DNA of 48,749 nucleotides, taken from assembly GCA_036476895.1 (NCBI GenBank), contig JAZGCJ010000225.1, positions 1 through 48,749 on the forward strand. The letters are read 5' to 3'. Positions within the stretch are counted from its first letter, which is position 1. Every line of letters begins with the position of its first letter. Positions 1 to 48,749 of the stretch are shown here, in pieces. The notes below the pieces were generated by a model. That model made no database searches. It worked only from the letters and a program-made list of their open reading frames with translations, and was not told the origin of the DNA. Source of the DNA: Thermodesulfobacteriota bacterium. GTDB taxonomy: Bacteria > Desulfobacterota_D > UBA1144 > Nemesobacterales > JAZGCJ01. The position numbers and the translations under genes are program-made.

Positions 1-222
1 GAATTCCTTCTTATCTATCACCCATCCAAAGCATTCATCCCAAAAACCATCATGAATAGTTACCCAATTACCAGCTTTAATAGTGGTTGATTGTTTGACC
101 GGAGAAACTTCTTTCTTTAATGTTTCACTACTCTTATTTGGACTCATTAAAATAACAGCAAATAAAAGTATTCCCATTAATGAAGAACAAATAATAAATG
201 CAAATCGTGCTTCTTTTCTCAT
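1..222 (-). CDS. hypothetical membrane-anchored protein, 3' end cut by window edge
   Basis: ATG at 222-220 overlaps the stop of the upstream ORF. The frame is open to base 1. Translation MRKEARFAFIICSSLMGILLFAVILMSPNK... has an N-terminal hydrophobic helix. Absent from the ORF track because it is truncated. Confidence 0.5.
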   Translation of the reverse strand, partial: MRKEARFAFIICSSLMGILLFAVILMSPNKSSETLKKEVSPVKQSTTIKAGNWVTIHDGFWDECFGWVIDKKEF

Positions 223-437
223 GAATCCTTTTCCTTTAACTCCCAAGCCTGCTCAATTTTTATTGGCTCACCAATAACTTCTCTGACTTTGGCTATAGCT
301 TCTTTCTTTGTTTTAGCAACAACCACCGACTCACTCGAAGTTGTGGTGTTGTACATAACGCTGAACGTCTTTAGTTTATCACTCACTGTAGGCTCCTTTC
401 TATATTTAATGTGAAAGAATTTAATCTCATCATCCAT
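219..437 (-). CDS. hypothetical protein
   Basis: Minus-strand ORF in a co-directional gene train. Its start overlaps the upstream stop by 8 nt and its stop overlaps the next start. No motif recognised. Confidence 0.55.
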   Translation of the reverse strand: MDDEIKFFHIKYRKEPTVSDKLKTFSVMYNTTTSSESVVVAKTKKEAIAKVREVIGEPIKIEQAWELKEKDS

Positions 438-663
438 GTAAACTCTTCCTGCAACAATCTTCTTTGCAAAACTCTAATTGATCAAATGGTATCTCCCGCA
501 CCTGGTATTCTTCTATCATATTAAACTTTGTCTGCGGAGAGTCTAATCCAAAATTTAAATTTGAGGCTATAGCAGCAGCCCGTCTTTTGTCCACACATAT
601 AGTCTTAGTGTTGATTATATTTTCTACATGATTGACGTAAACTACTTCGTAGACATATCTCAT
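430..663 (-). CDS. hypothetical protein
   Basis: Minus-strand ORF with a 4-nt start/stop overlap with the upstream ORF. No motif recognised. Confidence 0.55.
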   Translation of the reverse strand: MRYVYEVVYVNHVENIINTKTICVDKRRAAAIASNLNFGLDSPQTKFNMIEEYQVREIPFDQLEFCKEDCCRKSLHG

Positions 664-1064
664 CGTTTTCTCTTCTTCCGTTTCTTAGGTACGTATTTTA
701 AATCTATACCCTCTTTATACTGAGAAAGATAAGTTTGATATTGATATCTCAACTCATTTATTTCACTCACCCAATCTTCTACTGCCTCGATGATAGCGAG
801 ATTTTGAAACGTATCGTACATGTTCTTGACCATCTTTGTTCGGTGATCCTTTCTTTCTTCTTCTGATCTTAAATAAGACCATAAAGCCTCAATTGTTGAT
901 TCCATCCACATCCCAAACATTACACCACTTCCACTGTCATGTCGTGGAATCTTTCGGTTTGCTTCCTTTCCTTCAAACTTATACAGCCGATAAGCAAAGT
1001 CTTGAACTTTCTCTTTCATCTCCTCACACTTTCCTTCAAATTGAGTGAATGAAAGACTTGTCAT
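660..1064 (-). CDS. hypothetical protein with basic C-terminus (KKRKKRKR)
   Basis: 134-aa minus-strand ORF with 4-nt overlaps at both ends. No motif recognised. Confidence 0.6.
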   Translation of the reverse strand: MTSLSFTQFEGKCEEMKEKVQDFAYRLYKFEGKEANRKIPRHDSGSGVMFGMWMESTIEALWSYLRSEEERKDHRTKMVKNMYDTFQNLAIIEAVEDWVSEINELRYQYQTYLSQYKEGIDLKYVPKKRKKRKR

Positions 1065-1267
1065 ATTTTCTTTTCTAATGCATCAAAACTTTCTTTACCA
1101 TACCATTGCTTGGTCCATGTTGCTGCATCATGATATGCGTCCAGCGTATCGGTCACATAGTTTGCGAGAATAATCTCTGGCGTATGTGACCTATTATATC
1201 TTTTATACTTCTTTATCAATGCAGCCAGTTCGTGTCGAAAGTCACCTAACTCTGTGAATTCACTCAT
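1061..1267 (-). CDS. hypothetical protein
   Basis: 68-aa minus-strand ORF with 4-nt overlaps at both ends. Confidence 0.55.
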   Translation of the reverse strand: MSEFTELGDFRHELAALIKKYKRYNRSHTPEIILANYVTDTLDAYHDAATWTKQWYGKESFDALEKKI

Positions 1268-1827
1268 CTCCAGTCACCTCTCTTTCGTTTCCATTTGCGC
1301 CCCAGTTTATCTTCTAGCTTCTCAATCTTCTTTAGGAGCCTGCGAATCTGAATAACTGTATTCCGCTCACTACTATGTAACTTTCCACTAGGTCCAAACT
1401 CCATATCCAAGAATTCTTCCGCTATTTGTTTGTCCGTCCACTTTGATTTCAAATGAACCTTTCGCTGACGTTTGGCATTCCGAGTATCCAACAAGCCATA
1501 TGCGTCCAGTAATCTCAATGCAGAAAGATTATCTTTAATTCCATGAACAATGGTGGTACGCAGTGCCTTCTTAGTGCGAATTTTGTTTCGTCTCTCTCGT
1601 GAAAACGGCAATCCAAAATGATCGTACTTATGACCTAAGAACCATTTGATAAGATTCCTTGCCTGTGTCTTTGTTAGCTGAGTTTCATCCCACGGTCTGA
1701 AAGAAAAACCAGCCCCAATATTAATCATCTTGCGCTTTCGAAGCTTCGCATAATTATTGTAATGTTGCTTCATTATGCTTAAAGTTTTTTTATTATATAT
1801 GATGTCTTTTACCCTCATACCAGTCAA
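1264..1827 (-). CDS. hypothetical basic protein with internal NL-helix motif (DNLSALRLLDAYGLL)
   Basis: TTG start at 1827 lies 6 nt after GGAGGG. The product is Lys/Arg-rich. It contains a segment resembling the tails of the 21.4-26.4 kb paralog family. Confidence 0.55.
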   Translation of the reverse strand: MTGMRVKDIIYNKKTLSIMKQHYNNYAKLRKRKMINIGAGFSFRPWDETQLTKTQARNLIKWFLGHKYDHFGLPFSRERRNKIRTKKALRTTIVHGIKDNLSALRLLDAYGLLDTRNAKRQRKVHLKSKWTDKQIAEEFLDMEFGPSGKLHSSERNTVIQIRRLLKKIEKLEDKLGRKWKRKRGDWR

Positions 1828-2395
1828 ACATATCCCTCCTCAACTTTGCCATCCTACCGTCTGGATGGTGGAATACAATCCCTTCGGGCGGAACCTTATC
1901 ACTATGCTTTCGCTGATAGACCAAAGAAAACAAATCAGTCTTGAACCAATTCGAGATGTTCTCGAAGGTTTTAGGATACTTGTGATACGATCGGTATGTT
2001 GCCTTCTCTTTCAAATATTCAAAAGGATACCAACGAGTCTCATCCAACTTCAGAAAGTTCTTCTGAATCTTTGGACCCATCAGTTCCCCAAAGTGTTGAC
2101 CGTCCTTTGCTAACGCATGTCCTAAGTTCGGACAATTACGGACACCCTCAATATACCTGTTATTACTTAATGTGTCAAACATCTGAGGCTGAGTTCGGTT
2201 CCATAACCCCACCAATTGTCCCCCGTTCATAACGACGGAAACGTTTGTCCCATCGAGCTTTTCAACAGCCATTACCGTTGGGTCTTCGAACACCCAATTA
2301 TATCCTTCTTCAATGGTTGGAGTCACAACATAAATGCTGTCTCTCCATTCTCTTTTGAATGGTGATAGCAGTTTCGGCATATCATCAGCTTTCAT
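1793..2395 (-). CDS. Rnl2-like ATP-dependent RNA ligase (nucleotidyltransferase domain only)
   Basis: Covalent nucleotidyltransferase motifs appear in order: VEKLDGTN (motif I, KxDG), FGELMGPKIQKN (motif III), EGIVF (motif IV), AKLRRDMF (motif V). The ATG at 2395 is preferred (GGAGGG 5 nt upstream) over the TTG at 2431 given in the ORF track. Confidence 0.65.
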   Translation of the reverse strand: MKADDMPKLLSPFKREWRDSIYVVTPTIEEGYNWVFEDPTVMAVEKLDGTNVSVVMNGGQLVGLWNRTQPQMFDTLSNNRYIEGVRNCPNLGHALAKDGQHFGELMGPKIQKNFLKLDETRWYPFEYLKEKATYRSYHKYPKTFENISNWFKTDLFSLVYQRKHSDKVPPEGIVFHHPDGRMAKLRRDMFDWYEGKRHHI

Positions 2396-2780
2396 TTTGT
2401 CCCTCCAGTCCGTAATCTTCCCACCTCTCAAGTGCTGTTAAATTATTTCCGTGGGCTTCGGTGTTGTATGGTCCGTACTCAAGAAGTACCCATTCTTTTA
2501 TAAAGTCTTTTGATGGATTCCTACGTCCCTTCTCATATTCCTTGACTCCTAAATCAATTAATTTACGGCGTGTGTGTTTATCTCTATCCATGTTTTCCCA
2601 ATCTAAAGTTCCAATTATTCCTAACTCCCCAAAATGCTTCTTCATCATCTCAAACATTGCCATGCATGGATAGTAAGATGATAGACCGGAGAAGCCATAC
2701 TTTTTCACCAATTCATAAAACTCCGGTGATTTAATAATGTGTTTCGCTTCAGCGTTCTCGAAATCTATATTGGTCATCAT
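2385..2780 (-). CDS. hypothetical protein with NL-tail-like C-terminus (GNNLTALERWEDYGLEG)
   Basis: 131-aa minus-strand ORF. The C-terminal segment resembles the NL tails of the paralog array (compare DNNLKAVEIIDAYRLNG). Confidence 0.55.
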   Translation of the reverse strand: MMTNIDFENAEAKHIIKSPEFYELVKKYGFSGLSSYYPCMAMFEMMKKHFGELGIIGTLDWENMDRDKHTRRKLIDLGVKEYEKGRRNPSKDFIKEWVLLEYGPYNTEAHGNNLTALERWEDYGLEGQNES

Positions 2781-3090
2781 AGTATTGTGTTATCCTAAAC
2801 TTTTCTAAAACTGCTATCGCTTCCAGATTTCCAATCATGTGAATCACATCTTCTCTGATTGCTCTCCTGGTTAATCGACCTTCTCTTAATTGCTCATGTA
2901 CATACATCTCTGCTTCATCCAAAGTTACAGGTTTAATCTCACGTAAATACAGAGACATAACACAATCTTTAGATGCTGTAATGTCTACTCTTAATTTAGA
3001 GTTGTAATCTTCGAAAGTAGAAGTATGATTTGCTTGCACTACTAAATCAACCCACTTCGGCATTAACTCTCTTGGTATCTTATACTGCAT
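2749..3090 (-). CDS. hypothetical protein with NL-tail-like segment (GNLEAIAVLEKF)
   Basis: 113-aa minus-strand ORF with an NL-E-x-I-x-x-L-E segment near the C-terminus. Confidence 0.55.
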   Translation of the reverse strand: MQYKIPRELMPKWVDLVVQANHTSTFEDYNSKLRVDITASKDCVMSLYLREIKPVTLDEAEMYVHEQLREGRLTRRAIREDVIHMIGNLEAIAVLEKFRITQYYDDQYRFRER

Positions 3091-3442
3091 TTTTTACCGA
3101 ATCAACTGATATAAATTTCTTACATTTGCATGTCGATGTTTTAGAACCATTACCATCTTTATCTGGTTTAAGAAAATACTCTGTATGAGATTTATGACAT
3201 TCAGTCCCACCATCTTTCCCAAAATGTCGTGATCCACTATGCTTACATATACATAAAGGATAAGATGAATATGTTACCTCAACATCTCTTGTAAAGCTAA
3301 ACTCATATCCACACTCTCCACATTCTGTTTCTCCATCATCACTATATTCCCATGAATCAGATTGTTCCTGCCCACAATAAGGACATGTGACCTCATCTTT
3401 ATTATATAACTCAAAGTCATTTGGTTTCTCTTTATCACTCAT
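3080..3442 (-). CDS. Cys-rich zinc-ribbon protein
   Basis: CPYCGQE...CGECGYE zinc-ribbon pairs plus further Cys/His (CICKH, CHKSH, CKCKK). Confidence 0.55.
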   Translation of the reverse strand: MSDKEKPNDFELYNKDEVTCPYCGQEQSDSWEYSDDGETECGECGYEFSFTRDVEVTYSSYPLCICKHSGSRHFGKDGGTECHKSHTEYFLKPDKDGNGSKTSTCKCKKFISVDSVKNAV

Positions 3443-3750
3443 TTCATTTCCTCATCAATAATAGAATCAACATTCTTAATAATTACCCTTTGCAACTCAT
3501 TCTTCTCATCAATTGTAAGATATCGATTCGTGTCTTTAGTCAATTGCTCATCATAGATTTCTCTTATGTGAAGCTCTCGTGCTACCAAGAAAGCCTTCAA
3601 GAGTTTCTTGATACCTGCGATCTGTACCAATCTCCACGGTGATGCATCCGGTGCTTTGTTGGCATCCTTCTCCGCCTCTAACTGTTGTGTTGCAACGAAC
3701 CCATCTAGTTCTTCTTTTGTTGTTGGTGTCTTCACTGATGTTTCGGACAT
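3439..3750 (-). CDS. hypothetical protein
   Basis: ATG at 3750 (MSETSVK...) is preceded by GGGGAGGAAAAA. The ORF-track start at 3813 lacks an RBS. Confidence 0.55.
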   Translation of the reverse strand: MSETSVKTPTTKEELDGFVATQQLEAEKDANKAPDASPWRLVQIAGIKKLLKAFLVARELHIREIYDEQLTKDTNRYLTIDEKNELQRVIIKNVDSIIDEEMK

Positions 3751-3834
3751 TTTTTCCTCCCCTTCCAGCGTTTCCACAGCCCCCAAATTAGGAGGGCTGG
3801 AATCTCCCAGCATCCAATGAGTAAATCCCTTACC

Positions 3835-4041
3835 TTACTCATCATCCTTCTTAATCTTCTCAAATATGTCCAGAGTCCATCGCCCTGTGCCTTTATTAGA
3901 ACTGGTATAGTTACTATGTGTTACATATCCTTCGTGGTGGGCCTTTTCCTCTGTCTCTCGTCTCTCTGCATTTCCTTGTGCATTATCAAGATAGACATAA
4001 TGTGCTACTGGTTTTAATTTAACTGGTGTAAAGGTATTCAT
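3835..4041 (-). CDS. hypothetical protein
   Basis: 68-aa minus-strand ORF with a 4-nt overlap with the upstream ORF. Confidence 0.5.
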   Translation of the reverse strand: MNTFTPVKLKPVAHYVYLDNAQGNAERRETEEKAHHEGYVTHSNYTSSNKGTGRWTLDIFEKIKKDDE

Positions 4042-4226
4042 TTATCTCTCCGCACTTCAAAACATTCTGCGTGAACATCTTGCCATTTTTCAGGATCACT
4101 CATATATTTCGCTTTCATTTCAATCTTTGCATCATAGCATTCTGTCCACGTCTTAAACTCTACTGCTTGAGAAAAAGGCCCACCACTCGACATAACAAGT
4201 AATACTAAAACCCAAGATATTGTCAT
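4038..4226 (-). CDS. small protein with N-terminal hydrophobic segment
   Basis: MTISWVLVLLVMSSGGPFSQA... looks like a signal or transmembrane segment. 4-nt overlaps at both ends. Confidence 0.5.
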   Translation of the reverse strand: MTISWVLVLLVMSSGGPFSQAVEFKTWTECYDAKIEMKAKYMSDPEKWQDVHAECFEVRRDK

Positions 4227-4558
4227 TGAATTTTCTCTTCCACAAACCGTTTGTAATCACATCTCTCCAAATCACTACCCGACTTCATATACTCATTCAA
4301 CACAATAAACAACTCACATATCTCATGGTATTGAAACTTAATAGGTTTCTTTCCTTCTACTTTCACAACGACTTCATTATCATTATCAGTTAAGTTAATT
4401 GCTACCGTCTCTGGTTTGTCCCACCCCTTATCAAGCCGTGATCGGGTAAGTTTCGCTTCAGTAATACGCCCATCATTTCGATAGACTGCCTCAAAATCGT
4501 ACACTGAATTATCTGCTGTCGTTATTAGTTGACTTGTCTTATCCTCTAATGTGCTCAT
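4223..4558 (-). CDS. hypothetical protein
   Basis: 111-aa minus-strand ORF with overlapping junctions. Confidence 0.55.
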   Translation of the reverse strand: MSTLEDKTSQLITTADNSVYDFEAVYRNDGRITEAKLTRSRLDKGWDKPETVAINLTDNDNEVVVKVEGKKPIKFQYHEICELFIVLNEYMKSGSDLERCDYKRFVEEKIQ

Positions 4559-4815
4559 TTTAATTTCCTCCCGTTTAAGTAAAAGCTCCCATCTGACTTT
4601 AACTCGTAAGTATCTTTACCCAGTATCATTCCGTATATCGCTTCCTTAACGACCCTGTTCTCTTTCCGCATCTCTTTTTGTTTCTCTAAAGCTATCGTTC
4701 CGAGTCTGTATTTAGCCTCATTAATTGCTATATCCCGACTCACTTTAAGGCCAGCACCGAAACTCACAATGCCTACCATTAAAAACAACAAGACTCTACA
4801 AATAAATTTTCTCAT
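4555..4815 (-). CDS. small membrane-anchored protein
   Basis: N-terminal hydrophobic helix (FICRVLLFLMVGIVSFGAGL). Confidence 0.55.
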   Translation of the reverse strand: MRKFICRVLLFLMVGIVSFGAGLKVSRDIAINEAKYRLGTIALEKQKEMRKENRVVKEAIYGMILGKDTYELKSDGSFYLNGRKLK

Positions 4816-5129
4816 TAATATGAGGTGTAGAAGCGAATCTTCGTAACATCTTTTGGAAGCTTAGTTAAGTCCACCTCAAACCCATCCTCCATTTCAGCAT
4901 TCCACACTTTAACTCCTGGCTTCCCCTCCAAATTAAATGTAAGTTTCTCATCCTCGTAACACTCTTTCGATTCCAGTACTCTATCTTCATCCCCATCTAA
5001 GCCAAAGTATTCTTGGATTTGTTTAGGAAATAATACGCCAGCTTTTTTACAAGCCTGCAATGCATCCCACTTCTTATCGAAATCTTGTCTTAAATCCCGA
5101 ATACCTTTGATATTACTTGATGCTCCCAT
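4815..5129 (-). CDS. hypothetical protein
   Basis: 104-aa minus-strand ORF with a 1-nt overlap with the next gene. Confidence 0.55.
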   Translation of the reverse strand: MGASSNIKGIRDLRQDFDKKWDALQACKKAGVLFPKQIQEYFGLDGDEDRVLESKECYEDEKLTFNLEGKPGVKVWNAEMEDGFEVDLTKLPKDVTKIRFYTSY

Positions 5130-5140
5130 AACTATTCTCC

Positions 5141-5350
5141 TTATGATTTTGGATAAACAAGTTTAATTAATTTCTGTCCGAGTTCATGTCGTACTCGATC
5201 TTCAGCTATATGAGTCTCAATATCAGTTACATGCCCTTTAACACTCAACACACCTCTGAGTTGTTTGATGGCATTAATTAATCCTTCTGCATCATCTTCT
5301 CTGATATTGTCTTTCAGTACAACTGTCAATGCTCCTAATCTATCTGTCAT
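5141..5350 (-). CDS. hypothetical protein
   Basis: 69-aa ORF. GAGGAGAGGAG precedes the ATG. It is the first gene after a promoter-like site. Confidence 0.55.
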   Translation of the reverse strand: MTDRLGALTVVLKDNIREDDAEGLINAIKQLRGVLSVKGHVTDIETHIAEDRVRHELGQKLIKLVYPKS

Positions 5351-5370
5351 CTCCTCTCCTCACTTCTTTT

Positions 5371-5400
5371 ATTATACAAAATTATCCGACATTTATCCAC
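5371..5400 (-). promoter_or_regulatory. extended -10 promoter candidate (TTTTGTATAATAAAAG)
   Basis: The minus strand reads TTTTGTATAAT in a 42-nt intergenic gap, followed by an RBS and the ATG at 5350. The same TTTTTGTATAATA core occurs at 38208 and 42391. Confidence 0.45.
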
Positions 5401-5551
5401 CAAATAGTTTACTTATTCTTGCATGAAATCTTGTGAAGAACTTCCCAATCGCTTCACTATGGTCCTCCAAGTATTGAAGGAACAGTAATCCTAAGCCAGC
5501 TACGACGTACATACCTACGAATCCTAGAACAACAATCCAGCTAGATACCAT
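5393..5551 (-). CDS. small single-pass membrane protein
   Basis: ATG at 5551 is preceded by GAAGGAGAGGAT. Translation is MVSSWIVVLGFVGMYVVAGLGLLFL.... The longer ORF-track start at 5611 has no RBS. Confidence 0.45.
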   Translation of the reverse strand: MVSSWIVVLGFVGMYVVAGLGLLFLQYLEDHSEAIGKFFTRFHARISKLFGG

Positions 5552-5970
5552 ATCCTCTCCTTCATAACCCACGTTAGATACAAAAAGAAATAATGCAGGA
5601 ACTGATCCCATCCAATCATCACAAAGAACTCATGCACCTTACCTTCTGCCCATAACCTTTTTGTTATCTTACTGGTTTGTGAATCAATCATGTAATGCAA
5701 GAGCATGTTAATTCCCACGTAATAAAGTAGGAACTTGAATGACACAAAGAAGTATAACCCAAGAAACATTACAAGTCCATACGTCAACGCATGAGCCAGT
5801 AGCCATTTCCTTGAAGTGCTCTTATTCTGAGCCATTTTGTGCGACTGGAAAACAAAGTCAGCCAGCCAATGCAGGAACAGAATCAACACTGGCATCTTGA
5901 ACAACGTCATTGTTAAGAACGTTGCTTTAAACCAATAACAGAACGTTAAGAAGATTGATACAATTGTCAA
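5524..5970 (-). CDS. polytopic membrane protein (DUF3307-like, tentative)
   Basis: Multiple hydrophobic helices. HWLADFVFQSH and LHYMIDS motifs resemble the H..DF..Q signature recalled for DUF3307. Confidence 0.5.
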   Translation of the reverse strand: MTIVSIFLTFCYWFKATFLTMTLFKMPVLILFLHWLADFVFQSHKMAQNKSTSRKWLLAHALTYGLVMFLGLYFFVSFKFLLYYVGINMLLHYMIDSQTSKITKRLWAEGKVHEFFVMIGWDQFLHYFFLYLTWVMKERIWYLAGLLF

Positions 5971-6239
5971 GAGAAGTCAGCCCCACATGCTTTCGCAATC
6001 AATATTCCAATTACTACAAACCCAACAACTGCATGAATTGTAAACATGAATCCTGTGGCAGCAATCCATCCCCAAAAATACGCTAAAATTGCTGTGATGA
6101 CAGATACCACAAGAAGCACCGCAATAATTGGTGTCATGATTTTATTGATCACCGGAACATCTTCATCCTGTACTGAGGTCAGATACATATCCCGCCACGT
6201 CTTGAGAACTCCCACTAATGTACTCATCGTTACCTCCAC
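5967..6239 (-). CDS. small membrane protein (2 TM)
   Basis: Two long hydrophobic stretches. 4-nt overlap with the next gene. Confidence 0.55.
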   Translation of the reverse strand: MEVTMSTLVGVLKTWRDMYLTSVQDEDVPVINKIMTPIIAVLLVVSVITAILAYFWGWIAATGFMFTIHAVVGFVVIGILIAKACGADFS

Positions 6240-6490
6240 ATTTTTCTTTCGTTTTGCTTAAATCTTCTTTCAGTATTCCATTTATAGATCATCCAATCAA
6301 CATCACAATTCATAACACCATTCCCACAACTACATCTGATAACCCATAAAAGATATGCATCTATTTGTATGTCATCCAGTTTGATGGTCGGTGTTGAACC
6401 ACAAACACAAGGTAAAAGTTTTCGTCTTATATTATCTCCACTTATCATTATTTTTCCTATTTGAAATCTGCTGTCTTGTAAATTGCCCAA
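6230..6490 (-). CDS. Lar-like zinc-ribbon protein (restriction-alleviation family-like, tentative)
   Basis: Pattern L-PCVCGS ... CSCG ... WN-E resembles the Lar family layout (PCPFCG ... C..CG ... WN.R). Paralogous to the adjacent ORF. Confidence 0.4.
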   Translation of the reverse strand: MGNLQDSRFQIGKIMISGDNIRRKLLPCVCGSTPTIKLDDIQIDAYLLWVIRCSCGNGVMNCDVDWMIYKWNTERRFKQNERKMWR

Positions 6491-6663
6491 TCATTCCAAC
6501 TCTTGATTGAATCCGTCTCTCGTGCTCCAGTATATTTATTGCACCATTTACACCCAATAAATAAAAACCATACGTCCTCTCGAATGTTTATATATGCAGT
6601 CCAAGAACGAGAGCCACATCGACACGGTTGAAGTTTCCTTTGGATACTCAACGAATCAATCAA
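6457..6663 (-). CDS. Lar-like zinc-ribbon protein (paralog of 6230..6490)
   Basis: LQPCRCGS ... GCKWCN ... SWNDW has the same layout as its neighbour. Confidence 0.4.
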   Translation of the reverse strand: MIDSLSIQRKLQPCRCGSRSWTAYINIREDVWFLFIGCKWCNKYTGARETDSIKSWNDWAIYKTADFK

Positions 6664-7344
6664 TCAATCAATTATCTCCTGTTGATAAAGTTTCTTCGAA
6701 GGCCAATGAATACCTGTCATCATTCCCTTATGACCTTCCCTCCAATTGAAATTACAGGTGTCAATACAAATACCAAACTGTCCTTCTTTGTCTGTGTGCC
6801 ATTTGACATGCTGTAACCCTTGATGACCGTACACCTGAAACTTTCCAGGGATTCTCTTTATGTTCCCTCTGTTCCAACATAATCCTTCATTGTGTTCAGG
6901 AGGTAATGTCAAAAGTTTTGCCATCCCAAATATAGGATTGATAGGCGCATGAGTTATAATTAAATCATCTTTCTCGATGTACCGTGGTAGACTTCGCATC
7001 CAAGCAATATGTTCATCGGATATTGTTTTGTGTCCATTCTTTTGTTCGTTAGGATCATATGATTTCATGGTCGCAAGTCCCCCATTCATCGCCCATATCC
7101 CGTCATCATACACACCACGTCTACTAACATTGACAGACTCAATCCAATCAATCATCATGTGTTCATGATTTCCCAGTACAGCTTTACCATTTTTCATCAA
7201 AAAGTCAACTACCTCTTTAGATGAAGGACCTCTGTCGATCATGTCTCCAACAGAAATAGTTTCACCTTCAGGCATTTTCTTCAGTAAAGCCTGGAGAGTT
7301 GCAAAATTACCCGCTATGTCTCCTATAATGTTTAACTCGCTCAT
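6664..7344 (-). CDS. lambda-phosphatase/ApaH-type metallophosphoesterase
   Basis: Motifs GDMIDRG and GNHEH plus downstream His residues (THAP, YGHQG). Motif I reads GDIAG rather than GDxHG. Confidence 0.8.
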   Translation of the reverse strand: MSELNIIGDIAGNFATLQALLKKMPEGETISVGDMIDRGPSSKEVVDFLMKNGKAVLGNHEHMMIDWIESVNVSRRGVYDDGIWAMNGGLATMKSYDPNEQKNGHKTISDEHIAWMRSLPRYIEKDDLIITHAPINPIFGMAKLLTLPPEHNEGLCWNRGNIKRIPGKFQVYGHQGLQHVKWHTDKEGQFGICIDTCNFNWREGHKGMMTGIHWPSKKLYQQEIID

Positions 7345-7831
7345 TTGCTTTCCTCAAGTTCTCCCGATCTTCCTTTTGAAATATGGTTCTGTACCATTCC
7401 TGATTGGCTTTTGTATAACCCTTCAGGTAACGAATCTCTGGAAAATGTTCCTTCATCACTTGATAACCGATCTTATCTGTGTATATCTCTCCCCGTAGCC
7501 CATCTCTGAGTCTGATTCTGTATTCGTCTCTCGTCAAGTTACACTTTCCATGTGTGTTATGATATTTAAAAAATTTCTTGTTCCTATAGTTTAACACATG
7601 ACCAATCTCATGTGCAACACAAGACAAGAAATGTTGTATTGAAATGACACCTTGTTCTTTCTCAGATAGCATCCCAATATTAACATAACTCTCACGAGAC
7701 AAAGCATACGTACTGCATCTATCCCAACGCATCCGAAATCGTATCCCGTAGGATTTGATAACTTCTCTGGCTCTGTCGTAAAACTTATTCTCTTTCGTTA
7801 TTCGCCTGTTGTAGTACCTTAAACGAAACAT
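7307..7831 (-). CDS. putative zinc metallopeptidase-like protein (HExxH)
   Basis: VAHEIGHV motif in a 174-aa protein. No further family assignment is possible by eye. Confidence 0.45.
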   Translation of the reverse strand: MFRLRYYNRRITKENKFYDRAREVIKSYGIRFRMRWDRCSTYALSRESYVNIGMLSEKEQGVISIQHFLSCVAHEIGHVLNYRNKKFFKYHNTHGKCNLTRDEYRIRLRDGLRGEIYTDKIGYQVMKEHFPEIRYLKGYTKANQEWYRTIFQKEDRENLRKANERVKHYRRHSG

Positions 7832-8545
7832 TTATTTAACCGCTTCCTTTTTCTTTGTCAATTCTTCGTGGCACCATTTCAATAACCACAATGCATGTAT
7901 GATATTATTATCAGCGTACTGATCTTCTATTTTATCTTGCCACAACTCACATAAGAGAACATGTCCTGGATCTCTACAATCACCATAGGTTAATTTATAA
8001 TCAGTCTTTCTGTATGTAGATAGAGAAGGTTGTTCTAGATAGGTATGTCCACCACCTAAATCGGTTCTCTTCTCTCTTTCCCAAGCTGTTGCAATCCTAA
8101 ATGAGGATAACATTATATCATTCTTTATAGGCTCACGATAGATAAATAAATGAGTATAATTATCTGCCGTACTATTCTTTGTCTGTTGAACAATGACTTT
8201 CATTTTATCATCTGTTTTTTCAACCCAAAGATATTTATCTAGGTCTCCGTAAATGTAAGGTTTCCGTTTCGTACAGCCCCCTTCCTTCAACTTAGTATAA
8301 AGTTCATGAAATAGAATTAAATCATCCTTCAATACTAATTTCCAAAAATGAGACCTTGCCCAACCAAGCGTTTGATGAGCACAATCTCGATCAGCTCTCT
8401 TCACTTCTTTCTTGTAGGTATCGTACATTAACTTACCTAAAGGTAAAGATTTATCATTTCTCTTATATCTCTTAATAAATTTATCCAGGTCTCTAATTTC
8501 TTGCTTTATATTTTTACGTTTTTTCATTTCTTTTTTTGAGTTCAT
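7832..8545 (-). CDS. hypothetical protein
   Basis: 237-aa minus-strand ORF abutting the next gene. No motif recognised. Confidence 0.6.
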   Translation of the reverse strand: MNSKKEMKKRKNIKQEIRDLDKFIKRYKRNDKSLPLGKLMYDTYKKEVKRADRDCAHQTLGWARSHFWKLVLKDDLILFHELYTKLKEGGCTKRKPYIYGDLDKYLWVEKTDDKMKVIVQQTKNSTADNYTHLFIYREPIKNDIMLSSFRIATAWEREKRTDLGGGHTYLEQPSLSTYRKTDYKLTYGDCRDPGHVLLCELWQDKIEDQYADNNIIHALWLLKWCHEELTKKKEAVK

Positions 8546-8702
8546 CCAATTTCTCCCGCATGTTGCTGATTCGCTTCCTATGAATTGAGTCTAAATCATG
8601 GTTACAAATACCACAATCCGCACAACACATTGTATTGGTTGCGATTGATTCCTTGGTGATTCTCTCTTCTTCGTCTATTTGTTCTTTCGTTAAGAAACTC
8701 AT
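8514..8702 (-). CDS. hypothetical small protein (CCADCGICNH cluster)
   Basis: 62-aa ORF with an ATGA overlap with a possible upstream small ORF. Confidence 0.5.
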   Translation of the reverse strand: MSFLTKEQIDEEERITKESIATNTMCCADCGICNHDLDSIHRKRISNMREKLDELKKRNEKT

Positions 8703-8845
8703 TTCCCGCTCGTTAAATGCCAGTTATGACAAATATGGCACTTATACGTCCGTAAGTCAACTTCATGGTCTTTCGATTCAAGATAATAAATATTCGCCTG
8801 AGCTTCCTGTCTACTCTCGTACCGTGTCTTGGTACATATTGTCAA
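8699..8845 (-). CDS. possible small zinc-binding protein (below ORF-track cutoff)
   Basis: Open frame ...TICTKTRYESRQEAQANIYYLESKDHEVDLRTYKCHICHNWHLTSGK whose TGA overlaps the next ATG (ATGA). The only canonical start is the TTG at 8845. AGGAGGAGG lies further upstream, so the start is uncertain. Confidence 0.3.
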   Translation of the reverse strand: MTICTKTRYESRQEAQANIYYLESKDHEVDLRTYKCHICHNWHLTSGK

Positions 8846-8923
8846 ATTGTCTTCTGAAATAACAAGCCTCCTCCTGTATTATACTTTTCTAATACTATAG
8901 TATAAAGTACCGACTTTCCTGCT

Positions 8924-9136
8924 TCATTCCTTATCGTTCTCCTGATCTGTTATTAATTCCAGAGCTACCAAATTATTTTCTGCGAACTGTATAATTTGTT
9001 CTTTCCAGAACTCCTCAGTAACCTTACCCGTTCCTTGACAAGCAATACATCCCGCAGGTAAACCGAGATTATATGGAAGATACTCTGACCCTGTACCGCG
9101 ACAAACCTGACATGATTTCAAATTATCATTAACCAT
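8924..9136 (-). CDS. NL-tail family mini-protein, double CxxCxGxG zinc-knuckle subtype (dispersed copy)
   Basis: MVNDNLKSCQVCRGTGSE...CIACQGTGKVTEEFWKEQIIQFAENNLVALELI has the same architecture as the array at 21.4-23.3 kb. The ATG at 9136 overlaps the upstream TAA (TAATG). Confidence 0.6.
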   Translation of the reverse strand: MVNDNLKSCQVCRGTGSEYLPYNLGLPAGCIACQGTGKVTEEFWKEQIIQFAENNLVALELITDQENDKE

Positions 9137-9396
9137 TAAAATATAGCCCACAAGAATACTAAGAACCAACCCGCACCATGAGAACCACCAGTCATAATCA
9201 ACATTGTTACCGCCACAATACCTGCAATAAGAACAGCAAATCCTTTGGTTTCCTTTGGAGATATTGTCCTGATAAGTTCAATCAGCCCAGGCTTATCACT
9301 TGGCTCCTTTTTCTTTGGAGTCACCCATTTAATAAATCTCTCGATATTTGTTGGATTCTCAGACATGTCGATGTCTATCTCCATAATTGTATTCAA
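9136..9396 (-). CDS. small membrane protein
   Basis: C-terminal hydrophobic helices (FAVLIAGIVAVTMLIMTGG..WFLVFLWAIF). Start uncertain. Confidence 0.5.
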   Translation of the reverse strand: MNTIMEIDIDMSENPTNIERFIKWVTPKKKEPSDKPGLIELIRTISPKETKGFAVLIAGIVAVTMLIMTGGSHGAGWFLVFLWAIF

Positions 9397-9550
9397 TTAA
9401 ATCTGACATCTCCCAATAACTATCCCAATTCTTATCCTTTGCTTCTTTCTCCCATTTCCGCATTGTTTTCTCTGCTTCTCTTCTAGACTTAAAGACATGT
9501 GGTCCGTCCATTGGATCAAATACTATCCAAACTTTTTCAGGTATTCTCAT
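9359..9550 (-). CDS. hypothetical protein
   Basis: 63-aa minus-strand ORF. Confidence 0.5.
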   Translation of the reverse strand: MRIPEKVWIVFDPMDGPHVFKSRREAEKTMRKWEKEAKDKNWDSYWEMSDLIEYNYGDRHRHV

Positions 9551-9565
9551 GTCATTTTCTCCAAT

Positions 9566-10030
9566 TTATTTCTTTTTGTGTTTTCTTATGGCTATTGATT
9601 TAGCTTTTACTTGAGACTTATACCCACGAGTGTATTGGTCAAACAGTAATTCCTGCAAAGCATTGATATATCCATCGGTGATAGTAGCTTCCTCAGCTAG
9701 ATTATCTTTAATAAACTCTATTGCTCTTAATCTAGTTTCAAGGCGTATCTTATCCTTATCCCGACCAATTAAAGGGCGTAGCATTTTACCTATAACATCT
9801 TCCTTCTTTTGCTTTCGCATCTCTCTCAAATGCCCGAAGGGAGTTACCTCACTTACGTTTCTTTTATCTAGTTTCCCATTCCCATTAATATAATAATTAT
9901 CGTCGTCCAATATTTCTTTGAGAACCGTTTTCTTTAGATTCCTAGCGTCTGCAATATCCTTAACTTTTATTCTCGATATTGCCGTTTTTTGCGGTGGTTT
10001 GTTTCTCCTGAATAAGTCCATTATACTCAT
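9566..10030 (-). CDS. hypothetical protein
   Basis: 154-aa minus-strand ORF. No motif recognised. Confidence 0.6.
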   Translation of the reverse strand: MSIMDLFRRNKPPQKTAISRIKVKDIADARNLKKTVLKEILDDDNYYINGNGKLDKRNVSEVTPFGHLREMRKQKKEDVIGKMLRPLIGRDKDKIRLETRLRAIEFIKDNLAEEATITDGYINALQELLFDQYTRGYKSQVKAKSIAIRKHKKK

Positions 10031-10034
10031 TTAA

Positions 10035-10280
10035 CTATCCTCCAATTCCCTTTTTTTCTAAATAAGACTGTCTTAAATAGTCTTGAAATATTAGATGCTT
10101 TAGTAGTGGATGAAGAATAGCTGTAACATTTTCTGGTGTTGGCTTCTCCACCTCGTTATAAATAAAATCAATGAAGTCATGAACTTTTGGTTCAATGTTA
10201 TATAAACTCCAACACATTCTCTGCATATCATGTGCTGTCTTTATGATGGGATGATCCTTCAAGTAACTTTCTATACTCAT
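10035..10280 (-). CDS. hypothetical protein
   Basis: 81-aa minus-strand ORF with a 4-nt overlap upstream. Confidence 0.55.
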   Translation of the reverse strand: MSIESYLKDHPIIKTAHDMQRMCWSLYNIEPKVHDFIDFIYNEVEKPTPENVTAILHPLLKHLIFQDYLRQSYLEKKGIGG

Positions 10281-10927
10281 ATCATTTTCTCCAATTCACC
10301 TCGTACTCTTTCCGGTGTTATTTTAGGATACGCTTCGTTAAAGTATTCTCTGCAAGCCCTCAGCGATCCAATGTGAGGCTTGAACCCTTTCGTCAAGAAC
10401 CTATAGAACCTGAACACTCTCAAGTAATCCTCTTTGATTCTATCCTTCGGTCTCCCAATAAATCGTAAGACTCTTTTATTTAAATCTTCCAGGCCAGTTC
10501 CGTTTGGATCAAAAGTTTCACCTGACTCAAAGTCGAGATATAAAGCATTCACCGTGAAGTCCCTCCGCTTTGCATCCTCTTCCAACGTACCTATCTCTAC
10601 GGACTCTGGTCGTCTACCATCTAAGTATACACCATCTTTGCGGAAATTTGCAACCTCGTATTGCTCATGATCCTTGGAAATACTTAACACTAAGAACTTT
10701 TCACCTGTTTCATCTACCTTCCAGCCAGCCTTCTTAAATGCTGGCTTGGACTTCTCAATGGGTGCCTCGGTCACAATATCCAAATCCTTGAAGTCCTTTT
10801 CCATCATGTAATCTCTGACGCAGCCCCCGACCAAATAGTTGTGTGCTGAATATTGTTTTAACACCGCAAAGATATCCGTGAGGTGATAGTATTGTGTTCT
10901 TCGTAAAGGAATAGTATCCTGAGTCAT
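10277..10927 (-). CDS. tRNA nucleotidyltransferase / poly(A) polymerase family protein (CCA-adding head domain, short form)
   Basis: LVGGCVRDYMM..DFKDLDIVT (GGxVRD ... DxD) and RRDFTVNALY motifs are typical of class II CCA-adding enzymes. At 216 aa it lacks the long body/tail domains. Confidence 0.85.
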   Translation of the reverse strand: MTQDTIPLRRTQYYHLTDIFAVLKQYSAHNYLVGGCVRDYMMEKDFKDLDIVTEAPIEKSKPAFKKAGWKVDETGEKFLVLSISKDHEQYEVANFRKDGVYLDGRRPESVEIGTLEEDAKRRDFTVNALYLDFESGETFDPNGTGLEDLNKRVLRFIGRPKDRIKEDYLRVFRFYRFLTKGFKPHIGSLRACREYFNEAYPKITPERVRGELEKMI

Positions 10928-11304
10928 TTAAAGATTCTCCCAATCCAACCGTAAGCCTGCTCAAAATTTGTTGGTATTCTATCCTTCTGCTCTCGCTTTC
11001 TTAACTCATCTATCCTTGCCAATATATCTATGACCGCTAGATTACTAGAGAACATATTACGATTTATCTCAACGAATCTTTTATTTGTTATCTCTCTTCG
11101 ATAATAATATTCACATGCTTTCGCTAAAGCTGTTGGTGGAGTTATTGTTACTCTATGTTGTACATCTCCTGTATGTTCTACTTTTCCCCAATCATAATCT
11201 TCTACAAACTGTAAGATTACCTTCACCAAAGAATCATGACCTATTTGATCTAACTCTTTTTTTATCTCTGCGAAATTATAATAATCAATATTTCGTTTAG
11301 TCAT
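10924..11304 (-). CDS. hypothetical protein
   Basis: 126-aa minus-strand ORF with 4-nt overlaps. Confidence 0.6.
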   Translation of the reverse strand: MTKRNIDYYNFAEIKKELDQIGHDSLVKVILQFVEDYDWGKVEHTGDVQHRVTITPPTALAKACEYYYRREITNKRFVEINRNMFSSNLAVIDILARIDELRKREQKDRIPTNFEQAYGWIGRIFK

Positions 11305-11540
11305 TTAGGTATCCCCAAGAGCTTATCATCCCAATCCAAGGACTCACCCTTGAATGCTACACTGTCATCAAGAATCTTCACTTCAATATCTGTGGCATTC
11401 ACTTCATAATCTATATACTTTCTTGCATCTTTATTATAGACTCTAAAGTAAAGTTTACCATCAGTATTGTAGGATGGTGTCATAAGAAACCCTACTGTTC
11501 CTTTAGCGGGTCTTTCTTTTACCTTTCTTGTTCTTGCCAT
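11301..11540 (-). CDS. hypothetical protein
   Basis: 79-aa ORF. AGGAAGG precedes the ATG. Confidence 0.55.
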   Translation of the reverse strand: MARTRKVKERPAKGTVGFLMTPSYNTDGKLYFRVYNKDARKYIDYEVNATDIEVKILDDSVAFKGESLDWDDKLLGIPK

Positions 11541-11760
11541 TTAATACCTTCCTAAGTATCTTTGTTTTAACATACGGAGGTACAACCAAAAAAGGGAAAG
11601 GTTCTTTGATAACCTTGCGAACCATCTCCCCAAACTTCGCCAAATCTTCATCAGTTGGAATAATATTTTGAGCCGTATCTCCAATTATGAAGAGTACTAA
11701 ATCATTTCCTTTTGTTTTAACTACCTCAGCTTTGATTTGCTTTAATAATTTACTGGTCAT
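11503..11760 (-). CDS. hypothetical protein
   Basis: 85-aa minus-strand ORF with an ATGA overlap with a possible upstream small ORF. Confidence 0.55.
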   Translation of the reverse strand: MTSKLLKQIKAEVVKTKGNDLVLFIIGDTAQNIIPTDEDLAKFGEMVRKVIKEPFPFLVVPPYVKTKILRKVLNGKNKKGKRKTR

Positions 11761-11921
11761 TTGCTTTTTCTCCTTTTCTTTTTCTGCCTTTTCCTCTTGT
11801 CATTCAATATCTCTTTAATGACTACTTGTTTACCGTAGCTCTTATGACCACAACAACCATGAATCCCGCCGTGTCCGATACCGTGTGGACAAGCATATTC
11901 TTTAGCTCCACTTGTATTCAC
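11757..11921 (-). CDS. possible small His/Cys-rich protein (below ORF-track cutoff; 5' end unclear)
   Basis: From the GTG at 11921 the frame reads NTSGAKEYACPHGIGHGGIHGCCGHKSYGK...KKKRRKSK, and its TGA overlaps the next ATG. The frame stays open 66 nt further upstream without a start codon. An A8 run at 11955-11962 separates it from a TTG-initiated frame. Confidence 0.3.
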   Translation of the reverse strand: MNTSGAKEYACPHGIGHGGIHGCCGHKSYGKQVVIKEILNDKRKRQKKKRRKSK

Positions 11922-12007
11922 ACGTACATAAGGCCAATTCCAATTCTCTAATTCTTTTTTTTCCTTTGCTGTTATTCCACGTCCTCTTCAACCGAGAGTC
12001 TTTAACA

Positions 12008-12403
12008 TTATTTCTGTGGAACTACCGCCGTTAAAAGATCATCACTACTTATCTGCCCACTCGTTGCCAAGCGTCTCAAGTTGTCTTGACTCTTCAGTAA
12101 ACTTTCAATGACCTCATCGGCCTCGATAGTTGCTTCATCATGCATCTTATTCAATAGCTTGAAATGTTTCTTCTGAGCCGATAGACGTTCTTTCTTTGTT
12201 ACTTTACTACTGGAATCGATCTCAGCAGTTTCTTTTAAAACTTGTCTGGCCCTATCTTCTTGTGATTTAATAGTTTTTAGAGCTTGTATCAATTCCAATC
12301 TTAAACCAAAGAACGCTGTAATAACTCTCTTCAATCTCTCACGTTCCTCACTGTCCGGTTTTGCTAAGATCAACAGGTCTTTTAATTCATCTATTTTACT
12401 CAT
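12008..12403 (-). CDS. hypothetical coiled-coil protein
   Basis: 131-aa ORF with an ATGA overlap with an upstream small ORF. Confidence 0.6.
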   Translation of the reverse strand: MSKIDELKDLLILAKPDSEERERLKRVITAFFGLRLELIQALKTIKSQEDRARQVLKETAEIDSSSKVTKKERLSAQKKHFKLLNKMHDEATIEADEVIESLLKSQDNLRRLATSGQISSDDLLTAVVPQK

Positions 12404-12540
12404 CTACGTTTTCTCCTTTGTCTACTGTGCTTTCTCCACCCTTTTGTACCATCCCAATTCTGATAACACTGGTTGCATACGATACCCCCGAATGTATCCA
12501 GCTTCAGAACTCTTCTCTTTCCACAGCGTTCACACTTCAT
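12400..12540 (-). CDS. small zinc-ribbon protein (46 aa, below ORF-track cutoff)
   Basis: AAGGAGAC lies 3 nt before the ATG at 12540. Translation is MKCERCGKRRVLKLDTFGGIVCNQCYQNWDGTKGWRKHSRQRRKRR. Its TGA overlaps the next ATG. Confidence 0.5.
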   Translation of the reverse strand: MKCERCGKRRVLKLDTFGGIVCNQCYQNWDGTKGWRKHSRQRRKRR

Positions 12541-12666
12541 TAAGTCTCCTTAAATTCTGGTGGAAGTTATTCTCTGAACCCTTGAAGGAGTCCATACTGC
12601 CTTATTCTTTATATTAGGGCAGCATCCACCATTAAATTAGTCTCCCCCTAACATCCACAAGGTGAT

Positions 12667-13041
12667 TTAGGTCCCATGTTGTGCCTCCTCTACAACTTCT
12701 AAATTGCTCTGCAAGTATCTCCGGTAATATGGCGTATGAGAATAATATCCCACATGTAATGCGGGTTCGTTCTCTACAACCCTTATCCACCACCTCTCTA
12801 ACAAGCTGGCATTTCGTTTTCTCTTTTTCTCCGCATCCAGTCTTTTCTTATCAGTTGGACAGAAACATACTTCATACAAATATTTCTTTCCTGTATGAGT
12901 ATCAAACGTCTGCCAATTTTCATCTCTAGGAGCTGGATACCATTGTATAGGAATACCGCAATCCTCACAGTATTTTTCTATACGGCTAAAATCGTAAGAG
13001 TAAGCGTACCCCTCATAATTTTTTCCAAAGGATACACTCAC
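12667..13041 (-). CDS. hypothetical protein with NL tail (QSNLEVVEEAQ) at C-terminus
   Basis: 124-aa ORF. The C-terminal YLQSNLEVVEEAQHGT matches the paralog-array tail (compare KSNLELVELYEQAD) although the N-terminal region is unrelated. Confidence 0.6.
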   Translation of the reverse strand: MSVSFGKNYEGYAYSYDFSRIEKYCEDCGIPIQWYPAPRDENWQTFDTHTGKKYLYEVCFCPTDKKRLDAEKKRKRNASLLERWWIRVVENEPALHVGYYSHTPYYRRYLQSNLEVVEEAQHGT

Positions 13042-13406
13042 GTTCTTGCCTCCGTACTCATTGTCGCCATCAAATTGAAATCACTCACAATCGTCATAAA
13101 GTCTACATTACTCTCCAGCTTGGAGATTAATAAATCTTTCAGAAACTTTCTCCTACCTTCTAAAACATCTGGATAAGATTCTTTATTTGTGCTATCCTCT
13201 TTCTGTACCTGAAGCCAATGCTGGACGTATGCAATAGCTAACTCTTTCGTCCATTGCTTCTTACTGTACATAATCATTTCCCAATCAATGTTCTCAATAT
13301 CCTCTTTCTTCGCCCCGTCTTCAACAGTGAGAACATCCACAGTCTCTTGCCCTCTGTTGATTAGATCATGGCTTGGGACCATTATAACAGCCTTAGTTGT
13401 TTTCAT
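13038..13406 (-). CDS. hypothetical protein
   Basis: 122-aa minus-strand ORF with 4-nt overlaps. Confidence 0.6.
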   Translation of the reverse strand: MKTTKAVIMVPSHDLINRGQETVDVLTVEDGAKKEDIENIDWEMIMYSKKQWTKELAIAYVQHWLQVQKEDSTNKESYPDVLEGRRKFLKDLLISKLESNVDFMTIVSDFNLMATMSTEART

Positions 13407-13609
13407 ACAATCCCCGTAAAATCTTGTTGCTCTTCTGCTAACATTTCATAAGGAGTTTTAGGTCTGCACAGTTGTTCACACTTCTGTTGGGCCTTATATT
13501 TGGTTTCCTTCCTCACCTTCCGAATAAGATAATCCAAATCTTGTTCAAACAGGTTATCTTTTTTAGCATATACTCTTTTTAGGTGTTTTATCACCTCACT
13601 TGTTTTCAT
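13403..13609 (-). CDS. hypothetical protein
   Basis: 68-aa minus-strand ORF with 4-nt overlaps. Confidence 0.55.
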   Translation of the reverse strand: MKTSEVIKHLKRVYAKKDNLFEQDLDYLIRKVRKETKYKAQQKCEQLCRPKTPYEMLAEEQQDFTGIV

Positions 13610-13851
13610 ATATTCCCTCTATCAACAAATCTTTGTAGTTTCTTAATCAACCATCTTGCTAACTTCTTATCAACATGCATACGAGATAAACAATGTCCAT
13701 CAACATGTTTACCTTCAACCATTCCCAACCAAAGAGCTTCCTTTGTAGCTAGAGAACTTTCTTGAATCGAACACTTATCTCCGTATATATCGAAGAACTC
13801 ATCCCTACGGAATCCTCTATTTGTGTAACGGTTCTTCTTAGAATTAATCAT
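13606..13851 (-). CDS. hypothetical protein
   Basis: The ATG at 13851 (MINSKKN...) follows GGAGAAGAA and overlaps the upstream stop. The ORF-track start at 13887 is less likely. Confidence 0.55.
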   Translation of the reverse strand: MINSKKNRYTNRGFRRDEFFDIYGDKCSIQESSLATKEALWLGMVEGKHVDGHCLSRMHVDKKLARWLIKKLQRFVDRGNI

Positions 13852-14129
13852 TTCTTCTCCAATACCGGAGCATCCGATAACCACCATGCTATCTCATCAT
13901 ATAAATGTAATTTTTTAAGAGCACCAGCTTCTTTTAAATTTTTAGCTACTTTCCATACTAAGGCTAAGTCTGCTGATAGTTCTTGAGCATCTTCTTCATT
14001 ACCAATCTCCCAATCATTACATGAATGATCTAAATAAACTTTGAAATGTCGTGGGACTTTTTTACCATCCTCATCCTTCCAACCACCATGTACCGTTAAA
14101 TGTAATTGTTTTTCCCAGTTGGTACTCAT
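13848..14129 (-). CDS. hypothetical protein
   Basis: The ATG at 14129 (MSTNWEKQ...) overlaps the upstream stop in ATGA style. Confidence 0.55.
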   Translation of the reverse strand: MSTNWEKQLHLTVHGGWKDEDGKKVPRHFKVYLDHSCNDWEIGNEEDAQELSADLALVWKVAKNLKEAGALKKLHLYDEIAWWLSDAPVLEKK

Positions 14130-14407
14130 GATAAAAGCTTCTTCCAATTAGGTAGCTTGGCTTTGCGTTTAATCTCCGCAAACTTCGCTTTTTTAACTTT
14201 CCTTCGTTCCGCTTCTTCTTCAGCGTCCTTCTTTGCCTTTATCTTTTCTGATGCTTTGGTATTAATCAACCCATGCCCGTTAGGACAATGAAACCCTGCC
14301 TCTCGATAGTGTACCTCCGGTGTGATAAAAAAGCCAACACTACAAGTGCAACAGGTGGTAAACTCATACTCTTCTTGTCGTTTTTTACTCTTCAGTTTTG
14401 TTGTCAT
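14126..14407 (-). CDS. hypothetical protein with basic C-terminal tail
   Basis: 93-aa minus-strand ORF. Confidence 0.55.
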   Translation of the reverse strand: MTTKLKSKKRQEEYEFTTCCTCSVGFFITPEVHYREAGFHCPNGHGLINTKASEKIKAKKDAEEEAERRKVKKAKFAEIKRKAKLPNWKKLLS

Positions 14408-14604
14408 TAAATTTCCTCAATTATTGTCTTGTCGATTGGCACATAGACTTCTTTCCCGTTTGGCAAAGTTAACTGCCACAAATTATCATTGTAAGTTTCG
14501 CATTCAGATACCCTAAAGACTTGCTCAGTATCAAATATCCGAACATAGACTTTGTACTTAATCTTGCTCCCATGACTTTTGTTAGCCATCAAATCTCCCC
14601 GCAA
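14407..14604 (-). CDS. hypothetical protein
   Basis: 65-aa minus-strand ORF. Start may be 14589. Confidence 0.5.
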   Translation of the reverse strand: MRGDLMANKSHGSKIKYKVYVRIFDTEQVFRVSECETYNDNLWQLTLPNGKEVYVPIDKTIIEEI

Positions 14605-14926
14605 TCTCTGCTATCTCGTCCATAGCATCTTTCATGCCTTCCTTCTGTTCATCTTGAAGAACTATAATTTGTTCATCAAGTTCGTCTAGTTTTTCTTCAA
14701 GCTCCTTCGCTCTTCCTTCTAACTCTTCCACTTGGGCTTCCAAGTCACTAATCTGACTCTCTTTCTCCCCGCACTCATCACAATCCACATCACCGCCCCC
14801 GTTACAGCAACAATCACCAAGCTCAAATTCAAGCTCATCATTACGTTCTTTCAGTTCTTCTATCTCCTCAAGCAATTTAACTTTTGAACGTGGATTAGTT
14901 TTTTGTTTCGTGTTTATCTTAGCCAT
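14582..14926 (-). CDS. highly acidic coiled-coil protein with central Cys cluster
   Basis: Runs of Glu/Asp (ELEFELGDCCCNGGGDVDCDECGEKE...EELEGRAKELEEKLDELDEQ) follow a short basic N-terminus. Confidence 0.55.
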   Translation of the reverse strand: MAKINTKQKTNPRSKVKLLEEIEELKERNDELEFELGDCCCNGGGDVDCDECGEKESQISDLEAQVEELEGRAKELEEKLDELDEQIIVLQDEQKEGMKDAMDEIAEIAGRFDG

Positions 14927-15380
14927 TATTTTTTACTCTCCTTGCTAACATCTTTCTGTAATAGATGTGGACTCTTCTCCACTGAGCAGTAATATAATCT
15001 AAATCAGACAATTTGTCAAGTGCCAACTCCCAAGCTCTGCGTAAAACAAATCTGTGCTTCAACATCTCATCGTATCCCCACGAATCATGGTCTGTGAATC
15101 TCGCTTCAATATCCTGAAAAACAAATGAAGCTCTTAATGTTTCCGGTGTCAAGGGATAGATACGTTCCAACTCATCATTATCCAAATGCCAACGATATGA
15201 CCCGTAATCCAGCGTCACTCCATTATTCTTTACAGGTCTTCCCGCAGCCACAACTTGAGCAAGACTTAAGTTATGAAATACCCAGTCACCCTTCTTGCAT
15301 GGAATCTCATTATCACAGCACATTATTTCTTTCACCCATGAATATACTCCCGCAACAATGAACTTCTCTTTCTTACTCAC
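14919..15380 (-). CDS. hypothetical protein
   Basis: 153-aa minus-strand ORF. Confidence 0.6.
   Translation of the reverse strand: MSKKEKFIVAGVYSWVKEIMCCDNEIPCKKGDWVFHNLSLAQVVAAGRPVKNNGVTLDYGSYRWHLDNDELERIYPLTPETLRASFVFQDIEARFTDHDSWGYDEMLKHRFVLRRAWELALDKLSDLDYITAQWRRVHIYYRKMLARRVKNNG
14991..15019 (-). promoter_or_regulatory. intragenic sigma-A-type promoter candidate (TTGACA-17-TATATT)
   Basis: The minus strand reads TTGACAaattgtctgatttagatTATATT. It lies inside the 3' part of ORF 14919..15380, so it could be a chance match. Confidence 0.3.
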
Positions 15381-15601
15381 TTTTTCTTTCTCTTTTTATT
15401 ATTAATACCTTTAACGATTATTAAATTTAGTTTGCTTAAATGTTTCTCTTCAATCTTCATCATCGTTTTCAGAGTCTTATTAACTTGCTTCATCAAATTT
15501 GTTGGATCATCTATTTCAGGAAATAGATTACCTATAACCTTTGCAAGAATCTTACTATCTTTCTTATTGAATGTTTTTCCCTTACTTATATGCTTGCTCA
15601 C
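15377..15601 (-). CDS. hypothetical basic protein
   Basis: 74-aa minus-strand ORF with 4-nt overlaps. Confidence 0.5.
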   Translation of the reverse strand: MSKHISKGKTFNKKDSKILAKVIGNLFPEIDDPTNLMKQVNKTLKTMMKIEEKHLSKLNLIIVKGINNKKRKKK

Positions 15602-15804
15602 TTTTTCTCCTTTAAATAAAACTGTGGCTTTGTGTCCGCCTCTAAATGATACTGAGGTAAGTCCACCCGCTCTCCAACCGACAGGACTCCAGTATGGTGG
15701 GACTTGGCTACATAACCTGTGAGTCTCCGCTTGTACATCATCCCAACGATGTCATAAATACCGTTGGTAAACATTCCAAATACACGTCGTTCAGTATCAA
15801 TCAT
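15598..15804 (-). CDS. hypothetical protein
   Basis: The ATG at 15804 follows GAGGGGACAAAGA. Confidence 0.5.
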   Translation of the reverse strand: MIDTERRVFGMFTNGIYDIVGMMYKRRLTGYVAKSHHTGVLSVGERVDLPQYHLEADTKPQFYLKEKK

Positions 15805-15982
15805 TCTTTGTCCCCTCAATTAACTGTTGTTTGAATCTACCAACAATAGCATCGACAGTTAGCTTTCCGTTCTTTAATTGTTTTTCAATCTCCCCTTGTG
15901 GCAACTCCACATCTTCCTTCCTACCATAATAAAGAAAGTTACCTACCAAGTCGTCAATCGTATTTTGAATATTAATATCCAT
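15797..15982 (-). CDS. hypothetical protein
   Basis: 61-aa minus-strand ORF. Confidence 0.5.
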   Translation of the reverse strand: MDINIQNTIDDLVGNFLYYGRKEDVELPQGEIEKQLKNGKLTVDAIVGRFKQQLIEGTKND

Positions 15983-15992
15983 GTCGTTCCCC

Positions 15993-16175
15993 CTATTTAT
16001 CTTCCCACTTCATAAGGTGATATAGAAACACGCCCCAAGCTTTCTTACACTCGGTTGAAATACCTTTTGGATGTAACAATAGTTCACTGGCTGCCTTAAG
16101 CACCATATTCTTTAAATCTTTCATAGGTATGGGTGGTCCTAGTAAAACTCTCTCAAGATTTGTCGTACTTGTCAT
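15993..16175 (-). CDS. hypothetical protein
   Basis: 60-aa minus-strand ORF. Confidence 0.5.
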   Translation of the reverse strand: MTSTTNLERVLLGPPIPMKDLKNMVLKAASELLLHPKGISTECKKAWGVFLYHLMKWEDK

Positions 16176-16184
16176 ATAATTCTC

Positions 16185-16376
16185 CTATTCGTATTGTTTA
16201 TAAAGATCGATCATTGTTTCTTCGGTGAACGGAGACACACCAAAGAGTCTTGCCTCTACACTCCAATTTCCTCGTGGCCCTTTATGTTCATAATACCCAC
16301 CACCAGTCATAGTGAAAGTATATCTCTTTCCAGTCGTTTTGTCAATGATTTCTTTAACCTCTTGATACTCAGTCAT
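16185..16376 (-). CDS. hypothetical protein
   Basis: The ATG at 16376 (MTEYQEV...) lies 6 nt after CAGGAG. The ORF-track start at 16448 lacks an RBS. Confidence 0.5.
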   Translation of the reverse strand: MTEYQEVKEIIDKTTGKRYTFTMTGGGYYEHKGPRGNWSVEARLFGVSPFTEETMIDLYKQYE

Positions 16377-16458
16377 TTTCATCTCCTGTTGTTCGGCTTT
16401 CTCCGCTTTATGGGCGTTGTTAATTAACCCCAAGCAAAGTCCAGTCACAAATATGATG

Positions 16459-16746
16459 TTAAAGATTACTGTTACTATTGGTATCCTGTACGTTTTCTAT
16501 AGAAATTTGTTCATATTCATAATCACATCTCATCAGTAAAAAGTCTTTTGCAGCCGTCTTGTCTCCTTTCTTAGCTCTCCTATACGATGCTTTCTGAAGT
16601 TTCCCTTCAGGAGGGCAACACTCATAATCTCCTGATCCTTCCATTCCTTGAAATATAGATAAGAATGCATCTAGCTCTTTCTGTTTGGTACTCGCATCAT
16701 AATACAAATCTTCGTGTTTAGTTTTCCAAACCAATATCTTTTTCAT
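16459..16746 (-). CDS. hypothetical protein
   Basis: 95-aa minus-strand ORF. Confidence 0.55.
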   Translation of the reverse strand: MKKILVWKTKHEDLYYDASTKQKELDAFLSIFQGMEGSGDYECCPPEGKLQKASYRRAKKGDKTAAKDFLLMRCDYEYEQISIENVQDTNSNSNL

Positions 16747-16868
16747 TAGACCACGTTAATCTCGGAGTCAGCTAAGTGACTTCGGATTGCCTTTGTTGAG
16801 TATTGCTTTCTCTTTAGCTTCATCTTCTTAAACATAAAAAAGTTCTTTAACTCTGGATGATGATTCGA

Positions 16869-17072
16869 TTATTCATTACCTCTTACACTATTTCCTTTAC
16901 AGACAAGTAATCTGTAGTATAGTTCTTCGTACATGATTCTGGTTTTCCAATTGTGTTTTCCTCTCTGACGAACCATATGCATCTCGTAGGTGTTTAACAA
17001 CGACACTGGCATCCAGGATTGAACCTTTTTAATAAATCCTTTCTTAGAACGCCAGTCTCCAATGAACTTCAT
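16869..17072 (-). CDS. hypothetical protein
   Basis: 67-aa minus-strand ORF. Confidence 0.5.
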   Translation of the reverse strand: MKFIGDWRSKKGFIKKVQSWMPVSLLNTYEMHMVRQRGKHNWKTRIMYEELYYRLLVCKGNSVRGNE

Positions 17073-17073
17073 A

Positions 17074-17472
17074 TTAGCTCACCGAATCAGCAAAGGCTAT
17101 TACCATCTTCTTTGCGTCCTCTAGTGTCTTGGCTTTGAATCCTACTGGCAATCCATCAATGGCCGATCCTTCCTCTACCTCATCTCCAACACCGAATCCA
17201 TATCGTGCTCTGTGACTCCACCTGTACCATTTGTTTTCTTTCTCACAAAATCCAATTGAACAGACACTATCATCTGGATGGGCTTTCTCCGGTATGATTC
17301 CCATTTCTTTTAAATCCTCTGCATTGGCTTGCTTACTAATATAAGCACCATCAAATGTATAAGCTCCGGTGTTTGTTATGGTCTTACCATTCTCATCTGT
17401 GCTTAAGAACTTAGTTACTAGCTCATAAGTATCCAAGCGTTCTCTCTTGAGTATGTCTCCGTATTTACTCAT
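17074..17472 (-). CDS. hypothetical protein
   Basis: The ATG at 17472 (MSKYGDIL...) lies 5 nt after GGAGGAGG. Confidence 0.6.
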   Translation of the reverse strand: MSKYGDILKRERLDTYELVTKFLSTDENGKTITNTGAYTFDGAYISKQANAEDLKEMGIIPEKAHPDDSVCSIGFCEKENKWYRWSHRARYGFGVGDEVEEGSAIDGLPVGFKAKTLEDAKKMVIAFADSVS

Positions 17473-17668
17473 TACTTCCTCCTCCATATTCTGACGAAAT
17501 AAAAGATATCTCCCAAAATGTCTTTAATTGTTTCTTATTATATCTCAATACATTATCATTTAAAGGCCCACCGATACAATAAATAATGCTTTCAATATCA
17601 GAGAAAGCCTTACTCATCTTTTGTATCTCTTTTCGCATTTCATAGTTCTCTTTATAAATATTAGCCAT
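17465..17668 (-). CDS. hypothetical protein
   Basis: 67-aa minus-strand ORF. Confidence 0.5.
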   Translation of the reverse strand: MANIYKENYEMRKEIQKMSKAFSDIESIIYCIGGPLNDNVLRYNKKQLKTFWEISFISSEYGGGSNE

Positions 17669-17895
17669 TATCCTAATCCTTCCACATGATGGATTTTATT
17701 GTCCGCATCCGTAGCAACGTTTATTCGTTTCCTTTTATAATCTTGTGTGATTATGAAAGTATTCCACTGACCTTTCTTCCATTGCTTTACTACCCGAATT
17801 GTATACCCATGAGCCTTAACAAATTTAATAGCTTCTTTCAATGGTTTATGATATAAATCCTCGGTGATATGTTTTTCAATATCAAACTTCTCCAT
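17668..17895 (-). CDS. hypothetical protein
   Basis: 75-aa minus-strand ORF. Confidence 0.55.
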   Translation of the reverse strand: MEKFDIEKHITEDLYHKPLKEAIKFVKAHGYTIRVVKQWKKGQWNTFIITQDYKRKRINVATDADNKIHHVEGLG

Positions 17896-17937
17896 TAGCG
17901 TTTACCTCGCAATATTTTTATACACGCCACACATGGC

Positions 17938-18120
17938 TCAAGCTTTTTCAGCTTTGGCTTCTTCTGCTTTGGCTTTCTCTTCCTTCTCTTTTTCACGGAG
18001 CTTCTTCGCCTCCTTCTTTGCTTGATATTTATTGTACTCAAATACATCCTTTCTCGCATGTTTACGATTCATGCGATTAGGTGTATCTTTAACTGTTGGA
18101 TAAGATTTATATGTTGTCAT
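17938..18120 (-). CDS. hypothetical Lys/Glu-rich protein
   Basis: 60-aa ORF with a low-complexity KEKEEKAKAEEAKAEKA tail. Confidence 0.45.
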   Translation of the reverse strand: MTTYKSYPTVKDTPNRMNRKHARKDVFEYNKYQAKKEAKKLREKEKEEKAKAEEAKAEKA

Positions 18121-18407
18121 TATTCATTCTCCAATTGTTTCTTCAGCTTCTTTTGTTTATCAATAGTATAGTCTAAAAACTCATGCCACTGAGATGATGT
18201 TATTTCTCCCTTTTCATATTGAGTTTCCATTTCTTTAAATGTTATTTTAACTTCATCCATAGCGTGTTTAGCATCACCGAGTAAATCGTTGACTTCTGTT
18301 AATTCACCTTCTTTTAATTCAGACTGATGTTTCTTACAGGGAATCCATTTGTAAGTATTACGACTCGTCATACATCCACACTCATCGTATTCTCTATCTT
18401 CAATCAC
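18120..18407 (-). CDS. hypothetical protein
   Basis: 95-aa minus-strand ORF. Confidence 0.55.
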   Translation of the reverse strand: MIEDREYDECGCMTSRNTYKWIPCKKHQSELKEGELTEVNDLLGDAKHAMDEVKITFKEMETQYEKGEITSSQWHEFLDYTIDKQKKLKKQLENE

Positions 18408-18600
18408 CTTCTTTTACCAGTCCTTCTTTAATCAACTGTGGTCTGAACTTCAACTTCCCACCGCAACTGAAGCATTGGTTTCTATTCTTCACATCCATAT
18501 CATTCCAAATCATAAAGCCACAATGTCCACAATGCAAGTTACCCTGCTGCATGTAACCTGCTGGTTTTGTCTTATCCTTTTCGAATTTAGGTTTTCTCAT
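18400..18600 (-). CDS. small zinc-ribbon protein
   Basis: Cys pairs CGHCGF ... CFSCGG. Confidence 0.55.
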   Translation of the reverse strand: MRKPKFEKDKTKPAGYMQQGNLHCGHCGFMIWNDMDVKNRNQCFSCGGKLKFRPQLIKEGLVKEGD

Positions 18601-18812
18601 TAGTATCCCACCCCAAAGGGATGCTTATATTCCATTAATTTTTTCATATTTTTCTCTTGCTTCTTCTCTTTCATTTCCTGTGCATTAACTCGTAAGAAAC
18701 CATTCAACCACCCTCTCCAACAACCTTCACACAATACTCGTGGTTTTCTGAGAGCCTTATATCTCTTGTGGTGGAAACAGATGTACGCTTTAAATGTCTT
18801 TTTGTGATTCAT
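18600..18812 (-). CDS. hypothetical basic protein
   Basis: 70-aa minus-strand ORF. Confidence 0.5.
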   Translation of the reverse strand: MNHKKTFKAYICFHHKRYKALRKPRVLCEGCWRGWLNGFLRVNAQEMKEKKQEKNMKKLMEYKHPFGVGY

Positions 18813-19075
18813 TAGTAAGTATTACTCCTTATTTCATCTTCATTATCGACTCTATACTTACACTTCTTGCAAGTCCGTACTGTGTAAACATAATCAACCC
18901 AGTCGTGATGCCCAACATCTTTACATTCTTTTATATGCTTTGTTCGAAAATCATGCGTGCATTTAGATTGCTTACGCTCCAGACGTTCATCTTTATCGGC
19001 TTCGACACATTCTTTCTTCGTATCATAAATACATCCATCTAAAGCCTTATAGTGTTTGATTTTAACAACTTGCAT
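18812..19075 (-). CDS. hypothetical Cys/His-rich protein
   Basis: 87-aa ORF. GGAGGGTAAG precedes the ATG. Confidence 0.55.
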   Translation of the reverse strand: MQVVKIKHYKALDGCIYDTKKECVEADKDERLERKQSKCTHDFRTKHIKECKDVGHHDWVDYVYTVRTCKKCKYRVDNEDEIRSNTY

Positions 19076-19076
19076 C

Positions 19077-19250
19077 TTACCCTCCTAAAAATAACCCCAT
19101 TACCCAATTGAAATATTGAAGCACAAATGGAAAGATAGAACTAAATAGCTCAACCGTCCACCCAAAGATTCCTAGTACCCAAGGTGCTATTAGAAGCCCC
19201 AGTATAATAATGATCAACGTTGTCCAGATTGCTTTTAAAGTATCTCTCAT
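19077..19250 (-). CDS. small membrane protein (57 aa, below ORF-track cutoff)
   Basis: MRDTLKAIWTTLIIIILGLLIAPWVLGIFGW... The ATG overlaps the upstream TGA (ATGA). It fills an otherwise non-coding 275-nt gap. Confidence 0.45.
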   Translation of the reverse strand: MRDTLKAIWTTLIIIILGLLIAPWVLGIFGWTVELFSSIFPFVLQYFNWVMGLFLGG

Positions 19251-19351
19251 ACTTTTTCTTCCTTATACTTACACACACAACAATTACTACATTTCTCACA
19301 TGTTGCACAAATACTATTACTCATCTTATGATCTAAACAGTAACAACTCAT
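19247..19351 (-). CDS. possible Cys-rich micro-protein (34 aa)
   Basis: MSCYCLDHKMSNSICATCEKCSNCCVCKYKEEKV. The ATG shares a base with the upstream TAA. Confidence 0.35.
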   Translation of the reverse strand: MSCYCLDHKMSNSICATCEKCSNCCVCKYKEEKV

Positions 19352-19716
19352 TATTTTTTTGTGTCCTCATCATGTGAATCCCTCAAATAATTTCCTTGCT
19401 TAAGCCACAATATGTATCCGTAAGTACAAATTTTCAAGAGGTCCTTTTCTCTCTGGAAATTTTTAAACCGAAAGATGTACTTCATCATGGTCCCCAATAT
19501 CCAGTCAAACTCCGTCTCTCCACCAAAGACTGAACTGATTATGTCTGTAGCTTCCCTATCACTAAAGCCTTTAAGCTTATACTTATCCCCTCCATGCCAA
19601 AATTGGTTTTTGATTAGGTTAGAGAACTTCTCGTAATACTTCTTCTTAACCTCTATGTTTGTGTGATAAACTTTTTGCCTTGGTTCCTTTTTTACTTTTT
19701 TTCCCTTTCGTGCCAT
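19351..19716 (-). CDS. DUF3310-like phage protein (tentative)
   Basis: AAAGGAG precedes the ATG. MKYIFRFKNFQREKDLLKICTYGYILW resembles the KY..R...K...DL.KA..Y signature recalled for DUF3310. Confidence 0.5.
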   Translation of the reverse strand: MARKGKKVKKEPRQKVYHTNIEVKKKYYEKFSNLIKNQFWHGGDKYKLKGFSDREATDIISSVFGGETEFDWILGTMMKYIFRFKNFQREKDLLKICTYGYILWLKQGNYLRDSHDEDTKK

Positions 19717-19867
19717 ACAATATCTCCTTTACATTAGTGTTAGTTAATGCTACCATGAATAGCATCTTTTTGCAACATTCCAAACAAATATACTGCCCAC
19801 TTCCCTCCTCACAAAACCAACATTTAGTATTACGCAGACGAGTCACACTGAGCATCATCTCCACCAT
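19646..19867 (-). CDS. hypothetical Cys-rich protein (long 3' overlap with next gene)
   Basis: CWFCEE...CLECC cluster. It overlaps 19351..19716 by 71 nt, so its 3' part is doubtful. Confidence 0.4.
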   Translation of the reverse strand: MVEMMLSVTRLRNTKCWFCEEGSGQYICLECCKKMLFMVALTNTNVKEILYGTKGKKSKKGTKAKSLSHKHRG

Positions 19868-20255
19868 TCATGCGCCCTTGTGGTAATTCATCAGGCTTTG
19901 CTGCTCTTGTCATTATCACTTTCTTTGTTGTTGGGTCCAACTCTTTAACGTAGTCATCAAACCAAATTGATGGCTCCTTCGCTAACTCTCTCCACTCTTT
20001 CTCGTTAGCCTGTACTAGCGCAATTAGCTCAGTCACCTTTAAATTATCATCCACAAACCAACCATTGATTGTGTACGTCAATTCTTCGATGTTGATAGAG
20101 CCTTGCAGATAATTGACGATGTACTCCAAGATGTTATTCTCTATCATACTGACTCTACTATTATAATTCTTTGAATTTGAATTATTGTTAATAGTCTTTT
20201 GAACTTGCTCCATAACTTCTCGGTAGCGTCCTTTTCCTTTCAGTACTATTCTCAT
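19830..20255 (-). CDS. hypothetical protein, short paralog of 20252..21103
   Basis: Shares LKG.GRY.EV ... YLQG.I..EE.(S/T)Y....WFV.DNLKVT.L ... EW..L.K.P.IW(Y/F)D.Y with its upstream neighbour. Confidence 0.6.
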   Translation of the reverse strand: MRIVLKGKGRYREVMEQVQKTINNNSNSKNYNSRVSMIENNILEYIVNYLQGSINIEELTYTINGWFVDDNLKVTELIALVQANEKEWRELAKEPSIWFDDYVKELDPTTKKVIMTRAAKPDELPQGRMNGGDDAQCDSSA

Positions 20256-21103
20256 TTGAAAGGCTCATCAATATCAGGGACTGGCCCCTGTTTTTCTTCA
20301 TCATACTCGATTACGTCTATTTGTTCTTCATTTGGATTTTTAGCCTCATCAATCAACTTCACAATATCAACATCAGACTTCTCCACTGCATCATTAATCT
20401 GAACATTCCCATTTGCTGGATCAACAGCCTTAAGTTCTTCTGTACCACTGGTCATCTTTGCAATTGATCTTATAGTTTGTGCAGGTTTACCTTGAATTCC
20501 TGCTCCTGCAAATGATTGAGGCATTGAAATTCCTGGCATCGGTCCTGGATGAACACCATGAGGGTTAGTCATTGCTTTCTCTTGCTCTTGTTCTTTGATA
20601 ATGTTGTACGGAACCTCATGCTCAAAAGCTGGCTTAACGTGGCTCTCGCCTGTCTTTGGATCAGTTATCTTCCAATACTGATCATACCAAATTCGTGGGT
20701 CTTTCATTAACTTCTTCCACTCCTCACCCTTGTCATTTATGGTATCCATTAATTGAGTGACCTTTAAATTATCTCCAACAAACCAACTTCCAACTGAGTA
20801 GGAGAATTCTTCTCGTGTAATCTTCCCTTGAAGATAAGAGTCTAAATATGATAAGACTTCTCTGGCAAATGTGTCGTTTGCATCCAATCCTATAATCTCT
20901 TTAATCTCCTTCAACACTTCGTTGTAGCGTCCTTGACCTTTCAAGATCATTTTATTTGAATCGTGGTGCTTAGGATTTGTTTGTTCCGGTGATCCATATC
21001 CTTGTGGCAATGATGTGCTTAACATTTTATAACTCTCCTTTAAATTATTTATCCTCTCTTCAACTTCTGCTACCGTCATAGTCTTTGACTTTGAGTCCGT
21101 CAT
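20252..21103 (-). CDS. hypothetical protein, long paralog of 19830..20255
   Basis: 283-aa ORF. The central region aligns by eye with ORF 19830..20255. It has an extra Pro/Gly-rich and acidic C-terminal half. Confidence 0.65.
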   Translation of the reverse strand: MTDSKSKTMTVAEVEERINNLKESYKMLSTSLPQGYGSPEQTNPKHHDSNKMILKGQGRYNEVLKEIKEIIGLDANDTFAREVLSYLDSYLQGKITREEFSYSVGSWFVGDNLKVTQLMDTINDKGEEWKKLMKDPRIWYDQYWKITDPKTGESHVKPAFEHEVPYNIIKEQEQEKAMTNPHGVHPGPMPGISMPQSFAGAGIQGKPAQTIRSIAKMTSGTEELKAVDPANGNVQINDAVEKSDVDIVKLIDEAKNPNEEQIDVIEYDEEKQGPVPDIDEPFK

Positions 21104-21462
21104 AATACTGATATGTCCTTCGTTTCATATGAGCTGTTGGGGTCAAATCTTTTCTCCACCATAATATGACCTATCAAATCTCTTTCTTTATATTCCTCGT
21201 GATAACCTCGCCACGCATTCATATCCCCAAACTTATGATCATAATGACGCAAAATCGTTTGTGCTTCTCTTCTGATTTTATCCCCTTTCTCTTTGATCCA
21301 AAGTCCTATGAGGTAACTCAAATGTCCACAGAAAATTGATATAACCGTTCCTGTTAATACACCTACAATTGTAGGTGTGAGCAAAGCCATCAAATAGATG
21401 ATCTGTTGATGAATCTCCAAGTCATTGAACCATTCACTCATATTATACAAAAATCTTATCAT
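21100..21462 (-). CDS. membrane protein (2 TM)
   Basis: Hydrophobic helices IIYLMALLTPTIVGVLTGTVISIFCGHLSYLIGLW. ATGA overlap with the last array gene. Confidence 0.55.
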   Translation of the reverse strand: MIRFLYNMSEWFNDLEIHQQIIYLMALLTPTIVGVLTGTVISIFCGHLSYLIGLWIKEKGDKIRREAQTILRHYDHKFGDMNAWRGYHEEYKERDLIGHIMVEKRFDPNSSYETKDISVL

Positions 21463-21731
21463 TTATCCACCATTCTTTCCTCAAAAATCTCAATTTTTTC
21501 CAGATTATTCTTGCCAAACTGATTGAGTACCTGTTCTTTTAAAGTGTTCCTAGTAACCCACCCACCTTTGCAGACCCCACAAGTGTCTCGATAAGGAATT
21601 AAGTCTCTCCGTTTATCTAATCCTTTCTCCAAAAGAGGAGGTCTTAGACGTGCTACTTGTCCCTTTCCATCACATTGTAAACATTGATATTTAGTAACTT
21701 TATTCAATATTACTCGCCTCAAAAATCGCAA
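21459..21731 (-). CDS. NL-tail family mini-protein, double zinc-knuckle subtype
   Basis: CLQCDGKGQ ... CGVCKGGWVTRNTLKEQV ... KNNLEKIEIFEE. The likely true start is the TTG at 21707 (MNKVTKYQC), embedded in the upstream tail codons. Confidence 0.65.
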   Translation of the reverse strand: MRFLRRVILNKVTKYQCLQCDGKGQVARLRPPLLEKGLDKRRDLIPYRDTCGVCKGGWVTRNTLKEQVLNQFGKNNLEKIEIFEERMVDK

Positions 21732-21960
21732 TTAATTCCAAATTGTTCTTACCAAAATCCTTATGTTTGGTAATCTGTTCTTTCAATGTCTCTCTATCCA
21801 CCAGCCCATCTTCACACCATCCACAGGGATGCCAATGTGGTACTAATTTACGCCACTCACTTATAGGCCCCTTTGCTTGTTCTTCATTCGCCGGTTCATG
21901 CGACATCAGAGGAGTCACTCCATAGCCATCACACCGGAAACATTGGTATTTCTTACTCAT
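21700..21960 (-). CDS. NL-tail family mini-protein, double zinc-knuckle subtype
   Basis: CFRCDGYGV ... CGWCEDGLVDRETLKEQI ... KNNLELIAIFEA. Confidence 0.65.
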   Translation of the reverse strand: MSKKYQCFRCDGYGVTPLMSHEPANEEQAKGPISEWRKLVPHWHPCGWCEDGLVDRETLKEQITKHKDFGKNNLELIAIFEASNIE

Positions 21961-22192
21961 GTATTACGCTCTCTTCTAACATCTCTATCAATTTTAAATT
22001 GTTACACGATTCAGAACTCACTTGCAGAAGTTGAGCCTGTAATCCACCCCTACTCACAAACCCCATACCATAACATCCATTACAAGGTTCTACTGTTTTC
22101 TTTAAAGTTCGTGATCGTAGTAATTGTAAGCCAGTGAAGCCATCACCTTTACAAGTGCTACATCGGTATCTCTCTATTTGGTCCGTTTTCAT
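21953..22192 (-). CDS. NL-tail family mini-protein, double zinc-knuckle subtype
   Basis: CSTCKGDGF ... CNGCYGMGFVSRGGLQAQL ... CNNLKLIEMLEE. Confidence 0.65.
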   Translation of the reverse strand: MKTDQIERYRCSTCKGDGFTGLQLLRSRTLKKTVEPCNGCYGMGFVSRGGLQAQLLQVSSESCNNLKLIEMLEESVIHE

Positions 22193-22406
22193 AAGCTTCT
22201 ATTATCTCCAGGTTCGACTTGTTTGGATGATGCTTCATTTGCTCTAAGAAATCCTTTTCATGTAACCAACCACTTCCTAAACAGCTTTGACATTCAGACT
22301 GACGAGAAGAAACCATATTATGCCATGAATTATAATATTCACATACACCAGTGAATCCCATACCATTGCAGTCTAAGCATTTACATCTCTTCTTAATCTC
22401 CTTCAT
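22158..22406 (-). CDS. NL-tail family mini-protein, double zinc-knuckle subtype
   Basis: CLDCNGMGF ... CQSCLGSGWLHEKDFLEQM ... KSNLEIIEAYEN. Confidence 0.65.
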   Translation of the reverse strand: MKEIKKRCKCLDCNGMGFTGVCEYYNSWHNMVSSRQSECQSCLGSGWLHEKDFLEQMKHHPNKSNLEIIEAYENGPNREIPM

Positions 22407-22599
22407 ACAGTTCTACAATACTCAAGTTGTTTGTTTTGAACGTCGGGTTCTTCACCTGTTTCATAAAAGTTTCTTTACTCACTTTTCCCGTACCATCACA
22501 ACCCGTACATGTTACTGGGAATATACGATTACCAACACGAGCCTGAAAGTTCCCATGTCCGTAACATCTTATGCATTTATGATTAGTCAGCTTGTTCAT
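22393..22599 (-). CDS. NL-tail family mini-protein, double zinc-knuckle subtype
   Basis: CIRCYGHGN ... CTGCDGTGKVSKETFMKQV ... TNNLSIVELYEGD. The ATG at 22599 lies inside the upstream TAT-GAA codons. Confidence 0.65.
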   Translation of the reverse strand: MNKLTNHKCIRCYGHGNFQARVGNRIFPVTCTGCDGTGKVSKETFMKQVKNPTFKTNNLSIVELYEGD

Positions 22600-22780
22600 A
22601 AAGTTCAACTAGCTCCAAATTACTTTTCCATTGTCCTGACTCTCGTACCTGTCGGAGGAATGTTTTCTTTGTTACCTTTCCCCTTCCTCCACAATCTCCA
22701 CAATTTTGTATCTTTCCATCCAAGTAAATACTTGGCATATTCCAACACATGAGACACTTAAACTTCTTCCGCTTTTTCAT
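22583..22780 (-). CDS. NL-tail family mini-protein, double zinc-knuckle subtype
   Basis: CLMCWNM ... CGDCGGRGKVTKKTFLRQV ... KSNLELVELYEQAD. The ATG at 22780 lies inside the upstream TAT-GAA codons. Confidence 0.65.
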   Translation of the reverse strand: MKKRKKFKCLMCWNMPSIYLDGKIQNCGDCGGRGKVTKKTFLRQVRESGQWKSNLELVELYEQAD

Positions 22781-23000
22781 ATAGTTCAATTATCTCCAAG
22801 TTATTGTAGCTTACATGTGCTTGAGGTATTTGCTTTATGAACCTCTCCTCCGTTATCCTTCCAAATATATCACATTGATCACAATCTTCTTCTCGAAACC
22901 AACCTATATCTGGATCACTAGAGTCGTGAGATATTATTGAGGTATAAACCTTCTTTCTACCTCGGCACCTTAAACATCGAAATTTATTTGGCTTTTTCAC
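22758..23000 (-). CDS. NL-tail family mini-protein, double zinc-knuckle subtype
   Basis: CLRCRGRKK ... CDQCDIFGRITEERFIKQI ... YNNLEIIELYEKAEEV. GTG start inside the upstream TGT-GAA codons. Confidence 0.65.
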   Translation of the reverse strand: MKKPNKFRCLRCRGRKKVYTSIISHDSSDPDIGWFREEDCDQCDIFGRITEERFIKQIPQAHVSYNNLEIIELYEKAEEV

Positions 23001-23280
23001 AAAACTCCACTATCTCTAGGATATCTATCATTACCAAATTATCTTTTATCTCATGAACCAACTGCCTCTTAAGATCATCATACGTTATCAATCCCTTTCC
23101 ACTACAATGACAACAGGGTTCTTCATACTGTACTCCAGTTGGACATTCGTCCCCACAATTATCACCATTACAACTTCCAGAATGGGCAGGATCTATCCAG
23201 TACTCTACTCCGGTCCCCTGACACACCCAACAGGAATACATCTTGACTCCCTCGACAACTGTGTTACCTATTAAGTTCAT
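22984..23280 (-). CDS. NL-tail family mini-protein, zinc-knuckle subtype with extra Cys cluster
   Basis: CWVCQGTGV ... CNGDNCGDEC ... CCHCSGKGLITYDDLKRQL ... DNLVMIDILEIVEFCE. An alternative start at 23241 has a strong RBS. Confidence 0.65.
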   Translation of the reverse strand: MNLIGNTVVEGVKMYSCWVCQGTGVEYWIDPAHSGSCNGDNCGDECPTGVQYEEPCCHCSGKGLITYDDLKRQLVHEIKDNLVMIDILEIVEFCEKAK

Positions 23281-23536
23281 AATGTTCTACTAAAGCGATT
23301 GCATGTAAATTATTTATCGTTGGCATTGGTTGTGACGCACGTCCAATTATCCACTGAATTAAATATTTCTTATCATAAATAGGGTATCCCATAGCTTTTG
23401 CTTTATTTAATGCGTCCATCAACTCTTTTATTTCACACCCACTACAAGGCATCCCCACTCCAAGACGTTTCTGTAAACTCGCTTGGCATCCAGTGCACTC
23501 CACATTAAGTATATCAGGTAGTTGATTCATTAGCAA
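23264..23536 (-). CDS. NL-tail family protein, CxxC/CxxC subtype
   Basis: CTGCQ ... CSGCE, then INNLHAIALVEHYELNR. Confidence 0.6.
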   Translation of the reverse strand: MLMNQLPDILNVECTGCQASLQKRLGVGMPCSGCEIKELMDALNKAKAMGYPIYDKKYLIQWIIGRASQPMPTINNLHAIALVEHYELNR

Positions 23537-23835
23537 CTCCCGTCCGAAAAAGTAAATTCTATATTACAGTTCGGACACAAATGAGTTTCTTCCCACATTG
23601 TTGGTGATCCCCCAAACTCCATTGAAGCCCATATGTCAGCTTGTTCACTGTCATATATCGGATAGGCTTTATATCCCTTCGGAGGCTTTGGAAACAATCT
23701 GAAAGTTTTCTCATCGTATCCGGTACAGTCGTTTATTTCCCCATCCTTTATATAATAGAATCCCTCATCTAATTGATACCATCCACACACTGGACACTGA
23801 TAATCTGCGTATTCTTCTTTGACAGGTTCAGTCAT
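23530..23835 (-). CDS. zinc-ribbon protein (no NL tail) inside the array
   Basis: The ATG at 23835 follows AGGTGGAG. Cys pairs CPVCGW ... CPNCN. Confidence 0.55.
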   Translation of the reverse strand: MTEPVKEEYADYQCPVCGWYQLDEGFYYIKDGEINDCTGYDEKTFRLFPKPPKGYKAYPIYDSEQADIWASMEFGGSPTMWEETHLCPNCNIEFTFSDGSC

Positions 23836-24094
23836 TAAACTCCACCTTTTTACCAAACAGAAGACAAAGGTATACAAGTCCATGATTAATGATGTACCAC
23901 TTCGACACTGGTTGTTTAATAGCTTTATCCGATCTGAGAATTATCCATATTACGAAACCTAACATTAAGTACATCACAAAAGCTGCTATGGGTCCAAAAA
24001 TTATCAAATTCAATAAGAACAAAGCTAATATGCCAAAGCACACCAGCCTATCCCCTTGACTCATTTCCACCTTAGTCACTTTTATTGAGTTCAT
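23828..24094 (-). CDS. small membrane protein inside the array
   Basis: Two or three hydrophobic helices. The ATG is embedded in the upstream TAT-GAA (YE) codons. Confidence 0.55.
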   Translation of the reverse strand: MNSIKVTKVEMSQGDRLVCFGILALFLLNLIIFGPIAAFVMYLMLGFVIWIILRSDKAIKQPVSKWYIINHGLVYLCLLFGKKVEFND

Positions 24095-24392
24095 AAAATT
24101 CTATTAACTCCACTGCATGTAAATTTGTTACCACTGGATTCTGACTCGTATAGTCCAGTATTTTGTCCATTAAATATTTTTTACTATGATACGGATTTCC
24201 TTTGAAATGATGGTTACGAGCATCTTCTATAATATAGATAAAGTCTTTCATTACACATCCTATACAAGGCCATGCACTTTCTTCACAAAGTAATCTATTA
24301 CAATGCATGTTAAATACATGCGCTATTTCTTCCTCTATTTCTGTCTCTATTTCTGTCTCTATTTCTTTAACCATTGAGTCTGTAGGCATCAA
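24072..24392 (-). CDS. NL-tail family protein
   Basis: Acidic (EIET)n N-terminus, HCNRLLC..CIGC, then VTNLHAVELIEFYELN. Confidence 0.6.
   Translation of the reverse strand: MMPTDSMVKEIETEIETEIEEEIAHVFNMHCNRLLCEESAWPCIGCVMKDFIYIIEDARNHHFKGNPYHSKKYLMDKILDYTSQNPVVTNLHAVELIEFYELNKSD
24333..24368. repeat. 12-bp tandem repeat x3 (ctctatttctgt), in-frame (EIET)n
   Basis: Read directly from the sequence. Encodes EIETEIETEIEEEI in ORF 24072..24392. Confidence 0.8.
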
Positions 24393-24771
24393 TTATCTCC
24401 ACCGCTTTCAAATTATTATCCTTGAACACATCCATCACAAAATTTCTCCATGATGTCCTCTCCGTCCACTTCCCATATCGAGTTTCAAATTCAGGCACCA
24501 TGACTTTACTCATCGGTTTAATCCTTCCTACCCAGTAGGAATACAATGCATATCGTAATGCTGTAATCTCACTTTTGACAGGCTCACAGCCACAAATTGG
24601 GTCAGAACACTCACACATCTCTACCCCTTCCCACACCTTCTCAGCCTCTAATAATTCTTCCCGTCTCCTCATCCTATCCATCTCCTCGTGATCGGACAAG
24701 CCAATTTGTACTTTAAAGGCAGTTATCAGCTTACCCAAATGGTAAATTCCTTCATATTTTGCGTATTTCAT
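24367..24771 (-). CDS. NL-tail family protein
   Basis: The ATG at 24771 follows GGTGAAAATA. Contains CECSDPICGCEP and then DNNLKAVEIIDAYRLNG. Confidence 0.6.
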   Translation of the reverse strand: MKYAKYEGIYHLGKLITAFKVQIGLSDHEEMDRMRRREELLEAEKVWEGVEMCECSDPICGCEPVKSEITALRYALYSYWVGRIKPMSKVMVPEFETRYGKWTERTSWRNFVMDVFKDNNLKAVEIIDAYRLNG

Positions 24772-24783
24772 TATTTTCACCAA

Positions 24784-24875
24784 GCATATTTAATGCGTTC
24801 GGTTCTCCAAAGAAAGCATATCTCATGCAGATTCGATGCGTATTTAAGACATAAAAAGGCATATTTAATGCGTTC
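24784..24875. repeat. intergenic direct repeats of GCATATTTAATGCGTTC (2 perfect copies plus degenerate GCAT-N5-ATGC copies)
   Basis: 17-bp perfect copies at 24784-24800 and 24859-24875. GCATATCTCATGC lies at 24816-24828. This is the only sizeable non-coding gap inside the array. Confidence 0.8.
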
Positions 24876-24887
24876 AGTTTTCTCACT

Positions 24888-25223
24888 TTAGAGTCCATTT
24901 CCCCTGTGCCTTATTGTGGTCATATCCTCTGTGTCATGCCGTATATCTCTCAAGTCACTCATCAACTCCAAGATATGTAGGTTTGGCATATTTAGAATCT
25001 CCCCCAATACTTTACCTACTGTTGGAGCATTAATCATATTACCTAAATACGCACACAATAAGTCATCAATGAATCTATGATTTATCGCTTGGAGATGTAC
25101 GTTCCTCTCTTTCTCTATCCAAGGCCCTACCAACTCATCAAATACTTGCTGGTATCGTTTAATACGCTTCAAACTATTATTGTCCACTTTTGCTCTGCCT
25201 TTCGATATCAGCTTTGGCCTCAT
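24888..25223 (-). CDS. NL-tail family protein (no Cys motif)
   Basis: MPNLHILELMSDL lies near the C-terminus. Confidence 0.55.
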   Translation of the reverse strand: MRPKLISKGRAKVDNNSLKRIKRYQQVFDELVGPWIEKERNVHLQAINHRFIDDLLCAYLGNMINAPTVGKVLGEILNMPNLHILELMSDLRDIRHDTEDMTTIRHRGNGL

Positions 25224-25449
25224 TCATTTCATCCACTATCTCTACCCACTCCAAATTCGGTACATCTGTGATAAAATTCAACAACCGTACTGATTTCTGT
25301 GCAGTAACCTCACCTGCTAAAAATCTGTATATGGCTAAATGTAAGACACCCTCATCAAAGTCATCCACTCCTCTATCTTTCACCTTCCTTTGAAGATAAG
25401 GTCTAAGTTTGTCCATGAAGTAAGCGGTCTTTGATTCTACGAAATTCAT
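25177..25449 (-). CDS. NL-tail family protein (no Cys motif)
   Basis: VPNLEWVEIVDEM lies near the C-terminus. GAGGAGACAG precedes the ATG. Confidence 0.55.
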   Translation of the reverse strand: MNFVESKTAYFMDKLRPYLQRKVKDRGVDDFDEGVLHLAIYRFLAGEVTAQKSVRLLNFITDVPNLEWVEIVDEMNEAKADIERQSKSGQ

Positions 25450-25744
25450 CTGTCTCCTCTCTTAATGTATTTAATTTATCCACCACTTCTATTAATTCAA
25501 GGTTCTGTAAGACTGTGTATCTCTGTATCATCTTAGTTAATGTCCGACAAGATAATGACCCATGAATGTAAAGCTCTCCTATCATATACAATTCATCCAC
25601 TCGGCGTTGCCAAGCTGTATCAGGACTCTCAGTATCATCCAATCCCTTTGGTTTTATCTTCTCATCTTCAAAAAATTTAAACCGCTTCTCTAAGAAATTC
25701 TTGAAGATAGCATCATAGTATTCAATTAGCTCTTTTTTTACCAC
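25403..25744 (-). CDS. NL-tail family protein (no Cys motif)
   Basis: LQNLELIEVVDKL. The GTG at 25744 (6 nt after GGTGGA) is preferred over the ORF-track start at 25825, which overlaps the upstream gene by 88 nt. Confidence 0.5.
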   Translation of the reverse strand: MVKKELIEYYDAIFKNFLEKRFKFFEDEKIKPKGLDDTESPDTAWQRRVDELYMIGELYIHGSLSCRTLTKMIQRYTVLQNLELIEVVDKLNTLREETDEFRRIKDRLLHGQT

Positions 25745-25971
25745 ACCAGAAGTCCACCCAAATATCCTGTAAGTCCTGCCAGGGCTATAATCTCCCACCA
25801 AGGTGCTTTGTAAAACATGAACCATACTTTCTTATAAACTGCTAAGAACAGTCCATAAGCTATGTCCGTTGGTACAGTCCATAGTAAAAACTTCAGCCAT
25901 ACTCCTGGTTGCTCTTTGAAGTCCGCCCAAAACATCAATGCTATCTCCTTTTCTGGATCAATTATTATCAT
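25738..25971 (-). CDS. small membrane protein inside the array
   Basis: Hydrophobic helices. ATGA overlap with the upstream gene. Confidence 0.55.
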   Translation of the reverse strand: MIIIDPEKEIALMFWADFKEQPGVWLKFLLWTVPTDIAYGLFLAVYKKVWFMFYKAPWWEIIALAGLTGYLGGLLVW

Positions 25972-26273
25972 TTTTTCACCTCGTTTAACCCATAGGCATC
26001 TAGGATTTCTATTGACTGAAAATTAGTGAACATTCTCTTTCTTTTCATTATCTGTTGAAAGAATCTTCTTACCCATTCATTGGTATCTTCCACGTTTATT
26101 CCTTTACCTAAATTAACTTTTCCCGTTGTAACATATTGCTCCAGTAATGTTTTGATATAGTTCCTACGACATCCTATGCATTGACAAAATGGTAACGACG
26201 ATGGGTTCTGAGCAAAGCATCTCAGCAATATACCTTTCCACACTTCCTCTCGGTTTTCTTTATTCTCTTCCAC
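25968..26273 (-). CDS. NL-tail family protein (CQCIGC)
   Basis: The GTG at 26273 lies 6 nt after AAGGAG. Tail is TNFQSIEILDAYGLNE. Confidence 0.55.
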   Translation of the reverse strand: MEENKENREEVWKGILLRCFAQNPSSLPFCQCIGCRRNYIKTLLEQYVTTGKVNLGKGINVEDTNEWVRRFFQQIMKRKRMFTNFQSIEILDAYGLNEVKK

Positions 26274-26367
26274 TAAAATCTCCTTCAAAGAGTTGGGTTA
26301 GGTTATCCCTACAGCCAGCGAAACCATCAGCACGTACTAAAAGGACTGTACTATCGGGGGTGTACAT
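26260..26367 (-). CDS. possible 35-aa ORF with NL-like tail (RDNLTQLFEGDF)
   Basis: The ATG at 26367 follows AAAGGAC. Below the ORF-track cutoff. Its 3' end carries the RBS of the next gene. Confidence 0.3.
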   Translation of the reverse strand: MYTPDSTVLLVRADGFAGCRDNLTQLFEGDFSGRE

Positions 26368-26420
26368 TTAATGTCCTTTCAGCATAATCACTGGTTCACC
26401 CATGAGGTCTTTTGAAAGCC

Positions 26421-27596
26421 TTAGCCCTTTTTAGTTTCCTTCATGATCGCAGCTATCTTCTTAGTCAGCTTAGGATAGTTCATAAGCTCTGACAAGAACT
26501 CTTTTGACAGCTTGTGAACAACCGTAGCTTGATGCTCCGATGGAATATCCTCAATAAATCTCGTGAGATTATCCATTACTTTCTTACTCGGTTTCCTATT
26601 GTCTAATTCGGCTGCGACTTCTTTAACCGTGACGTGCATCTCATCTGTTCGTTGTTTCTTAAGTTTTTTGATAATCTTCTCATAGGTGTCCAGGACTTCT
26701 TTCCCTGTGACAGGTCTATTGTAATTAGCATCAATGAACTTAATCAACGACTGAGCAGGTGTTATGCCTATTAATCCCCTGAACACTTCCATTTGATGTT
26801 TCTTTAGTACCACATCATTTTTCATCAGAATATCAATCATCCGGTATTGATCCGGTGTTGGATGCCCATCTAATGTGAACTGTTCTTTCGGAGACAGCAA
26901 ATCAGGATGAGCAGCAATGAATCCTGTAATAGAATCATCGATATCTCCAATACCATGTGCCCACTTAAGCCAGACTTCTGGATCAGCCGACACTTTGATA
27001 TTGCAGAACCGTCTCAACATAGCAGGGTCCAACTCTTCAACTTGATAGTTGAGCTTACTGTTGCTGGGATTGACCGCAGAAAAAATAGACCATCCAGGCG
27101 GTAGCTTATGAGTATGTAATCTCCACTCATTCACCAACTGAAAGACAGCCTGTCTTACATCCTGTGGTGCTCTGTTTAACTCATCCAGGAATAATATACC
27201 CCTCGGATGCTTTTTTGCATTTGGAAACCATTCAGGCTTTTCCCAAATTGTGACCTCTTCATCATCAGTTTCAGTAATATGAAGTACACTTAAAAAGGAC
27301 TTCGTTATATCACTCCACGATGATGTATGCTCACCTTTGATCTTTCTCATGACTTGCTTCAGCCATCTGAACATGCTACTTCTCGGAATTCCAATCAAAT
27401 CTGCGGGTTCCATTTGGGCCAACCGCAGATCGATAATTTCTGTTTCAGGATCGAATCCTAACTCGATTCCGGCTTGCTTAACAATCCACGACTTACCTAT
27501 ACCCATAGAGCCATGCAACATCACAGCAACCTTAACCTGCTTTTGTGCTACGGACTTTAGGAAGTCCTTAGTCTCATCTACAAACATCGTGTACAC
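26421..27596 (-). CDS. MoxR-like AAA+ ATPase
   Basis: Walker A is HGSMGIGKS and Walker B is ILFLDELNRA, with PQDVRQAVFQLV following. This is typical of the MoxR/AAA_5 group. GGAGGTG precedes the ATG. Confidence 0.85.
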   Translation of the reverse strand: MYTMFVDETKDFLKSVAQKQVKVAVMLHGSMGIGKSWIVKQAGIELGFDPETEIIDLRLAQMEPADLIGIPRSSMFRWLKQVMRKIKGEHTSSWSDITKSFLSVLHITETDDEEVTIWEKPEWFPNAKKHPRGILFLDELNRAPQDVRQAVFQLVNEWRLHTHKLPPGWSIFSAVNPSNSKLNYQVEELDPAMLRRFCNIKVSADPEVWLKWAHGIGDIDDSITGFIAAHPDLLSPKEQFTLDGHPTPDQYRMIDILMKNDVVLKKHQMEVFRGLIGITPAQSLIKFIDANYNRPVTGKEVLDTYEKIIKKLKKQRTDEMHVTVKEVAAELDNRKPSKKVMDNLTRFIEDIPSEHQATVVHKLSKEFLSELMNYPKLTKKIAAIMKETKKG

Positions 27597-27625
27597 CTCC
27601 GATTATTTTAAGTCTGAAATTGTTT

Positions 27626-27653
27626 ATCACCAATCACCAATCACCAATCACCA
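27626..27653. repeat. heptamer tandem repeat (ATCACCA)x4; TGGTGAT x4 on the coding strand
   Basis: Read directly from the sequence. It spans the stop codon of the VWA gene, and each unit contains TGA, giving stops in all three frames. Confidence 0.9.
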
Positions 27654-29119
27654 TAATCTTTTGGCTTATGTTTTTGCATGGCTAGGACCTGTCCAAACGG
27701 TGCTGTGTCTACGTCTGACACTGATACCCATAAGACGGGATATGGTGGTTTCTGACTTGGAAAATCTCCGTACATATCCGTGAAGTAAATAACTAAATCA
27801 GGATTCAATCGCTTGTCTGCAATGTACTTAAATGGTGGTTTGAAACTTGTTCCCCCACCACCATGAAATTTGGTATCAACTTTCTTATTAGGGATTAACT
27901 CATATACTCGTTGAATATCCCAGTCACATTCTATTATAGTTACTTTGGTTTTGTAAATTCTTTGAAGCCCCTGCATCTCAGCCGTGAAATCTTGATAGTC
28001 TTTCATGTTAATACTACCGCTCGTGTCCACAACCTCTATAATGCGTAACTTTCTATCCGGCAACTTTCCTTTCTGATCTTCACCAAATCTTCTGTTAGGT
28101 CTCTTCCAACTTCTCTTTGATCCTGATTTAATCTTCGTTGCAACAAATTGTTTCAGTAATCTCCACCACGGAAGTATGGGTGGTTTTAGAAGCTCATCAA
28201 TATACTGTTCAAGTCCACCTGGAATTCTTCCTTGACTTCTTTCTGTCTGCTCTTTAGCAGCAGCAACAGATTGCCGTAATACCTCGGATGCAATATCCGG
28301 TGAATCTCCTTTCTCCCACTTATCATGGTTCCCTGGTTTATCTAAATCGAATTCGCCTGTCTTGTTTCCCTGATCATCATAGACATCAACATGGGTTGTC
28401 TCACCCATTCCTTTTCCACCACAATCTTGACAAGGCTCATCCTTTTGTCCTTGTCCTTGTCCTTGACCTTGCTGTTGATCCTTCTGATCTTTCCCTTGTC
28501 CTTGTCCTTGAGATTGTCCTTTCTGTTGATCCTTCTTCTCCGTTCCTTTACCTCCACCATTACCACTTTGCTGCTGTTGTTTATTCTTTGAGTCCCCATC
28601 TCCTTGACTACCTTTTGGTTCCTTACCAGTCCCCCCACAACGTCCACACTTTCCGGCTGACTTCTTAGAAAATTTGATTCTCGGTTGATGCTTGTACATA
28701 ACATCGTAGTAATATTCAGCAATGGCATTAGATTTCAGATTCCAGTCTTTAGAAAACTTATCCATTGTCACTACACCGTCGGGTAAATCCTTTATCATTT
28801 GGTTGATCGCTAAATCCGTGGCAATATTCCAGAGTTGTGGATGGCGACTACGAATACGAGTCAAGTGATCCATAACAAGATGGAGACACTCATGCTCTAG
28901 TACCGCCCGACGTTCATTCAAATTCTTGGTATGCTCACTGAACAACTTAGGATTGTACCGAAGTTCAATGCGTCCATTGATGATCGTAACTCCTGCCATG
29001 AATGGCATAGTTTTATCAGCAACCCTATGCATCTGTGATAACAGACTCGCATAGAATACCCCATTGTTAAATAACAAATGGACTATAACTTTCTCAAAAT
29101 CCTCTAGATCATCCATCAT
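27641..29119 (-). CDS. metallopeptidase-like + VWA-like two-domain protein (DUF2201-type MoxR partner) with inserted zinc knuckles and Gln/Gly-rich linker
   Basis: The N-terminal domain has LEHECLHLVMDH (HExxH) and NIATDLAINQ. The C-terminal domain has VVDTSGS (MIDAS DxSxS), HGGGGTSF and IYFTDMYGDFP. The insert is CGRCGGTGK ... (Q/G/K-rich, about 60 aa) ... CQDCGGKGM. Confidence 0.85.
   Translation of the reverse strand: MMDDLEDFEKVIVHLLFNNGVFYASLLSQMHRVADKTMPFMAGVTIINGRIELRYNPKLFSEHTKNLNERRAVLEHECLHLVMDHLTRIRSRHPQLWNIATDLAINQMIKDLPDGVVTMDKFSKDWNLKSNAIAEYYYDVMYKHQPRIKFSKKSAGKCGRCGGTGKEPKGSQGDGDSKNKQQQQSGNGGGKGTEKKDQQKGQSQGQGQGKDQKDQQQGQGQGQGQKDEPCQDCGGKGMGETTHVDVYDDQGNKTGEFDLDKPGNHDKWEKGDSPDIASEVLRQSVAAAKEQTERSQGRIPGGLEQYIDELLKPPILPWWRLLKQFVATKIKSGSKRSWKRPNRRFGEDQKGKLPDRKLRIIEVVDTSGSINMKDYQDFTAEMQGLQRIYKTKVTIIECDWDIQRVYELIPNKKVDTKFHGGGGTSFKPPFKYIADKRLNPDLVIYFTDMYGDFPSQKPPYPVLWVSVSDVDTAPFGQVLAMQKHKPKDYGDW
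28436..28609. repeat. in-frame low-complexity microsatellite-like region (CCTTGT/CCTTGA units; encodes QGQGQG/KDQ tracts)
   Basis: Read directly from the sequence. It explains the spurious ORFs in other frames of this segment. Confidence 0.8.
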
Positions 29120-29826
29120 TTCTTTGTCTTCAAGTCCTTTTTGCGTTGTTTTGTATCTTCCAGTTTAAAAGTATCCCACGTTTCCTGCCAGTACTTTGCC
29201 ATCAACGTTCTAGCTTCAATCAAATGTTGATTCTTATAGACTTCAGCAATAACTCGGAGAAATCCTGAATCAAGAAATCTTTGGATTAAGCGTTTCACCT
29301 GTTTAAAGGTTCGTTCTGATTCATTCCGGTTAAGGATATCTTCAAGCTCATGCATCTTTGCAATTGTGTTCCGACGTTCCCTTTCAATTGCTACCAGGAT
29401 ACTTTCGTATTGAGGAGCTAAAAGTACATTAGTATCACTCAGCATCCTCGTTATCCGCACTCGTTGAACTTCTAAATTCTTTGCAATAGATTCAAATACC
29501 TCTCGACGACCTTCTGTAGATGTATTTTCATCGAGTCCAGTTTCAATCATAGCGTGTAAATCATCAATGGATTCATTAGCATCTTGAGCCAATTCTTTAG
29601 TAAATTCCGCTTCTTTTAAAATTCGTTCTCGATGCTTTGCTAAATACAAATCGTATGTAGATTTAGAAGCAGGTAATAATGATGTTTTAGATTTGAATTG
29701 TTCTTCTAAAACAGATTTCACATTTGCAGCCCCATTACCCTGAGCAATAAGTTTATCTAACGCACTCTTAATCTCCGGTGGTAAGTTCTCTAATCGAGTA
29801 GATGATTCCTTTTCTTCGTTACTCAA
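29116..29826 (-). CDS. hypothetical coiled-coil protein (first gene upstream of the VWA gene)
   Basis: The TTG at 29826 lies 9 nt after GGAGGG and overlaps the upstream TGA (TTGA). ATGA overlap with the VWA gene. Confidence 0.55.
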   Translation of the reverse strand: MSNEEKESSTRLENLPPEIKSALDKLIAQGNGAANVKSVLEEQFKSKTSLLPASKSTYDLYLAKHRERILKEAEFTKELAQDANESIDDLHAMIETGLDENTSTEGRREVFESIAKNLEVQRVRITRMLSDTNVLLAPQYESILVAIERERRNTIAKMHELEDILNRNESERTFKQVKRLIQRFLDSGFLRVIAEVYKNQHLIEARTLMAKYWQETWDTFKLEDTKQRKKDLKTKK

Positions 29827-30515
29827 ACCGCTAAGCCCTCCCTCAAGCGTCCTTGAACCCACTTGGTTATGTCCTGAATCTTTTTCACTTCTATGTGGAC
29901 ACTGGATCGTGGTTTCTGTAGAATCTTTGAAATTACATTTGCGTTTAATGTTTTCGCTTTGTATCTGGACGTACTAATATGATTGTATCTATCCAGAACC
30001 ACATCTGAATTAATCATGAGATTAAAAATTTGCTGCCCGAACTCACTTATTCCATTCTGTACCCCGACAATCAATTCATCATATTGGTTGTCATTATTAG
30101 GATCAACTGTGAGAGACGAATCCGGCAACAAATCCAGTGATGGTTTATCGAAACATTCCAGTGAAGTTTGATCAAAATGTTCCAGTGTCATATACTTAAA
30201 CCGAGTCTTTGATTTCAGCACTTCTCTTTGAAATCCACTCCTAAGATGCATATACAAATGAGTTTCAAATTTTACCTCCTTGTTAGAGTTGTACGTCACA
30301 ATTGCCTGTTCAAGATATTTAACCGCAATGTCTGACACAAAATCATTATCACACCGAGACCGGAGGGACTTATTAATAGAAAACGCCAACTTATATGAAG
30401 TCTGTAAATACTGACAAAACATATTTACTTGACCCACATCAGTGGCGTCAAAAGTTAATCCTAGCCTGTAAACCTTGTTAGTCGTTTTCTGGTATTTCTT
30501 TCGCATACGCTTCAA
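29823..30515 (-). CDS. sigma-70-family-like phage transcription factor (tentative)
   Basis: The region-2-like segment is DNDFVSDIAVKYLEQAIVTYNSNKEVKFETHLYMHLRSGFQREV. The C-terminal HTH-like segment is LNANVISKILQKPRSSVHIEVKKIQDI. The size (230 aa) is like phage sigma factors. Confidence 0.45.
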   Translation of the reverse strand: MKRMRKKYQKTTNKVYRLGLTFDATDVGQVNMFCQYLQTSYKLAFSINKSLRSRCDNDFVSDIAVKYLEQAIVTYNSNKEVKFETHLYMHLRSGFQREVLKSKTRFKYMTLEHFDQTSLECFDKPSLDLLPDSSLTVDPNNDNQYDELIVGVQNGISEFGQQIFNLMINSDVVLDRYNHISTSRYKAKTLNANVISKILQKPRSSVHIEVKKIQDITKWVQGRLREGLAV

Positions 30516-30774
30516 GTAACCTATTCACCTTTTTGATAATACGGTTTCGTTTAGGATTCTCATCCTCATTATAACAATTAATGTAAAGCTTCTCGTTGTT
30601 ATTCCAGAACTTACCACCAAAGCCTAGCTTCCCGCAGAATCGAAACTCTCTGCAAGGATGCTCTCGATCTATTTGGGCATACAAAAACGACGTTCTATCT
30701 CCTTCAAATGCCCCCGCATGTTTGACCAATAGATTAAAGATATGTTCAGCTTGTATTTCTGTTATTTGTTTCAT
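30478..30774 (-). CDS. hypothetical protein
   Basis: 98-aa minus-strand ORF. Confidence 0.55.
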   Translation of the reverse strand: MKQITEIQAEHIFNLLVKHAGAFEGDRTSFLYAQIDREHPCREFRFCGKLGFGGKFWNNNEKLYINCYNEDENPKRNRIIKKVNRLLEAYAKEIPEND

Positions 30775-30980
30775 ATTTTAGTATAGCAGACTTTCAATAC
30801 TGTGTCAACTGTGATCGGGTCTACTCCTTGTCGTTTTCGTTCCAGATTTTTGAGGAGAACGTAGGCCATAGCGATGTCCCGTTTCTCCTGAATATCCAGT
30901 GGTGTCTCTATTATATTATACAACAATTTACCGACTTCGGCCCTCGCTTCAGCTAAGTCTTCGAAGAATAATCTTGTCAT
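30771..30980 (-). CDS. hypothetical protein
   Basis: 69-aa minus-strand ORF. Confidence 0.5.
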   Translation of the reverse strand: MTRLFFEDLAEARAEVGKLLYNIIETPLDIQEKRDIAMAYVLLKNLERKRQGVDPITVDTVLKVCYTKI

Positions 30981-30990
30981 TTTCAGTCTC

Positions 30991-31263
30991 CTATTTTGGA
31001 AGAAATGTTGCTACAATGTTAAACATTACACCAACCCAACACAACCCGCCGATGGCGGTCCCCATCCAGTTTCCACAAGGCCACACCATCTCTGTCATTG
31101 CCCCTAGGACACACCACACAGCTAAGAATAGATAGCCCCAACTGAATCCAATACGGAACTTCTTACGAGGTTGTTTATGTGGAACTCGGATGTTCTCAAC
31201 TGGAATACCAGTGACTTTTGAAATCTCTTCCAGTGTATACCCGTTAGCTTTTTTTGATTTCAT
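30991..31263 (-). CDS. membrane-anchored helix-turn-helix protein
   Basis: N-terminal HTH-like YTLEEISKVTGIPVENI is followed by two hydrophobic helices (WGYLFLAVWCVLGAM..., GGLCWVGVMFNIVATFL). Confidence 0.55.
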   Translation of the reverse strand: MKSKKANGYTLEEISKVTGIPVENIRVPHKQPRKKFRIGFSWGYLFLAVWCVLGAMTEMVWPCGNWMGTAIGGLCWVGVMFNIVATFLPK

Positions 31264-31603
31264 AGACTTGTCCCCCTTGAACTTTTTGTATCAAGTATAA
31301 GCCTGTTAATTCGTATTCCTGGATCAAGGCATTTGACACCCAATCCCCATACGTCTGTGCAACAGAGGATAAAATCTCTTTTATTATGCCTTTCTCAAAC
31401 TGACCATGATGATTGATTTCACGTTCAATCTGTCGCCGTACATTTACTAAGTAAACATCCCTTTTGAGGTCATCCAAACCCTTTGCAATTGTCGCTTGGT
31501 TCTGTAACATCTGAATAATTTCATCGATCCGCCATATTTCTTCCTCAATCATGTGATGATTCAACAGCTTAAGTTCTTTCAGTTTCTGAATAATAGTCTC
31601 CAT
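31244..31603 (-). CDS. hypothetical protein
   Basis: 119-aa minus-strand ORF. Confidence 0.55.
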   Translation of the reverse strand: METIIQKLKELKLLNHHMIEEEIWRIDEIIQMLQNQATIAKGLDDLKRDVYLVNVRRQIEREINHHGQFEKGIIKEILSSVAQTYGDWVSNALIQEYELTGLYLIQKVQGGQVYEIKKS

Positions 31604-31776
31604 TAGGACACCTTCTTATATTTATTCATGAGGTCTTCATACCGAGCCATTATCGCATAAATAACGTCTCGTGAAAGTTTGGATAACTTAGAGACTCGCT
31701 TCATGTCCCACATATTCGTCACACCTGAAACTCGGACTCTTTCATACGCCTCGAACTGCTCTTTTGTAATTTCCAT
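31603..31776 (-). CDS. small phage protein (DUF5049-like, tentative)
   Basis: The ATG at 31776 is preceded by TAAGGGGGCACACA, the same leader as at 32752 and 33063. EQFEAYERVRVSGVTNMWDMKRV resembles what is recalled for DUF5049. The ORF-track 5' extension runs through a hairpin. Confidence 0.5.
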   Translation of the reverse strand: MEITKEQFEAYERVRVSGVTNMWDMKRVSKLSKLSRDVIYAIMARYEDLMNKYKKVS

Positions 31777-31807
31777 TGTGTGCCCCCTTATTTTATGATG
31801 CTCTTTT

Positions 31808-31839
31808 GAGATGGGGACCCCACTCCAGGTCCCCATCTC
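31808..31839 (-). other. perfect 12-bp GC-rich hairpin (GAGATGGGGACC / GGTCCCCATCTC, 8-nt loop) without U-tract
   Basis: Read directly from the sequence. It lies in the 74-nt gap between the HNH gene and the next gene. Confidence 0.8.
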
Positions 31840-31850
31840 TAAGAGAACCA

Positions 31851-32405
31851 CTATTTAACTAATTTAGAATAAAATTTGTACAATTTTTGTAGTTCTTTGA
31901 TTGTCGAATCACTTTTTATCCTGTTTGCTCTCCTGGACACAATGACAATATTTTCTTTTGTATATCCACCAAGGTTATTAATACGGTCTATTTCTGGCGA
32001 TGAATCTTTACCAATTTTATCATTCACTTTTAATCGCATTCCGAAAATAGGACAGACTTTGGGTAGTTTAAGATCAGTTAATTTTATAGTAAAAGGTAAA
32101 TTTGACTGTTTTGCTCTAATTCGTGCTCTGACCAACATGTACAGCAACGGATTTTCTCTTCTATGTTTACGCACATATATTTTTGCGTACTGACGTGCTT
32201 TTTTAAGCCGAATCGGATTTTCTTTTATTTTTGTACGATATTGTCTGGACCAATTTGCTTTACGTTTTTTCTCTTTTTTACGTGCTTTTGGAGAAATCCA
32301 ATGTTCGTACAAAGTTCCATTTTTAGCGCAATTATAGCCACGAAAAATAAAACCATCAGCACGTACTCTTTTCCCCGTCGATTTTGGAATAATTAATTTT
32401 TTCAT
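31851..32405 (-). CDS. HNH homing endonuclease (free-standing)
   Basis: C-terminal CPIFGMRL...SPEIDRINNLGGYTKENIVIVSRRANRIKS matches the phage HNH pattern (DRI.N..GY...N.....AN..K). Basic N-terminal half. Confidence 0.75.
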   Translation of the reverse strand: MKKLIIPKSTGKRVRADGFIFRGYNCAKNGTLYEHWISPKARKKEKKRKANWSRQYRTKIKENPIRLKKARQYAKIYVRKHRRENPLLYMLVRARIRAKQSNLPFTIKLTDLKLPKVCPIFGMRLKVNDKIGKDSSPEIDRINNLGGYTKENIVIVSRRANRIKSDSTIKELQKLYKFYSKLVK

Positions 32406-32407
32406 TC

Positions 32408-32752
32408 TTACGCAACCTTTTTAACGGATTGAATCGCAGCATCCAATTTCGATTGAACTGAAATTGAACTGTATTTGCGGAGCAACTTTGAAATCATGTT
32501 CAAAAGCAAAGTCTTGATATGAGGAACTTCGATCTGATTGATAACTTCTTTCAGCGAATTCAGAATCTCTTTGTACTTCGTAGTAGTCTTATCAAAAACT
32601 TTCAAACTAAGAGAAAGAAAACCAGCTTGAATGTTCTCATTAGACTGCACACGATGAATTAAGTTCGCTTTTTGAGCCTCAAGTTGTTCTCTCAAATCAT
32701 CTACTCGTTTCTTCAATTTTATGTACTTTTCAATCTCATTTTGTCTTATCAT
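32408..32752 (-). CDS. hypothetical coiled-coil protein
   Basis: TAAGGAGGCACACA precedes the ATG. Confidence 0.6.
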   Translation of the reverse strand: MIRQNEIEKYIKLKKRVDDLREQLEAQKANLIHRVQSNENIQAGFLSLSLKVFDKTTTKYKEILNSLKEVINQIEVPHIKTLLLNMISKLLRKYSSISVQSKLDAAIQSVKKVA

Positions 32753-32763
32753 TGTGTGCCTCC

Positions 32764-33063
32764 TTATTTAATTTCGTTGAAACTAGATTTTAGATTTGTT
32801 TCCCACGGTAAATTGTATTTCTTTACGAAATCAACGTATGGTTTCGGATTATCCCCATCCTCGATACACTCTATAATACCTTCCATAAAATCGGTGTCAT
32901 AGGTATGCCACAGCCCAAAGTAATCCACCACCGCTTGTACTGACGGAAGATCATCCAACAGTGATTCAGTCTCCATGTTACAATTAGAAACTAATCGACG
33001 TAAATATCCCATTGCAGTTTCGTTTTTCTGTTGTCCAAATTCTACCGTTAGTTTCTTGTTCAT
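32764..33063 (-). CDS. hypothetical protein
   Basis: AAAGGAGGCACACA precedes the ATG. First gene after a consensus promoter. Confidence 0.6.
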   Translation of the reverse strand: MNKKLTVEFGQQKNETAMGYLRRLVSNCNMETESLLDDLPSVQAVVDYFGLWHTYDTDFMEGIIECIEDGDNPKPYVDFVKKYNLPWETNLKSSFNEIK

Positions 33064-33098
33064 TGTGTGCCTCCTTTGTGTCGATTTTCTTATAATTT

Positions 33099-33126
33099 AG
33101 TATAACGTTTTAAAGGCTTTTGTCAA
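33099..33126 (-). promoter_or_regulatory. sigma-A/sigma-70-type promoter (TTGACA-16-TATACT)
   Basis: The minus strand reads CCTTGACAaaagcctttaaaacgtTATACT in an intergenic gap, about 35 nt upstream of the ATG at 33063. Confidence 0.6.
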
Positions 33127-33170
33127 GGGTTATTTTTCACCCAACACATTGATTATGAGGCATTTTCAAC

Positions 33171-33356
33171 TTAACATCGAATTCTTTCAGGTAACAAGAT
33201 CAATGCTATCGTTCCTGCCGGTCTAGCATGATCTTGTGCAACTTCCAAAGCTCTTTTCTTGGTCTTGTATAACATAATTCCTTTTGGAAATTGAACATAC
33301 CAACCAACTAAGCGTCCATCAATTACTTTCTTCCACACACCCCACATTGGTCTCAT
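33171..33356 (-). CDS. hypothetical small protein
   Basis: 61-aa ORF between two promoter-like sites. GAAGGGGGGG precedes the ATG. Confidence 0.5.
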   Translation of the reverse strand: MRPMWGVWKKVIDGRLVGWYVQFPKGIMLYKTKKRALEVAQDHARPAGTIALILLPERIRC

Positions 33357-33392
33357 TTTGATACCCCCCTTCGATTAAATATCTTATAAGAT

Positions 33393-33420
33393 AGGATAAT
33401 CGCAATACCGGATTTGTCAA
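33393..33420 (-). promoter_or_regulatory. sigma-A/sigma-70-type promoter (TTGACA-16-TATCCT)
   Basis: The minus strand reads CCTTGACAaatccggtattgcgatTATCCT, immediately downstream of a terminator hairpin. Confidence 0.55.
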
Positions 33421-33434
33421 GGTATATTTTACAT

Positions 33435-33495
33435 AAAAAATGCCCCTACAAATCAACTCAAATTTATAAGCCAAAAATGCATTGATTTGTAGAGG
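33435..33495 (-). terminator. rho-independent terminator candidate
   Basis: A 14-bp stem (CCTCTACAAATCAA / TTGATTTGTAGGGG, 1 mismatch, 25-nt loop) is followed on the minus strand by CATTTTTT. It lies 19 nt after the stop at 33514. Confidence 0.6.
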
Positions 33496-33513
33496 CAAAA
33501 TATGATGATTAGG

Positions 33514-34083
33514 TTACTTCTGATGTTTCTTTCTGGTCCGTTGATTGCGTCTTTTTTTAGTCACTTTTTGCAGTCGCCTTTTTCGTCTTGCTTTTAATCT
33601 CTTTTTTCGTCTAGCTTTTAATCGTTTTTTTGTTTGTTTTAATTTGTGCCTGTCTTCTTTGATTTCTTTTAACTTATAAAATTGTCGTGGTTTCATCCGT
33701 GATGGAAACCCTAACTTTCTTTTTAGCTTTTCTTTACACGCATTTAAGACGGTTGAAATATAACCCTGATACACACCTAACCTTTGGGCAATATCAACTT
33801 CCTTCATTAAACCCTTGTATCGCAATATAAATATCTCGAACTGTTTATTCGTCAAACACTCCGACGCTGCTTTGTACAAGGCATCCCGCATTTGCTGCTT
33901 TTTATCTTCATGCTGACGCAACTGGTCAATGTCTTGAGACCGTCTCCGAAAATAAGTCGGTGCATACTTATTGACGAAGTTATCTACCTCATGATCCGGT
34001 AATGATACTTCCATGAAGTCAATATCACGCTTTGGATGATCTTCAAAGACAAACTTATCTCTGACCTTGACTCGTTTTTTCAT
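33514..34083 (-). CDS. sigma-70 region-4-like HTH protein with Lys/Arg-rich repeat tail
   Basis: CLTNKQFEIFILRYKGLMKEVDIAQRLGVYQGYISTVLNACKEKLKRKL resembles sigma region 4 / LuxR-type HTH. The C-terminus is KRLKARRKKRLKARRKRRL.... Confidence 0.55.
   Translation of the reverse strand: MKKRVKVRDKFVFEDHPKRDIDFMEVSLPDHEVDNFVNKYAPTYFRRRSQDIDQLRQHEDKKQQMRDALYKAASECLTNKQFEIFILRYKGLMKEVDIAQRLGVYQGYISTVLNACKEKLKRKLGFPSRMKPRQFYKLKEIKEDRHKLKQTKKRLKARRKKRLKARRKRRLQKVTKKRRNQRTRKKHQK
33582..33629. repeat. 24-bp tandem duplication (ttcgtct[t/a]gcttttaatc...) encoding KRLKARRK x2
   Basis: Read directly from the sequence, inside the 3' end of ORF 33514..34083. Confidence 0.75.
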
Positions 34084-34623
34084 TTAGCTTATCACCACAC
34101 AGCTAGCGGGGTCTATGTCTGTTGCTACGGTACGTTCAAAGATGTGAAGATTAACAACAACCTTGTCTCTCTTTAAACTAAGTATATCTCCTTTAAATCC
34201 TTGAAACGGTCCACCAACAATGTCCACGGCATCACCAACTTTAATCTTGTAACTGCTGGCTAATGATCGTGTATCTTCTTTAGACTGTTCAAGTTGTTTC
34301 ATAGTTTCCATTTCCTCACTCGTTAAAATATACGGTTTTTTCTCTCCAGGGCGTTTCAATAACCGTCCGCCACAATGAAATTTCAAAAGATCATTAATAG
34401 CAGTGTTGTGTTGAAAGTTAAACTGAACAAACGCATATCCAGGATATAAGGGTCTTGGTTCCTCTATGATTTTATTTTTCCTTTTGTTTCTTTCTAACTG
34501 AGGCCGTTCTGGTATCCAGATTAAATACTCTGAATGCAGGGCCTTGAATGCACTGTCCAGGTATGATATACGTCGGGGATCCCCAACAAATATAACGTAC
34601 CAGGCTTTTTGGGTCTCTACCAT
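34084..34623 (-). CDS. NusG/Spt5-like transcription elongation factor (NGN + KOW)
   Basis: The N-terminus WYVIFVG..., ending PLYPGYAFVQF, is NGN-like. The C-terminus KVGDAVDIVGGPFQGFKGDILSL is a KOW motif. Confidence 0.7.
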   Translation of the reverse strand: MVETQKAWYVIFVGDPRRISYLDSAFKALHSEYLIWIPERPQLERNKRKNKIIEEPRPLYPGYAFVQFNFQHNTAINDLLKFHCGGRLLKRPGEKKPYILTSEEMETMKQLEQSKEDTRSLASSYKIKVGDAVDIVGGPFQGFKGDILSLKRDKVVVNLHIFERTVATDIDPASCVVIS

Positions 34624-35369
34624 TCGTCCGTCTTTCCTCCTAGTTTCTTATGGTATGTGATAAATAAGTCAGAAGTGACGGGTTCCTCTAACTTAAATAA
34701 ATCTTCGGCTGTATGATCATTTAAGAATGAATCGGGGTCTAAGCCTTCAGGTAATTTGATTAATGAAAATCGTAAATTTAAATTTGTGTGTTTACTTGTA
34801 AGACTCTTTCTATTTGGTGTTCCAATTGCAACTCGTTCTAAAAATTTAGCACCAGCTTTATCACCGTCTGGTACAAATATCACTTCATCCACAAAACGAG
34901 ACAAGACTGCTAACTGAGTCACACTCAACGTTGAACCTAGCATACCCACTACATTCTTTACTCCGGCCTGGTACATACGAACCACATCAACGTTCCCCTC
35001 GACAACATAAACTTTTCGTTTCTGTAAACAATCGTACCACGTCAGGTTCAATCCGTACAAATGTCTTCCCTTAGTGTACACCGTATTGATATACTTCAAA
35101 TCGTTTGTATCACTCAAAGACCTAGCCGATACACCGATCACTTTACCGTACAAATCAAAGATGGGAAATATAGCTGAGTCATAAAATCGTGGGTCAATTT
35201 TAGGCATAGTGAAATCAAGATAATTATCTACCCCTCGTGTTATAAAGTCTCCATACTCATCACAATAGCAGAGTTTAAACTTCTCTATCACATCAAAATC
35301 CAAATATCGTTTCGTAAACAGATAATCTATACCTTTATTGGTCACTTGGTCTTTCCTTTGTTTGAACAT
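34617..35369 (-). CDS. DnaG-type Toprim DNA primase lacking an N-terminal zinc-binding domain
   Basis: VVEGNVDVVRMYQAGVKNVVGMLGS ... VIFVPDGDKAGAKF carries the Toprim E and DxD motifs. No CxxC/CxxH pairs occur in the N-terminal part. Confidence 0.8.
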   Translation of the reverse strand: MFKQRKDQVTNKGIDYLFTKRYLDFDVIEKFKLCYCDEYGDFITRGVDNYLDFTMPKIDPRFYDSAIFPIFDLYGKVIGVSARSLSDTNDLKYINTVYTKGRHLYGLNLTWYDCLQKRKVYVVEGNVDVVRMYQAGVKNVVGMLGSTLSVTQLAVLSRFVDEVIFVPDGDKAGAKFLERVAIGTPNRKSLTSKHTNLNLRFSLIKLPEGLDPDSFLNDHTAEDLFKLEEPVTSDLFITYHKKLGGKTDEW

Positions 35370-35778
35370 CTATTTGCAAATGGGTTTTTGTTTTCGTTTG
35401 AGGTTTAAGCTTTGGCTTGCGTTTCCGTTCTTGATCCCTGCGTCCATCATAGATAACAAAATAGTTATTGTTACTCACTTTAATTCGTGACATTCTAGCC
35501 TCGTAGTTCAATGCATCTTCAATGTCTTCCCACAATCTCTGTGCTAAAATCTCCAACGTATGTGGTATGTAACCTAGACCTGGAATGTCTTCCAACTTTT
35601 TATTGTTGTATTTAACTTCAATGACTTGATTCACTAGATTACGAAAGTCGCTGCGGGACATGATTTGTCCTGTTTGAGAATTTAACTTACCTGATCTACT
35701 TTCTATCATTAACTCTAAGGTTAAAAACCCATGCTCTTCTATGTGAAACTCTCTTGTCATTCCAACATGTGTCTCCAT
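35335..35778 (-). CDS. QueD/PTPS-fold-like protein, probably degenerate
   Basis: LEDIPGLGYIPHTLEILAQRLWEDI is close to E. coli QueD [23 protein letters not shown] as recalled, and the preceding G.I...DF..L segment also aligns. The Zn-ligand/catalytic His and Cys positions are mostly absent. Confidence 0.4.
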   Translation of the reverse strand: METHVGMTREFHIEEHGFLTLELMIESRSGKLNSQTGQIMSRSDFRNLVNQVIEVKYNNKKLEDIPGLGYIPHTLEILAQRLWEDIEDALNYEARMSRIKVSNNNYFVIYDGRRDQERKRKPKLKPQTKTKTHLQIDVQTKERPSDQ

Positions 35779-35927
35779 TATTTCTTTCGTCTCCCTTTCT
35801 TTCTTTTTAAATATATTTTAATACCCTTTAAGTAGTGATATAAACTTCCAAAATAATGTTCACAATCAATCAAACATTTACAGGTTTCGATTTTCTCTGC
35901 TGGAAATATTTCTTTTCTTTTCTTCAT
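35778..35927 (-). CDS. small basic protein (49 aa)
   Basis: The ATG at 35927 overlaps the upstream TGA (ATGA). The longer ORF-track version overlaps the nuclease gene. Confidence 0.4.
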   Translation of the reverse strand: MKKRKEIFPAEKIETCKCLIDCEHYFGSLYHYLKGIKIYLKRKKGRRKK

Positions 35928-36700
35928 GATATCTTCTTTCTTCTTTTTTTCTTCCAATCTGATAAACATCCAGTTGGTCGGTAAGCATAAGGACAGTAGG
36001 AACATTTTTTAGCGTTGTACTCTCGGTCTGGTATCTCCATCACATGAGCAAATGCCCTTACACACTTCTGAATCTTCCGAATCTTTCTGATAAGAAAATT
36101 AATAATCTCTGGATCATAGTCTATTTCAAATTCTTTTATGTCTTGACGATTCTTATTCTCATACAAAAGAATCGCCTTGTGTACCTTTGTCATGTACATA
36201 TACAAATGAGCCTGATAAACATGGGATTCAACTGGTTCTTCTAGTTTCCAAAACTCTTCTTGGTTCATCGACTTCAACTCAAAAACATATTTCTGTCCTG
36301 TCTGTGGATTAAAGATAATAGCGTCTGGTGAGCCACGCAGCCATAAGTCTTTCTCTTCAAGCATCACTTCAATAAAGTTGATAAACTTCCATACACCTCG
36401 TTTTTGGACCCACACCTTACATGGAATCCCAATCTTAGGAAGGTAGTCAGCTAAATATCTGTCACGGACATGGTGTCCATTTTGGAAAATCCGTTGAACC
36501 CTCGCATCCGGCACCGTTTCGGTTGGAAAATTCAAAATACTATAAACAATCTTGCGAGTACACTCACCAATTTCTGATGGTCGTATTCGCCATTTACGTT
36601 TATAGTTAGCACTTGCTTGAGCCTTCTCATCAATGTGCTTTGTAATTAAGTCAGTAACCCAGCCCCCACCGCCAGGTCCAAGTTCCTTCTGAATTTCCAT
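35924..36700 (-). CDS. Cas4/RecB-like PD-(D/E)XK exonuclease with Fe-S-type cysteines
   Basis: N-terminal Cys (EIGECTRK), core GSPDAII...VFELKS (D...ExK), QAHLYMY (QxxxY) and C-terminal CSYCPYAYRPTGC. The ATG at 36700 avoids a 97-nt overlap implied by the ORF-track start at 36805. Confidence 0.7.
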   Translation of the reverse strand: MEIQKELGPGGGGWVTDLITKHIDEKAQASANYKRKWRIRPSEIGECTRKIVYSILNFPTETVPDARVQRIFQNGHHVRDRYLADYLPKIGIPCKVWVQKRGVWKFINFIEVMLEEKDLWLRGSPDAIIFNPQTGQKYVFELKSMNQEEFWKLEEPVESHVYQAHLYMYMTKVHKAILLYENKNRQDIKEFEIDYDPEIINFLIRKIRKIQKCVRAFAHVMEIPDREYNAKKCSYCPYAYRPTGCLSDWKKKRRKKIS

Positions 36701-36708
36701 GCAATTCC

Positions 36709-37224
36709 TTATTTGAATTCTTTGATTTGGTGCCAAATAAACTTTGGCAGACATCGGGCTAACATCTTGATTCGCCATACGAATCGTTTGAACCAAGTTC
36801 CCCACCGCTCATTGATAATGAGTGCTGCCTGCTCTAACGAATAGGCAACTACATCATCCTCAAAGATAGTGATCATGTGAGGCTTTGAACCTGGTTTATA
36901 GACTCGAACTGTTGGCTTCCACAATAGAAAGCGACTGTATCCAAGCTCTCTCAATACTCCTTCACTTCTCATCTCAGGAGTAATGTCAAGCATTACATGG
37001 ACATCTCTGATTGCTTTCTTATCACCACGCCAAGAACGTAATCCATTATCATCTGCTTCATTACCAATCTTATCTTTTGCACCTGTGATAACTTCCTCAA
37101 TATAGATTGGATCAAAGACATCAATTCCGTAGCTATTTAGAATACGAGTTGATTCCTTGGATTCTTCCTGAACGTCTTCCCATTTTCTGCCTGTCATTGC
37201 ATGAGCCAGGTAGATTTTCGTCAT
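36709..37224 (-). CDS. nucleoside 2-deoxyribosyltransferase-like protein
   Basis: The N-terminal KIYLAHAMTG and the later SEGVLRELGYSRF (catalytic-Glu context) resemble the family pattern. Confidence 0.5.
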   Translation of the reverse strand: MTKIYLAHAMTGRKWEDVQEESKESTRILNSYGIDVFDPIYIEEVITGAKDKIGNEADDNGLRSWRGDKKAIRDVHVMLDITPEMRSEGVLRELGYSRFLLWKPTVRVYKPGSKPHMITIFEDDVVAYSLEQAALIINERWGTWFKRFVWRIKMLARCLPKFIWHQIKEFK

Positions 37225-37715
37225 TTCTCTAAGTCTCCTTTTATTATTTCGTCTAGCTTGTTAATCTTTCTCACTTTGTCATATAAATATTTATCCACTA
37301 ACGGTTTGAATACTTCAAACAAAGCTTTCGCTGATTCATCTATGTTCCCACCAAATTCTACTTTACCGTTTGCTAAATTGATCCATCCCACTTCTTGGTT
37401 CTTACCTTTCTTGTTTTCAACATAAAATGTTATCTTGTACGGTTCACCTGGTTTGACGTTTGCAACTTCCTTCCCCTGTGATGCAAAGCTGAAACTTGCG
37501 GTATCTCCTGGACTCATATCAGCTAACCTGTGTGCTCCGCCAGGAGTGAAACTCAAATTCGGAGGAACGTTGCCAGGTGTAACTTGTAAATTCTCAATTT
37601 TTTTCTCAATTTCTTTATCAATTTCTTTCGCAATTTCTTTCTCAATATCAATTGACCCATCAGGAAATTGAACTTGCTTCTTAGGATAAAAAAGTTTATC
37701 TACCCATTTAAACAT
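37221..37715 (-). CDS. hypothetical protein
   Basis: 164-aa minus-strand ORF. Confidence 0.6.
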   Translation of the reverse strand: MFKWVDKLFYPKKQVQFPDGSIDIEKEIAKEIDKEIEKKIENLQVTPGNVPPNLSFTPGGAHRLADMSPGDTASFSFASQGKEVANVKPGEPYKITFYVENKKGKNQEVGWINLANGKVEFGGNIDESAKALFEVFKPLVDKYLYDKVRKINKLDEIIKGDLEK

Positions 37716-38191
37716 TACCTGTGATCTCCTGACCCTCTAATTTTTACCAATTCTTTTTTATACCTGTTATGAGCTTCTAATTCTGTGTTAAAATACCCTA
37801 AACATTTTTGTTTTCCATTAAGAACAATTTGAGATATCCATTTTTTATCTCGTTTATGATAATAACATCCAACCAATCTGCCGTTTCTGTGAGATTTACG
37901 GTTTTGTTGATTCTCTCTGTTAGTTACTATTCTTAAGTTACAGTATCTATTATCTAAAGAGTTTCCATTAATATGATCTATACAATATTCTTTTATCGGC
38001 TTTCCTACAATATACCAATGTAACCGTTCTGTTGTATAATTCCCTTTAGAAATTATAACACTTCTCCTAGCATAATAGGTCTTTGTACTTTTGCTATACA
38101 TAGCGTGCCATTTAAACTGATTTAATATCTCATATACATCATCATCAACCATAGTTTGTTGATTTTGAGTTAGCCGAATTATTTTCATCAT
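37715..38191 (-). CDS. HNH (HNH_3-type) + AP2 DNA-binding domain homing endonuclease
   Basis: IDHINGNSLDNRYCNLRIVTNRENQQN is followed by the AP2-like GCYYHKRDKKWISQIVLNGKQKCLGYFNTELEAHNRY. Confidence 0.8.
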   Translation of the reverse strand: MMKIIRLTQNQQTMVDDDVYEILNQFKWHAMYSKSTKTYYARRSVIISKGNYTTERLHWYIVGKPIKEYCIDHINGNSLDNRYCNLRIVTNRENQQNRKSHRNGRLVGCYYHKRDKKWISQIVLNGKQKCLGYFNTELEAHNRYKKELVKIRGSGDHR

Positions 38192-38207
38192 TCCTCTCTT
38201 TACTTCT

Positions 38208-38240
38208 ATTATACAAAAATTTTCACTTTTTCTATTTTCA
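38208..38240 (-). promoter_or_regulatory. extended -10 promoter candidate (TTTTTGTATAATAGAAG)
   Basis: Same core as at 5371 and 42391. It lies in the 253-nt gap upstream of the HNH-AP2 gene, followed by AAAGAGAGGAATG. Confidence 0.45.
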
Positions 38241-38444
38241 TAGGAGAAATATCGTTTTATTCAACAGTTGACTAAGAATAGAATCGTTAAGACTAGATAA
38301 AAGACTTTTAAGCTCAAATTTCCTTTGCGAAACCCCTATTCTGAGGGCTAAAATCGATTCTTTACCCTCTTTCGACCTATTTTACTTTACTGATCCTCAA
38401 AAAGAAAATAGATGCTTTAATTCACGTCTTTTCCTGATTTTGTA

Positions 38445-38921
38445 TTATATAAGCCATCCATGATTTTGACGACGGTTCTTGAGTTCCACCTTAATAGAAT
38501 CTATATCATCAAAAAAGTCATTGCTTTTTAACCCATTACACACTTGACATGCAGCTACAATTTCTTCCTTATTAGTTCCTGAATAACTCCAGGGAATAAC
38601 GTGATCAAATGTTATTTTTAGAGTGACCTGCTTATCGGTTTTTAAATTTTTAATTCGGCTCCCAAATTCTAATTCACAATATTTACACTTATTTTCTTGC
38701 TCTAATAAAATCTGCTGTTGTCGCCCTTTTGGAATATGTCTGCGTCTATAATCACCAGTACATTCTCTAACTAATTTTTCTGTTGTCGGTTGTAGAGCTT
38801 CCTTATCACAACACTGTAATATTCCATCAATCACAAAAGCACGTCCACGACAATCAGAACAATATTGCTTTCTCAGTTTGATACCGCCATAGATAGAAAC
38901 CTGACCTGTTTTTTTCTTCAT
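38445..38921 (-). CDS. HNH endonuclease, translationally coupled to the DNA polymerase gene
   Basis: The ATG at 38921 overlaps the polymerase TGA (ATGA). Motifs are CKYCE ... FDHVIPWSYSGTN ... ACQVCNGLKSN. Confidence 0.75.
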   Translation of the reverse strand: MKKKTGQVSIYGGIKLRKQYCSDCRGRAFVIDGILQCCDKEALQPTTEKLVRECTGDYRRRHIPKGRQQQILLEQENKCKYCELEFGSRIKNLKTDKQVTLKITFDHVIPWSYSGTNKEEIVAACQVCNGLKSNDFFDDIDSIKVELKNRRQNHGWLI

Positions 38922-41461
38922 GCTGCTACTTTCTCCACTAATTCCAGCTTGCCCCATCGAACTCCGGTCTGTAATTCTGCGACCATTGGTACCGTCACAC
39001 CTTTGATTGGTCTCTCCATTTCTTCTCGCACAATATCCAAACTTTTTGTATGCTCTACCTTTGGCACTTCTAAAATAATTGAGTCGTGAACCAGACTGCA
39101 TATCTTTCCAGTCAGCCCTTCTCTTTTAAATCGAAGTCGAATCCTGTTTGCTGCGTTACAATTCATGTCCGATGCTGCCGACTGTATTGGGCTATTCATG
39201 GCTTGACGTTCTGCCAGTGCTTTCAATCCTTTGTCAGGACTATCAATCGTAGGTAGTCTACGAATCCTACCAAAGACACTACTAATCTCTTTGCGGATTT
39301 GTACCTCTCTAATCGCAGCCTTTAACCAGGCACTCGCTTTTGGATACCGACTAAAGAAGATTTCCCGTACATGGACTGCATGTTCTTCTGAACATCCTAA
39401 CATGTCTGCAATACTTTTTGTTCCTCGTCCGAACATCAATCCAAACACAATCGTCTTCGCTTGATTACGTTGTTCTTTATCCACATCTTTAACATCTATA
39501 TTTAGAGCTAGAGACGCCATAAGTTTGTGAATGTCTGGTCCCGTTCCATTCGTCGCTTTGATAATATCCTGGATCATCACAGGGTCTTGTGAATAGTTAG
39601 CCCAATGTCTAAACTCTGCTTGTGCATAGTCAGCTTCAATTAAGAAGAAGCCTTCTTCAGCAATAAATAGAGGCTTAATTCTGGTATCCCTTCGTGGAAT
39701 GTTTTGGACATTAGGATTCTTACTTGACAATCGTCCAGTTACAGTTCCATGAATTAAGAACTCGGTGTGGATTCTACCGTTCTCATCAATAAGATCATTG
39801 ATGCCCATAACATAGGTTCCGTACATCTTATAAGCCTTACGGTGTTGAAGAATCAATGGTATTAAAGGATGTTGCGTTTTTAAGTCTTCAAGTACACTCT
39901 CGTCTGTGGAAGCTAATCCTTTCTTTGTTTTCTTCACAACAGGTAATTTCCACTTCGTGAATAAAAGTTCTCGTAATTGAGGTGTTGATTTGATATTGAG
40001 TCCTGGAGCTATCTGATCAATCTTTATATTAATACCTGCAAGTTCTCCTTCAAAACTCTTTTTTAATTCACTGATGTAATCCCGATCAATCTTCATTCCA
40101 TGTACTTCAGCTTCCATCAACGTCTCACTTAAAATCATAATGACTTGCTTGAACAAGAGCCACAATTTTGCGTCACCCTTTAGCTGAGGTTCATACAAAT
40201 TCTTTTGTCGCATGGTATTGTCAGCATCTTTAGCTCCGTATTCATACAACATGTCCGGTGGAAGCATAGCATAGTTTCTATCCCCTACTGCAATTTTATT
40301 GTCTTTGAACCATTGTTCAAGTGGATCATCGTATCCACCCATGTCTACAACCCATGCTAAATCTTTTAATTTATGACTTGGTGCATTTTCATCCAACATA
40401 TAATGAGCCAGCATCGTATCAAACGTTAATTTATTCACTTGCATCTTATAGCTTTCCATTAAAAATCTGGAGTCAAACTTCCCGTTGTGAGCAATCTTAG
40501 GTATATCAGAAGCAAATAGTGCTCGTAACTTATCAATAATGATTCTTTGCTTCTCACCCCAGTACGGTAGATAATGGTGGATGGTACGAGTCTTTTCTAC
40601 GGGAACTTCTTTCTTCGTCTTGATCCAGGCTTTCGTTTGCTTATCTTTTTTCCGCACACTTTTTAACTTTATTTCGGTGTAGGTTTCTTCCTCACCCCTA
40701 TAGGAATGAATGGGTAATGTAAACCCAAGACCTTCTTTCCATGTGAAGGCTATGCACATCACTGTATCCTTACGTCCATTAAGACCAGATGTTTCTAAAT
40801 CGAAGACAAACTCTGGTACTGTTCGTAGCTTGTCAATTAATTTCTCTGCCTTTTCAAACGTATCAGCTACTTTGTATACACCTAATCTCTTTTCAGTTAA
40901 CTTTGTTGTTTGCGATGAAGTTTTGACACGTCTTAAATCGTTTACCGTTATCCCTTCATACTGTAAGCGTCGTCGAACGTACATCGGATGCATGATAGGC
41001 ATAACTTTACAATTGTATTTATCACTCCAGACCTCAGTCCCTCGGAACTTTCCTATCATAGCAGTACGTTGACCAAGAACTCTCTTCAACGCTACGTTCC
41101 CCATTGGCACAATAACAGTCGGCTTGAGAGCTTCTATCTCTTTATCAAGATAAGCTGAACATGCTTCAATCTCTTCTTTGGACGGATCACGTACATAGTC
41201 TGGTGGTGGTGCTTTTGGAATACAACGAACGACTGTTGTTAAAAAGACTGACACTGGACTGATACCCGCCTTCCGTAGAAGACGATTGACTGCTATCCGT
41301 ATTGGTCCAGAATCTATATCACCTGTCTTATCTTCAGGTGAACCAGGCCACTCACTCACTAACATAATCTTAGCTTGATCATCACCTCGTCCATTAACAA
41401 CGTGTGTCCGTAGTTTACACAGACCACATTTTTCACAATCTTCATTATTTAGACTTTGCAT
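38918..41461 (-). CDS. polA: family A DNA polymerase with 3'-5' exonuclease domain and N-terminal family-4 UDG-like domain
   Basis: UDG-like part: CEKCGLC...VNGRG..AKIMLVSEWPGSPED...VVRCIP...EACSAYL...IMHPMYV. Exonuclease part: FVFDLETSGL, YGAKDAD. Polymerase part: DYAQAEFRHWA (motif A), RNQAKTIVFGLMFGRG (motif B), LVHDSIILEV (motif C). Confidence 0.9.
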   Translation of the reverse strand: MQSLNNEDCEKCGLCKLRTHVVNGRGDDQAKIMLVSEWPGSPEDKTGDIDSGPIRIAVNRLLRKAGISPVSVFLTTVVRCIPKAPPPDYVRDPSKEEIEACSAYLDKEIEALKPTVIVPMGNVALKRVLGQRTAMIGKFRGTEVWSDKYNCKVMPIMHPMYVRRRLQYEGITVNDLRRVKTSSQTTKLTEKRLGVYKVADTFEKAEKLIDKLRTVPEFVFDLETSGLNGRKDTVMCIAFTWKEGLGFTLPIHSYRGEEETYTEIKLKSVRKKDKQTKAWIKTKKEVPVEKTRTIHHYLPYWGEKQRIIIDKLRALFASDIPKIAHNGKFDSRFLMESYKMQVNKLTFDTMLAHYMLDENAPSHKLKDLAWVVDMGGYDDPLEQWFKDNKIAVGDRNYAMLPPDMLYEYGAKDADNTMRQKNLYEPQLKGDAKLWLLFKQVIMILSETLMEAEVHGMKIDRDYISELKKSFEGELAGINIKIDQIAPGLNIKSTPQLRELLFTKWKLPVVKKTKKGLASTDESVLEDLKTQHPLIPLILQHRKAYKMYGTYVMGINDLIDENGRIHTEFLIHGTVTGRLSSKNPNVQNIPRRDTRIKPLFIAEEGFFLIEADYAQAEFRHWANYSQDPVMIQDIIKATNGTGPDIHKLMASLALNIDVKDVDKEQRNQAKTIVFGLMFGRGTKSIADMLGCSEEHAVHVREIFFSRYPKASAWLKAAIREVQIRKEISSVFGRIRRLPTIDSPDKGLKALAERQAMNSPIQSAASDMNCNAANRIRLRFKREGLTGKICSLVHDSIILEVPKVEHTKSLDIVREEMERPIKGVTVPMVAELQTGVRWGKLELVEKVAA

Positions 41462-41876
41462 TTTTACGCCGTTTACTTTTTACCTTCTTTTTCTTCTTCA
41501 CTTCATCTCTTGGATAAACCAACTTCCCATGCATATCAGGAAATCGGAAATGAAAATCTTTGAGAATTTTATCAACTTCAGGATTCTTCTTCGCTATCAC
41601 AGTGGAGAAGATATACAACATTAACGTCATTGTATTAAAATACTTCTCCGAAAAGATAGGGAACGTATAACCGTCTACCTCAACTTTACCTACAGGTACT
41701 GGCCCACCTGCTGGCTGTTGCCCAGGTAATGGTTGTGGTGGAGACTGCCCAGCATTTCGTCTTGCCTCCACGATGTGTTCAACTGGTGATTTATTAGAGT
41801 TGTGTAGATCAACTGAATTTAATCCACTCACCAAGTTTGGAGGTAGTTTAGTGGCTTTCTTTTTATCGTCTGCCAT
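41445..41876 (-). CDS. hypothetical protein (Pro/Gln-rich centre, basic tail)
   Basis: ATG at 41876 (MADDKKK...). The ORF track begins at the TTG at 41894. Confidence 0.55.
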   Translation of the reverse strand: MADDKKKATKLPPNLVSGLNSVDLHNSNKSPVEHIVEARRNAGQSPPQPLPGQQPAGGPVPVGKVEVDGYTFPIFSEKYFNTMTLMLYIFSTVIAKKNPEVDKILKDFHFRFPDMHGKLVYPRDEVKKKKKVKSKRRKNAKSK

Positions 41877-41878
41877 AA

Positions 41879-42235
41879 TTAACCTTGCAGCCAAGCTTTA
41901 CCGAGACGTTTGTTCAACCAACCCACAGCAAACTCAATAGCGAAACCAATTATAATCCCTTCAATCTTTTCCATGATCTTTCTAGGAATGAATTTAATCT
42001 TGATGTTGATATACTTATTCAAGATTTCAACAGCCAATTTCTTTTTAGCTTTTCCATCCAGCTTTTCTACATTGGCACTGTGTTGCTCAATCAGAGTTAT
42101 AACGGTCTCCACAATATTAAGAACTGTACGACTGTTCTTAGTATTCAGCGTATTCATTGTCTTAGTAGCCGTCTTTGTCGTTTCTATAATGCTATTGATC
42201 TTGCTGATCAGTTCGTTTTTTATCACTTTGTCCAT
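41879..42235 (-). CDS. hypothetical protein
   Basis: 118-aa ORF. GGAGGAAAAAG lies upstream of the ATG. Confidence 0.55.
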   Translation of the reverse strand: MDKVIKNELISKINSIIETTKTATKTMNTLNTKNSRTVLNIVETVITLIEQHSANVEKLDGKAKKKLAVEILNKYINIKIKFIPRKIMEKIEGIIIGFAIEFAVGWLNKRLGKAWLQG

Positions 42236-42374
42236 CTTTCTTTTTCCTCCTTCCGAATAGTCTCTTCAAAAAATCTTCAACCTTCCGAATATCAATGGAT
42301 ATCTTGAAATGAATGCCTTTATCTAATCTATCATGGATTTTCTTTTTAAGATATTTTTTCGGATCAAAACCCAT
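42192..42374 (-). CDS. hypothetical small basic protein
   Basis: First ORF after a promoter-like site. GAGGAAGGAAT precedes the ATG. Confidence 0.5.
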   Translation of the reverse strand: MGFDPKKYLKKKIHDRLDKGIHFKISIDIRKVEDFLKRLFGRRKKKDGQSDKKRTDQQDQ

Positions 42375-42390
42375 ATTCCTTCCTCTCTTT

Positions 42391-42420
42391 ATTATACAAA
42401 AATTTACGTGTTTTCACTAC
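42391..42420 (-). promoter_or_regulatory. extended -10 promoter candidate (TTTTTGTATAATAAAG)
   Basis: The minus strand reads GTGAAAACACGTAAATTTTTGTATAATAAAGAGAGGAAGGAATATG in a 66-nt intergenic gap. Confidence 0.45.
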
Positions 42421-42440
42421 AAAACTCTCTACAATCCAGT

Positions 42441-42887
42441 TTATTCTGTTTCAAGACATTTTTTTAACTGTGGTTCTAATTTCAATAGACTGTCCATAGT
42501 TCGTGGGTGTTTACACATCTGTTTCGCTATGGAGTCTGGTACTGTAATACAACAATCAGTAATATCCATCATTACCTTGATATCTTTAATCGTAGAATCA
42601 ACAATGTGACGTGGAATCTCCGTCGGCTCCTCCGCCCGTTTTAGTTCGTCCTGCTTATATAACCAGTACCCAGCAACTTCAGGCTGATGGTCTACAACAC
42701 CATCTTGAATAGGAAAGTCATGTTCAATCGAATAGGCAAAATCGGACCCAAAACATCCCATTGGATCAATCACTCCAATCGTATTCAGATGCTTCGCCTT
42801 AAATGGATTCATGGTATCATTTTTGAATCCTGGATCTTTTGCACGAGACAAAAGATAATCTGCGATTTCTTCAGTGATCCGGTACAT
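42441..42887 (-). CDS. hypothetical protein
   Basis: 148-aa minus-strand ORF abutting the upstream gene. Confidence 0.6.
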   Translation of the reverse strand: MYRITEEIADYLLSRAKDPGFKNDTMNPFKAKHLNTIGVIDPMGCFGSDFAYSIEHDFPIQDGVVDHQPEVAGYWLYKQDELKRAEEPTEIPRHIVDSTIKDIKVMMDITDCCITVPDSIAKQMCKHPRTMDSLLKLEPQLKKCLETE

Positions 42888-43142
42888 TTATTTTCTCCTG
42901 TATTTAAAATAAAGTCCTAAAAATGCTAAGGTACATAAAATAGCCCAACTATAGCTGATAACCAACGGCCAAGCACGCAATGAAATCGTGTATAACAAAC
43001 AAAGTGTAAATCCAGGCAACAATGTCAACCAGTAATTTACGCTGATATCTTTTACTGTCTTTTGTTTGTACGTCTTAATCAATTGAGGCACAAACGAGAA
43101 ACCTAAAAATAAGATTCCTATTAATCCAAAAATCTCAAACAT
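42888..43142 (-). CDS. PQ-loop / SemiSWEET-like 3-TM membrane protein
   Basis: 84 aa with three hydrophobic helices. FVPQLIKTYKQKTVKDIS is a PQ-loop motif. Confidence 0.5.
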   Translation of the reverse strand: MFEIFGLIGILFLGFSFVPQLIKTYKQKTVKDISVNYWLTLLPGFTLCLLYTISLRAWPLVISYSWAILCTLAFLGLYFKYRRK

Positions 43143-43734
43143 TCTTTAATCGTTCCATTACATCATTAAATACATGATGCGGTATTAAAAGATAATCTTC
43201 ATCGTTTAATGAAAATTCAGTTATCATATTAATATCAGACAATTCTTTGTGTATCAGTTTAATTCGTGTTTTATTAACTCTGACTTTTACTGATCCGATG
43301 TCTAATGCTACCTGATTATTTATTGGTTCAATTAATTTGGTCAAATCTACTTTCTTCATAATCCACCATACTTGATTTCTGGATCGACGTTTAAATTTAA
43401 TAGCCAGTATAGGTATCTGCTTATCCGTAATCGCTTCTTCATTGTTTTTATTAATCCATTCTATTTCAACATTTAAAACATAACCATCCATCTTAGTTTT
43501 CTCATATCGTTCTTTTGCTTCTACTTTAAATTGTTGCTGAAGCCAAGGCAAATAAGTAATCACATCGCCTGCGAGAGCATCCATTGCTCCAGAAGCAGGT
43601 ACTCGAAAACTTCTATTTATTTGTATGACTCCGGCTGATGTAGTTTTTAAAATAGGATCATGTTTAGTCTGACCTGTAAATGATAAGAAAAAATCCTCCA
43701 GATGACTCTCAAATGCGTAACCTTTTTTACTCAT
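43135..43734 (-). CDS. PD-(D/E)XK nuclease, Holliday-junction-resolvase-like (tentative)
   Basis: KGYAFESHLEDFF ... RVPASGAMDALAGDVI ... FKVEAKER resembles the Hjc-type layout G..fE ... SG ... D ... ExK. Confidence 0.45.
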   Translation of the reverse strand: MSKKGYAFESHLEDFFLSFTGQTKHDPILKTTSAGVIQINRSFRVPASGAMDALAGDVITYLPWLQQQFKVEAKERYEKTKMDGYVLNVEIEWINKNNEEAITDKQIPILAIKFKRRSRNQVWWIMKKVDLTKLIEPINNQVALDIGSVKVRVNKTRIKLIHKELSDINMITEFSLNDEDYLLIPHHVFNDVMERLKNV

Positions 43735-44429
43735 CGCAAATTACTTCTAAATTTCTGTATTTCGATAGCAGTTTTTTTGTAATGTTCTTTTTTTATCAGT
43801 GGTTGTATATTTTTATAGTTAGTTGCTTGTAAAAATTCAATTTTTTTATTCAAATCAAATGAACAAAGCGGTTTAATGTGATCTAATTGCCATACAGTCC
43901 CATAATTAGTCCAATTCATCTCAGGTATCCACTGTGATTTAATATGCTTGACAAAAAATCCTAAAGTACACCCTAAATACATTGATAAATGAGTATCGTA
44001 TTTTTTTAACTGACCTCTCTGAAGTGAAGTTCTTATTCTTTGACGTAAGTTAGACGCTAATCTATATTCAATGTCATTCTGTAATCTATTCCTTTTATAA
44101 AGTCTTTGATATTTCAAAATTTTATCATAATTTAATTTTGTATATTCCTTTTTTTCTAATAATCGGTTTACTCGATGCTTAGAATAATTTCTCCTTCCTT
44201 TTTTTAGAAAATCATTGTGATTTTTGTAATACTTTTGCTTCATTCTAGTTAATATGTAACGTCTATTTTTTCTGTAATATCGTTTGCTTGAGCATTTATT
44301 ACACAGATATTTATTATGTTCAATATACCATTGACCACTAGAATACGATTTTTGACATATTTTACAAATGTGACCAGTTATCTTTCTTCTAATCTCAAGC
44401 CTCATTAACCGTCGATACTCCTTTAGCAT
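43731..44429 (-). CDS. HNH homing endonuclease
   Basis: CxxC pairs lie near the N-terminus (CKICQ, CNKCS). The C-terminus is WQLDHIKPLCSFDL...NIQPLIKKEHYKK. It overlaps the 3' end of the Rad50 C-half gene by 35 nt. Confidence 0.75.
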   Translation of the reverse strand: MLKEYRRLMRLEIRRKITGHICKICQKSYSSGQWYIEHNKYLCNKCSSKRYYRKNRRYILTRMKQKYYKNHNDFLKKGRRNYSKHRVNRLLEKKEYTKLNYDKILKYQRLYKRNRLQNDIEYRLASNLRQRIRTSLQRGQLKKYDTHLSMYLGCTLGFFVKHIKSQWIPEMNWTNYGTVWQLDHIKPLCSFDLNKKIEFLQATNYKNIQPLIKKEHYKKTAIEIQKFRSNLR

Positions 44430-45024
44430 TATTCACTTTAAATTGTTTGTGCGCCTTTGATGCTATCTCAGAACTGTGTGTAACTAAGATGATTTGCAGT
44501 CGTAGCTTCTCCGATAATTGCCGTATGAACTCTCCTAAGAATGCTTGGTTAGTCACATCTACCGCCTTGAACGTCTCATCCATTATCAGGACTCGTGATA
44601 GCTGTGGACTCCACTTTAATAACAAACTGACTCGTAATGGAAATGATACAATATCTGCCAACCCACCGCCAAATGAGTTCAGTATCTCATAAGACTTGTT
44701 CATGGTTGTATCCTTGACAAGGAACTTAATATCCACTTGATTACGTTCCGTTGATAACTGCATCTCAAAGGCTAGGTTCTTATCTAAGACCTGTTTCAAA
44801 GCATCTGTCACAATGTTACTCATCTTATTTATAATCATCTGCCTTGTTTCGTCTGATAAGGTTTGTAAAAATATAGATGCGTTCTCATGCGTCTGTATCT
44901 TTGTATCAATCTCCATCAGTCGTAGCTCTACCTGCTCTTTCTTTGTTCTAAGAGCATTACATTCACCAATCTGTTGATTGATCTTAGCTTTAAGTTCTCT
45001 TATCTTTAAATCAATGACTTCCAT
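44395..45024 (-). CDS. Rad50/SbcC-like ATPase, C-terminal half (signature, Walker B, H-loop)
   Basis: Signature-like SFGGGLADIVSFPLRVSL, Walker B RVLIMDETF and H-loop ILVTHS, preceded by a coiled-coil segment. Confidence 0.75.
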   Translation of the reverse strand: MEVIDLKIRELKAKINQQIGECNALRTKKEQVELRLMEIDTKIQTHENASIFLQTLSDETRQMIINKMSNIVTDALKQVLDKNLAFEMQLSTERNQVDIKFLVKDTTMNKSYEILNSFGGGLADIVSFPLRVSLLLKWSPQLSRVLIMDETFKAVDVTNQAFLGEFIRQLSEKLRLQIILVTHSSEIASKAHKQFKVNNAKGVSTVNEA

Positions 45025-45253
45025 TTAAACTCTCTAATCCTCGTTTGACATTATTAATTGTAGTTTCAATTATTTCCTCTTGCTTTTTAATCTCTTCTGT
45101 AATCGCCTTTGGATTAACTTTCAATGCAGTACACTCAGCTAAGAGTTTGACCTTTTCTTTGTCTAAGTTCTTCATATCAGATTGCACCTCAATCTTACGT
45201 CGTCTAAGATTATCTAACTCTTTCTTCAATACTGTTAGTTTCTCTAAGCTCAA
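45011..45253 (-). CDS. coiled-coil fragment, probably part of the Rad50 C-half
   Basis: The 80-aa product is entirely heptad-like (LKKELDNLRRRKIEVQSDMKNLDKEKVKLL...). It overlaps the next ORF by 14 nt in another frame. Confidence 0.5.
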   Translation of the reverse strand: MSLEKLTVLKKELDNLRRRKIEVQSDMKNLDKEKVKLLAECTALKVNPKAITEEIKKQEEIIETTINNVKRGLESLNGSH

Positions 45254-46182
45254 TTTAGCACCTCTCTAGCTTCTTTGATTTTCTCCAAAATCAATTCGAT
45301 ACTCTCCATTGGTAGCCTTTGTTGATCTCCAGTTTCTTTTACTAAGCTCTCTATATTTACATTAGAAAATGAAGTTTGCTCTAAGCTATTAGCAAATGCA
45401 TCAAGGTTTAATTTATGTTTCTTTTCATCTTCAACAGATTCTAAATCAAACACATCTCTCTTAGCACTCTCTAATAATATGGATTTTGTCCCAATGAAGC
45501 CATCCTCGATGGATACGATTACAACATTTGGTTTATGTCCAGCCTCATTAATTGCCCACCTGCATATTGGCCCTGAGTTAATCCAAGCTGTAGTCTTTGT
45601 CGTATAGTTGAACGGTGTATGATAATGACCACATAAAACTAAATGAGCATTGGTCTTAATATCTTTAGGATGTACAAATCCAAATGGCATTGAATCTTCA
45701 GGTATAATATAATTGTGAGAAATAATGATTCTCTTCCAATCTTTGTACTTTTCATCAAACATGTAATCATCCCCATAATTCTGCTCTGCGTGAGCATTAA
45801 CATGAACAGCCTTGATAACTACCTTCTCATTTACATCTTCAATCAAATCTAAACGTTTCATTACACCGGATTCAAATAAAACTCCGATACCACTCTGAGC
45901 CGAACTATCTAAATTATATCCTGTTACATCATGATTGCCAATGATACCTAATAACGGACATGGTAACTGGTTAGCCCATCTTATGATAGCTCTTACCAGC
46001 TTATGTGAAGGCTTCTTAGTATTGAAGAAATCCCCACCTTCTATCATAAAGTCTAACTCATTATCTTTAGCAATCTCATTAATCTCATCCAGCTTATTCA
46101 TTTGAGCTTGCCATATATCATCTATTCTGGACTTTGGTGTATCATCTCTAAAATGAGAGTCTGTGAAGAATCCAAACTTCAT
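45250..46182 (-). CDS. Mre11/SbcD-like nuclease (metallophosphoesterase)
   Basis: Motifs appear in order: TDSHF, GGDFFN, GNHD, ISHN, CGHYH. ATGA overlaps at both ends. Confidence 0.85.
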   Translation of the reverse strand: MKFGFFTDSHFRDDTPKSRIDDIWQAQMNKLDEINEIAKDNELDFMIEGGDFFNTKKPSHKLVRAIIRWANQLPCPLLGIIGNHDVTGYNLDSSAQSGIGVLFESGVMKRLDLIEDVNEKVVIKAVHVNAHAEQNYGDDYMFDEKYKDWKRIIISHNYIIPEDSMPFGFVHPKDIKTNAHLVLCGHYHTPFNYTTKTTAWINSGPICRWAINEAGHKPNVVIVSIEDGFIGTKSILLESAKRDVFDLESVEDEKKHKLNLDAFANSLEQTSFSNVNIESLVKETGDQQRLPMESIELILEKIKEAREVLN

Positions 46183-47171
46183 AGGTTCTCCTTAACTTTT
46201 TGTAACTGTTCTTTATTAAGGTTTGTGAAACATGTTGGGCAAGCACCTGTGCTCTCCAATACTTTCATATATTCATTCAAGGTTTTCTTTTCTTCTTCAC
46301 TTAGATATTCTGCTGAGTTAAGTTTTTTGCGTAGGTCTATTTCAATCTGATCTACTTGTGACTGTATCTTTTCAATAGACTCTAATTGTGTCAAATCTTT
46401 TTCTAATTGATCTTCGTTGAAGTCCAATGCCTTATAGATACTATTAATATGAGCAAAGGTATTTTTCCACAGCATGGTCTTCTCGTTGAGCTTCTTCAAA
46501 TTCATAACTCTATCAATAATATCTGCGACCTGAGAAAATTGATGCTCCAACTCTCTGACTTTTTTCTCTCTTTCATCTAATCCTTCGTATGGCTTCAGTT
46601 CTTCTTCAAGTCTTTCTAATTCCAGTAACTTAATTTTTCTCTCTGCTGACAAGGCTCTTTTATCTTTATTAATCTCTCGCAGTGAATAATCCAACAAATG
46701 AACATCAGAAAGTTTTCCAATAACTTTTGCCTTGAATGACCCTGGCTTTGGAATCAAGAACAATCCGTCATGTTGATTGGAGATGTTTAAATTCAGATAG
46801 TCCTTTGCATCAATCTGCACCTTTCGGATGTTGAAAATATCTTCAATTTGTTCAGGGACAGACGTACCAAAATTTTCATAGACTTGTTCAAGCTTATTGG
46901 GTTCCTGAACAATGTACTTATTAACCGATGCACCCTTCTCTCGTATCACCACAATGCCTGTGTCTGTTTCTAACGTGATACGACAAAACGTAACTCCTTC
47001 CCTAACCCATGTAGTGTCCCACTGCCCGTATAAAATAAAAGCCGTAGCTCTCACTATGGCTGACTTCCCCGAACTATTCCGACCAATTATTACATTGAAT
47101 AATGGATGAAAATTAAATTCTTCATGTAGATATGATTGAAAATTTTCAAGTATTAATTTTTTAATTTGCAT
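46179..47171 (-). CDS. Rad50/SbcC-like ATPase, N-terminal half (Walker A, coiled coil, CxxC zinc hook at its C-terminus)
   Basis: MQIKKLILENFQSY...GRNSSGKSA (Walker A), a long coiled coil, and an end of ...GACPTCFTNLNKEQLQKVKENL. Confidence 0.8.
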   Translation of the reverse strand: MQIKKLILENFQSYLHEEFNFHPLFNVIIGRNSSGKSAIVRATAFILYGQWDTTWVREGVTFCRITLETDTGIVVIREKGASVNKYIVQEPNKLEQVYENFGTSVPEQIEDIFNIRKVQIDAKDYLNLNISNQHDGLFLIPKPGSFKAKVIGKLSDVHLLDYSLREINKDKRALSAERKIKLLELERLEEELKPYEGLDEREKKVRELEHQFSQVADIIDRVMNLKKLNEKTMLWKNTFAHINSIYKALDFNEDQLEKDLTQLESIEKIQSQVDQIEIDLRKKLNSAEYLSEEEKKTLNEYMKVLESTGACPTCFTNLNKEQLQKVKENL

Positions 47172-47728
47172 AATCTGTTATATAATGTATTAATCCATTG
47201 TTTAAATTCAGTATAAGACATTGTATGCTTAGAATAATTGCAACGTTTACAACAAGGAACACAGTTTTTCTTAAAATATCCTAATTTATTATTTAATCTG
47301 TCTATCCCATTATAAATAAATTTAGAATTTGCAATTGCCTCCTTTGTAATCCCACCTCCATACGAGAATTGAGATGGCTCTTTACCACAATAAAAACAAG
47401 ATTTTTGAACTATTTCTTGAATATCTTCACGAGATAATTCAAAACTTAAATTTCTATCTTTAGCTCCATTTCTGTAGCGTTGTATTAAGTGAGTTAATCC
47501 GGTATATCCAGGTTTACCTCGTCTTTTTTCAATCCAATAACAACCACAGGATGTAGTATCCTGTTGTTGTAAATTGTTTGAAGAAACTTCTCTAGTATTA
47601 CCACAGATACATAAACATTTCCAAATAACTCCACCAGGTTTGGTTCTTTTATCAGTTAATTCGATTACAGTTAATCTCCCAAATTTCTGATTCAATAAAT
47701 TTTTTATTCGAGGAGATATTATTTGCAT
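47153..47728 (-). CDS. HNH homing endonuclease
   Basis: CFYCGKEP...GIDRLNNKLGYFKKNCVPCCKRCNYSKH. Same subfamily as the partial ORF at the window end. Confidence 0.7.
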   Translation of the reverse strand: MQIISPRIKNLLNQKFGRLTVIELTDKRTKPGGVIWKCLCICGNTREVSSNNLQQQDTTSCGCYWIEKRRGKPGYTGLTHLIQRYRNGAKDRNLSFELSREDIQEIVQKSCFYCGKEPSQFSYGGGITKEAIANSKFIYNGIDRLNNKLGYFKKNCVPCCKRCNYSKHTMSYTEFKQWINTLYNRLCKLKN

Positions 47729-47743
47729 CAGTTAACTCCACCG

Positions 47744-48160
47744 TTACTTCGTGCCCTCCAAAGTTCCGAACACCTGTTTTGCTTTCTCTTCATCGATACC
47801 AAAGTCCATCAACATTTCTCTGAAGTTTTCGATATCATGTCTCACCATAACATAGTTCTTTTTATCATCATCATATATCAGATGAAGAAATTCGTGATAC
47901 AAAATCAGCATTCGCTCTACTTCATCTGAAGTCACCCAATGTTGTTTCCAAATTGTGACAGCCACTTTCTTCTTAGTAAAGGAACTTAGCACCCCTTTAA
48001 TCAACGAAGTCTGTGCTCTCCATTTGGATTTCTGACTATCCTTAAATGCAAAATAAACATCTTGCAAATTGATGTGTAAGAATTTCTTAGAGAACTTTTC
48101 TACCAATCTCTCCGCAATCTCTTCAACTGTATTATCCGCTATCTCGAATTTTGCACTCAT
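47744..48160 (-). CDS. putative phage metallopeptidase-like protein (HExxH)
   Basis: LILYHEFLHLIYDDD is followed by VRHDIENF. Confidence 0.45.
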   Translation of the reverse strand: MSAKFEIADNTVEEIAERLVEKFSKKFLHINLQDVYFAFKDSQKSKWRAQTSLIKGVLSSFTKKKVAVTIWKQHWVTSDEVERMLILYHEFLHLIYDDDKKNYVMVRHDIENFREMLMDFGIDEEKAKQVFGTLEGTK

Positions 48161-48486
48161 CTTAGTTCACTCCTCTTTTTTAATCTTTTATATTTTCGTG
48201 GCGTATTAAATAGGGTCCATCCTTTAGGTTTATGCTTTGCAATTATATACAAAGCAACACAGCAAAATACTAACGCCAAAACTTCAATAAAGAATCCAAC
48301 CCAATTTGCGAAAATCCCTAACCCAACAAGCGTAAATAGATACTTGATAATCTTAAGCATGAAAGCACTCGATGAGACTTGAGCACTATTTTTCGTTCTT
48401 AGGGTTTTGGCAATTTGTTTATAGTAACTTGCTAACTCCAGGATTACCGCAATGGTAATACAAGCTACACCAACTGACTCTAGCAC
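48157..48486 (-). CDS. 3-TM membrane protein, degenerate PQ-loop-like
   Basis: Three hydrophobic helices. SYYKQIAKTLRTKNSAQVS aligns by eye with the PQ-loop of ORF 42888..43142 but lacks the Pro. Confidence 0.45.
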   Translation of the reverse strand: MLESVGVACITIAVILELASYYKQIAKTLRTKNSAQVSSSAFMLKIIKYLFTLVGLGIFANWVGFFIEVLALVFCCVALYIIAKHKPKGWTLFNTPRKYKRLKKRSELR

Positions 48487-48505
48487 AAAATAATCTCCTT
48501 TTCAT

Positions 48506-48749
48506 TTACCCTCGCTTTTTATAAATCTGTTGTAATAATTTACCAATACGTCTCATTTCATTCACAGTAAATTTGTCACTTCGCATTCTATTACATGTTC
48601 CACAACAAGGAATCACATTCTTCTGACTATAACCATATTGATTATTTATTCTATCTAAACCAGTTCCAGTACCATCTAATGATCCTTGACAATAGGTACA
48701 AGGATGATTTACTAATGTGCTAAATAATTTGAAAGAAAGTGACCATGCC
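48506..48749 (-). CDS. HNH homing endonuclease, 5' end outside the window
   Basis: Minus frame is open from the window edge to the TAA at 48506-48508. The hand translation is ...CTYCQGSLDGTGTGLDRINNQYGYSQKNVIPCCGTCNRMRSDKFTVNEMRRIGKLLQQIYKKRG. Paralogous to 47153..47728. Confidence 0.6.
   Translation of the reverse strand, partial: AWSLSFKLFSTLVNHPCTYCQGSLDGTGTGLDRINNQYGYSQKNVIPCCGTCNRMRSDKFTVNEMRRIGKLLQQIYKKRG

Follow-up and report, generated by a model that had tools for sequence, protein, structure and literature searches.

The window analysed here (the whole stretch of 48,749 nucleotides) belongs to an uncultured large phage and carries, within 21459..26288, fifteen open reading frames (ORFs) with a common NL tail, all on the minus strand. 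These form a tandem array of small, fast-evolving and mostly zinc-binding proteins with a common C-terminal two-helix module of about 30 residues, and the phage encodes about 20-25 module-bearing proteins, with extra copies lying outside the array. The fifteen ORFs and their tails, as listed in the first-pass annotation, were all recovered on the minus strand where it had placed them. The interruptions that it reported stand for an unrelated zinc ribbon (23530-23883) and a 104-bp gap (24784-24887), but not for three membrane-protein genes, since only two lie inside 21459-26367 (25738-25971 and 23828-24094) and the third (21100-21462) is just outside. The array genes overlap tightly and belong, together with replication genes, to a long block read in one direction, apart from the structural genes. 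The longest-ORF starts are probably over-extended in several genes (likelier starts are ATG 22599, ATG 22780 and TTG 21707). The features are the following, with scores in bits from the module HMM described below:

25968..26288, minus strand: first array gene, 101-106 aa, Cys-rich head (CxC..C) and tail TNFQSIEILDAYGLN; probable module member, with an orthologue at L004 450-758 that has a CYDCGGTG knuckle (52% amino acid identity, dS saturated)
25738..25971, minus strand: small membrane protein, 77 aa, without the module, interrupting the array; L004 orthologue, dN/dS 0.18
25403..25744, minus strand: helical Cys-free member, 113 aa, internal module QNLELIEVVDKL running on into a longer helix; dN/dS 0.38; blastp finds 25177 at 3e-6 and the 2749 gene at 7e-4
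25177..25449, minus strand: helical Cys-free probable member, 90 aa, module VPNLEWVEIVDEM; dN/dS 0.28
24888..25223, minus strand: helical Cys-free probable member, 111 aa, module MPNLHILELMSDL; orthologue at L004 1523-1813
24784..24887, no strand: non-coding gap of 104 bp that splits the array, with a palindrome cluster
24367..24783, minus strand: member with a CxC...CxC head, 123-138 aa, tail NNLKAVEIIDAYRLNG; 14.9 bits, dN/dS 0.29; the best-conserved orthogroup, its tail nearly invariant across six orthologues
24072..24392, minus strand: member with a Cys4 head, 105-106 aa, tail TNLHAVELIEFYELNKSD; blastp to 23264 at 1.4e-12
23828..24094, minus strand: small membrane protein, 88 aa, without the module; orthologue at L003 1030-1290, dN/dS 0.15; its start ATG sits within the tail codons (TAT GAA) of the upstream gene
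23530..23883, minus strand: unrelated C4 zinc-ribbon protein, 101-117 aa, without the module; orthologue at L003 1670-1975, dN/dS 0.17
23264..23536, minus strand: member with a CxxC...CxxC head, 88-90 aa, tail NNLHAIALVEHYELNR; 16 bits, dN/dS 0.29-0.48
22984..23280, minus strand: large knuckle member, 85-98 aa, its loop containing additional Cys, tail DNLVMIDILEIVEF; 36 bits; orthologues P0010, L003 2262-2564 and L007 859-1125
22758..23000, minus strand: knuckle member, 80 aa, tail NNLEIIELYEKAEEV; 52 bits; orthologues P0002 and P0005
22583..22789, minus strand: knuckle member, 65 aa from ATG 22780, first knuckle degenerate, tail SNLELVELYEQAD; 47 bits
22393..22608, minus strand: knuckle member, 68 aa from ATG 22599, the protein modelled by AF2; 49 bits
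22158..22406, minus strand: knuckle member, 82 aa, tail SNLEIIEAYENGPNREIPM; 52 bits, dN/dS 0.08; orthogroup with the hypervariable loop
21953..22192, minus strand: knuckle member, 79 aa, tail NNLKLIEMLEE; 30 bits
21700..21960, minus strand: knuckle member, 86 aa, tail NNLELIAIFEA; 33.5 bits, dN/dS 0.17; orthologues P0003 and P0011
21459..21731, minus strand: last knuckle member, 82 aa from TTG 21707, tail NNLEKIEIFEE; 39 bits
8924..9136, minus strand: ninth knuckle member, away from the array, 70 aa, tail NNLVALELITDQ; 32 bits; its syntenic orthologue in L006, P0078, lies next to those of the 237-aa and Metallophos genes
about 2749..3090, minus strand: possible weak member, 113 aa, GNLEAIAVLEKF; paralogue of 25403, its score in the HMM search not above controls
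1264..1827, minus strand: 187-aa protein outside the array, internal module IKDNLSALRLLDAYGLLD; 12.7 bits against controls of 7.3-9.7 bits
660..1064, minus strand: possible weak member, 134 aa, QNLAIIEAVEDW; 6.5 bits, not above controls

The ORFs are real genes, as judged from a comparison with three related metagenomic phage fragments, in which dN/dS ranges from 0.08 to 0.49 in 15 orthologue pairs (dS is saturated in two more), indicating coding sequences under purifying selection. The similarity of the tails also holds against shuffled sequence: the pattern N[LF]xx[IVLM][EADS][IVLMA][IVLMYF][EDS] has 17 matches in the minus-strand frames of the window, whereas codon-triplet shuffles average 0.5 matches and never exceed 3. 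One could still suppose that the conservation arises at the nucleotide level, with the tail encoding the Shine-Dalgarno sequence and start of the next gene, or with gene conversion homogenising the junctions; in at least six junctions the next ATG does fall within the TAT-GAA (Tyr-Glu) codons of the tail, at +22 or +31 nt, and NLE is often written AAT TTG GAG, which contains GGAG. However, synonymous codons are free to vary at every conserved residue (Asn 26/12, Glu 13/15), and since the invariant Leu uses all six of its codons, conservation acts on the protein, the tail being therefore more than the start signal of the downstream gene. Moreover, at least six tails stand 40-200 nt away from the next start, one tail precedes the 104-bp gap, and the tail is kept in orthologues despite saturated dS. 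We regard this explanation as largely refuted and very improbable. Neighbouring array genes are probably translationally coupled, the next ATG often falling within the tail's Tyr-Glu codons. The tail residues Y-[EG] are also under constraint from the overlapping start codon.

The conserved unit exceeds the tail first described, being a helix-loop-helix of about 30 residues with the consensus G-x-V-[TS]-x3-[FL]-x2-Q-[VI], a loop, and N-N-L-x-[AIL]-[IV]-E-[LI]-Φ-[ED]-x-Y-x-L-N. An independent HMM, built solely from the module sequences of foreign knuckle proteins, gives 30-52 bits for the nine knuckle proteins of the window, and 16, 14.9, 11.9 and 8.3 bits for 23264, 24367, 24072 and 25403, respectively. 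In the same search no reversed or shuffled control exceeds 7.3 bits, but on a larger shuffled database the controls attain 8.6-9.7 bits, which makes 25403 marginal; 24072 rises to 25 bits after iteration. The HMM does not recruit 25968, 25177 or 24888, and its iterated version recruits neither these three nor 25403, so that the claim of one tail common to all fifteen ORFs is robust at the level of homology for eleven and holds at the level of the motif for 25968, 25403, 25177 and 24888. These four are linked to the family by the motif and by hhalign (A3 against A5, recorded under 25403, P = 2e-4 over 30 columns; A4 against A5, P = 5e-3), and comparisons between subfamilies align 30-33 columns with P = 1e-4 and 2e-4. 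Additionally, L003 knuckle proteins bear the long tail NNLRAIEAIEHYELNKSD, which in the window is found on non-knuckle proteins. The module is thus kept, at the amino acid level, on very different heads.

In the second helix, hydrophobic residues occupy positions +1, +3, +4, +6, +7 and +10 and a conserved acidic stripe runs alongside (E at +5 in 63/78 sequences, E or D at +8 in 70/78), with N, D or S at -1; the net charge of the module is 0 to -4, negative in all members but one. This hydrophobic surface is larger than a lone two-helix hairpin can bury, which suggests an interface, and the module is probably a docking or assembly handle common to many different heads. The earlier view that the tail is an undescribed family is borne out by searches of Pfam, PHROGs, NCBIfam and PDB, and by tblastn against 50,697 phage genomes, none of which returned a match for the module; the family was found only in metagenomic phage contigs, again arranged as arrays.

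The heads of nine members are zinc knuckles of the DnaJ cysteine-rich (CR) type with a hypervariable loop, while other members have different Cys4 types or all-helical heads. Two CxxCxGxG knuckles had been reported for all nine; two CxxC pairs are present in 9/9, but both knuckles are complete in only five, with at least one degenerate knuckle in 21459, 21700, 22583 and 22758. The assignment to the DnaJ type is well founded: PF00684 has sub-threshold matches in six members (17-23 bits against a gathering score of 32.7), and the CR domain is the best match of the family both in sequence (family profile against E. coli DnaJ, 1exk, E = 5e-4) and in fold (Foldseek probability 0.92-0.96, with about 40 residues aligned to 2ctt, 7zhs and 1exk). 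In both, CxxCxGxG knuckles surround a β-hairpin and bind zinc, although DnaJ has two zinc centres (four knuckles) and the array proteins one (two knuckles, often degenerate), followed by the NL module that DnaJ lacks; the array proteins, in turn, are without the J domain, G/F region and C-terminal substrate-binding domains. In the AF2 model of 22393..22608 (pLDDT 82.6), the β-hairpin between the knuckles is followed by helices 42-50 and 58-66; for the non-knuckle member 24367, helices H97-108 and H112-120 are predicted with low confidence (pLDDT 58). In the 22158 orthogroup, the inter-knuckle loop is hypervariable on a fixed scaffold.

A similar architecture is known from the B. subtilis anti-TRAP protein (RtpA; PF15777/NF058604, 3lcz), a protein inhibitor that oligomerises via its C-terminal helix and is also a mini-protein with a DnaJ-type single-zinc knuckle. 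By analogy, it offers a useful guide to the way in which the array family could work. True kinship, in which the C-terminal helix would trimerise and block one oligomeric host protein, is quite unlikely. The architecture is indeed alike, with two CxxC knuckles on one zinc and then a helix, and there are weak matches to PF15777 and NF058604, but these amount to E >= 0.02 for PF15777 and 16.3 bits for RtpA (NCBIfam) against a cutoff of 65, which does not sustain family membership; 3lcz is matched at E = 0.9 over one knuckle only (16 residues), and none of the Foldseek top 50 is anti-TRAP. DnaJ CR matches better, and the array proteins differ in having two C-terminal helices, with an invariant N-L...E...E motif that has no counterpart in anti-TRAP, and in being encoded by phages, as arrayed paralogues whose loops vary.

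Small Cys-rich ("DnaJ central domain") phage proteins share the knuckle fold and size of the array heads, such as G0X569 of Salmonella phage 7-11, phi92 gp070 and phrog_8027/9961/6060 (BFVD probability about 1.0, E = 5e-3 to 0.1; PHROG E = 1e-5 to 1e-2). They are common in phages, none has a known role, and marine phage genomes annotate them without function; none bears the NL module and, unlike the proteins described here, they are not known to occur as a dozen or more paralogues in an array. One of them, phrog_6060 ("anti-termination protein Q-like"), matches one member at E = 1.5e-5, and Q-lambda is among the weak PDB and Foldseek matches, which raises the possibility of small zinc-ribbon regulators whose module dimerises and whose heads bind to nucleic acid or to RNA polymerase, in the manner of lambda Q or of DksA/TraR-type zinc proteins. 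The net charge of the heads does reach +11, several of them being strongly basic, but it also goes down to -8, and there is thus no uniform nucleic-acid-binding character. The Q matches are limited to the CxxC knuckles (with a Foldseek rmsd to Q of 13 Å), the rest of Q is absent, and a single phage with more than 20 paralogous regulators would seem unprecedented. We consider such regulators unlikely.

The array genes arose by tandem duplication, and arrays are also present in other phages, some related and some more distant (L001, L003, L004 and L007), with gene copy number and order varying among the related ones. Despite purifying selection, the array proteins evolve much faster than neighbouring core genes: the MoxR neighbour keeps 46 of 47 amino acids identical with 16 of 48 third positions changed. 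Adjacency to MoxR is kept in one close relative, and of the MoxR/VWA pair only the adjacency to MoxR is conserved. A homologue of Tad6 (anti-Thoeris; E = 3e-36) lies 4 kb downstream of the array, in a neighbourhood that also has an RNA ligase, a nucleotidyltransferase and phosphoesterases.

The reading that we favour, tentatively, is a lineage-specific multigene family of modular phage proteins, in which variable binder heads are carried on a common interface module. The N-terminal head, usually a single-zinc DnaJ CR-type knuckle with a hypervariable β-hairpin loop, would act as a diversified protein binder for host takeover or counter-defence, while the module would provide a common protein-protein interface, either by docking all heads onto a single common partner, such as a hub of phage or host origin, or by joining the paralogues into homo- or hetero-oligomers, which is the role of the C-terminal helix in anti-TRAP. 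A putative binder arsenal of this kind is plausible, and fits the hypervariable loop, the range of head charge (-8 to +11), an evolution faster than that of MoxR and the nearby Tad6 homologue; it is solely the neighbourhood and the evolutionary rate that point to counter-defence. On the other side, the module is short, and the homology of four array members is at the motif level.

The same logic of fast-evolving bodies with a short conserved address module is seen, as an analogy, in the T4 internal proteins, which are hypervariable and have a common capsid-targeting sequence, and in the poxvirus ankyrin/PRANC (F-box-like) families, in which PRANC binds eukaryotic Skp1. Their loci are plastic and variable in copy number, as here, with no sequence or structural kinship to the array proteins. 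By extension, the module could be a packaging or ejection tag that loads about 20 small effectors into the capsid, to enter the cell with the DNA. One short module on many unrelated, fast-evolving heads spread over more than 45 kb, in a counter-defence neighbourhood, would suit such a tag, but the T4 signal is N-terminal and cleaved, whereas the array module is C-terminal and helical, the genes are grouped with replication genes, away from the structural ones, and neither a protease site nor a linkage to structural genes was seen. Folded zinc domains would also not be an obvious ejection cargo, and we consider this alternative unlikely.

Within the 104-bp gap, exact GCAT-N5-ATGC palindromes start at 24784, 24816 and 24859, with a degenerate copy at 24838 (four copies in the window, 0.49 expected). 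L004 has four diverged copies with unchanged spacing, and the cluster is a candidate operator or iteron.

The array of small genes between positions 21459 and 26288 encodes a family of modular mini-proteins that share one conserved C-terminal helix-loop-helix (hereafter the NL module, which includes the NL tail; the N-terminal remainder of each member is its head). The family arose by tandem duplication, its genes overlap tightly, and it evolves fast. Its 15 open reading frames (ORFs), designated here by their left coordinates, are present with their tails exactly as quoted in the first-pass annotation, in a run of small genes that all point the same way on the minus strand. The three membrane-protein genes placed inside the array by that annotation are in fact two, and for several array genes the true start is probably an ATG or TTG downstream of the one that gives the longest ORF. 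The regular expression of the tail matches 17 times in the minus-strand frames of the window and once on the other strand, against a mean of 0.5 and a maximum of 3 matches after codon-triplet shuffling of the window.

Nine proteins (eight in the array, plus the dispersed copy at 8924-9136) are knuckle members, with a head of the DnaJ-cysteine-rich type. The two knuckles attributed to all of them hold as CxxC pairs (9/9), the complete CxxCxGxG motif occurring twice in 5/9 only; the four remaining members kept the Cys pairs and lost the Gly. In order to have a non-circular test of the tail, a hidden Markov model (HMM) of the C-terminal 36 residues was built, with a training set made up solely of foreign knuckle-family proteins, taken from other phages. 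This independent HMM gives 30-52 bits for the nine knuckle proteins of the window and, among the non-knuckle array members, 16 bits for 23264, 14.9 for 24367, 11.9 for 24072 and 8.3 for 25403. With reversed or shuffled ORFs the highest score is 7.3 bits in the same search and 8.6-9.7 bits on a larger shuffled database, and 25403 is therefore marginal. The independent HMM does not recruit 25968, 25177 or 24888, and an iterated HMM recruits none of these three nor 25403. The membership of these four proteins rests on the motif, on blastp within the subfamily (3e-6 for 25403 against 25177) and on profile-profile alignments of the subfamilies by hhalign (A3 against A5, P = 2e-4 over 30 columns; A4 against A5, P = 5e-3).

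Orthologues were obtained from related phage fragments in metagenomes, three of them close (L001, L003 and L004) and two more distant (L006 and L007). The dN/dS ratio is 0.08-0.49 in 15 of the 17 orthologue pairs (dS being saturated in the other two), and the ORFs are therefore coding and under purifying selection. The tail could nevertheless owe its conservation to the nucleotide sequence, as a start signal or through gene conversion, since at six or more junctions the tail Tyr-Glu codons (TAT GAA) form the ATG of the next gene, 22 or 31 nt downstream of the Asn codon, and AAT TTG GAG, a frequent coding of N-L-E, contains GGAG.

Junctions of the array (minus strand) with the start codon inside the TAT GAA of the upstream tail
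22780
22599
22406
22192
24094
23280

Against this stand the codons themselves: over 38 tails, the invariant Leu is written in all six of its codons, Asn is divided 26/12 between its two and Glu 13/15. For at least six tails the next start lies 40-200 nt away, and in the 24367 protein the tail is nearly invariant over six orthologues despite near-saturated synonymous divergence. Conservation thus acts on the protein, and the artefact is essentially refuted: gene conversion was rejected because the codons differ, and a start signal because of the codon variation and the spacing to the next start. Where the genes overlap, the Y-[EG] positions of the tail are nevertheless constrained twice; the overlap is probably also the mark of the tandemly duplicated unit and a means of translational coupling. 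The junction ..YELNKSD(stop) / MNSIKV.. is retained in L003, though the head of the upstream gene differs there.

The 10-residue tail, originally taken as the conserved unit, is real, but the unit is larger. Alignments between subfamilies (hhalign) cover 30-33 columns, from the final Gly of the second knuckle onwards, and give the consensus G-x-[VL]-[TS]-x3-[FL]-x2-Q-[VIL], a loop of 5-12 residues, and N-N-L-x-[AIL]-[IV]-E-[LI]-Φ-[ED]-x-Y-x-L-N. Knuckle proteins of L003 end in NNLRAIEAIEHYELNKSD, the "long" tail borne in the window by non-knuckle proteins, and short and long tails are therefore one module. In the AlphaFold2 model of the 22393 protein (pLDDT 82.6), a β-hairpin between the knuckles is followed by helices at 42-50 and 58-66; the model of the non-knuckle 24367 protein again has two helices at its end, with low confidence (pLDDT 58, too uncertain for the fold search, from which it was left out). 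The second helix is hydrophobic at +1, +3, +4, +6, +7 and +10 and carries a conserved acidic stripe (E at +5 in 63/78, E or D at +8 in 70/78). Its apolar surface exceeds what a two-helix hairpin buries alone, which is a hint, although not a proof, of an intermolecular interface. Two other identities were rejected, a membrane-targeting helix in view of the acidic character of the module (net charge 0 to -4, negative in every member but one), and a helix-turn-helix because the loop of 5-12 residues varies in length. The first-pass annotation did not recognise the tail as a described family, and we reach the same view: 30 module sequences scanned one by one against Pfam and PHROGs yield no recurring family, the module has no match in NCBIfam, and the best hit of its profile against PDB sequences has E = 0.1.

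The heads are diverse, with net charges from -8 to +11, and the array members without knuckles are of two kinds.

Non-knuckle heads of the array (minus strand, by left coordinate)
23264, 24072, 24367, 25968: other Cys4 motifs
25403, 25177, 24888: Cys-free, helical

For the knuckle members the DnaJ cysteine-rich domain, proposed from the motif, is indeed the closest known structure. PF00684 (gathering threshold 32.7 bits) matches 6/9 of them below threshold (17.1-23.0 bits, E = 1e-4 to 7e-3), the family profile finds the 1exk sequence at E = 5e-4, and Foldseek aligns the knuckle model with 1exk/2ctt at a probability of 0.92-0.96 and an rmsd of 2.0-2.8 Å over 37-43 columns, but with E = 0.16-0.31. 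DnaJ itself has four CxxCxGxG motifs, whereas the knuckle members have two CxxC pairs (among 40 family proteins, 20 have at least two full motifs and 16 have one). Moreover, DnaJ/Hsp40 chaperones combine a J domain with C-terminal substrate-binding domains, whereas the knuckle proteins are only 65-98 residues long and show no J-domain match in Pfam or NCBIfam. Searches of the array proteins against Pfam, PHROGs, NCBIfam and PADLOC return sub-threshold knuckle matches only. Small, uncharacterised knuckle proteins of this type are common in phages (BFVD), and the literature on DnaJ-like zinc fingers in phages consists of genome annotations only; the knuckle head alone is an ordinary phage feature. 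Within one orthogroup, knuckles and module are conserved, and the loop of about 18 residues between the knuckles is hypervariable in sequence and length.

The relationship to anti-TRAP (RtpA) that had been suggested falls short in all the sequence tests run: 16.3 and 12.5 bits against RtpA NF058604 (cutoff 65 bits), 12.6-15.2 bits against PF15777 (cutoff 32 bits; E = 0.02-0.14) and E = 0.9 for the anti-TRAP structure 3lcz against the family profile. Anti-TRAP combines a single-zinc knuckle with an oligomerising C-terminal helix (as a trimer or dodecamer); the monomer model of 22393 has the knuckle and two helices. We find it very improbable that these proteins are true relatives. Zinc-ribbon regulators like Q or TraR, dimerising through the module, would be another possibility, and an unlikely one: the alignment with lambda Q-type antiterminators (phrog_6060/127; 7ubl) covers only the knuckle (phrog_6060, residues 4-41, in one member), the Foldseek rmsd to Q is 13 Å, and the Q fold beyond the zinc ribbon (the DNA- and RNAP-binding regions) is without counterpart in the array proteins.

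Searched exhaustively with HMMER, a set of 1.84 billion representative proteins gave 135 matches, of which about 50 are small proteins (55-100 residues) aligned over knuckle and tail, the rest being multi-knuckle DnaJ-like proteins aligned over the knuckle only. All ten distant members checked are metagenome-only singletons or near-singletons, and several distant members share short contigs. The more distant phage L007 again has a tandem array, in which five knuckle members accompany a single non-knuckle one and every protein has NNLxAIExLDKxGL[LN] at its end, and copy number and gene order vary among relatives. In L004 the orthologue of 23264-23536 (2409-2684, minus strand) lies on the opposite strand directly after that of 24367, through either a local inversion or an assembly artefact. 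No match was found for the array DNA (Megablast and blastn) in 50,697 GenBank phages, nor a relevant one for two members (tblastn). IMG/VR was scanned with MoxR, with a 283-residue neighbour and with two degenerate DNA patterns of the tail, again to no effect, and both scans of JGI metagenomes and the scan of 185,579 GTDB genomes were negative as well. No copy in a host or a prophage was identified.

Outside the array, the module occurs at 8924-9136 (with a syntenic orthologue in L006) and at 1264-1827. The window is part of a 78,757-bp metagenomic contig, which holds at least four more such proteins beyond window position 1 (in L005; an example of their tails is ...AYNNLEAIDKLDDWGLL, followed by the stop).

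Further NL-tail proteins of L005 (101-161 residues, unrelated heads)
12165-12470
13344-13745
17910-18395
19813-20163

The family therefore covers more than 45 kb of the genome, with roughly 20-25 module-bearing proteins in this phage. A second small paralogue family (blastp 5e-28; window 19830-20255 and 20252-21103, minus strand; L005 12865-13359) shares a WFV[DG]DNLKVT[EQ]L segment which recalls the NL motif, at a module HMM score not above controls.

Small phage proteins rich in Cys are a known kind, as are paralogue expansions specific to a lineage; the NL module, its occurrence on many unrelated heads and the array architecture kept across a clade of uncultured phages appear to be undescribed. 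Small orphan genes abound in phage genomes, and here about one sixth of the genes of a large uncultured phage belong to one modular family, built from a constant, undescribed domain and a variable part that resembles a binding loop. We give somewhat less than even chances to the reading in which the heads are binders that have diversified and share the module as an interface. The module would then dock them to a common hub or, like the C-terminal helix of anti-TRAP, join the paralogues in oligomers. A more specific and rather tentative proposal is that the module is an addressing tag, a single helix-loop-helix of about 30 residues taking at least 20 different effector heads to one hub, as a bacterial-virus counterpart of poxvirus PRANC or T4 CTS logic; candidate hubs would be a phage AAA+ machine (the adjacent MoxR/VWA pair or a second AAA ATPase), the capsid or a host complex. 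That the module serves for packaging or ejection seems improbable. The capsid-targeting sequence of T4 internal proteins is a conserved N-terminal peptide, cleaved by the prohead protease, and these proteins are expressed late with the structural genes; the module is C-terminal, and its genes lie among replication and auxiliary genes.

Should the module serve all the heads as a handle for docking or assembly, one pull-down with it would reveal the hub, and the heads would amount to a natural collection of small binders on a zinc scaffold, directed against host targets, possibly defence systems. As an addressing tag, it would be a handle by which many new effectors of host takeover or anti-defence could be found together. 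The module HMM is in addition a search key for such effectors in other metagenomic phages. If the proteins are inert or merely structural, the array is an ordinary lineage-specific expansion.

The carrier is a deeply novel large phage, without relatives in GenBank phages or IMG/VR. Among the products of the 78,757-bp contig are DNA polymerase I, primase, SbcCD, a Cas4-like exonuclease and a MoxR ATPase (26421-27596) with its VWA/DUF2201 partner (27641-29119); no structural genes or tRNAs were seen in the window and L005, where at least 58 kb of genes share one strand and the GC skew is strongly negative throughout. MoxR lies directly upstream of the array, in L004 also, and its C-terminus is identical to that of L004 at 46/47 residues despite third-position changes at 16/48, against 52-78% identity for the array proteins, which therefore evolve much faster at the protein level than this neighbour. 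A second AAA ATPase (PF00004; L005 15141-16529), with IetA (2e-21) and TRIP13 as best PADLOC matches, is, together with MoxR/VWA, a possible hub. Just after the array, a membrane protein (21100-21462, minus strand; conserved in L001) has a weak holin-family match (phrog_20, E = 8e-4). Further downstream, the gene content, which includes phosphoesterases, is that of a counter-defence and repair neighbourhood.

Features downstream of the array
17074-17487, minus strand: clear homologue, about 4 kb downstream, of Tad6, which inhibits type I Thoeris (PF25188, cutoff 27 bits; 125 bits, E = 3e-36)
10277-10927, minus strand: PolyA_pol/CCA-type nucleotidyltransferase
6664-7344, minus strand: calcineurin-like phosphoesterase
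1793-2431, minus strand: RNA ligase (PF09414)

The last three, interspersed with small ORFs, look like a tRNA/RNA-repair toolkit against anticodon nucleases.

Scans for sigma-70 promoters and terminators did no better than shuffles, and Rfam and tRNA scans were negative. The sole non-coding gap in the array (24784-24887) contains three exact GCAT-N5-ATGC palindromes and a degenerate one, spaced by 32, 22 and 21 bp (the exact form occurs 4 times in the whole window, against 0.49 expected), and L004 has four diverged copies (GTMTGAAATYTGT) at 1814-1965 with the same spacing; the cluster is a candidate operator or iteron cluster.

Follow-up and report, generated by a model that had tools for sequence, protein, structure and literature searches.

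The question raised by this locus is how a run of small overlapping genes can begin, one after another, inside the conserved C-terminal tail of the gene before it, with the reading frame rotating regularly from gene to gene. The genes belong to the accessory region of a large phage that has not been cultured and whose family-A DNA polymerase shares about 30% identity with the enzymes of Bacillus SPO1-like phages; by the window we mean the whole stretch of DNA that was analysed (48,749 nt). The reading that we consider fairly probable as a whole is that the array consists of recombining zinc-ribbon cassettes, whose start codons are embedded in the joints and would be initiated mainly by ribosomes already on the mRNA.

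Organization of the array

All genes of the array are on the same strand and overlap. In descending order of coordinates the features of the region are the following.

24782..24871, minus strand: intergenic gap in which the near-palindrome GCATTAAATATGC occurs three times (repeat families D11 and D14), a candidate regulatory or promoter region heading the operon that contains the array
24367..24783, minus strand: tail-bearing gene without zinc ribbon, tail NNLKAVEIIDAYRLNG and stop
24072..24392, minus strand: tail-bearing gene, tail NLHAVELIEFYELNKSD and stop, holds the 24094 junction
23828..24094, minus strand: small membrane protein, not a paralog; start ATG 24094 or ATG 24064
23530..23835, minus strand: Cys-rich protein without tail
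23264..23530, minus strand: divergent family member with two CxxC pairs, tail NNLHAIALVEHYELNR and stop, holds the 23280 junction
22984..23280, minus strand: cassette 1, long zinc-ribbon paralog; start ATG 23280 in the upstream Tyr-Glu codons
22758..23000, minus strand: cassette 2; start GTG 23000 in the upstream Cys-Glu codons, sole start candidate
22583..22780, minus strand: cassette 3; start ATG 22780, GGAG 13 nt upstream
22393..22599, minus strand: cassette 4; start ATG 22599, GGAG 13 nt upstream
22158..22406, minus strand: cassette 5; start ATG 22406, sole candidate, without SD-like motif
21953..22192, minus strand: cassette 6; start ATG 22192, GGAG 13 nt upstream, 35-nt overlap
21700..21960, minus strand: cassette 7; start ATG 21960 in the upstream His-Glu codons, sole candidate, 8-nt overlap
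21459..21707, minus strand: cassette 8; start probably TTG 21707 in the upstream Ile-Glu codons, GAGG 9 nt upstream
21100..21462, minus strand: conserved membrane protein
22774..22802, minus strand: example of the 29-nt joint, AAC TTG GAG ATA ATT GAA CTA T-ATG-AA AA (repeat family D1)
22186-22214, 22593-22621, 22994-23022 and 24088-24116: further copies of the 29-nt joint

Behind the gap, in the gene at 24367..24783, the Asp-Ala codons (gATGcc) contain the next ATG (24389), which GGAG precedes by 7 nt, and L011:520 in a related locus is built in the same way. The Cys-rich gene overlaps its neighbours ordinarily and briefly (8 nt and 1 nt), and the divergent member at 23264..23530 has a relative, L011:1969-2265. 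Cassette 2 has orthologs at L004:417-653 and L005:322-555, the tail of cassette 5 is lengthened by ENGPNREIPM, and cassette 6 is missing in L002, L009 and L013. Cassette 8 has two more in-frame TTGs, 21731 and 21722, and its joint design is shared by L006, with GAGGAG 7 nt upstream. The conserved membrane protein, which ends the array in the window, L002, L006 and L010, is joined via an ordinary ATGA overlap in +2 phase. Two gene callers skipped or mis-started several of the array genes, 23241 being chosen as a start, which exposes a blind spot of annotation. Rfam and tRNA scans of the whole window found nothing. The array lies about 4 kb from a homolog of a Thoeris inhibitor.

The joints and their phase

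A preliminary description of this DNA had placed nine start codons in the Tyr-Glu codons of the preceding tail or in their equivalents, each offset by +1 nt from the upstream frame, and its coordinates were confirmed. On the minus strand the starts are tATGAa at 24094, 23280, 22780, 22599, 22406 and 22192, tGTGAa at 23000, cATGAg at 21960 and aTTGAa at 21707. The stops at 23264, 22984, 22758, 22583, 22393, 22158, 21953, 21700 and 21459 give residues mod 3 of 2,1,0,2,1,0,2,1,0, and every consecutive stop-to-stop distance is 1 mod 3. The ATG consists of the last two bases of Tyr TAT and the first base of Glu GAA, therefore the downstream gene is always in +1 phase; the chance that eight more junctions agree with the first phase offset would be (1/3)^8 under independent phases. 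The overlaps at the nine junctions of the window are 23, 17, 17, 23, 17, 14, 35, 8 and 8 nt. Their range is thus 8-35 nt, as against 8-44 nt in the relatives, and 17 nt is the mode of all overlaps. Among the direct repeats of the region the family of the junction 29-mer ranks first (6 copies, 69-83% identity), and at most junctions the embedded ATG or GTG is the sole ATG, GTG or TTG in the open +1 frame before the first Cys codon. The joints are a tidy variant of ordinary gene overlap and would involve no new translation mechanism.

Some details of the preliminary description had to be narrowed. The codon string TTG GAG xTx xTx GAA xTx TAT GAA, attributed to most junctions, is present at 22780, 22599 and 22192 and partially at 22406, but at 24094 and 23280 the Tyr-Glu lies one turn of the helix further on from the Asn-Leu anchor (NLHAVELIEFYE and NLHAIALVEHYE). 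Neither can 24094 be retained as a junction between paralogs: the downstream gene encodes a membrane protein and is no paralog of the others, its start is ambiguous (alternative ATG at 24064), and gene callers place it differently in L001 and L011. The GGAG said to be located 13 nt upstream in several junctions is there in four of the nine (24094, 22780, 22599 and 22192).

The same pattern was found in ten related metagenome loci, and about 40 of 42 junctions into zinc-ribbon genes are +1; L013 has a ten-gene array with phases 1,2,0,1,2,0,1,2,0. Two observations that could have spoken against the embedded starts, related arrays without overlap and true starts at sites such as the internal ATG at 23241, were looked for. 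The overlap is kept in the related arrays, and the ortholog in L003 has CTG in place of the internal ATG and a degraded SD, while the N-terminal extension of cassette 1 is kept there with coding-like substitutions. The residues past Tyr-Glu track the downstream neighbour: the tail ends in EKAK, ENAK or EEAK before one type, and in EKAEEV or EKAEEN before another.

Codon choice in the tail

Codons were counted in 29 tails with an embedded start; orthologs were included, so the counts are not fully independent, which is a limited concern because dS is near 1. The glutamate 13 nt upstream of the start (Glu-1) is encoded by GAG in 22 of 22 tails (background 0.414, binomial 4e-9), and GGAG occurs in 16 of these 22, the expected fraction being 0.14. 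Seven of the 29 joints have no Glu at this position, hence no SD. Tyr is TAT in 27 of 30 cases (background 0.66) and Glu-3 is GAA in 24 of 27, whereas Glu-2, taken as control codon, is GAA 17 times and GAG 11 times, the same as background. The pattern is reversed in tails where the downstream start is near the stop: Glu-1 is then GAA in 5 of 7 cases and Glu-3 GAG in 10 of 14, and these near-stop joints have GAGG or GAGGAG 7-9 nt ahead of the downstream start.

Three tails have TAC, and in two of them the downstream zinc-ribbon gene has an alternative start close at hand: L002 offers a GTG 9 nt further on, and L009 a gATGcc that GGAG precedes by 7 nt. The third tail, in L008, is followed by a gene that is no paralog and that begins at a second Tyr-Glu ATG immediately before the stop. 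The proposed dual constraint on the tail, as peptide and as initiation signal, is thus borne out as nucleotide-level selection at three codons (Glu-1 GAG, Tyr TAT, Glu-3 GAA), but not across the seven codons overall, which are the same in orthologs in 62% of cases as against 68% in the gene body. A role of CTGGAG as a restriction-type site was dismissed, TTGGAG being equally frequent at that position.

Initiation at the embedded starts

Both the start positions and the mode of initiation are what we infer from the sequence. All cassettes would be carried by one mRNA, and the embedded AUG would be initiated mainly by ribosomes already engaged on it, which would either prevent the site from folding or, having terminated a few codons further on, slip back to it; GGAG, where present, would aid capture. 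Promoter-like and terminator-like sites are not in excess within 20000-27000, and look-ups of sequencing runs turned up no transcripts of this phage. The GGAG-to-ATG distance in 100 other genes of the phage peaks at 5-9 nt and is 13 nt in one only; the 13-nt spacing is the long edge for this phage, in which a few other genes have strong SDs at 11-13 nt. About one quarter of the joints have no SD, therefore some SD-independent route is needed. Some form of translational coupling is plausible. Predicted accessibility of the array starts (0.51) did not differ significantly from that of other starts (0.57) or random sites (0.47). A conserved masking hairpin, or one that shortens the 13-nt spacer, was considered and dropped because the accessibility prediction gave no structure signal.

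It is conceivable, if doubtful, that free 30S subunits use the weak GGAG independently, the overlap being inherited compact packing and upstream translation irrelevant. The codon-level selection of GGAG, which is moved to the Glu-3 position in the near-stop design, and the strong SDs found at 11-13 nt elsewhere in the phage argue for such initiation. However, the joints that lack an SD-like motif at the Glu-1 position are difficult to reconcile with it, a four-base SD placed 13 nt away would be expected to work badly given the phage norm, and ribosomes completing the upstream gene must cross the site, so interaction is hard to avoid.

We regard it as unlikely that initiation depends strictly on termination, i.e. 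that ribosomes finishing the upstream cassette go back 8-41 nt to the AUG, with hardly any initiation de novo. Scanning ribosomes are documented to mediate coupling (PMC12548453, PMC6728339), and the co-directional overlapping genes, the lack of promoter or terminator excess, and an SD that is weak, badly spaced or missing would all be in line with it. According to a review, coupling is optimal at -4 to +3 between stop and start and falls steeply with overlap, more than with spacing; one systematic study saw no coupling at -25 nt, and reporter work found the overlap-dependent loss stricter in Firmicutes (PMC12548453). The array overlaps are outside this efficient range, and the phage has overlaps of -4, -1 and -8 elsewhere, so the option was open. 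Furthermore, the position of the stop floats while the distance between GGAG and ATG is conserved, and the selection of GAG at Glu-1 shows that SD pairing matters. The array is a natural system in which to ask how far ahead of a stop bacterial ribosomes can restart.

That the Tyr-Glu ATG arises incidentally from the conservation of a peptide in a genome rich in AT, the true starts being elsewhere or many cassettes silent, seems improbable. TAT is already the commoner Tyr codon, so Tyr-Glu gives ATG two times out of three by chance, and the choices of the two gene callers agree with this explanation. Against it, TAT is enriched above this level in the tails, another start is found nearby where TAT was lost, and most joints offer no other ATG, GTG or TTG from the preceding +1-frame stop to the first zinc-binding Cys. 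Purifying selection also acts on the downstream frames, and the ATG at 23241 with its SD is not conserved in L003. Programmed +1 frameshifting, which would fuse consecutive cassettes into multi-domain polyproteins, is hardly credible, as it has the constant +1 offset as its sole support, whereas the joints vary at synonymous sites and have no conserved slippery or hungry-codon motif, there is no SD 3 nt ahead of a shift site, a start codon opens every downstream frame, and in many joints a +1-frame stop 6-15 nt upstream of the start would confine the shift to that stretch.

Cassette boundaries and probable shuffling

The suggestion that the duplication unit included the junction agrees with the boundaries of homology, since similarity between ortholog cassettes of different phages starts and stops at the embedded start codon. 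One cassette type was compared in three phages. At the 5' boundary identity rises from 25-38% in the upstream body through 44-70% in the tail to 83-85% once the start codon is reached, and at the 3' boundary it drops from 71-89% before the next start to 38-46% beyond. Some rearrangements apparently took place at the first zinc knuckle instead of the tail.

In our preferred reading, with recombining cassettes and joint-embedded starts, a cassette would be the stretch from its own start codon to that of the following cassette. Its first 8-44 nt, read in the upstream phase, also code for the last residues and the stop of the preceding gene, and the upstream tail would provide the weak Shine-Dalgarno sequence, the GGAG of the Leu-Glu codons. 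Because the joint has one design everywhere, unequal or homologous recombination in the conserved tail could duplicate, delete or swap whole cassettes with start, stop and phase preserved, and the regular phase rotation would be the trace left by it. Such a mechanism would explain how arrays of overlapping genes can grow and be reshuffled with all reading frames intact.

It is interesting to compare the cassettes with the PeSL cassettes of T4-type phages, where a short conserved motif likewise flanks small variable accessory genes. The breakpoints of PeSL insertions, deletions and replacements between related phages are within the motif (PMC2839356, PMC4122927), and the cassettes described here also have their breakpoints at the conserved flanking motif. 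A PeSL is an intergenic unit of promoter and stem-loop (PMC2839356, PMC4122927), whereas the motif in the array is wholly coding, being the C-terminal helix of one protein and the SD and start of the next, and no promoter, terminator or structure signal was found. As a tentative possibility, the joint may be a selected universal adaptor, integron- or PeSL-like but within coding sequence and without dedicated recombinase, through which a stock of small zinc-ribbon effectors would circulate in a phage population. A cassette would borrow the ribosome-binding site of its upstream neighbour and give that neighbour a stop codon, so that any cassette order would be expressible; if this is true, linked translation may favour assembly of adjacent products via their shared helices.

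Comparison with other overlapping genes

Coupled overlapping pairs of the ATGA or TAATG kind also have the downstream start and SD inside the end of the upstream coding sequence, and, like the genes of the array, share a strand and probably a single mRNA (PMC12548453, PMC6728339). Their overlaps are 1 or 4 nt (PMC12548453, PMC6728339), shorter than the 8-44 nt of the array, where the start is within a conserved structural motif, away from the stop. In contrast to such pairs, one joint is repeated along a paralog array, and dependence on upstream translation is only a candidate trait. The array presents, at the level of sequence, a case where one conserved helix doubles as ribosome-binding site, start codon and recombination joint. 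Long out-of-phase gene overlaps are known in small phages such as phiX174 or MS2, as single cases that involve unrelated genes. There, as in the array, one stretch encodes two proteins in different phases, but the overlap of the array is short, modular and repeated among paralogs.

The predicted zinc-ribbon proteins

The cassette proteins (65-98 aa) combine a predicted zinc ribbon of the DnaJ CxxCxGxG type with two helices behind it, and the conserved tail NNLE(I/L)(I/V)ELYE is the second, last helix. The structure model of cassette 2 (pLDDT 85) has beta hairpins, and its helices span residues 51-61 and 67-79. The two CxxC(xGxG) knuckles, which probably make up a zinc ribbon, recall the cysteine-rich domain of DnaJ (PF00684) and small phage CxxCxGxG proteins (Anti-TRAP, PF15777); in contrast to DnaJ, the cassette proteins have no J domain and have an extra two-helix C-terminal module without match. 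The Pfam profile PF00684 (DnaJ_CXXCXGXG) gave 17-23 bits, under the gathering cutoff of 32.7 bits. The top Foldseek matches were DnaJ domains (E 0.5, probability 0.85, rmsd 3.0 over 46 columns); no functional lead came from the Foldseek searches of PDB and BFVD, and PHROG and PADLOC scans gave weak zinc-finger-type matches only.

An HMM of the C-terminal module found the eight core paralogs at E <1e-9 and the upstream YELN-type tails only at E 0.2-0.5, thus the kinship of the latter rests on intermediates such as P0044. The family was widened only by exhaustive HMM search; a second, word-indexed search with a 28-sequence profile added 0 proteins. Paralog types were assigned by best match to the types of the window, single-linkage clustering at 50% having been dropped because most types merged. 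No match came up when 50,697 phage records were searched with the region by Megablast and with a paralog by tblastn. Scans of IMG/VR with two proteins, two metagenome scans and a GTDB genome scan likewise came up empty, and they gave no cultured relative, prophage or host. The family is confined to one clade of uncultured phages, and the neighbourhood of the Thoeris-inhibitor homolog makes the cassette proteins candidate accessory effectors, which is a lead only.

C9, C12, C40/C43 and G47 are invariant or nearly so, and eight ortholog pairs gave dN/dS values of 0.07-0.33 at dS of 0.6-2.1. The cassette genes are real and their proteins are under purifying selection.

A rotating array of overlapping genes in the window and its relatives

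Eight core paralogs of a small zinc-ribbon protein, preceded by a divergent member at 23264-23530, occupy positions 21459-23280 on the minus strand. Their common features are invariant CxxCxGxG Cys pairs, a conserved Gln and the C-terminal tail NNLExIExYE. All nine start codons named in the preliminary description were found where it had placed them and in the context it gave, embedded in the end of the preceding gene. The stop positions give residues modulo 3 of 2,1,0,2,1,0,2,1,0, every successive stop-to-stop distance being 1 mod 3, and the junction overlaps are 23, 17, 17, 23, 17, 14, 35, 8 and 8 nt. The largest direct-repeat family within 21300-25900 is a 29-mer covering the junction. GGAG stands exactly 13 nt upstream of the start in four of the nine junctions; this spacing does not hold in the remaining five. 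The start at 24094 belongs to a membrane-protein gene, which is no paralog and could truly begin at ATG 24064 instead. In the public gene calls for the same contig the cassettes (embedded start to next embedded start) at 22583-22780, 22158-22406 and 21953-22192 are missing and the first one begins at 23241, because the long same-strand overlaps defeat the gene caller.

Ten further loci were recovered from several samples, and the +1 phase rotation is kept in all of them (e.g. 2,0,1,2,0,1 in L002; 0,1,2,0 in L004; 2,0,1,2,0 in L009; and 1,2,0,1,2,0,1,2,0 in the ten-gene array of L013). About 40 of the 42 junctions at the head of a family member have the +1 offset. In the window and the first eight loci ATG, GTG or TTG occurs at the Tyr/Cys/Val-Glu position in 22 of 25 canonical tails, and in most junctions no codon other than the embedded one could serve as a start from the preceding +1-frame stop to the first zinc-binding Cys. 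The Tyr codon is TAC in three tails, and in two of these a substitute start for the downstream zinc-ribbon gene lies nearby: a GTG 9 nt downstream, preceded at 10 nt by GGAG, and a gATGcc within Asp-Ala codons, preceded by GGAG at 7 nt. The third, in L008, is followed by a gene outside the paralog family, whose start is the ATG of a second Tyr-Glu pair shortly before the stop.

At 23241, the internal ATG that had been named as an alternative start is replaced by CTG in the ortholog in L003, where its Shine-Dalgarno sequence GAGGGAG has become GAAGGAA. Comparison of the window with L003 over the 13 codons separating the upstream stop from the first Cys shows just three synonymous changes and three conservative ones, which favours the start at 23280.

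At L002:1416-1472 and L009:515-571 the tail is lengthened to ELYENYDDLYE(AD/CR)* with a second Tyr-Glu, which provides the next cassette with additional in-frame ATGs (-35, -26 and -14, counted from the upstream stop); the proximal ATG corresponds to window start 22406. In L005:539-743, the ortholog of cassette 22393-22599, a frameshift splits a 31-codon head from a tail in another phase, a sign of either pseudogene status or faulty assembly.

Codon choice in the tail

Codon usage in the tails was compared with the background (TAT 0.66, GAG 0.41, G-ending Leu codons 0.34). Where a start is embedded (29 tails), the first Glu is GAG in 22/22 and forms GGAG in 16/22; Tyr is TAT in 27/30, and the Glu sharing the start is GAA in 24/27. 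The middle Glu (17 GAA, 11 GAG) follows the background. Tails ending in LFE or IFE represent a second joint design, in which GAA predominates at the first Glu and GAG at the third, so that GAGG or GAGGAG lies 7-9 nt ahead of a start set just before the stop. Such a reciprocal exchange speaks for a role of the Glu codons as Shine-Dalgarno sequence. The dual constraint proposed for the tail thus holds at specific codons and is local: over seven tail codons there is no excess synonymous conservation, the same codon being used by orthologs in 62% of cases vs. 68% in the body. In 20 of 29 tails the NL anchor has AAC for Asn (background 0.32).

The cassette as unit of exchange

The cassette type represented by 22758-23000 is flanked by different genes in each of the window, L004 and L005. 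Alignment of its copies at the start codon gives 25-38% identity for the upstream body, 44-70% for the tail and 83-85% for everything from the start on; on the 3' side the value falls from 71-89% before the next start to 38-46% past it. The stop and the residues between it and Tyr-Glu track the downstream neighbour, not their own gene, and L002, L009 and L013 have no cassette 21953-22192 at the corresponding position. These observations indicate that the unit of gain, loss and exchange extends from one embedded start to the next, which explains the constant 1-mod-3 period. The change of homology at the embedded start also bears out the earlier proposal that the repeated unit includes the junction.

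The closest evolutionary analogue is the PeSL-mediated shuffling of T4-type phages (PMC2839356, PMC4122927), from which the array differs in lacking its defining feature, an intergenic promoter-terminator motif.

Translation of the array

No excess of promoter-like or terminator-like sites was found, which makes a single mRNA likely. The closest known mechanism is the ordinary coupling of overlapping genes, from which the array departs in the defining property of overlap length. According to a recent review (PMC12548453), coupling works best at -4 to +3 and loses efficiency faster as overlap grows than as spacing grows; one series showed none at -25 nt, and the limits are tighter in two Firmicutes. 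Elsewhere in the phage overlaps of -4, -1 and -8 are used. In 100 other genes of the window the GGAG-to-ATG distance peaks at 5-9 nt and is 13 nt in one only, therefore the Shine-Dalgarno sequence of the array is weak and poorly spaced; 7 of 29 joints have none from the first Glu, because that Glu is missing. Predicted accessibility gave no sign of masking structure at the array starts. The preliminary description suggested termination-reinitiation coupling; in its strict form this is not established as the mode of the array. Ribosomes already on the mRNA probably contribute to initiation at the embedded starts, with GGAG helping to capture the start codon.

The zinc-ribbon family

Ortholog pairs have dN/dS of 0.07-0.33 at dS of 0.6-2.1, consequently the paralogs are real genes under purifying selection. 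Pfam gave DnaJ zinc-finger matches below threshold only, and fold searches gave only weak DnaJ-domain matches. An AlphaFold model (pLDDT 85) contains beta hairpins followed by helices at residues 51-61 and 67-79, thus the tail is predicted to form the final helix of a small folded domain. Among 5.8 billion proteins, word-indexed searches identified 14 family members; an exhaustive search with a profile over 1.84 billion representatives yielded about 45 small full-length ones, some of which combine the zinc ribbon with a YELN-type tail of the kind borne by the upstream genes at 24072 and 23264.

Similar tails occur far from the array in two minus-strand genes, 8924-9169 (NNLVALELITDQENDKE; E 0.009 against an HMM of the C-terminal module) and 2749-3090 (NLEAIAVLEKF...), and the helix module may be dispersed across the genome.

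Genomic setting

The 78,757-bp metagenome contig containing the window (GCA_044345325.1) is phage-like: genes are densely packed, all on the minus strand, GC content is 37%, and it encodes a family-A DNA polymerase about 30% identical to those of Bacillus SPO1-like phages, a primase, nucleases and an SbcCD-like pair. A search for a close relative among 50,697 phage records found none. The following features of the window were also recorded.

38918-41461, minus strand: the DNA polymerase, with an N-terminal uracil-DNA-glycosylase-superfamily domain (PF03167, E 1e-21)
26421-29119, minus strand: adjacent genes, directly upstream of the small-gene region, for an AAA_5 (MoxR-like) ATPase and a DUF2201 metallopeptidase/VWA protein
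24782-24871: three copies of the near-palindrome GCATTAAATATGC, inside two 24-nt direct repeats spaced 75 nt
24323-24370, minus strand: a 12-nt tandem repeat encoding the N-terminal EIETEIETEIEEEI of gene 24072-24392
17074-17487, minus strand: a 137-aa protein matching Pfam Tad6, a Type I Thoeris inhibitor (E 3e-36; 125 bits, cutoff 27)

The only relative of the Tad6-matching protein in the phage database is in Phage NCTB (40% identity); the match marks the neighbourhood as a home of accessory, counter-defence-type genes. The GCATTAAATATGC copies occupy a 104-nt gap, among the few non-coding stretches of the window, upstream of gene 24367-24783, and judged from the sequence their arrangement looks like putative operator sites.
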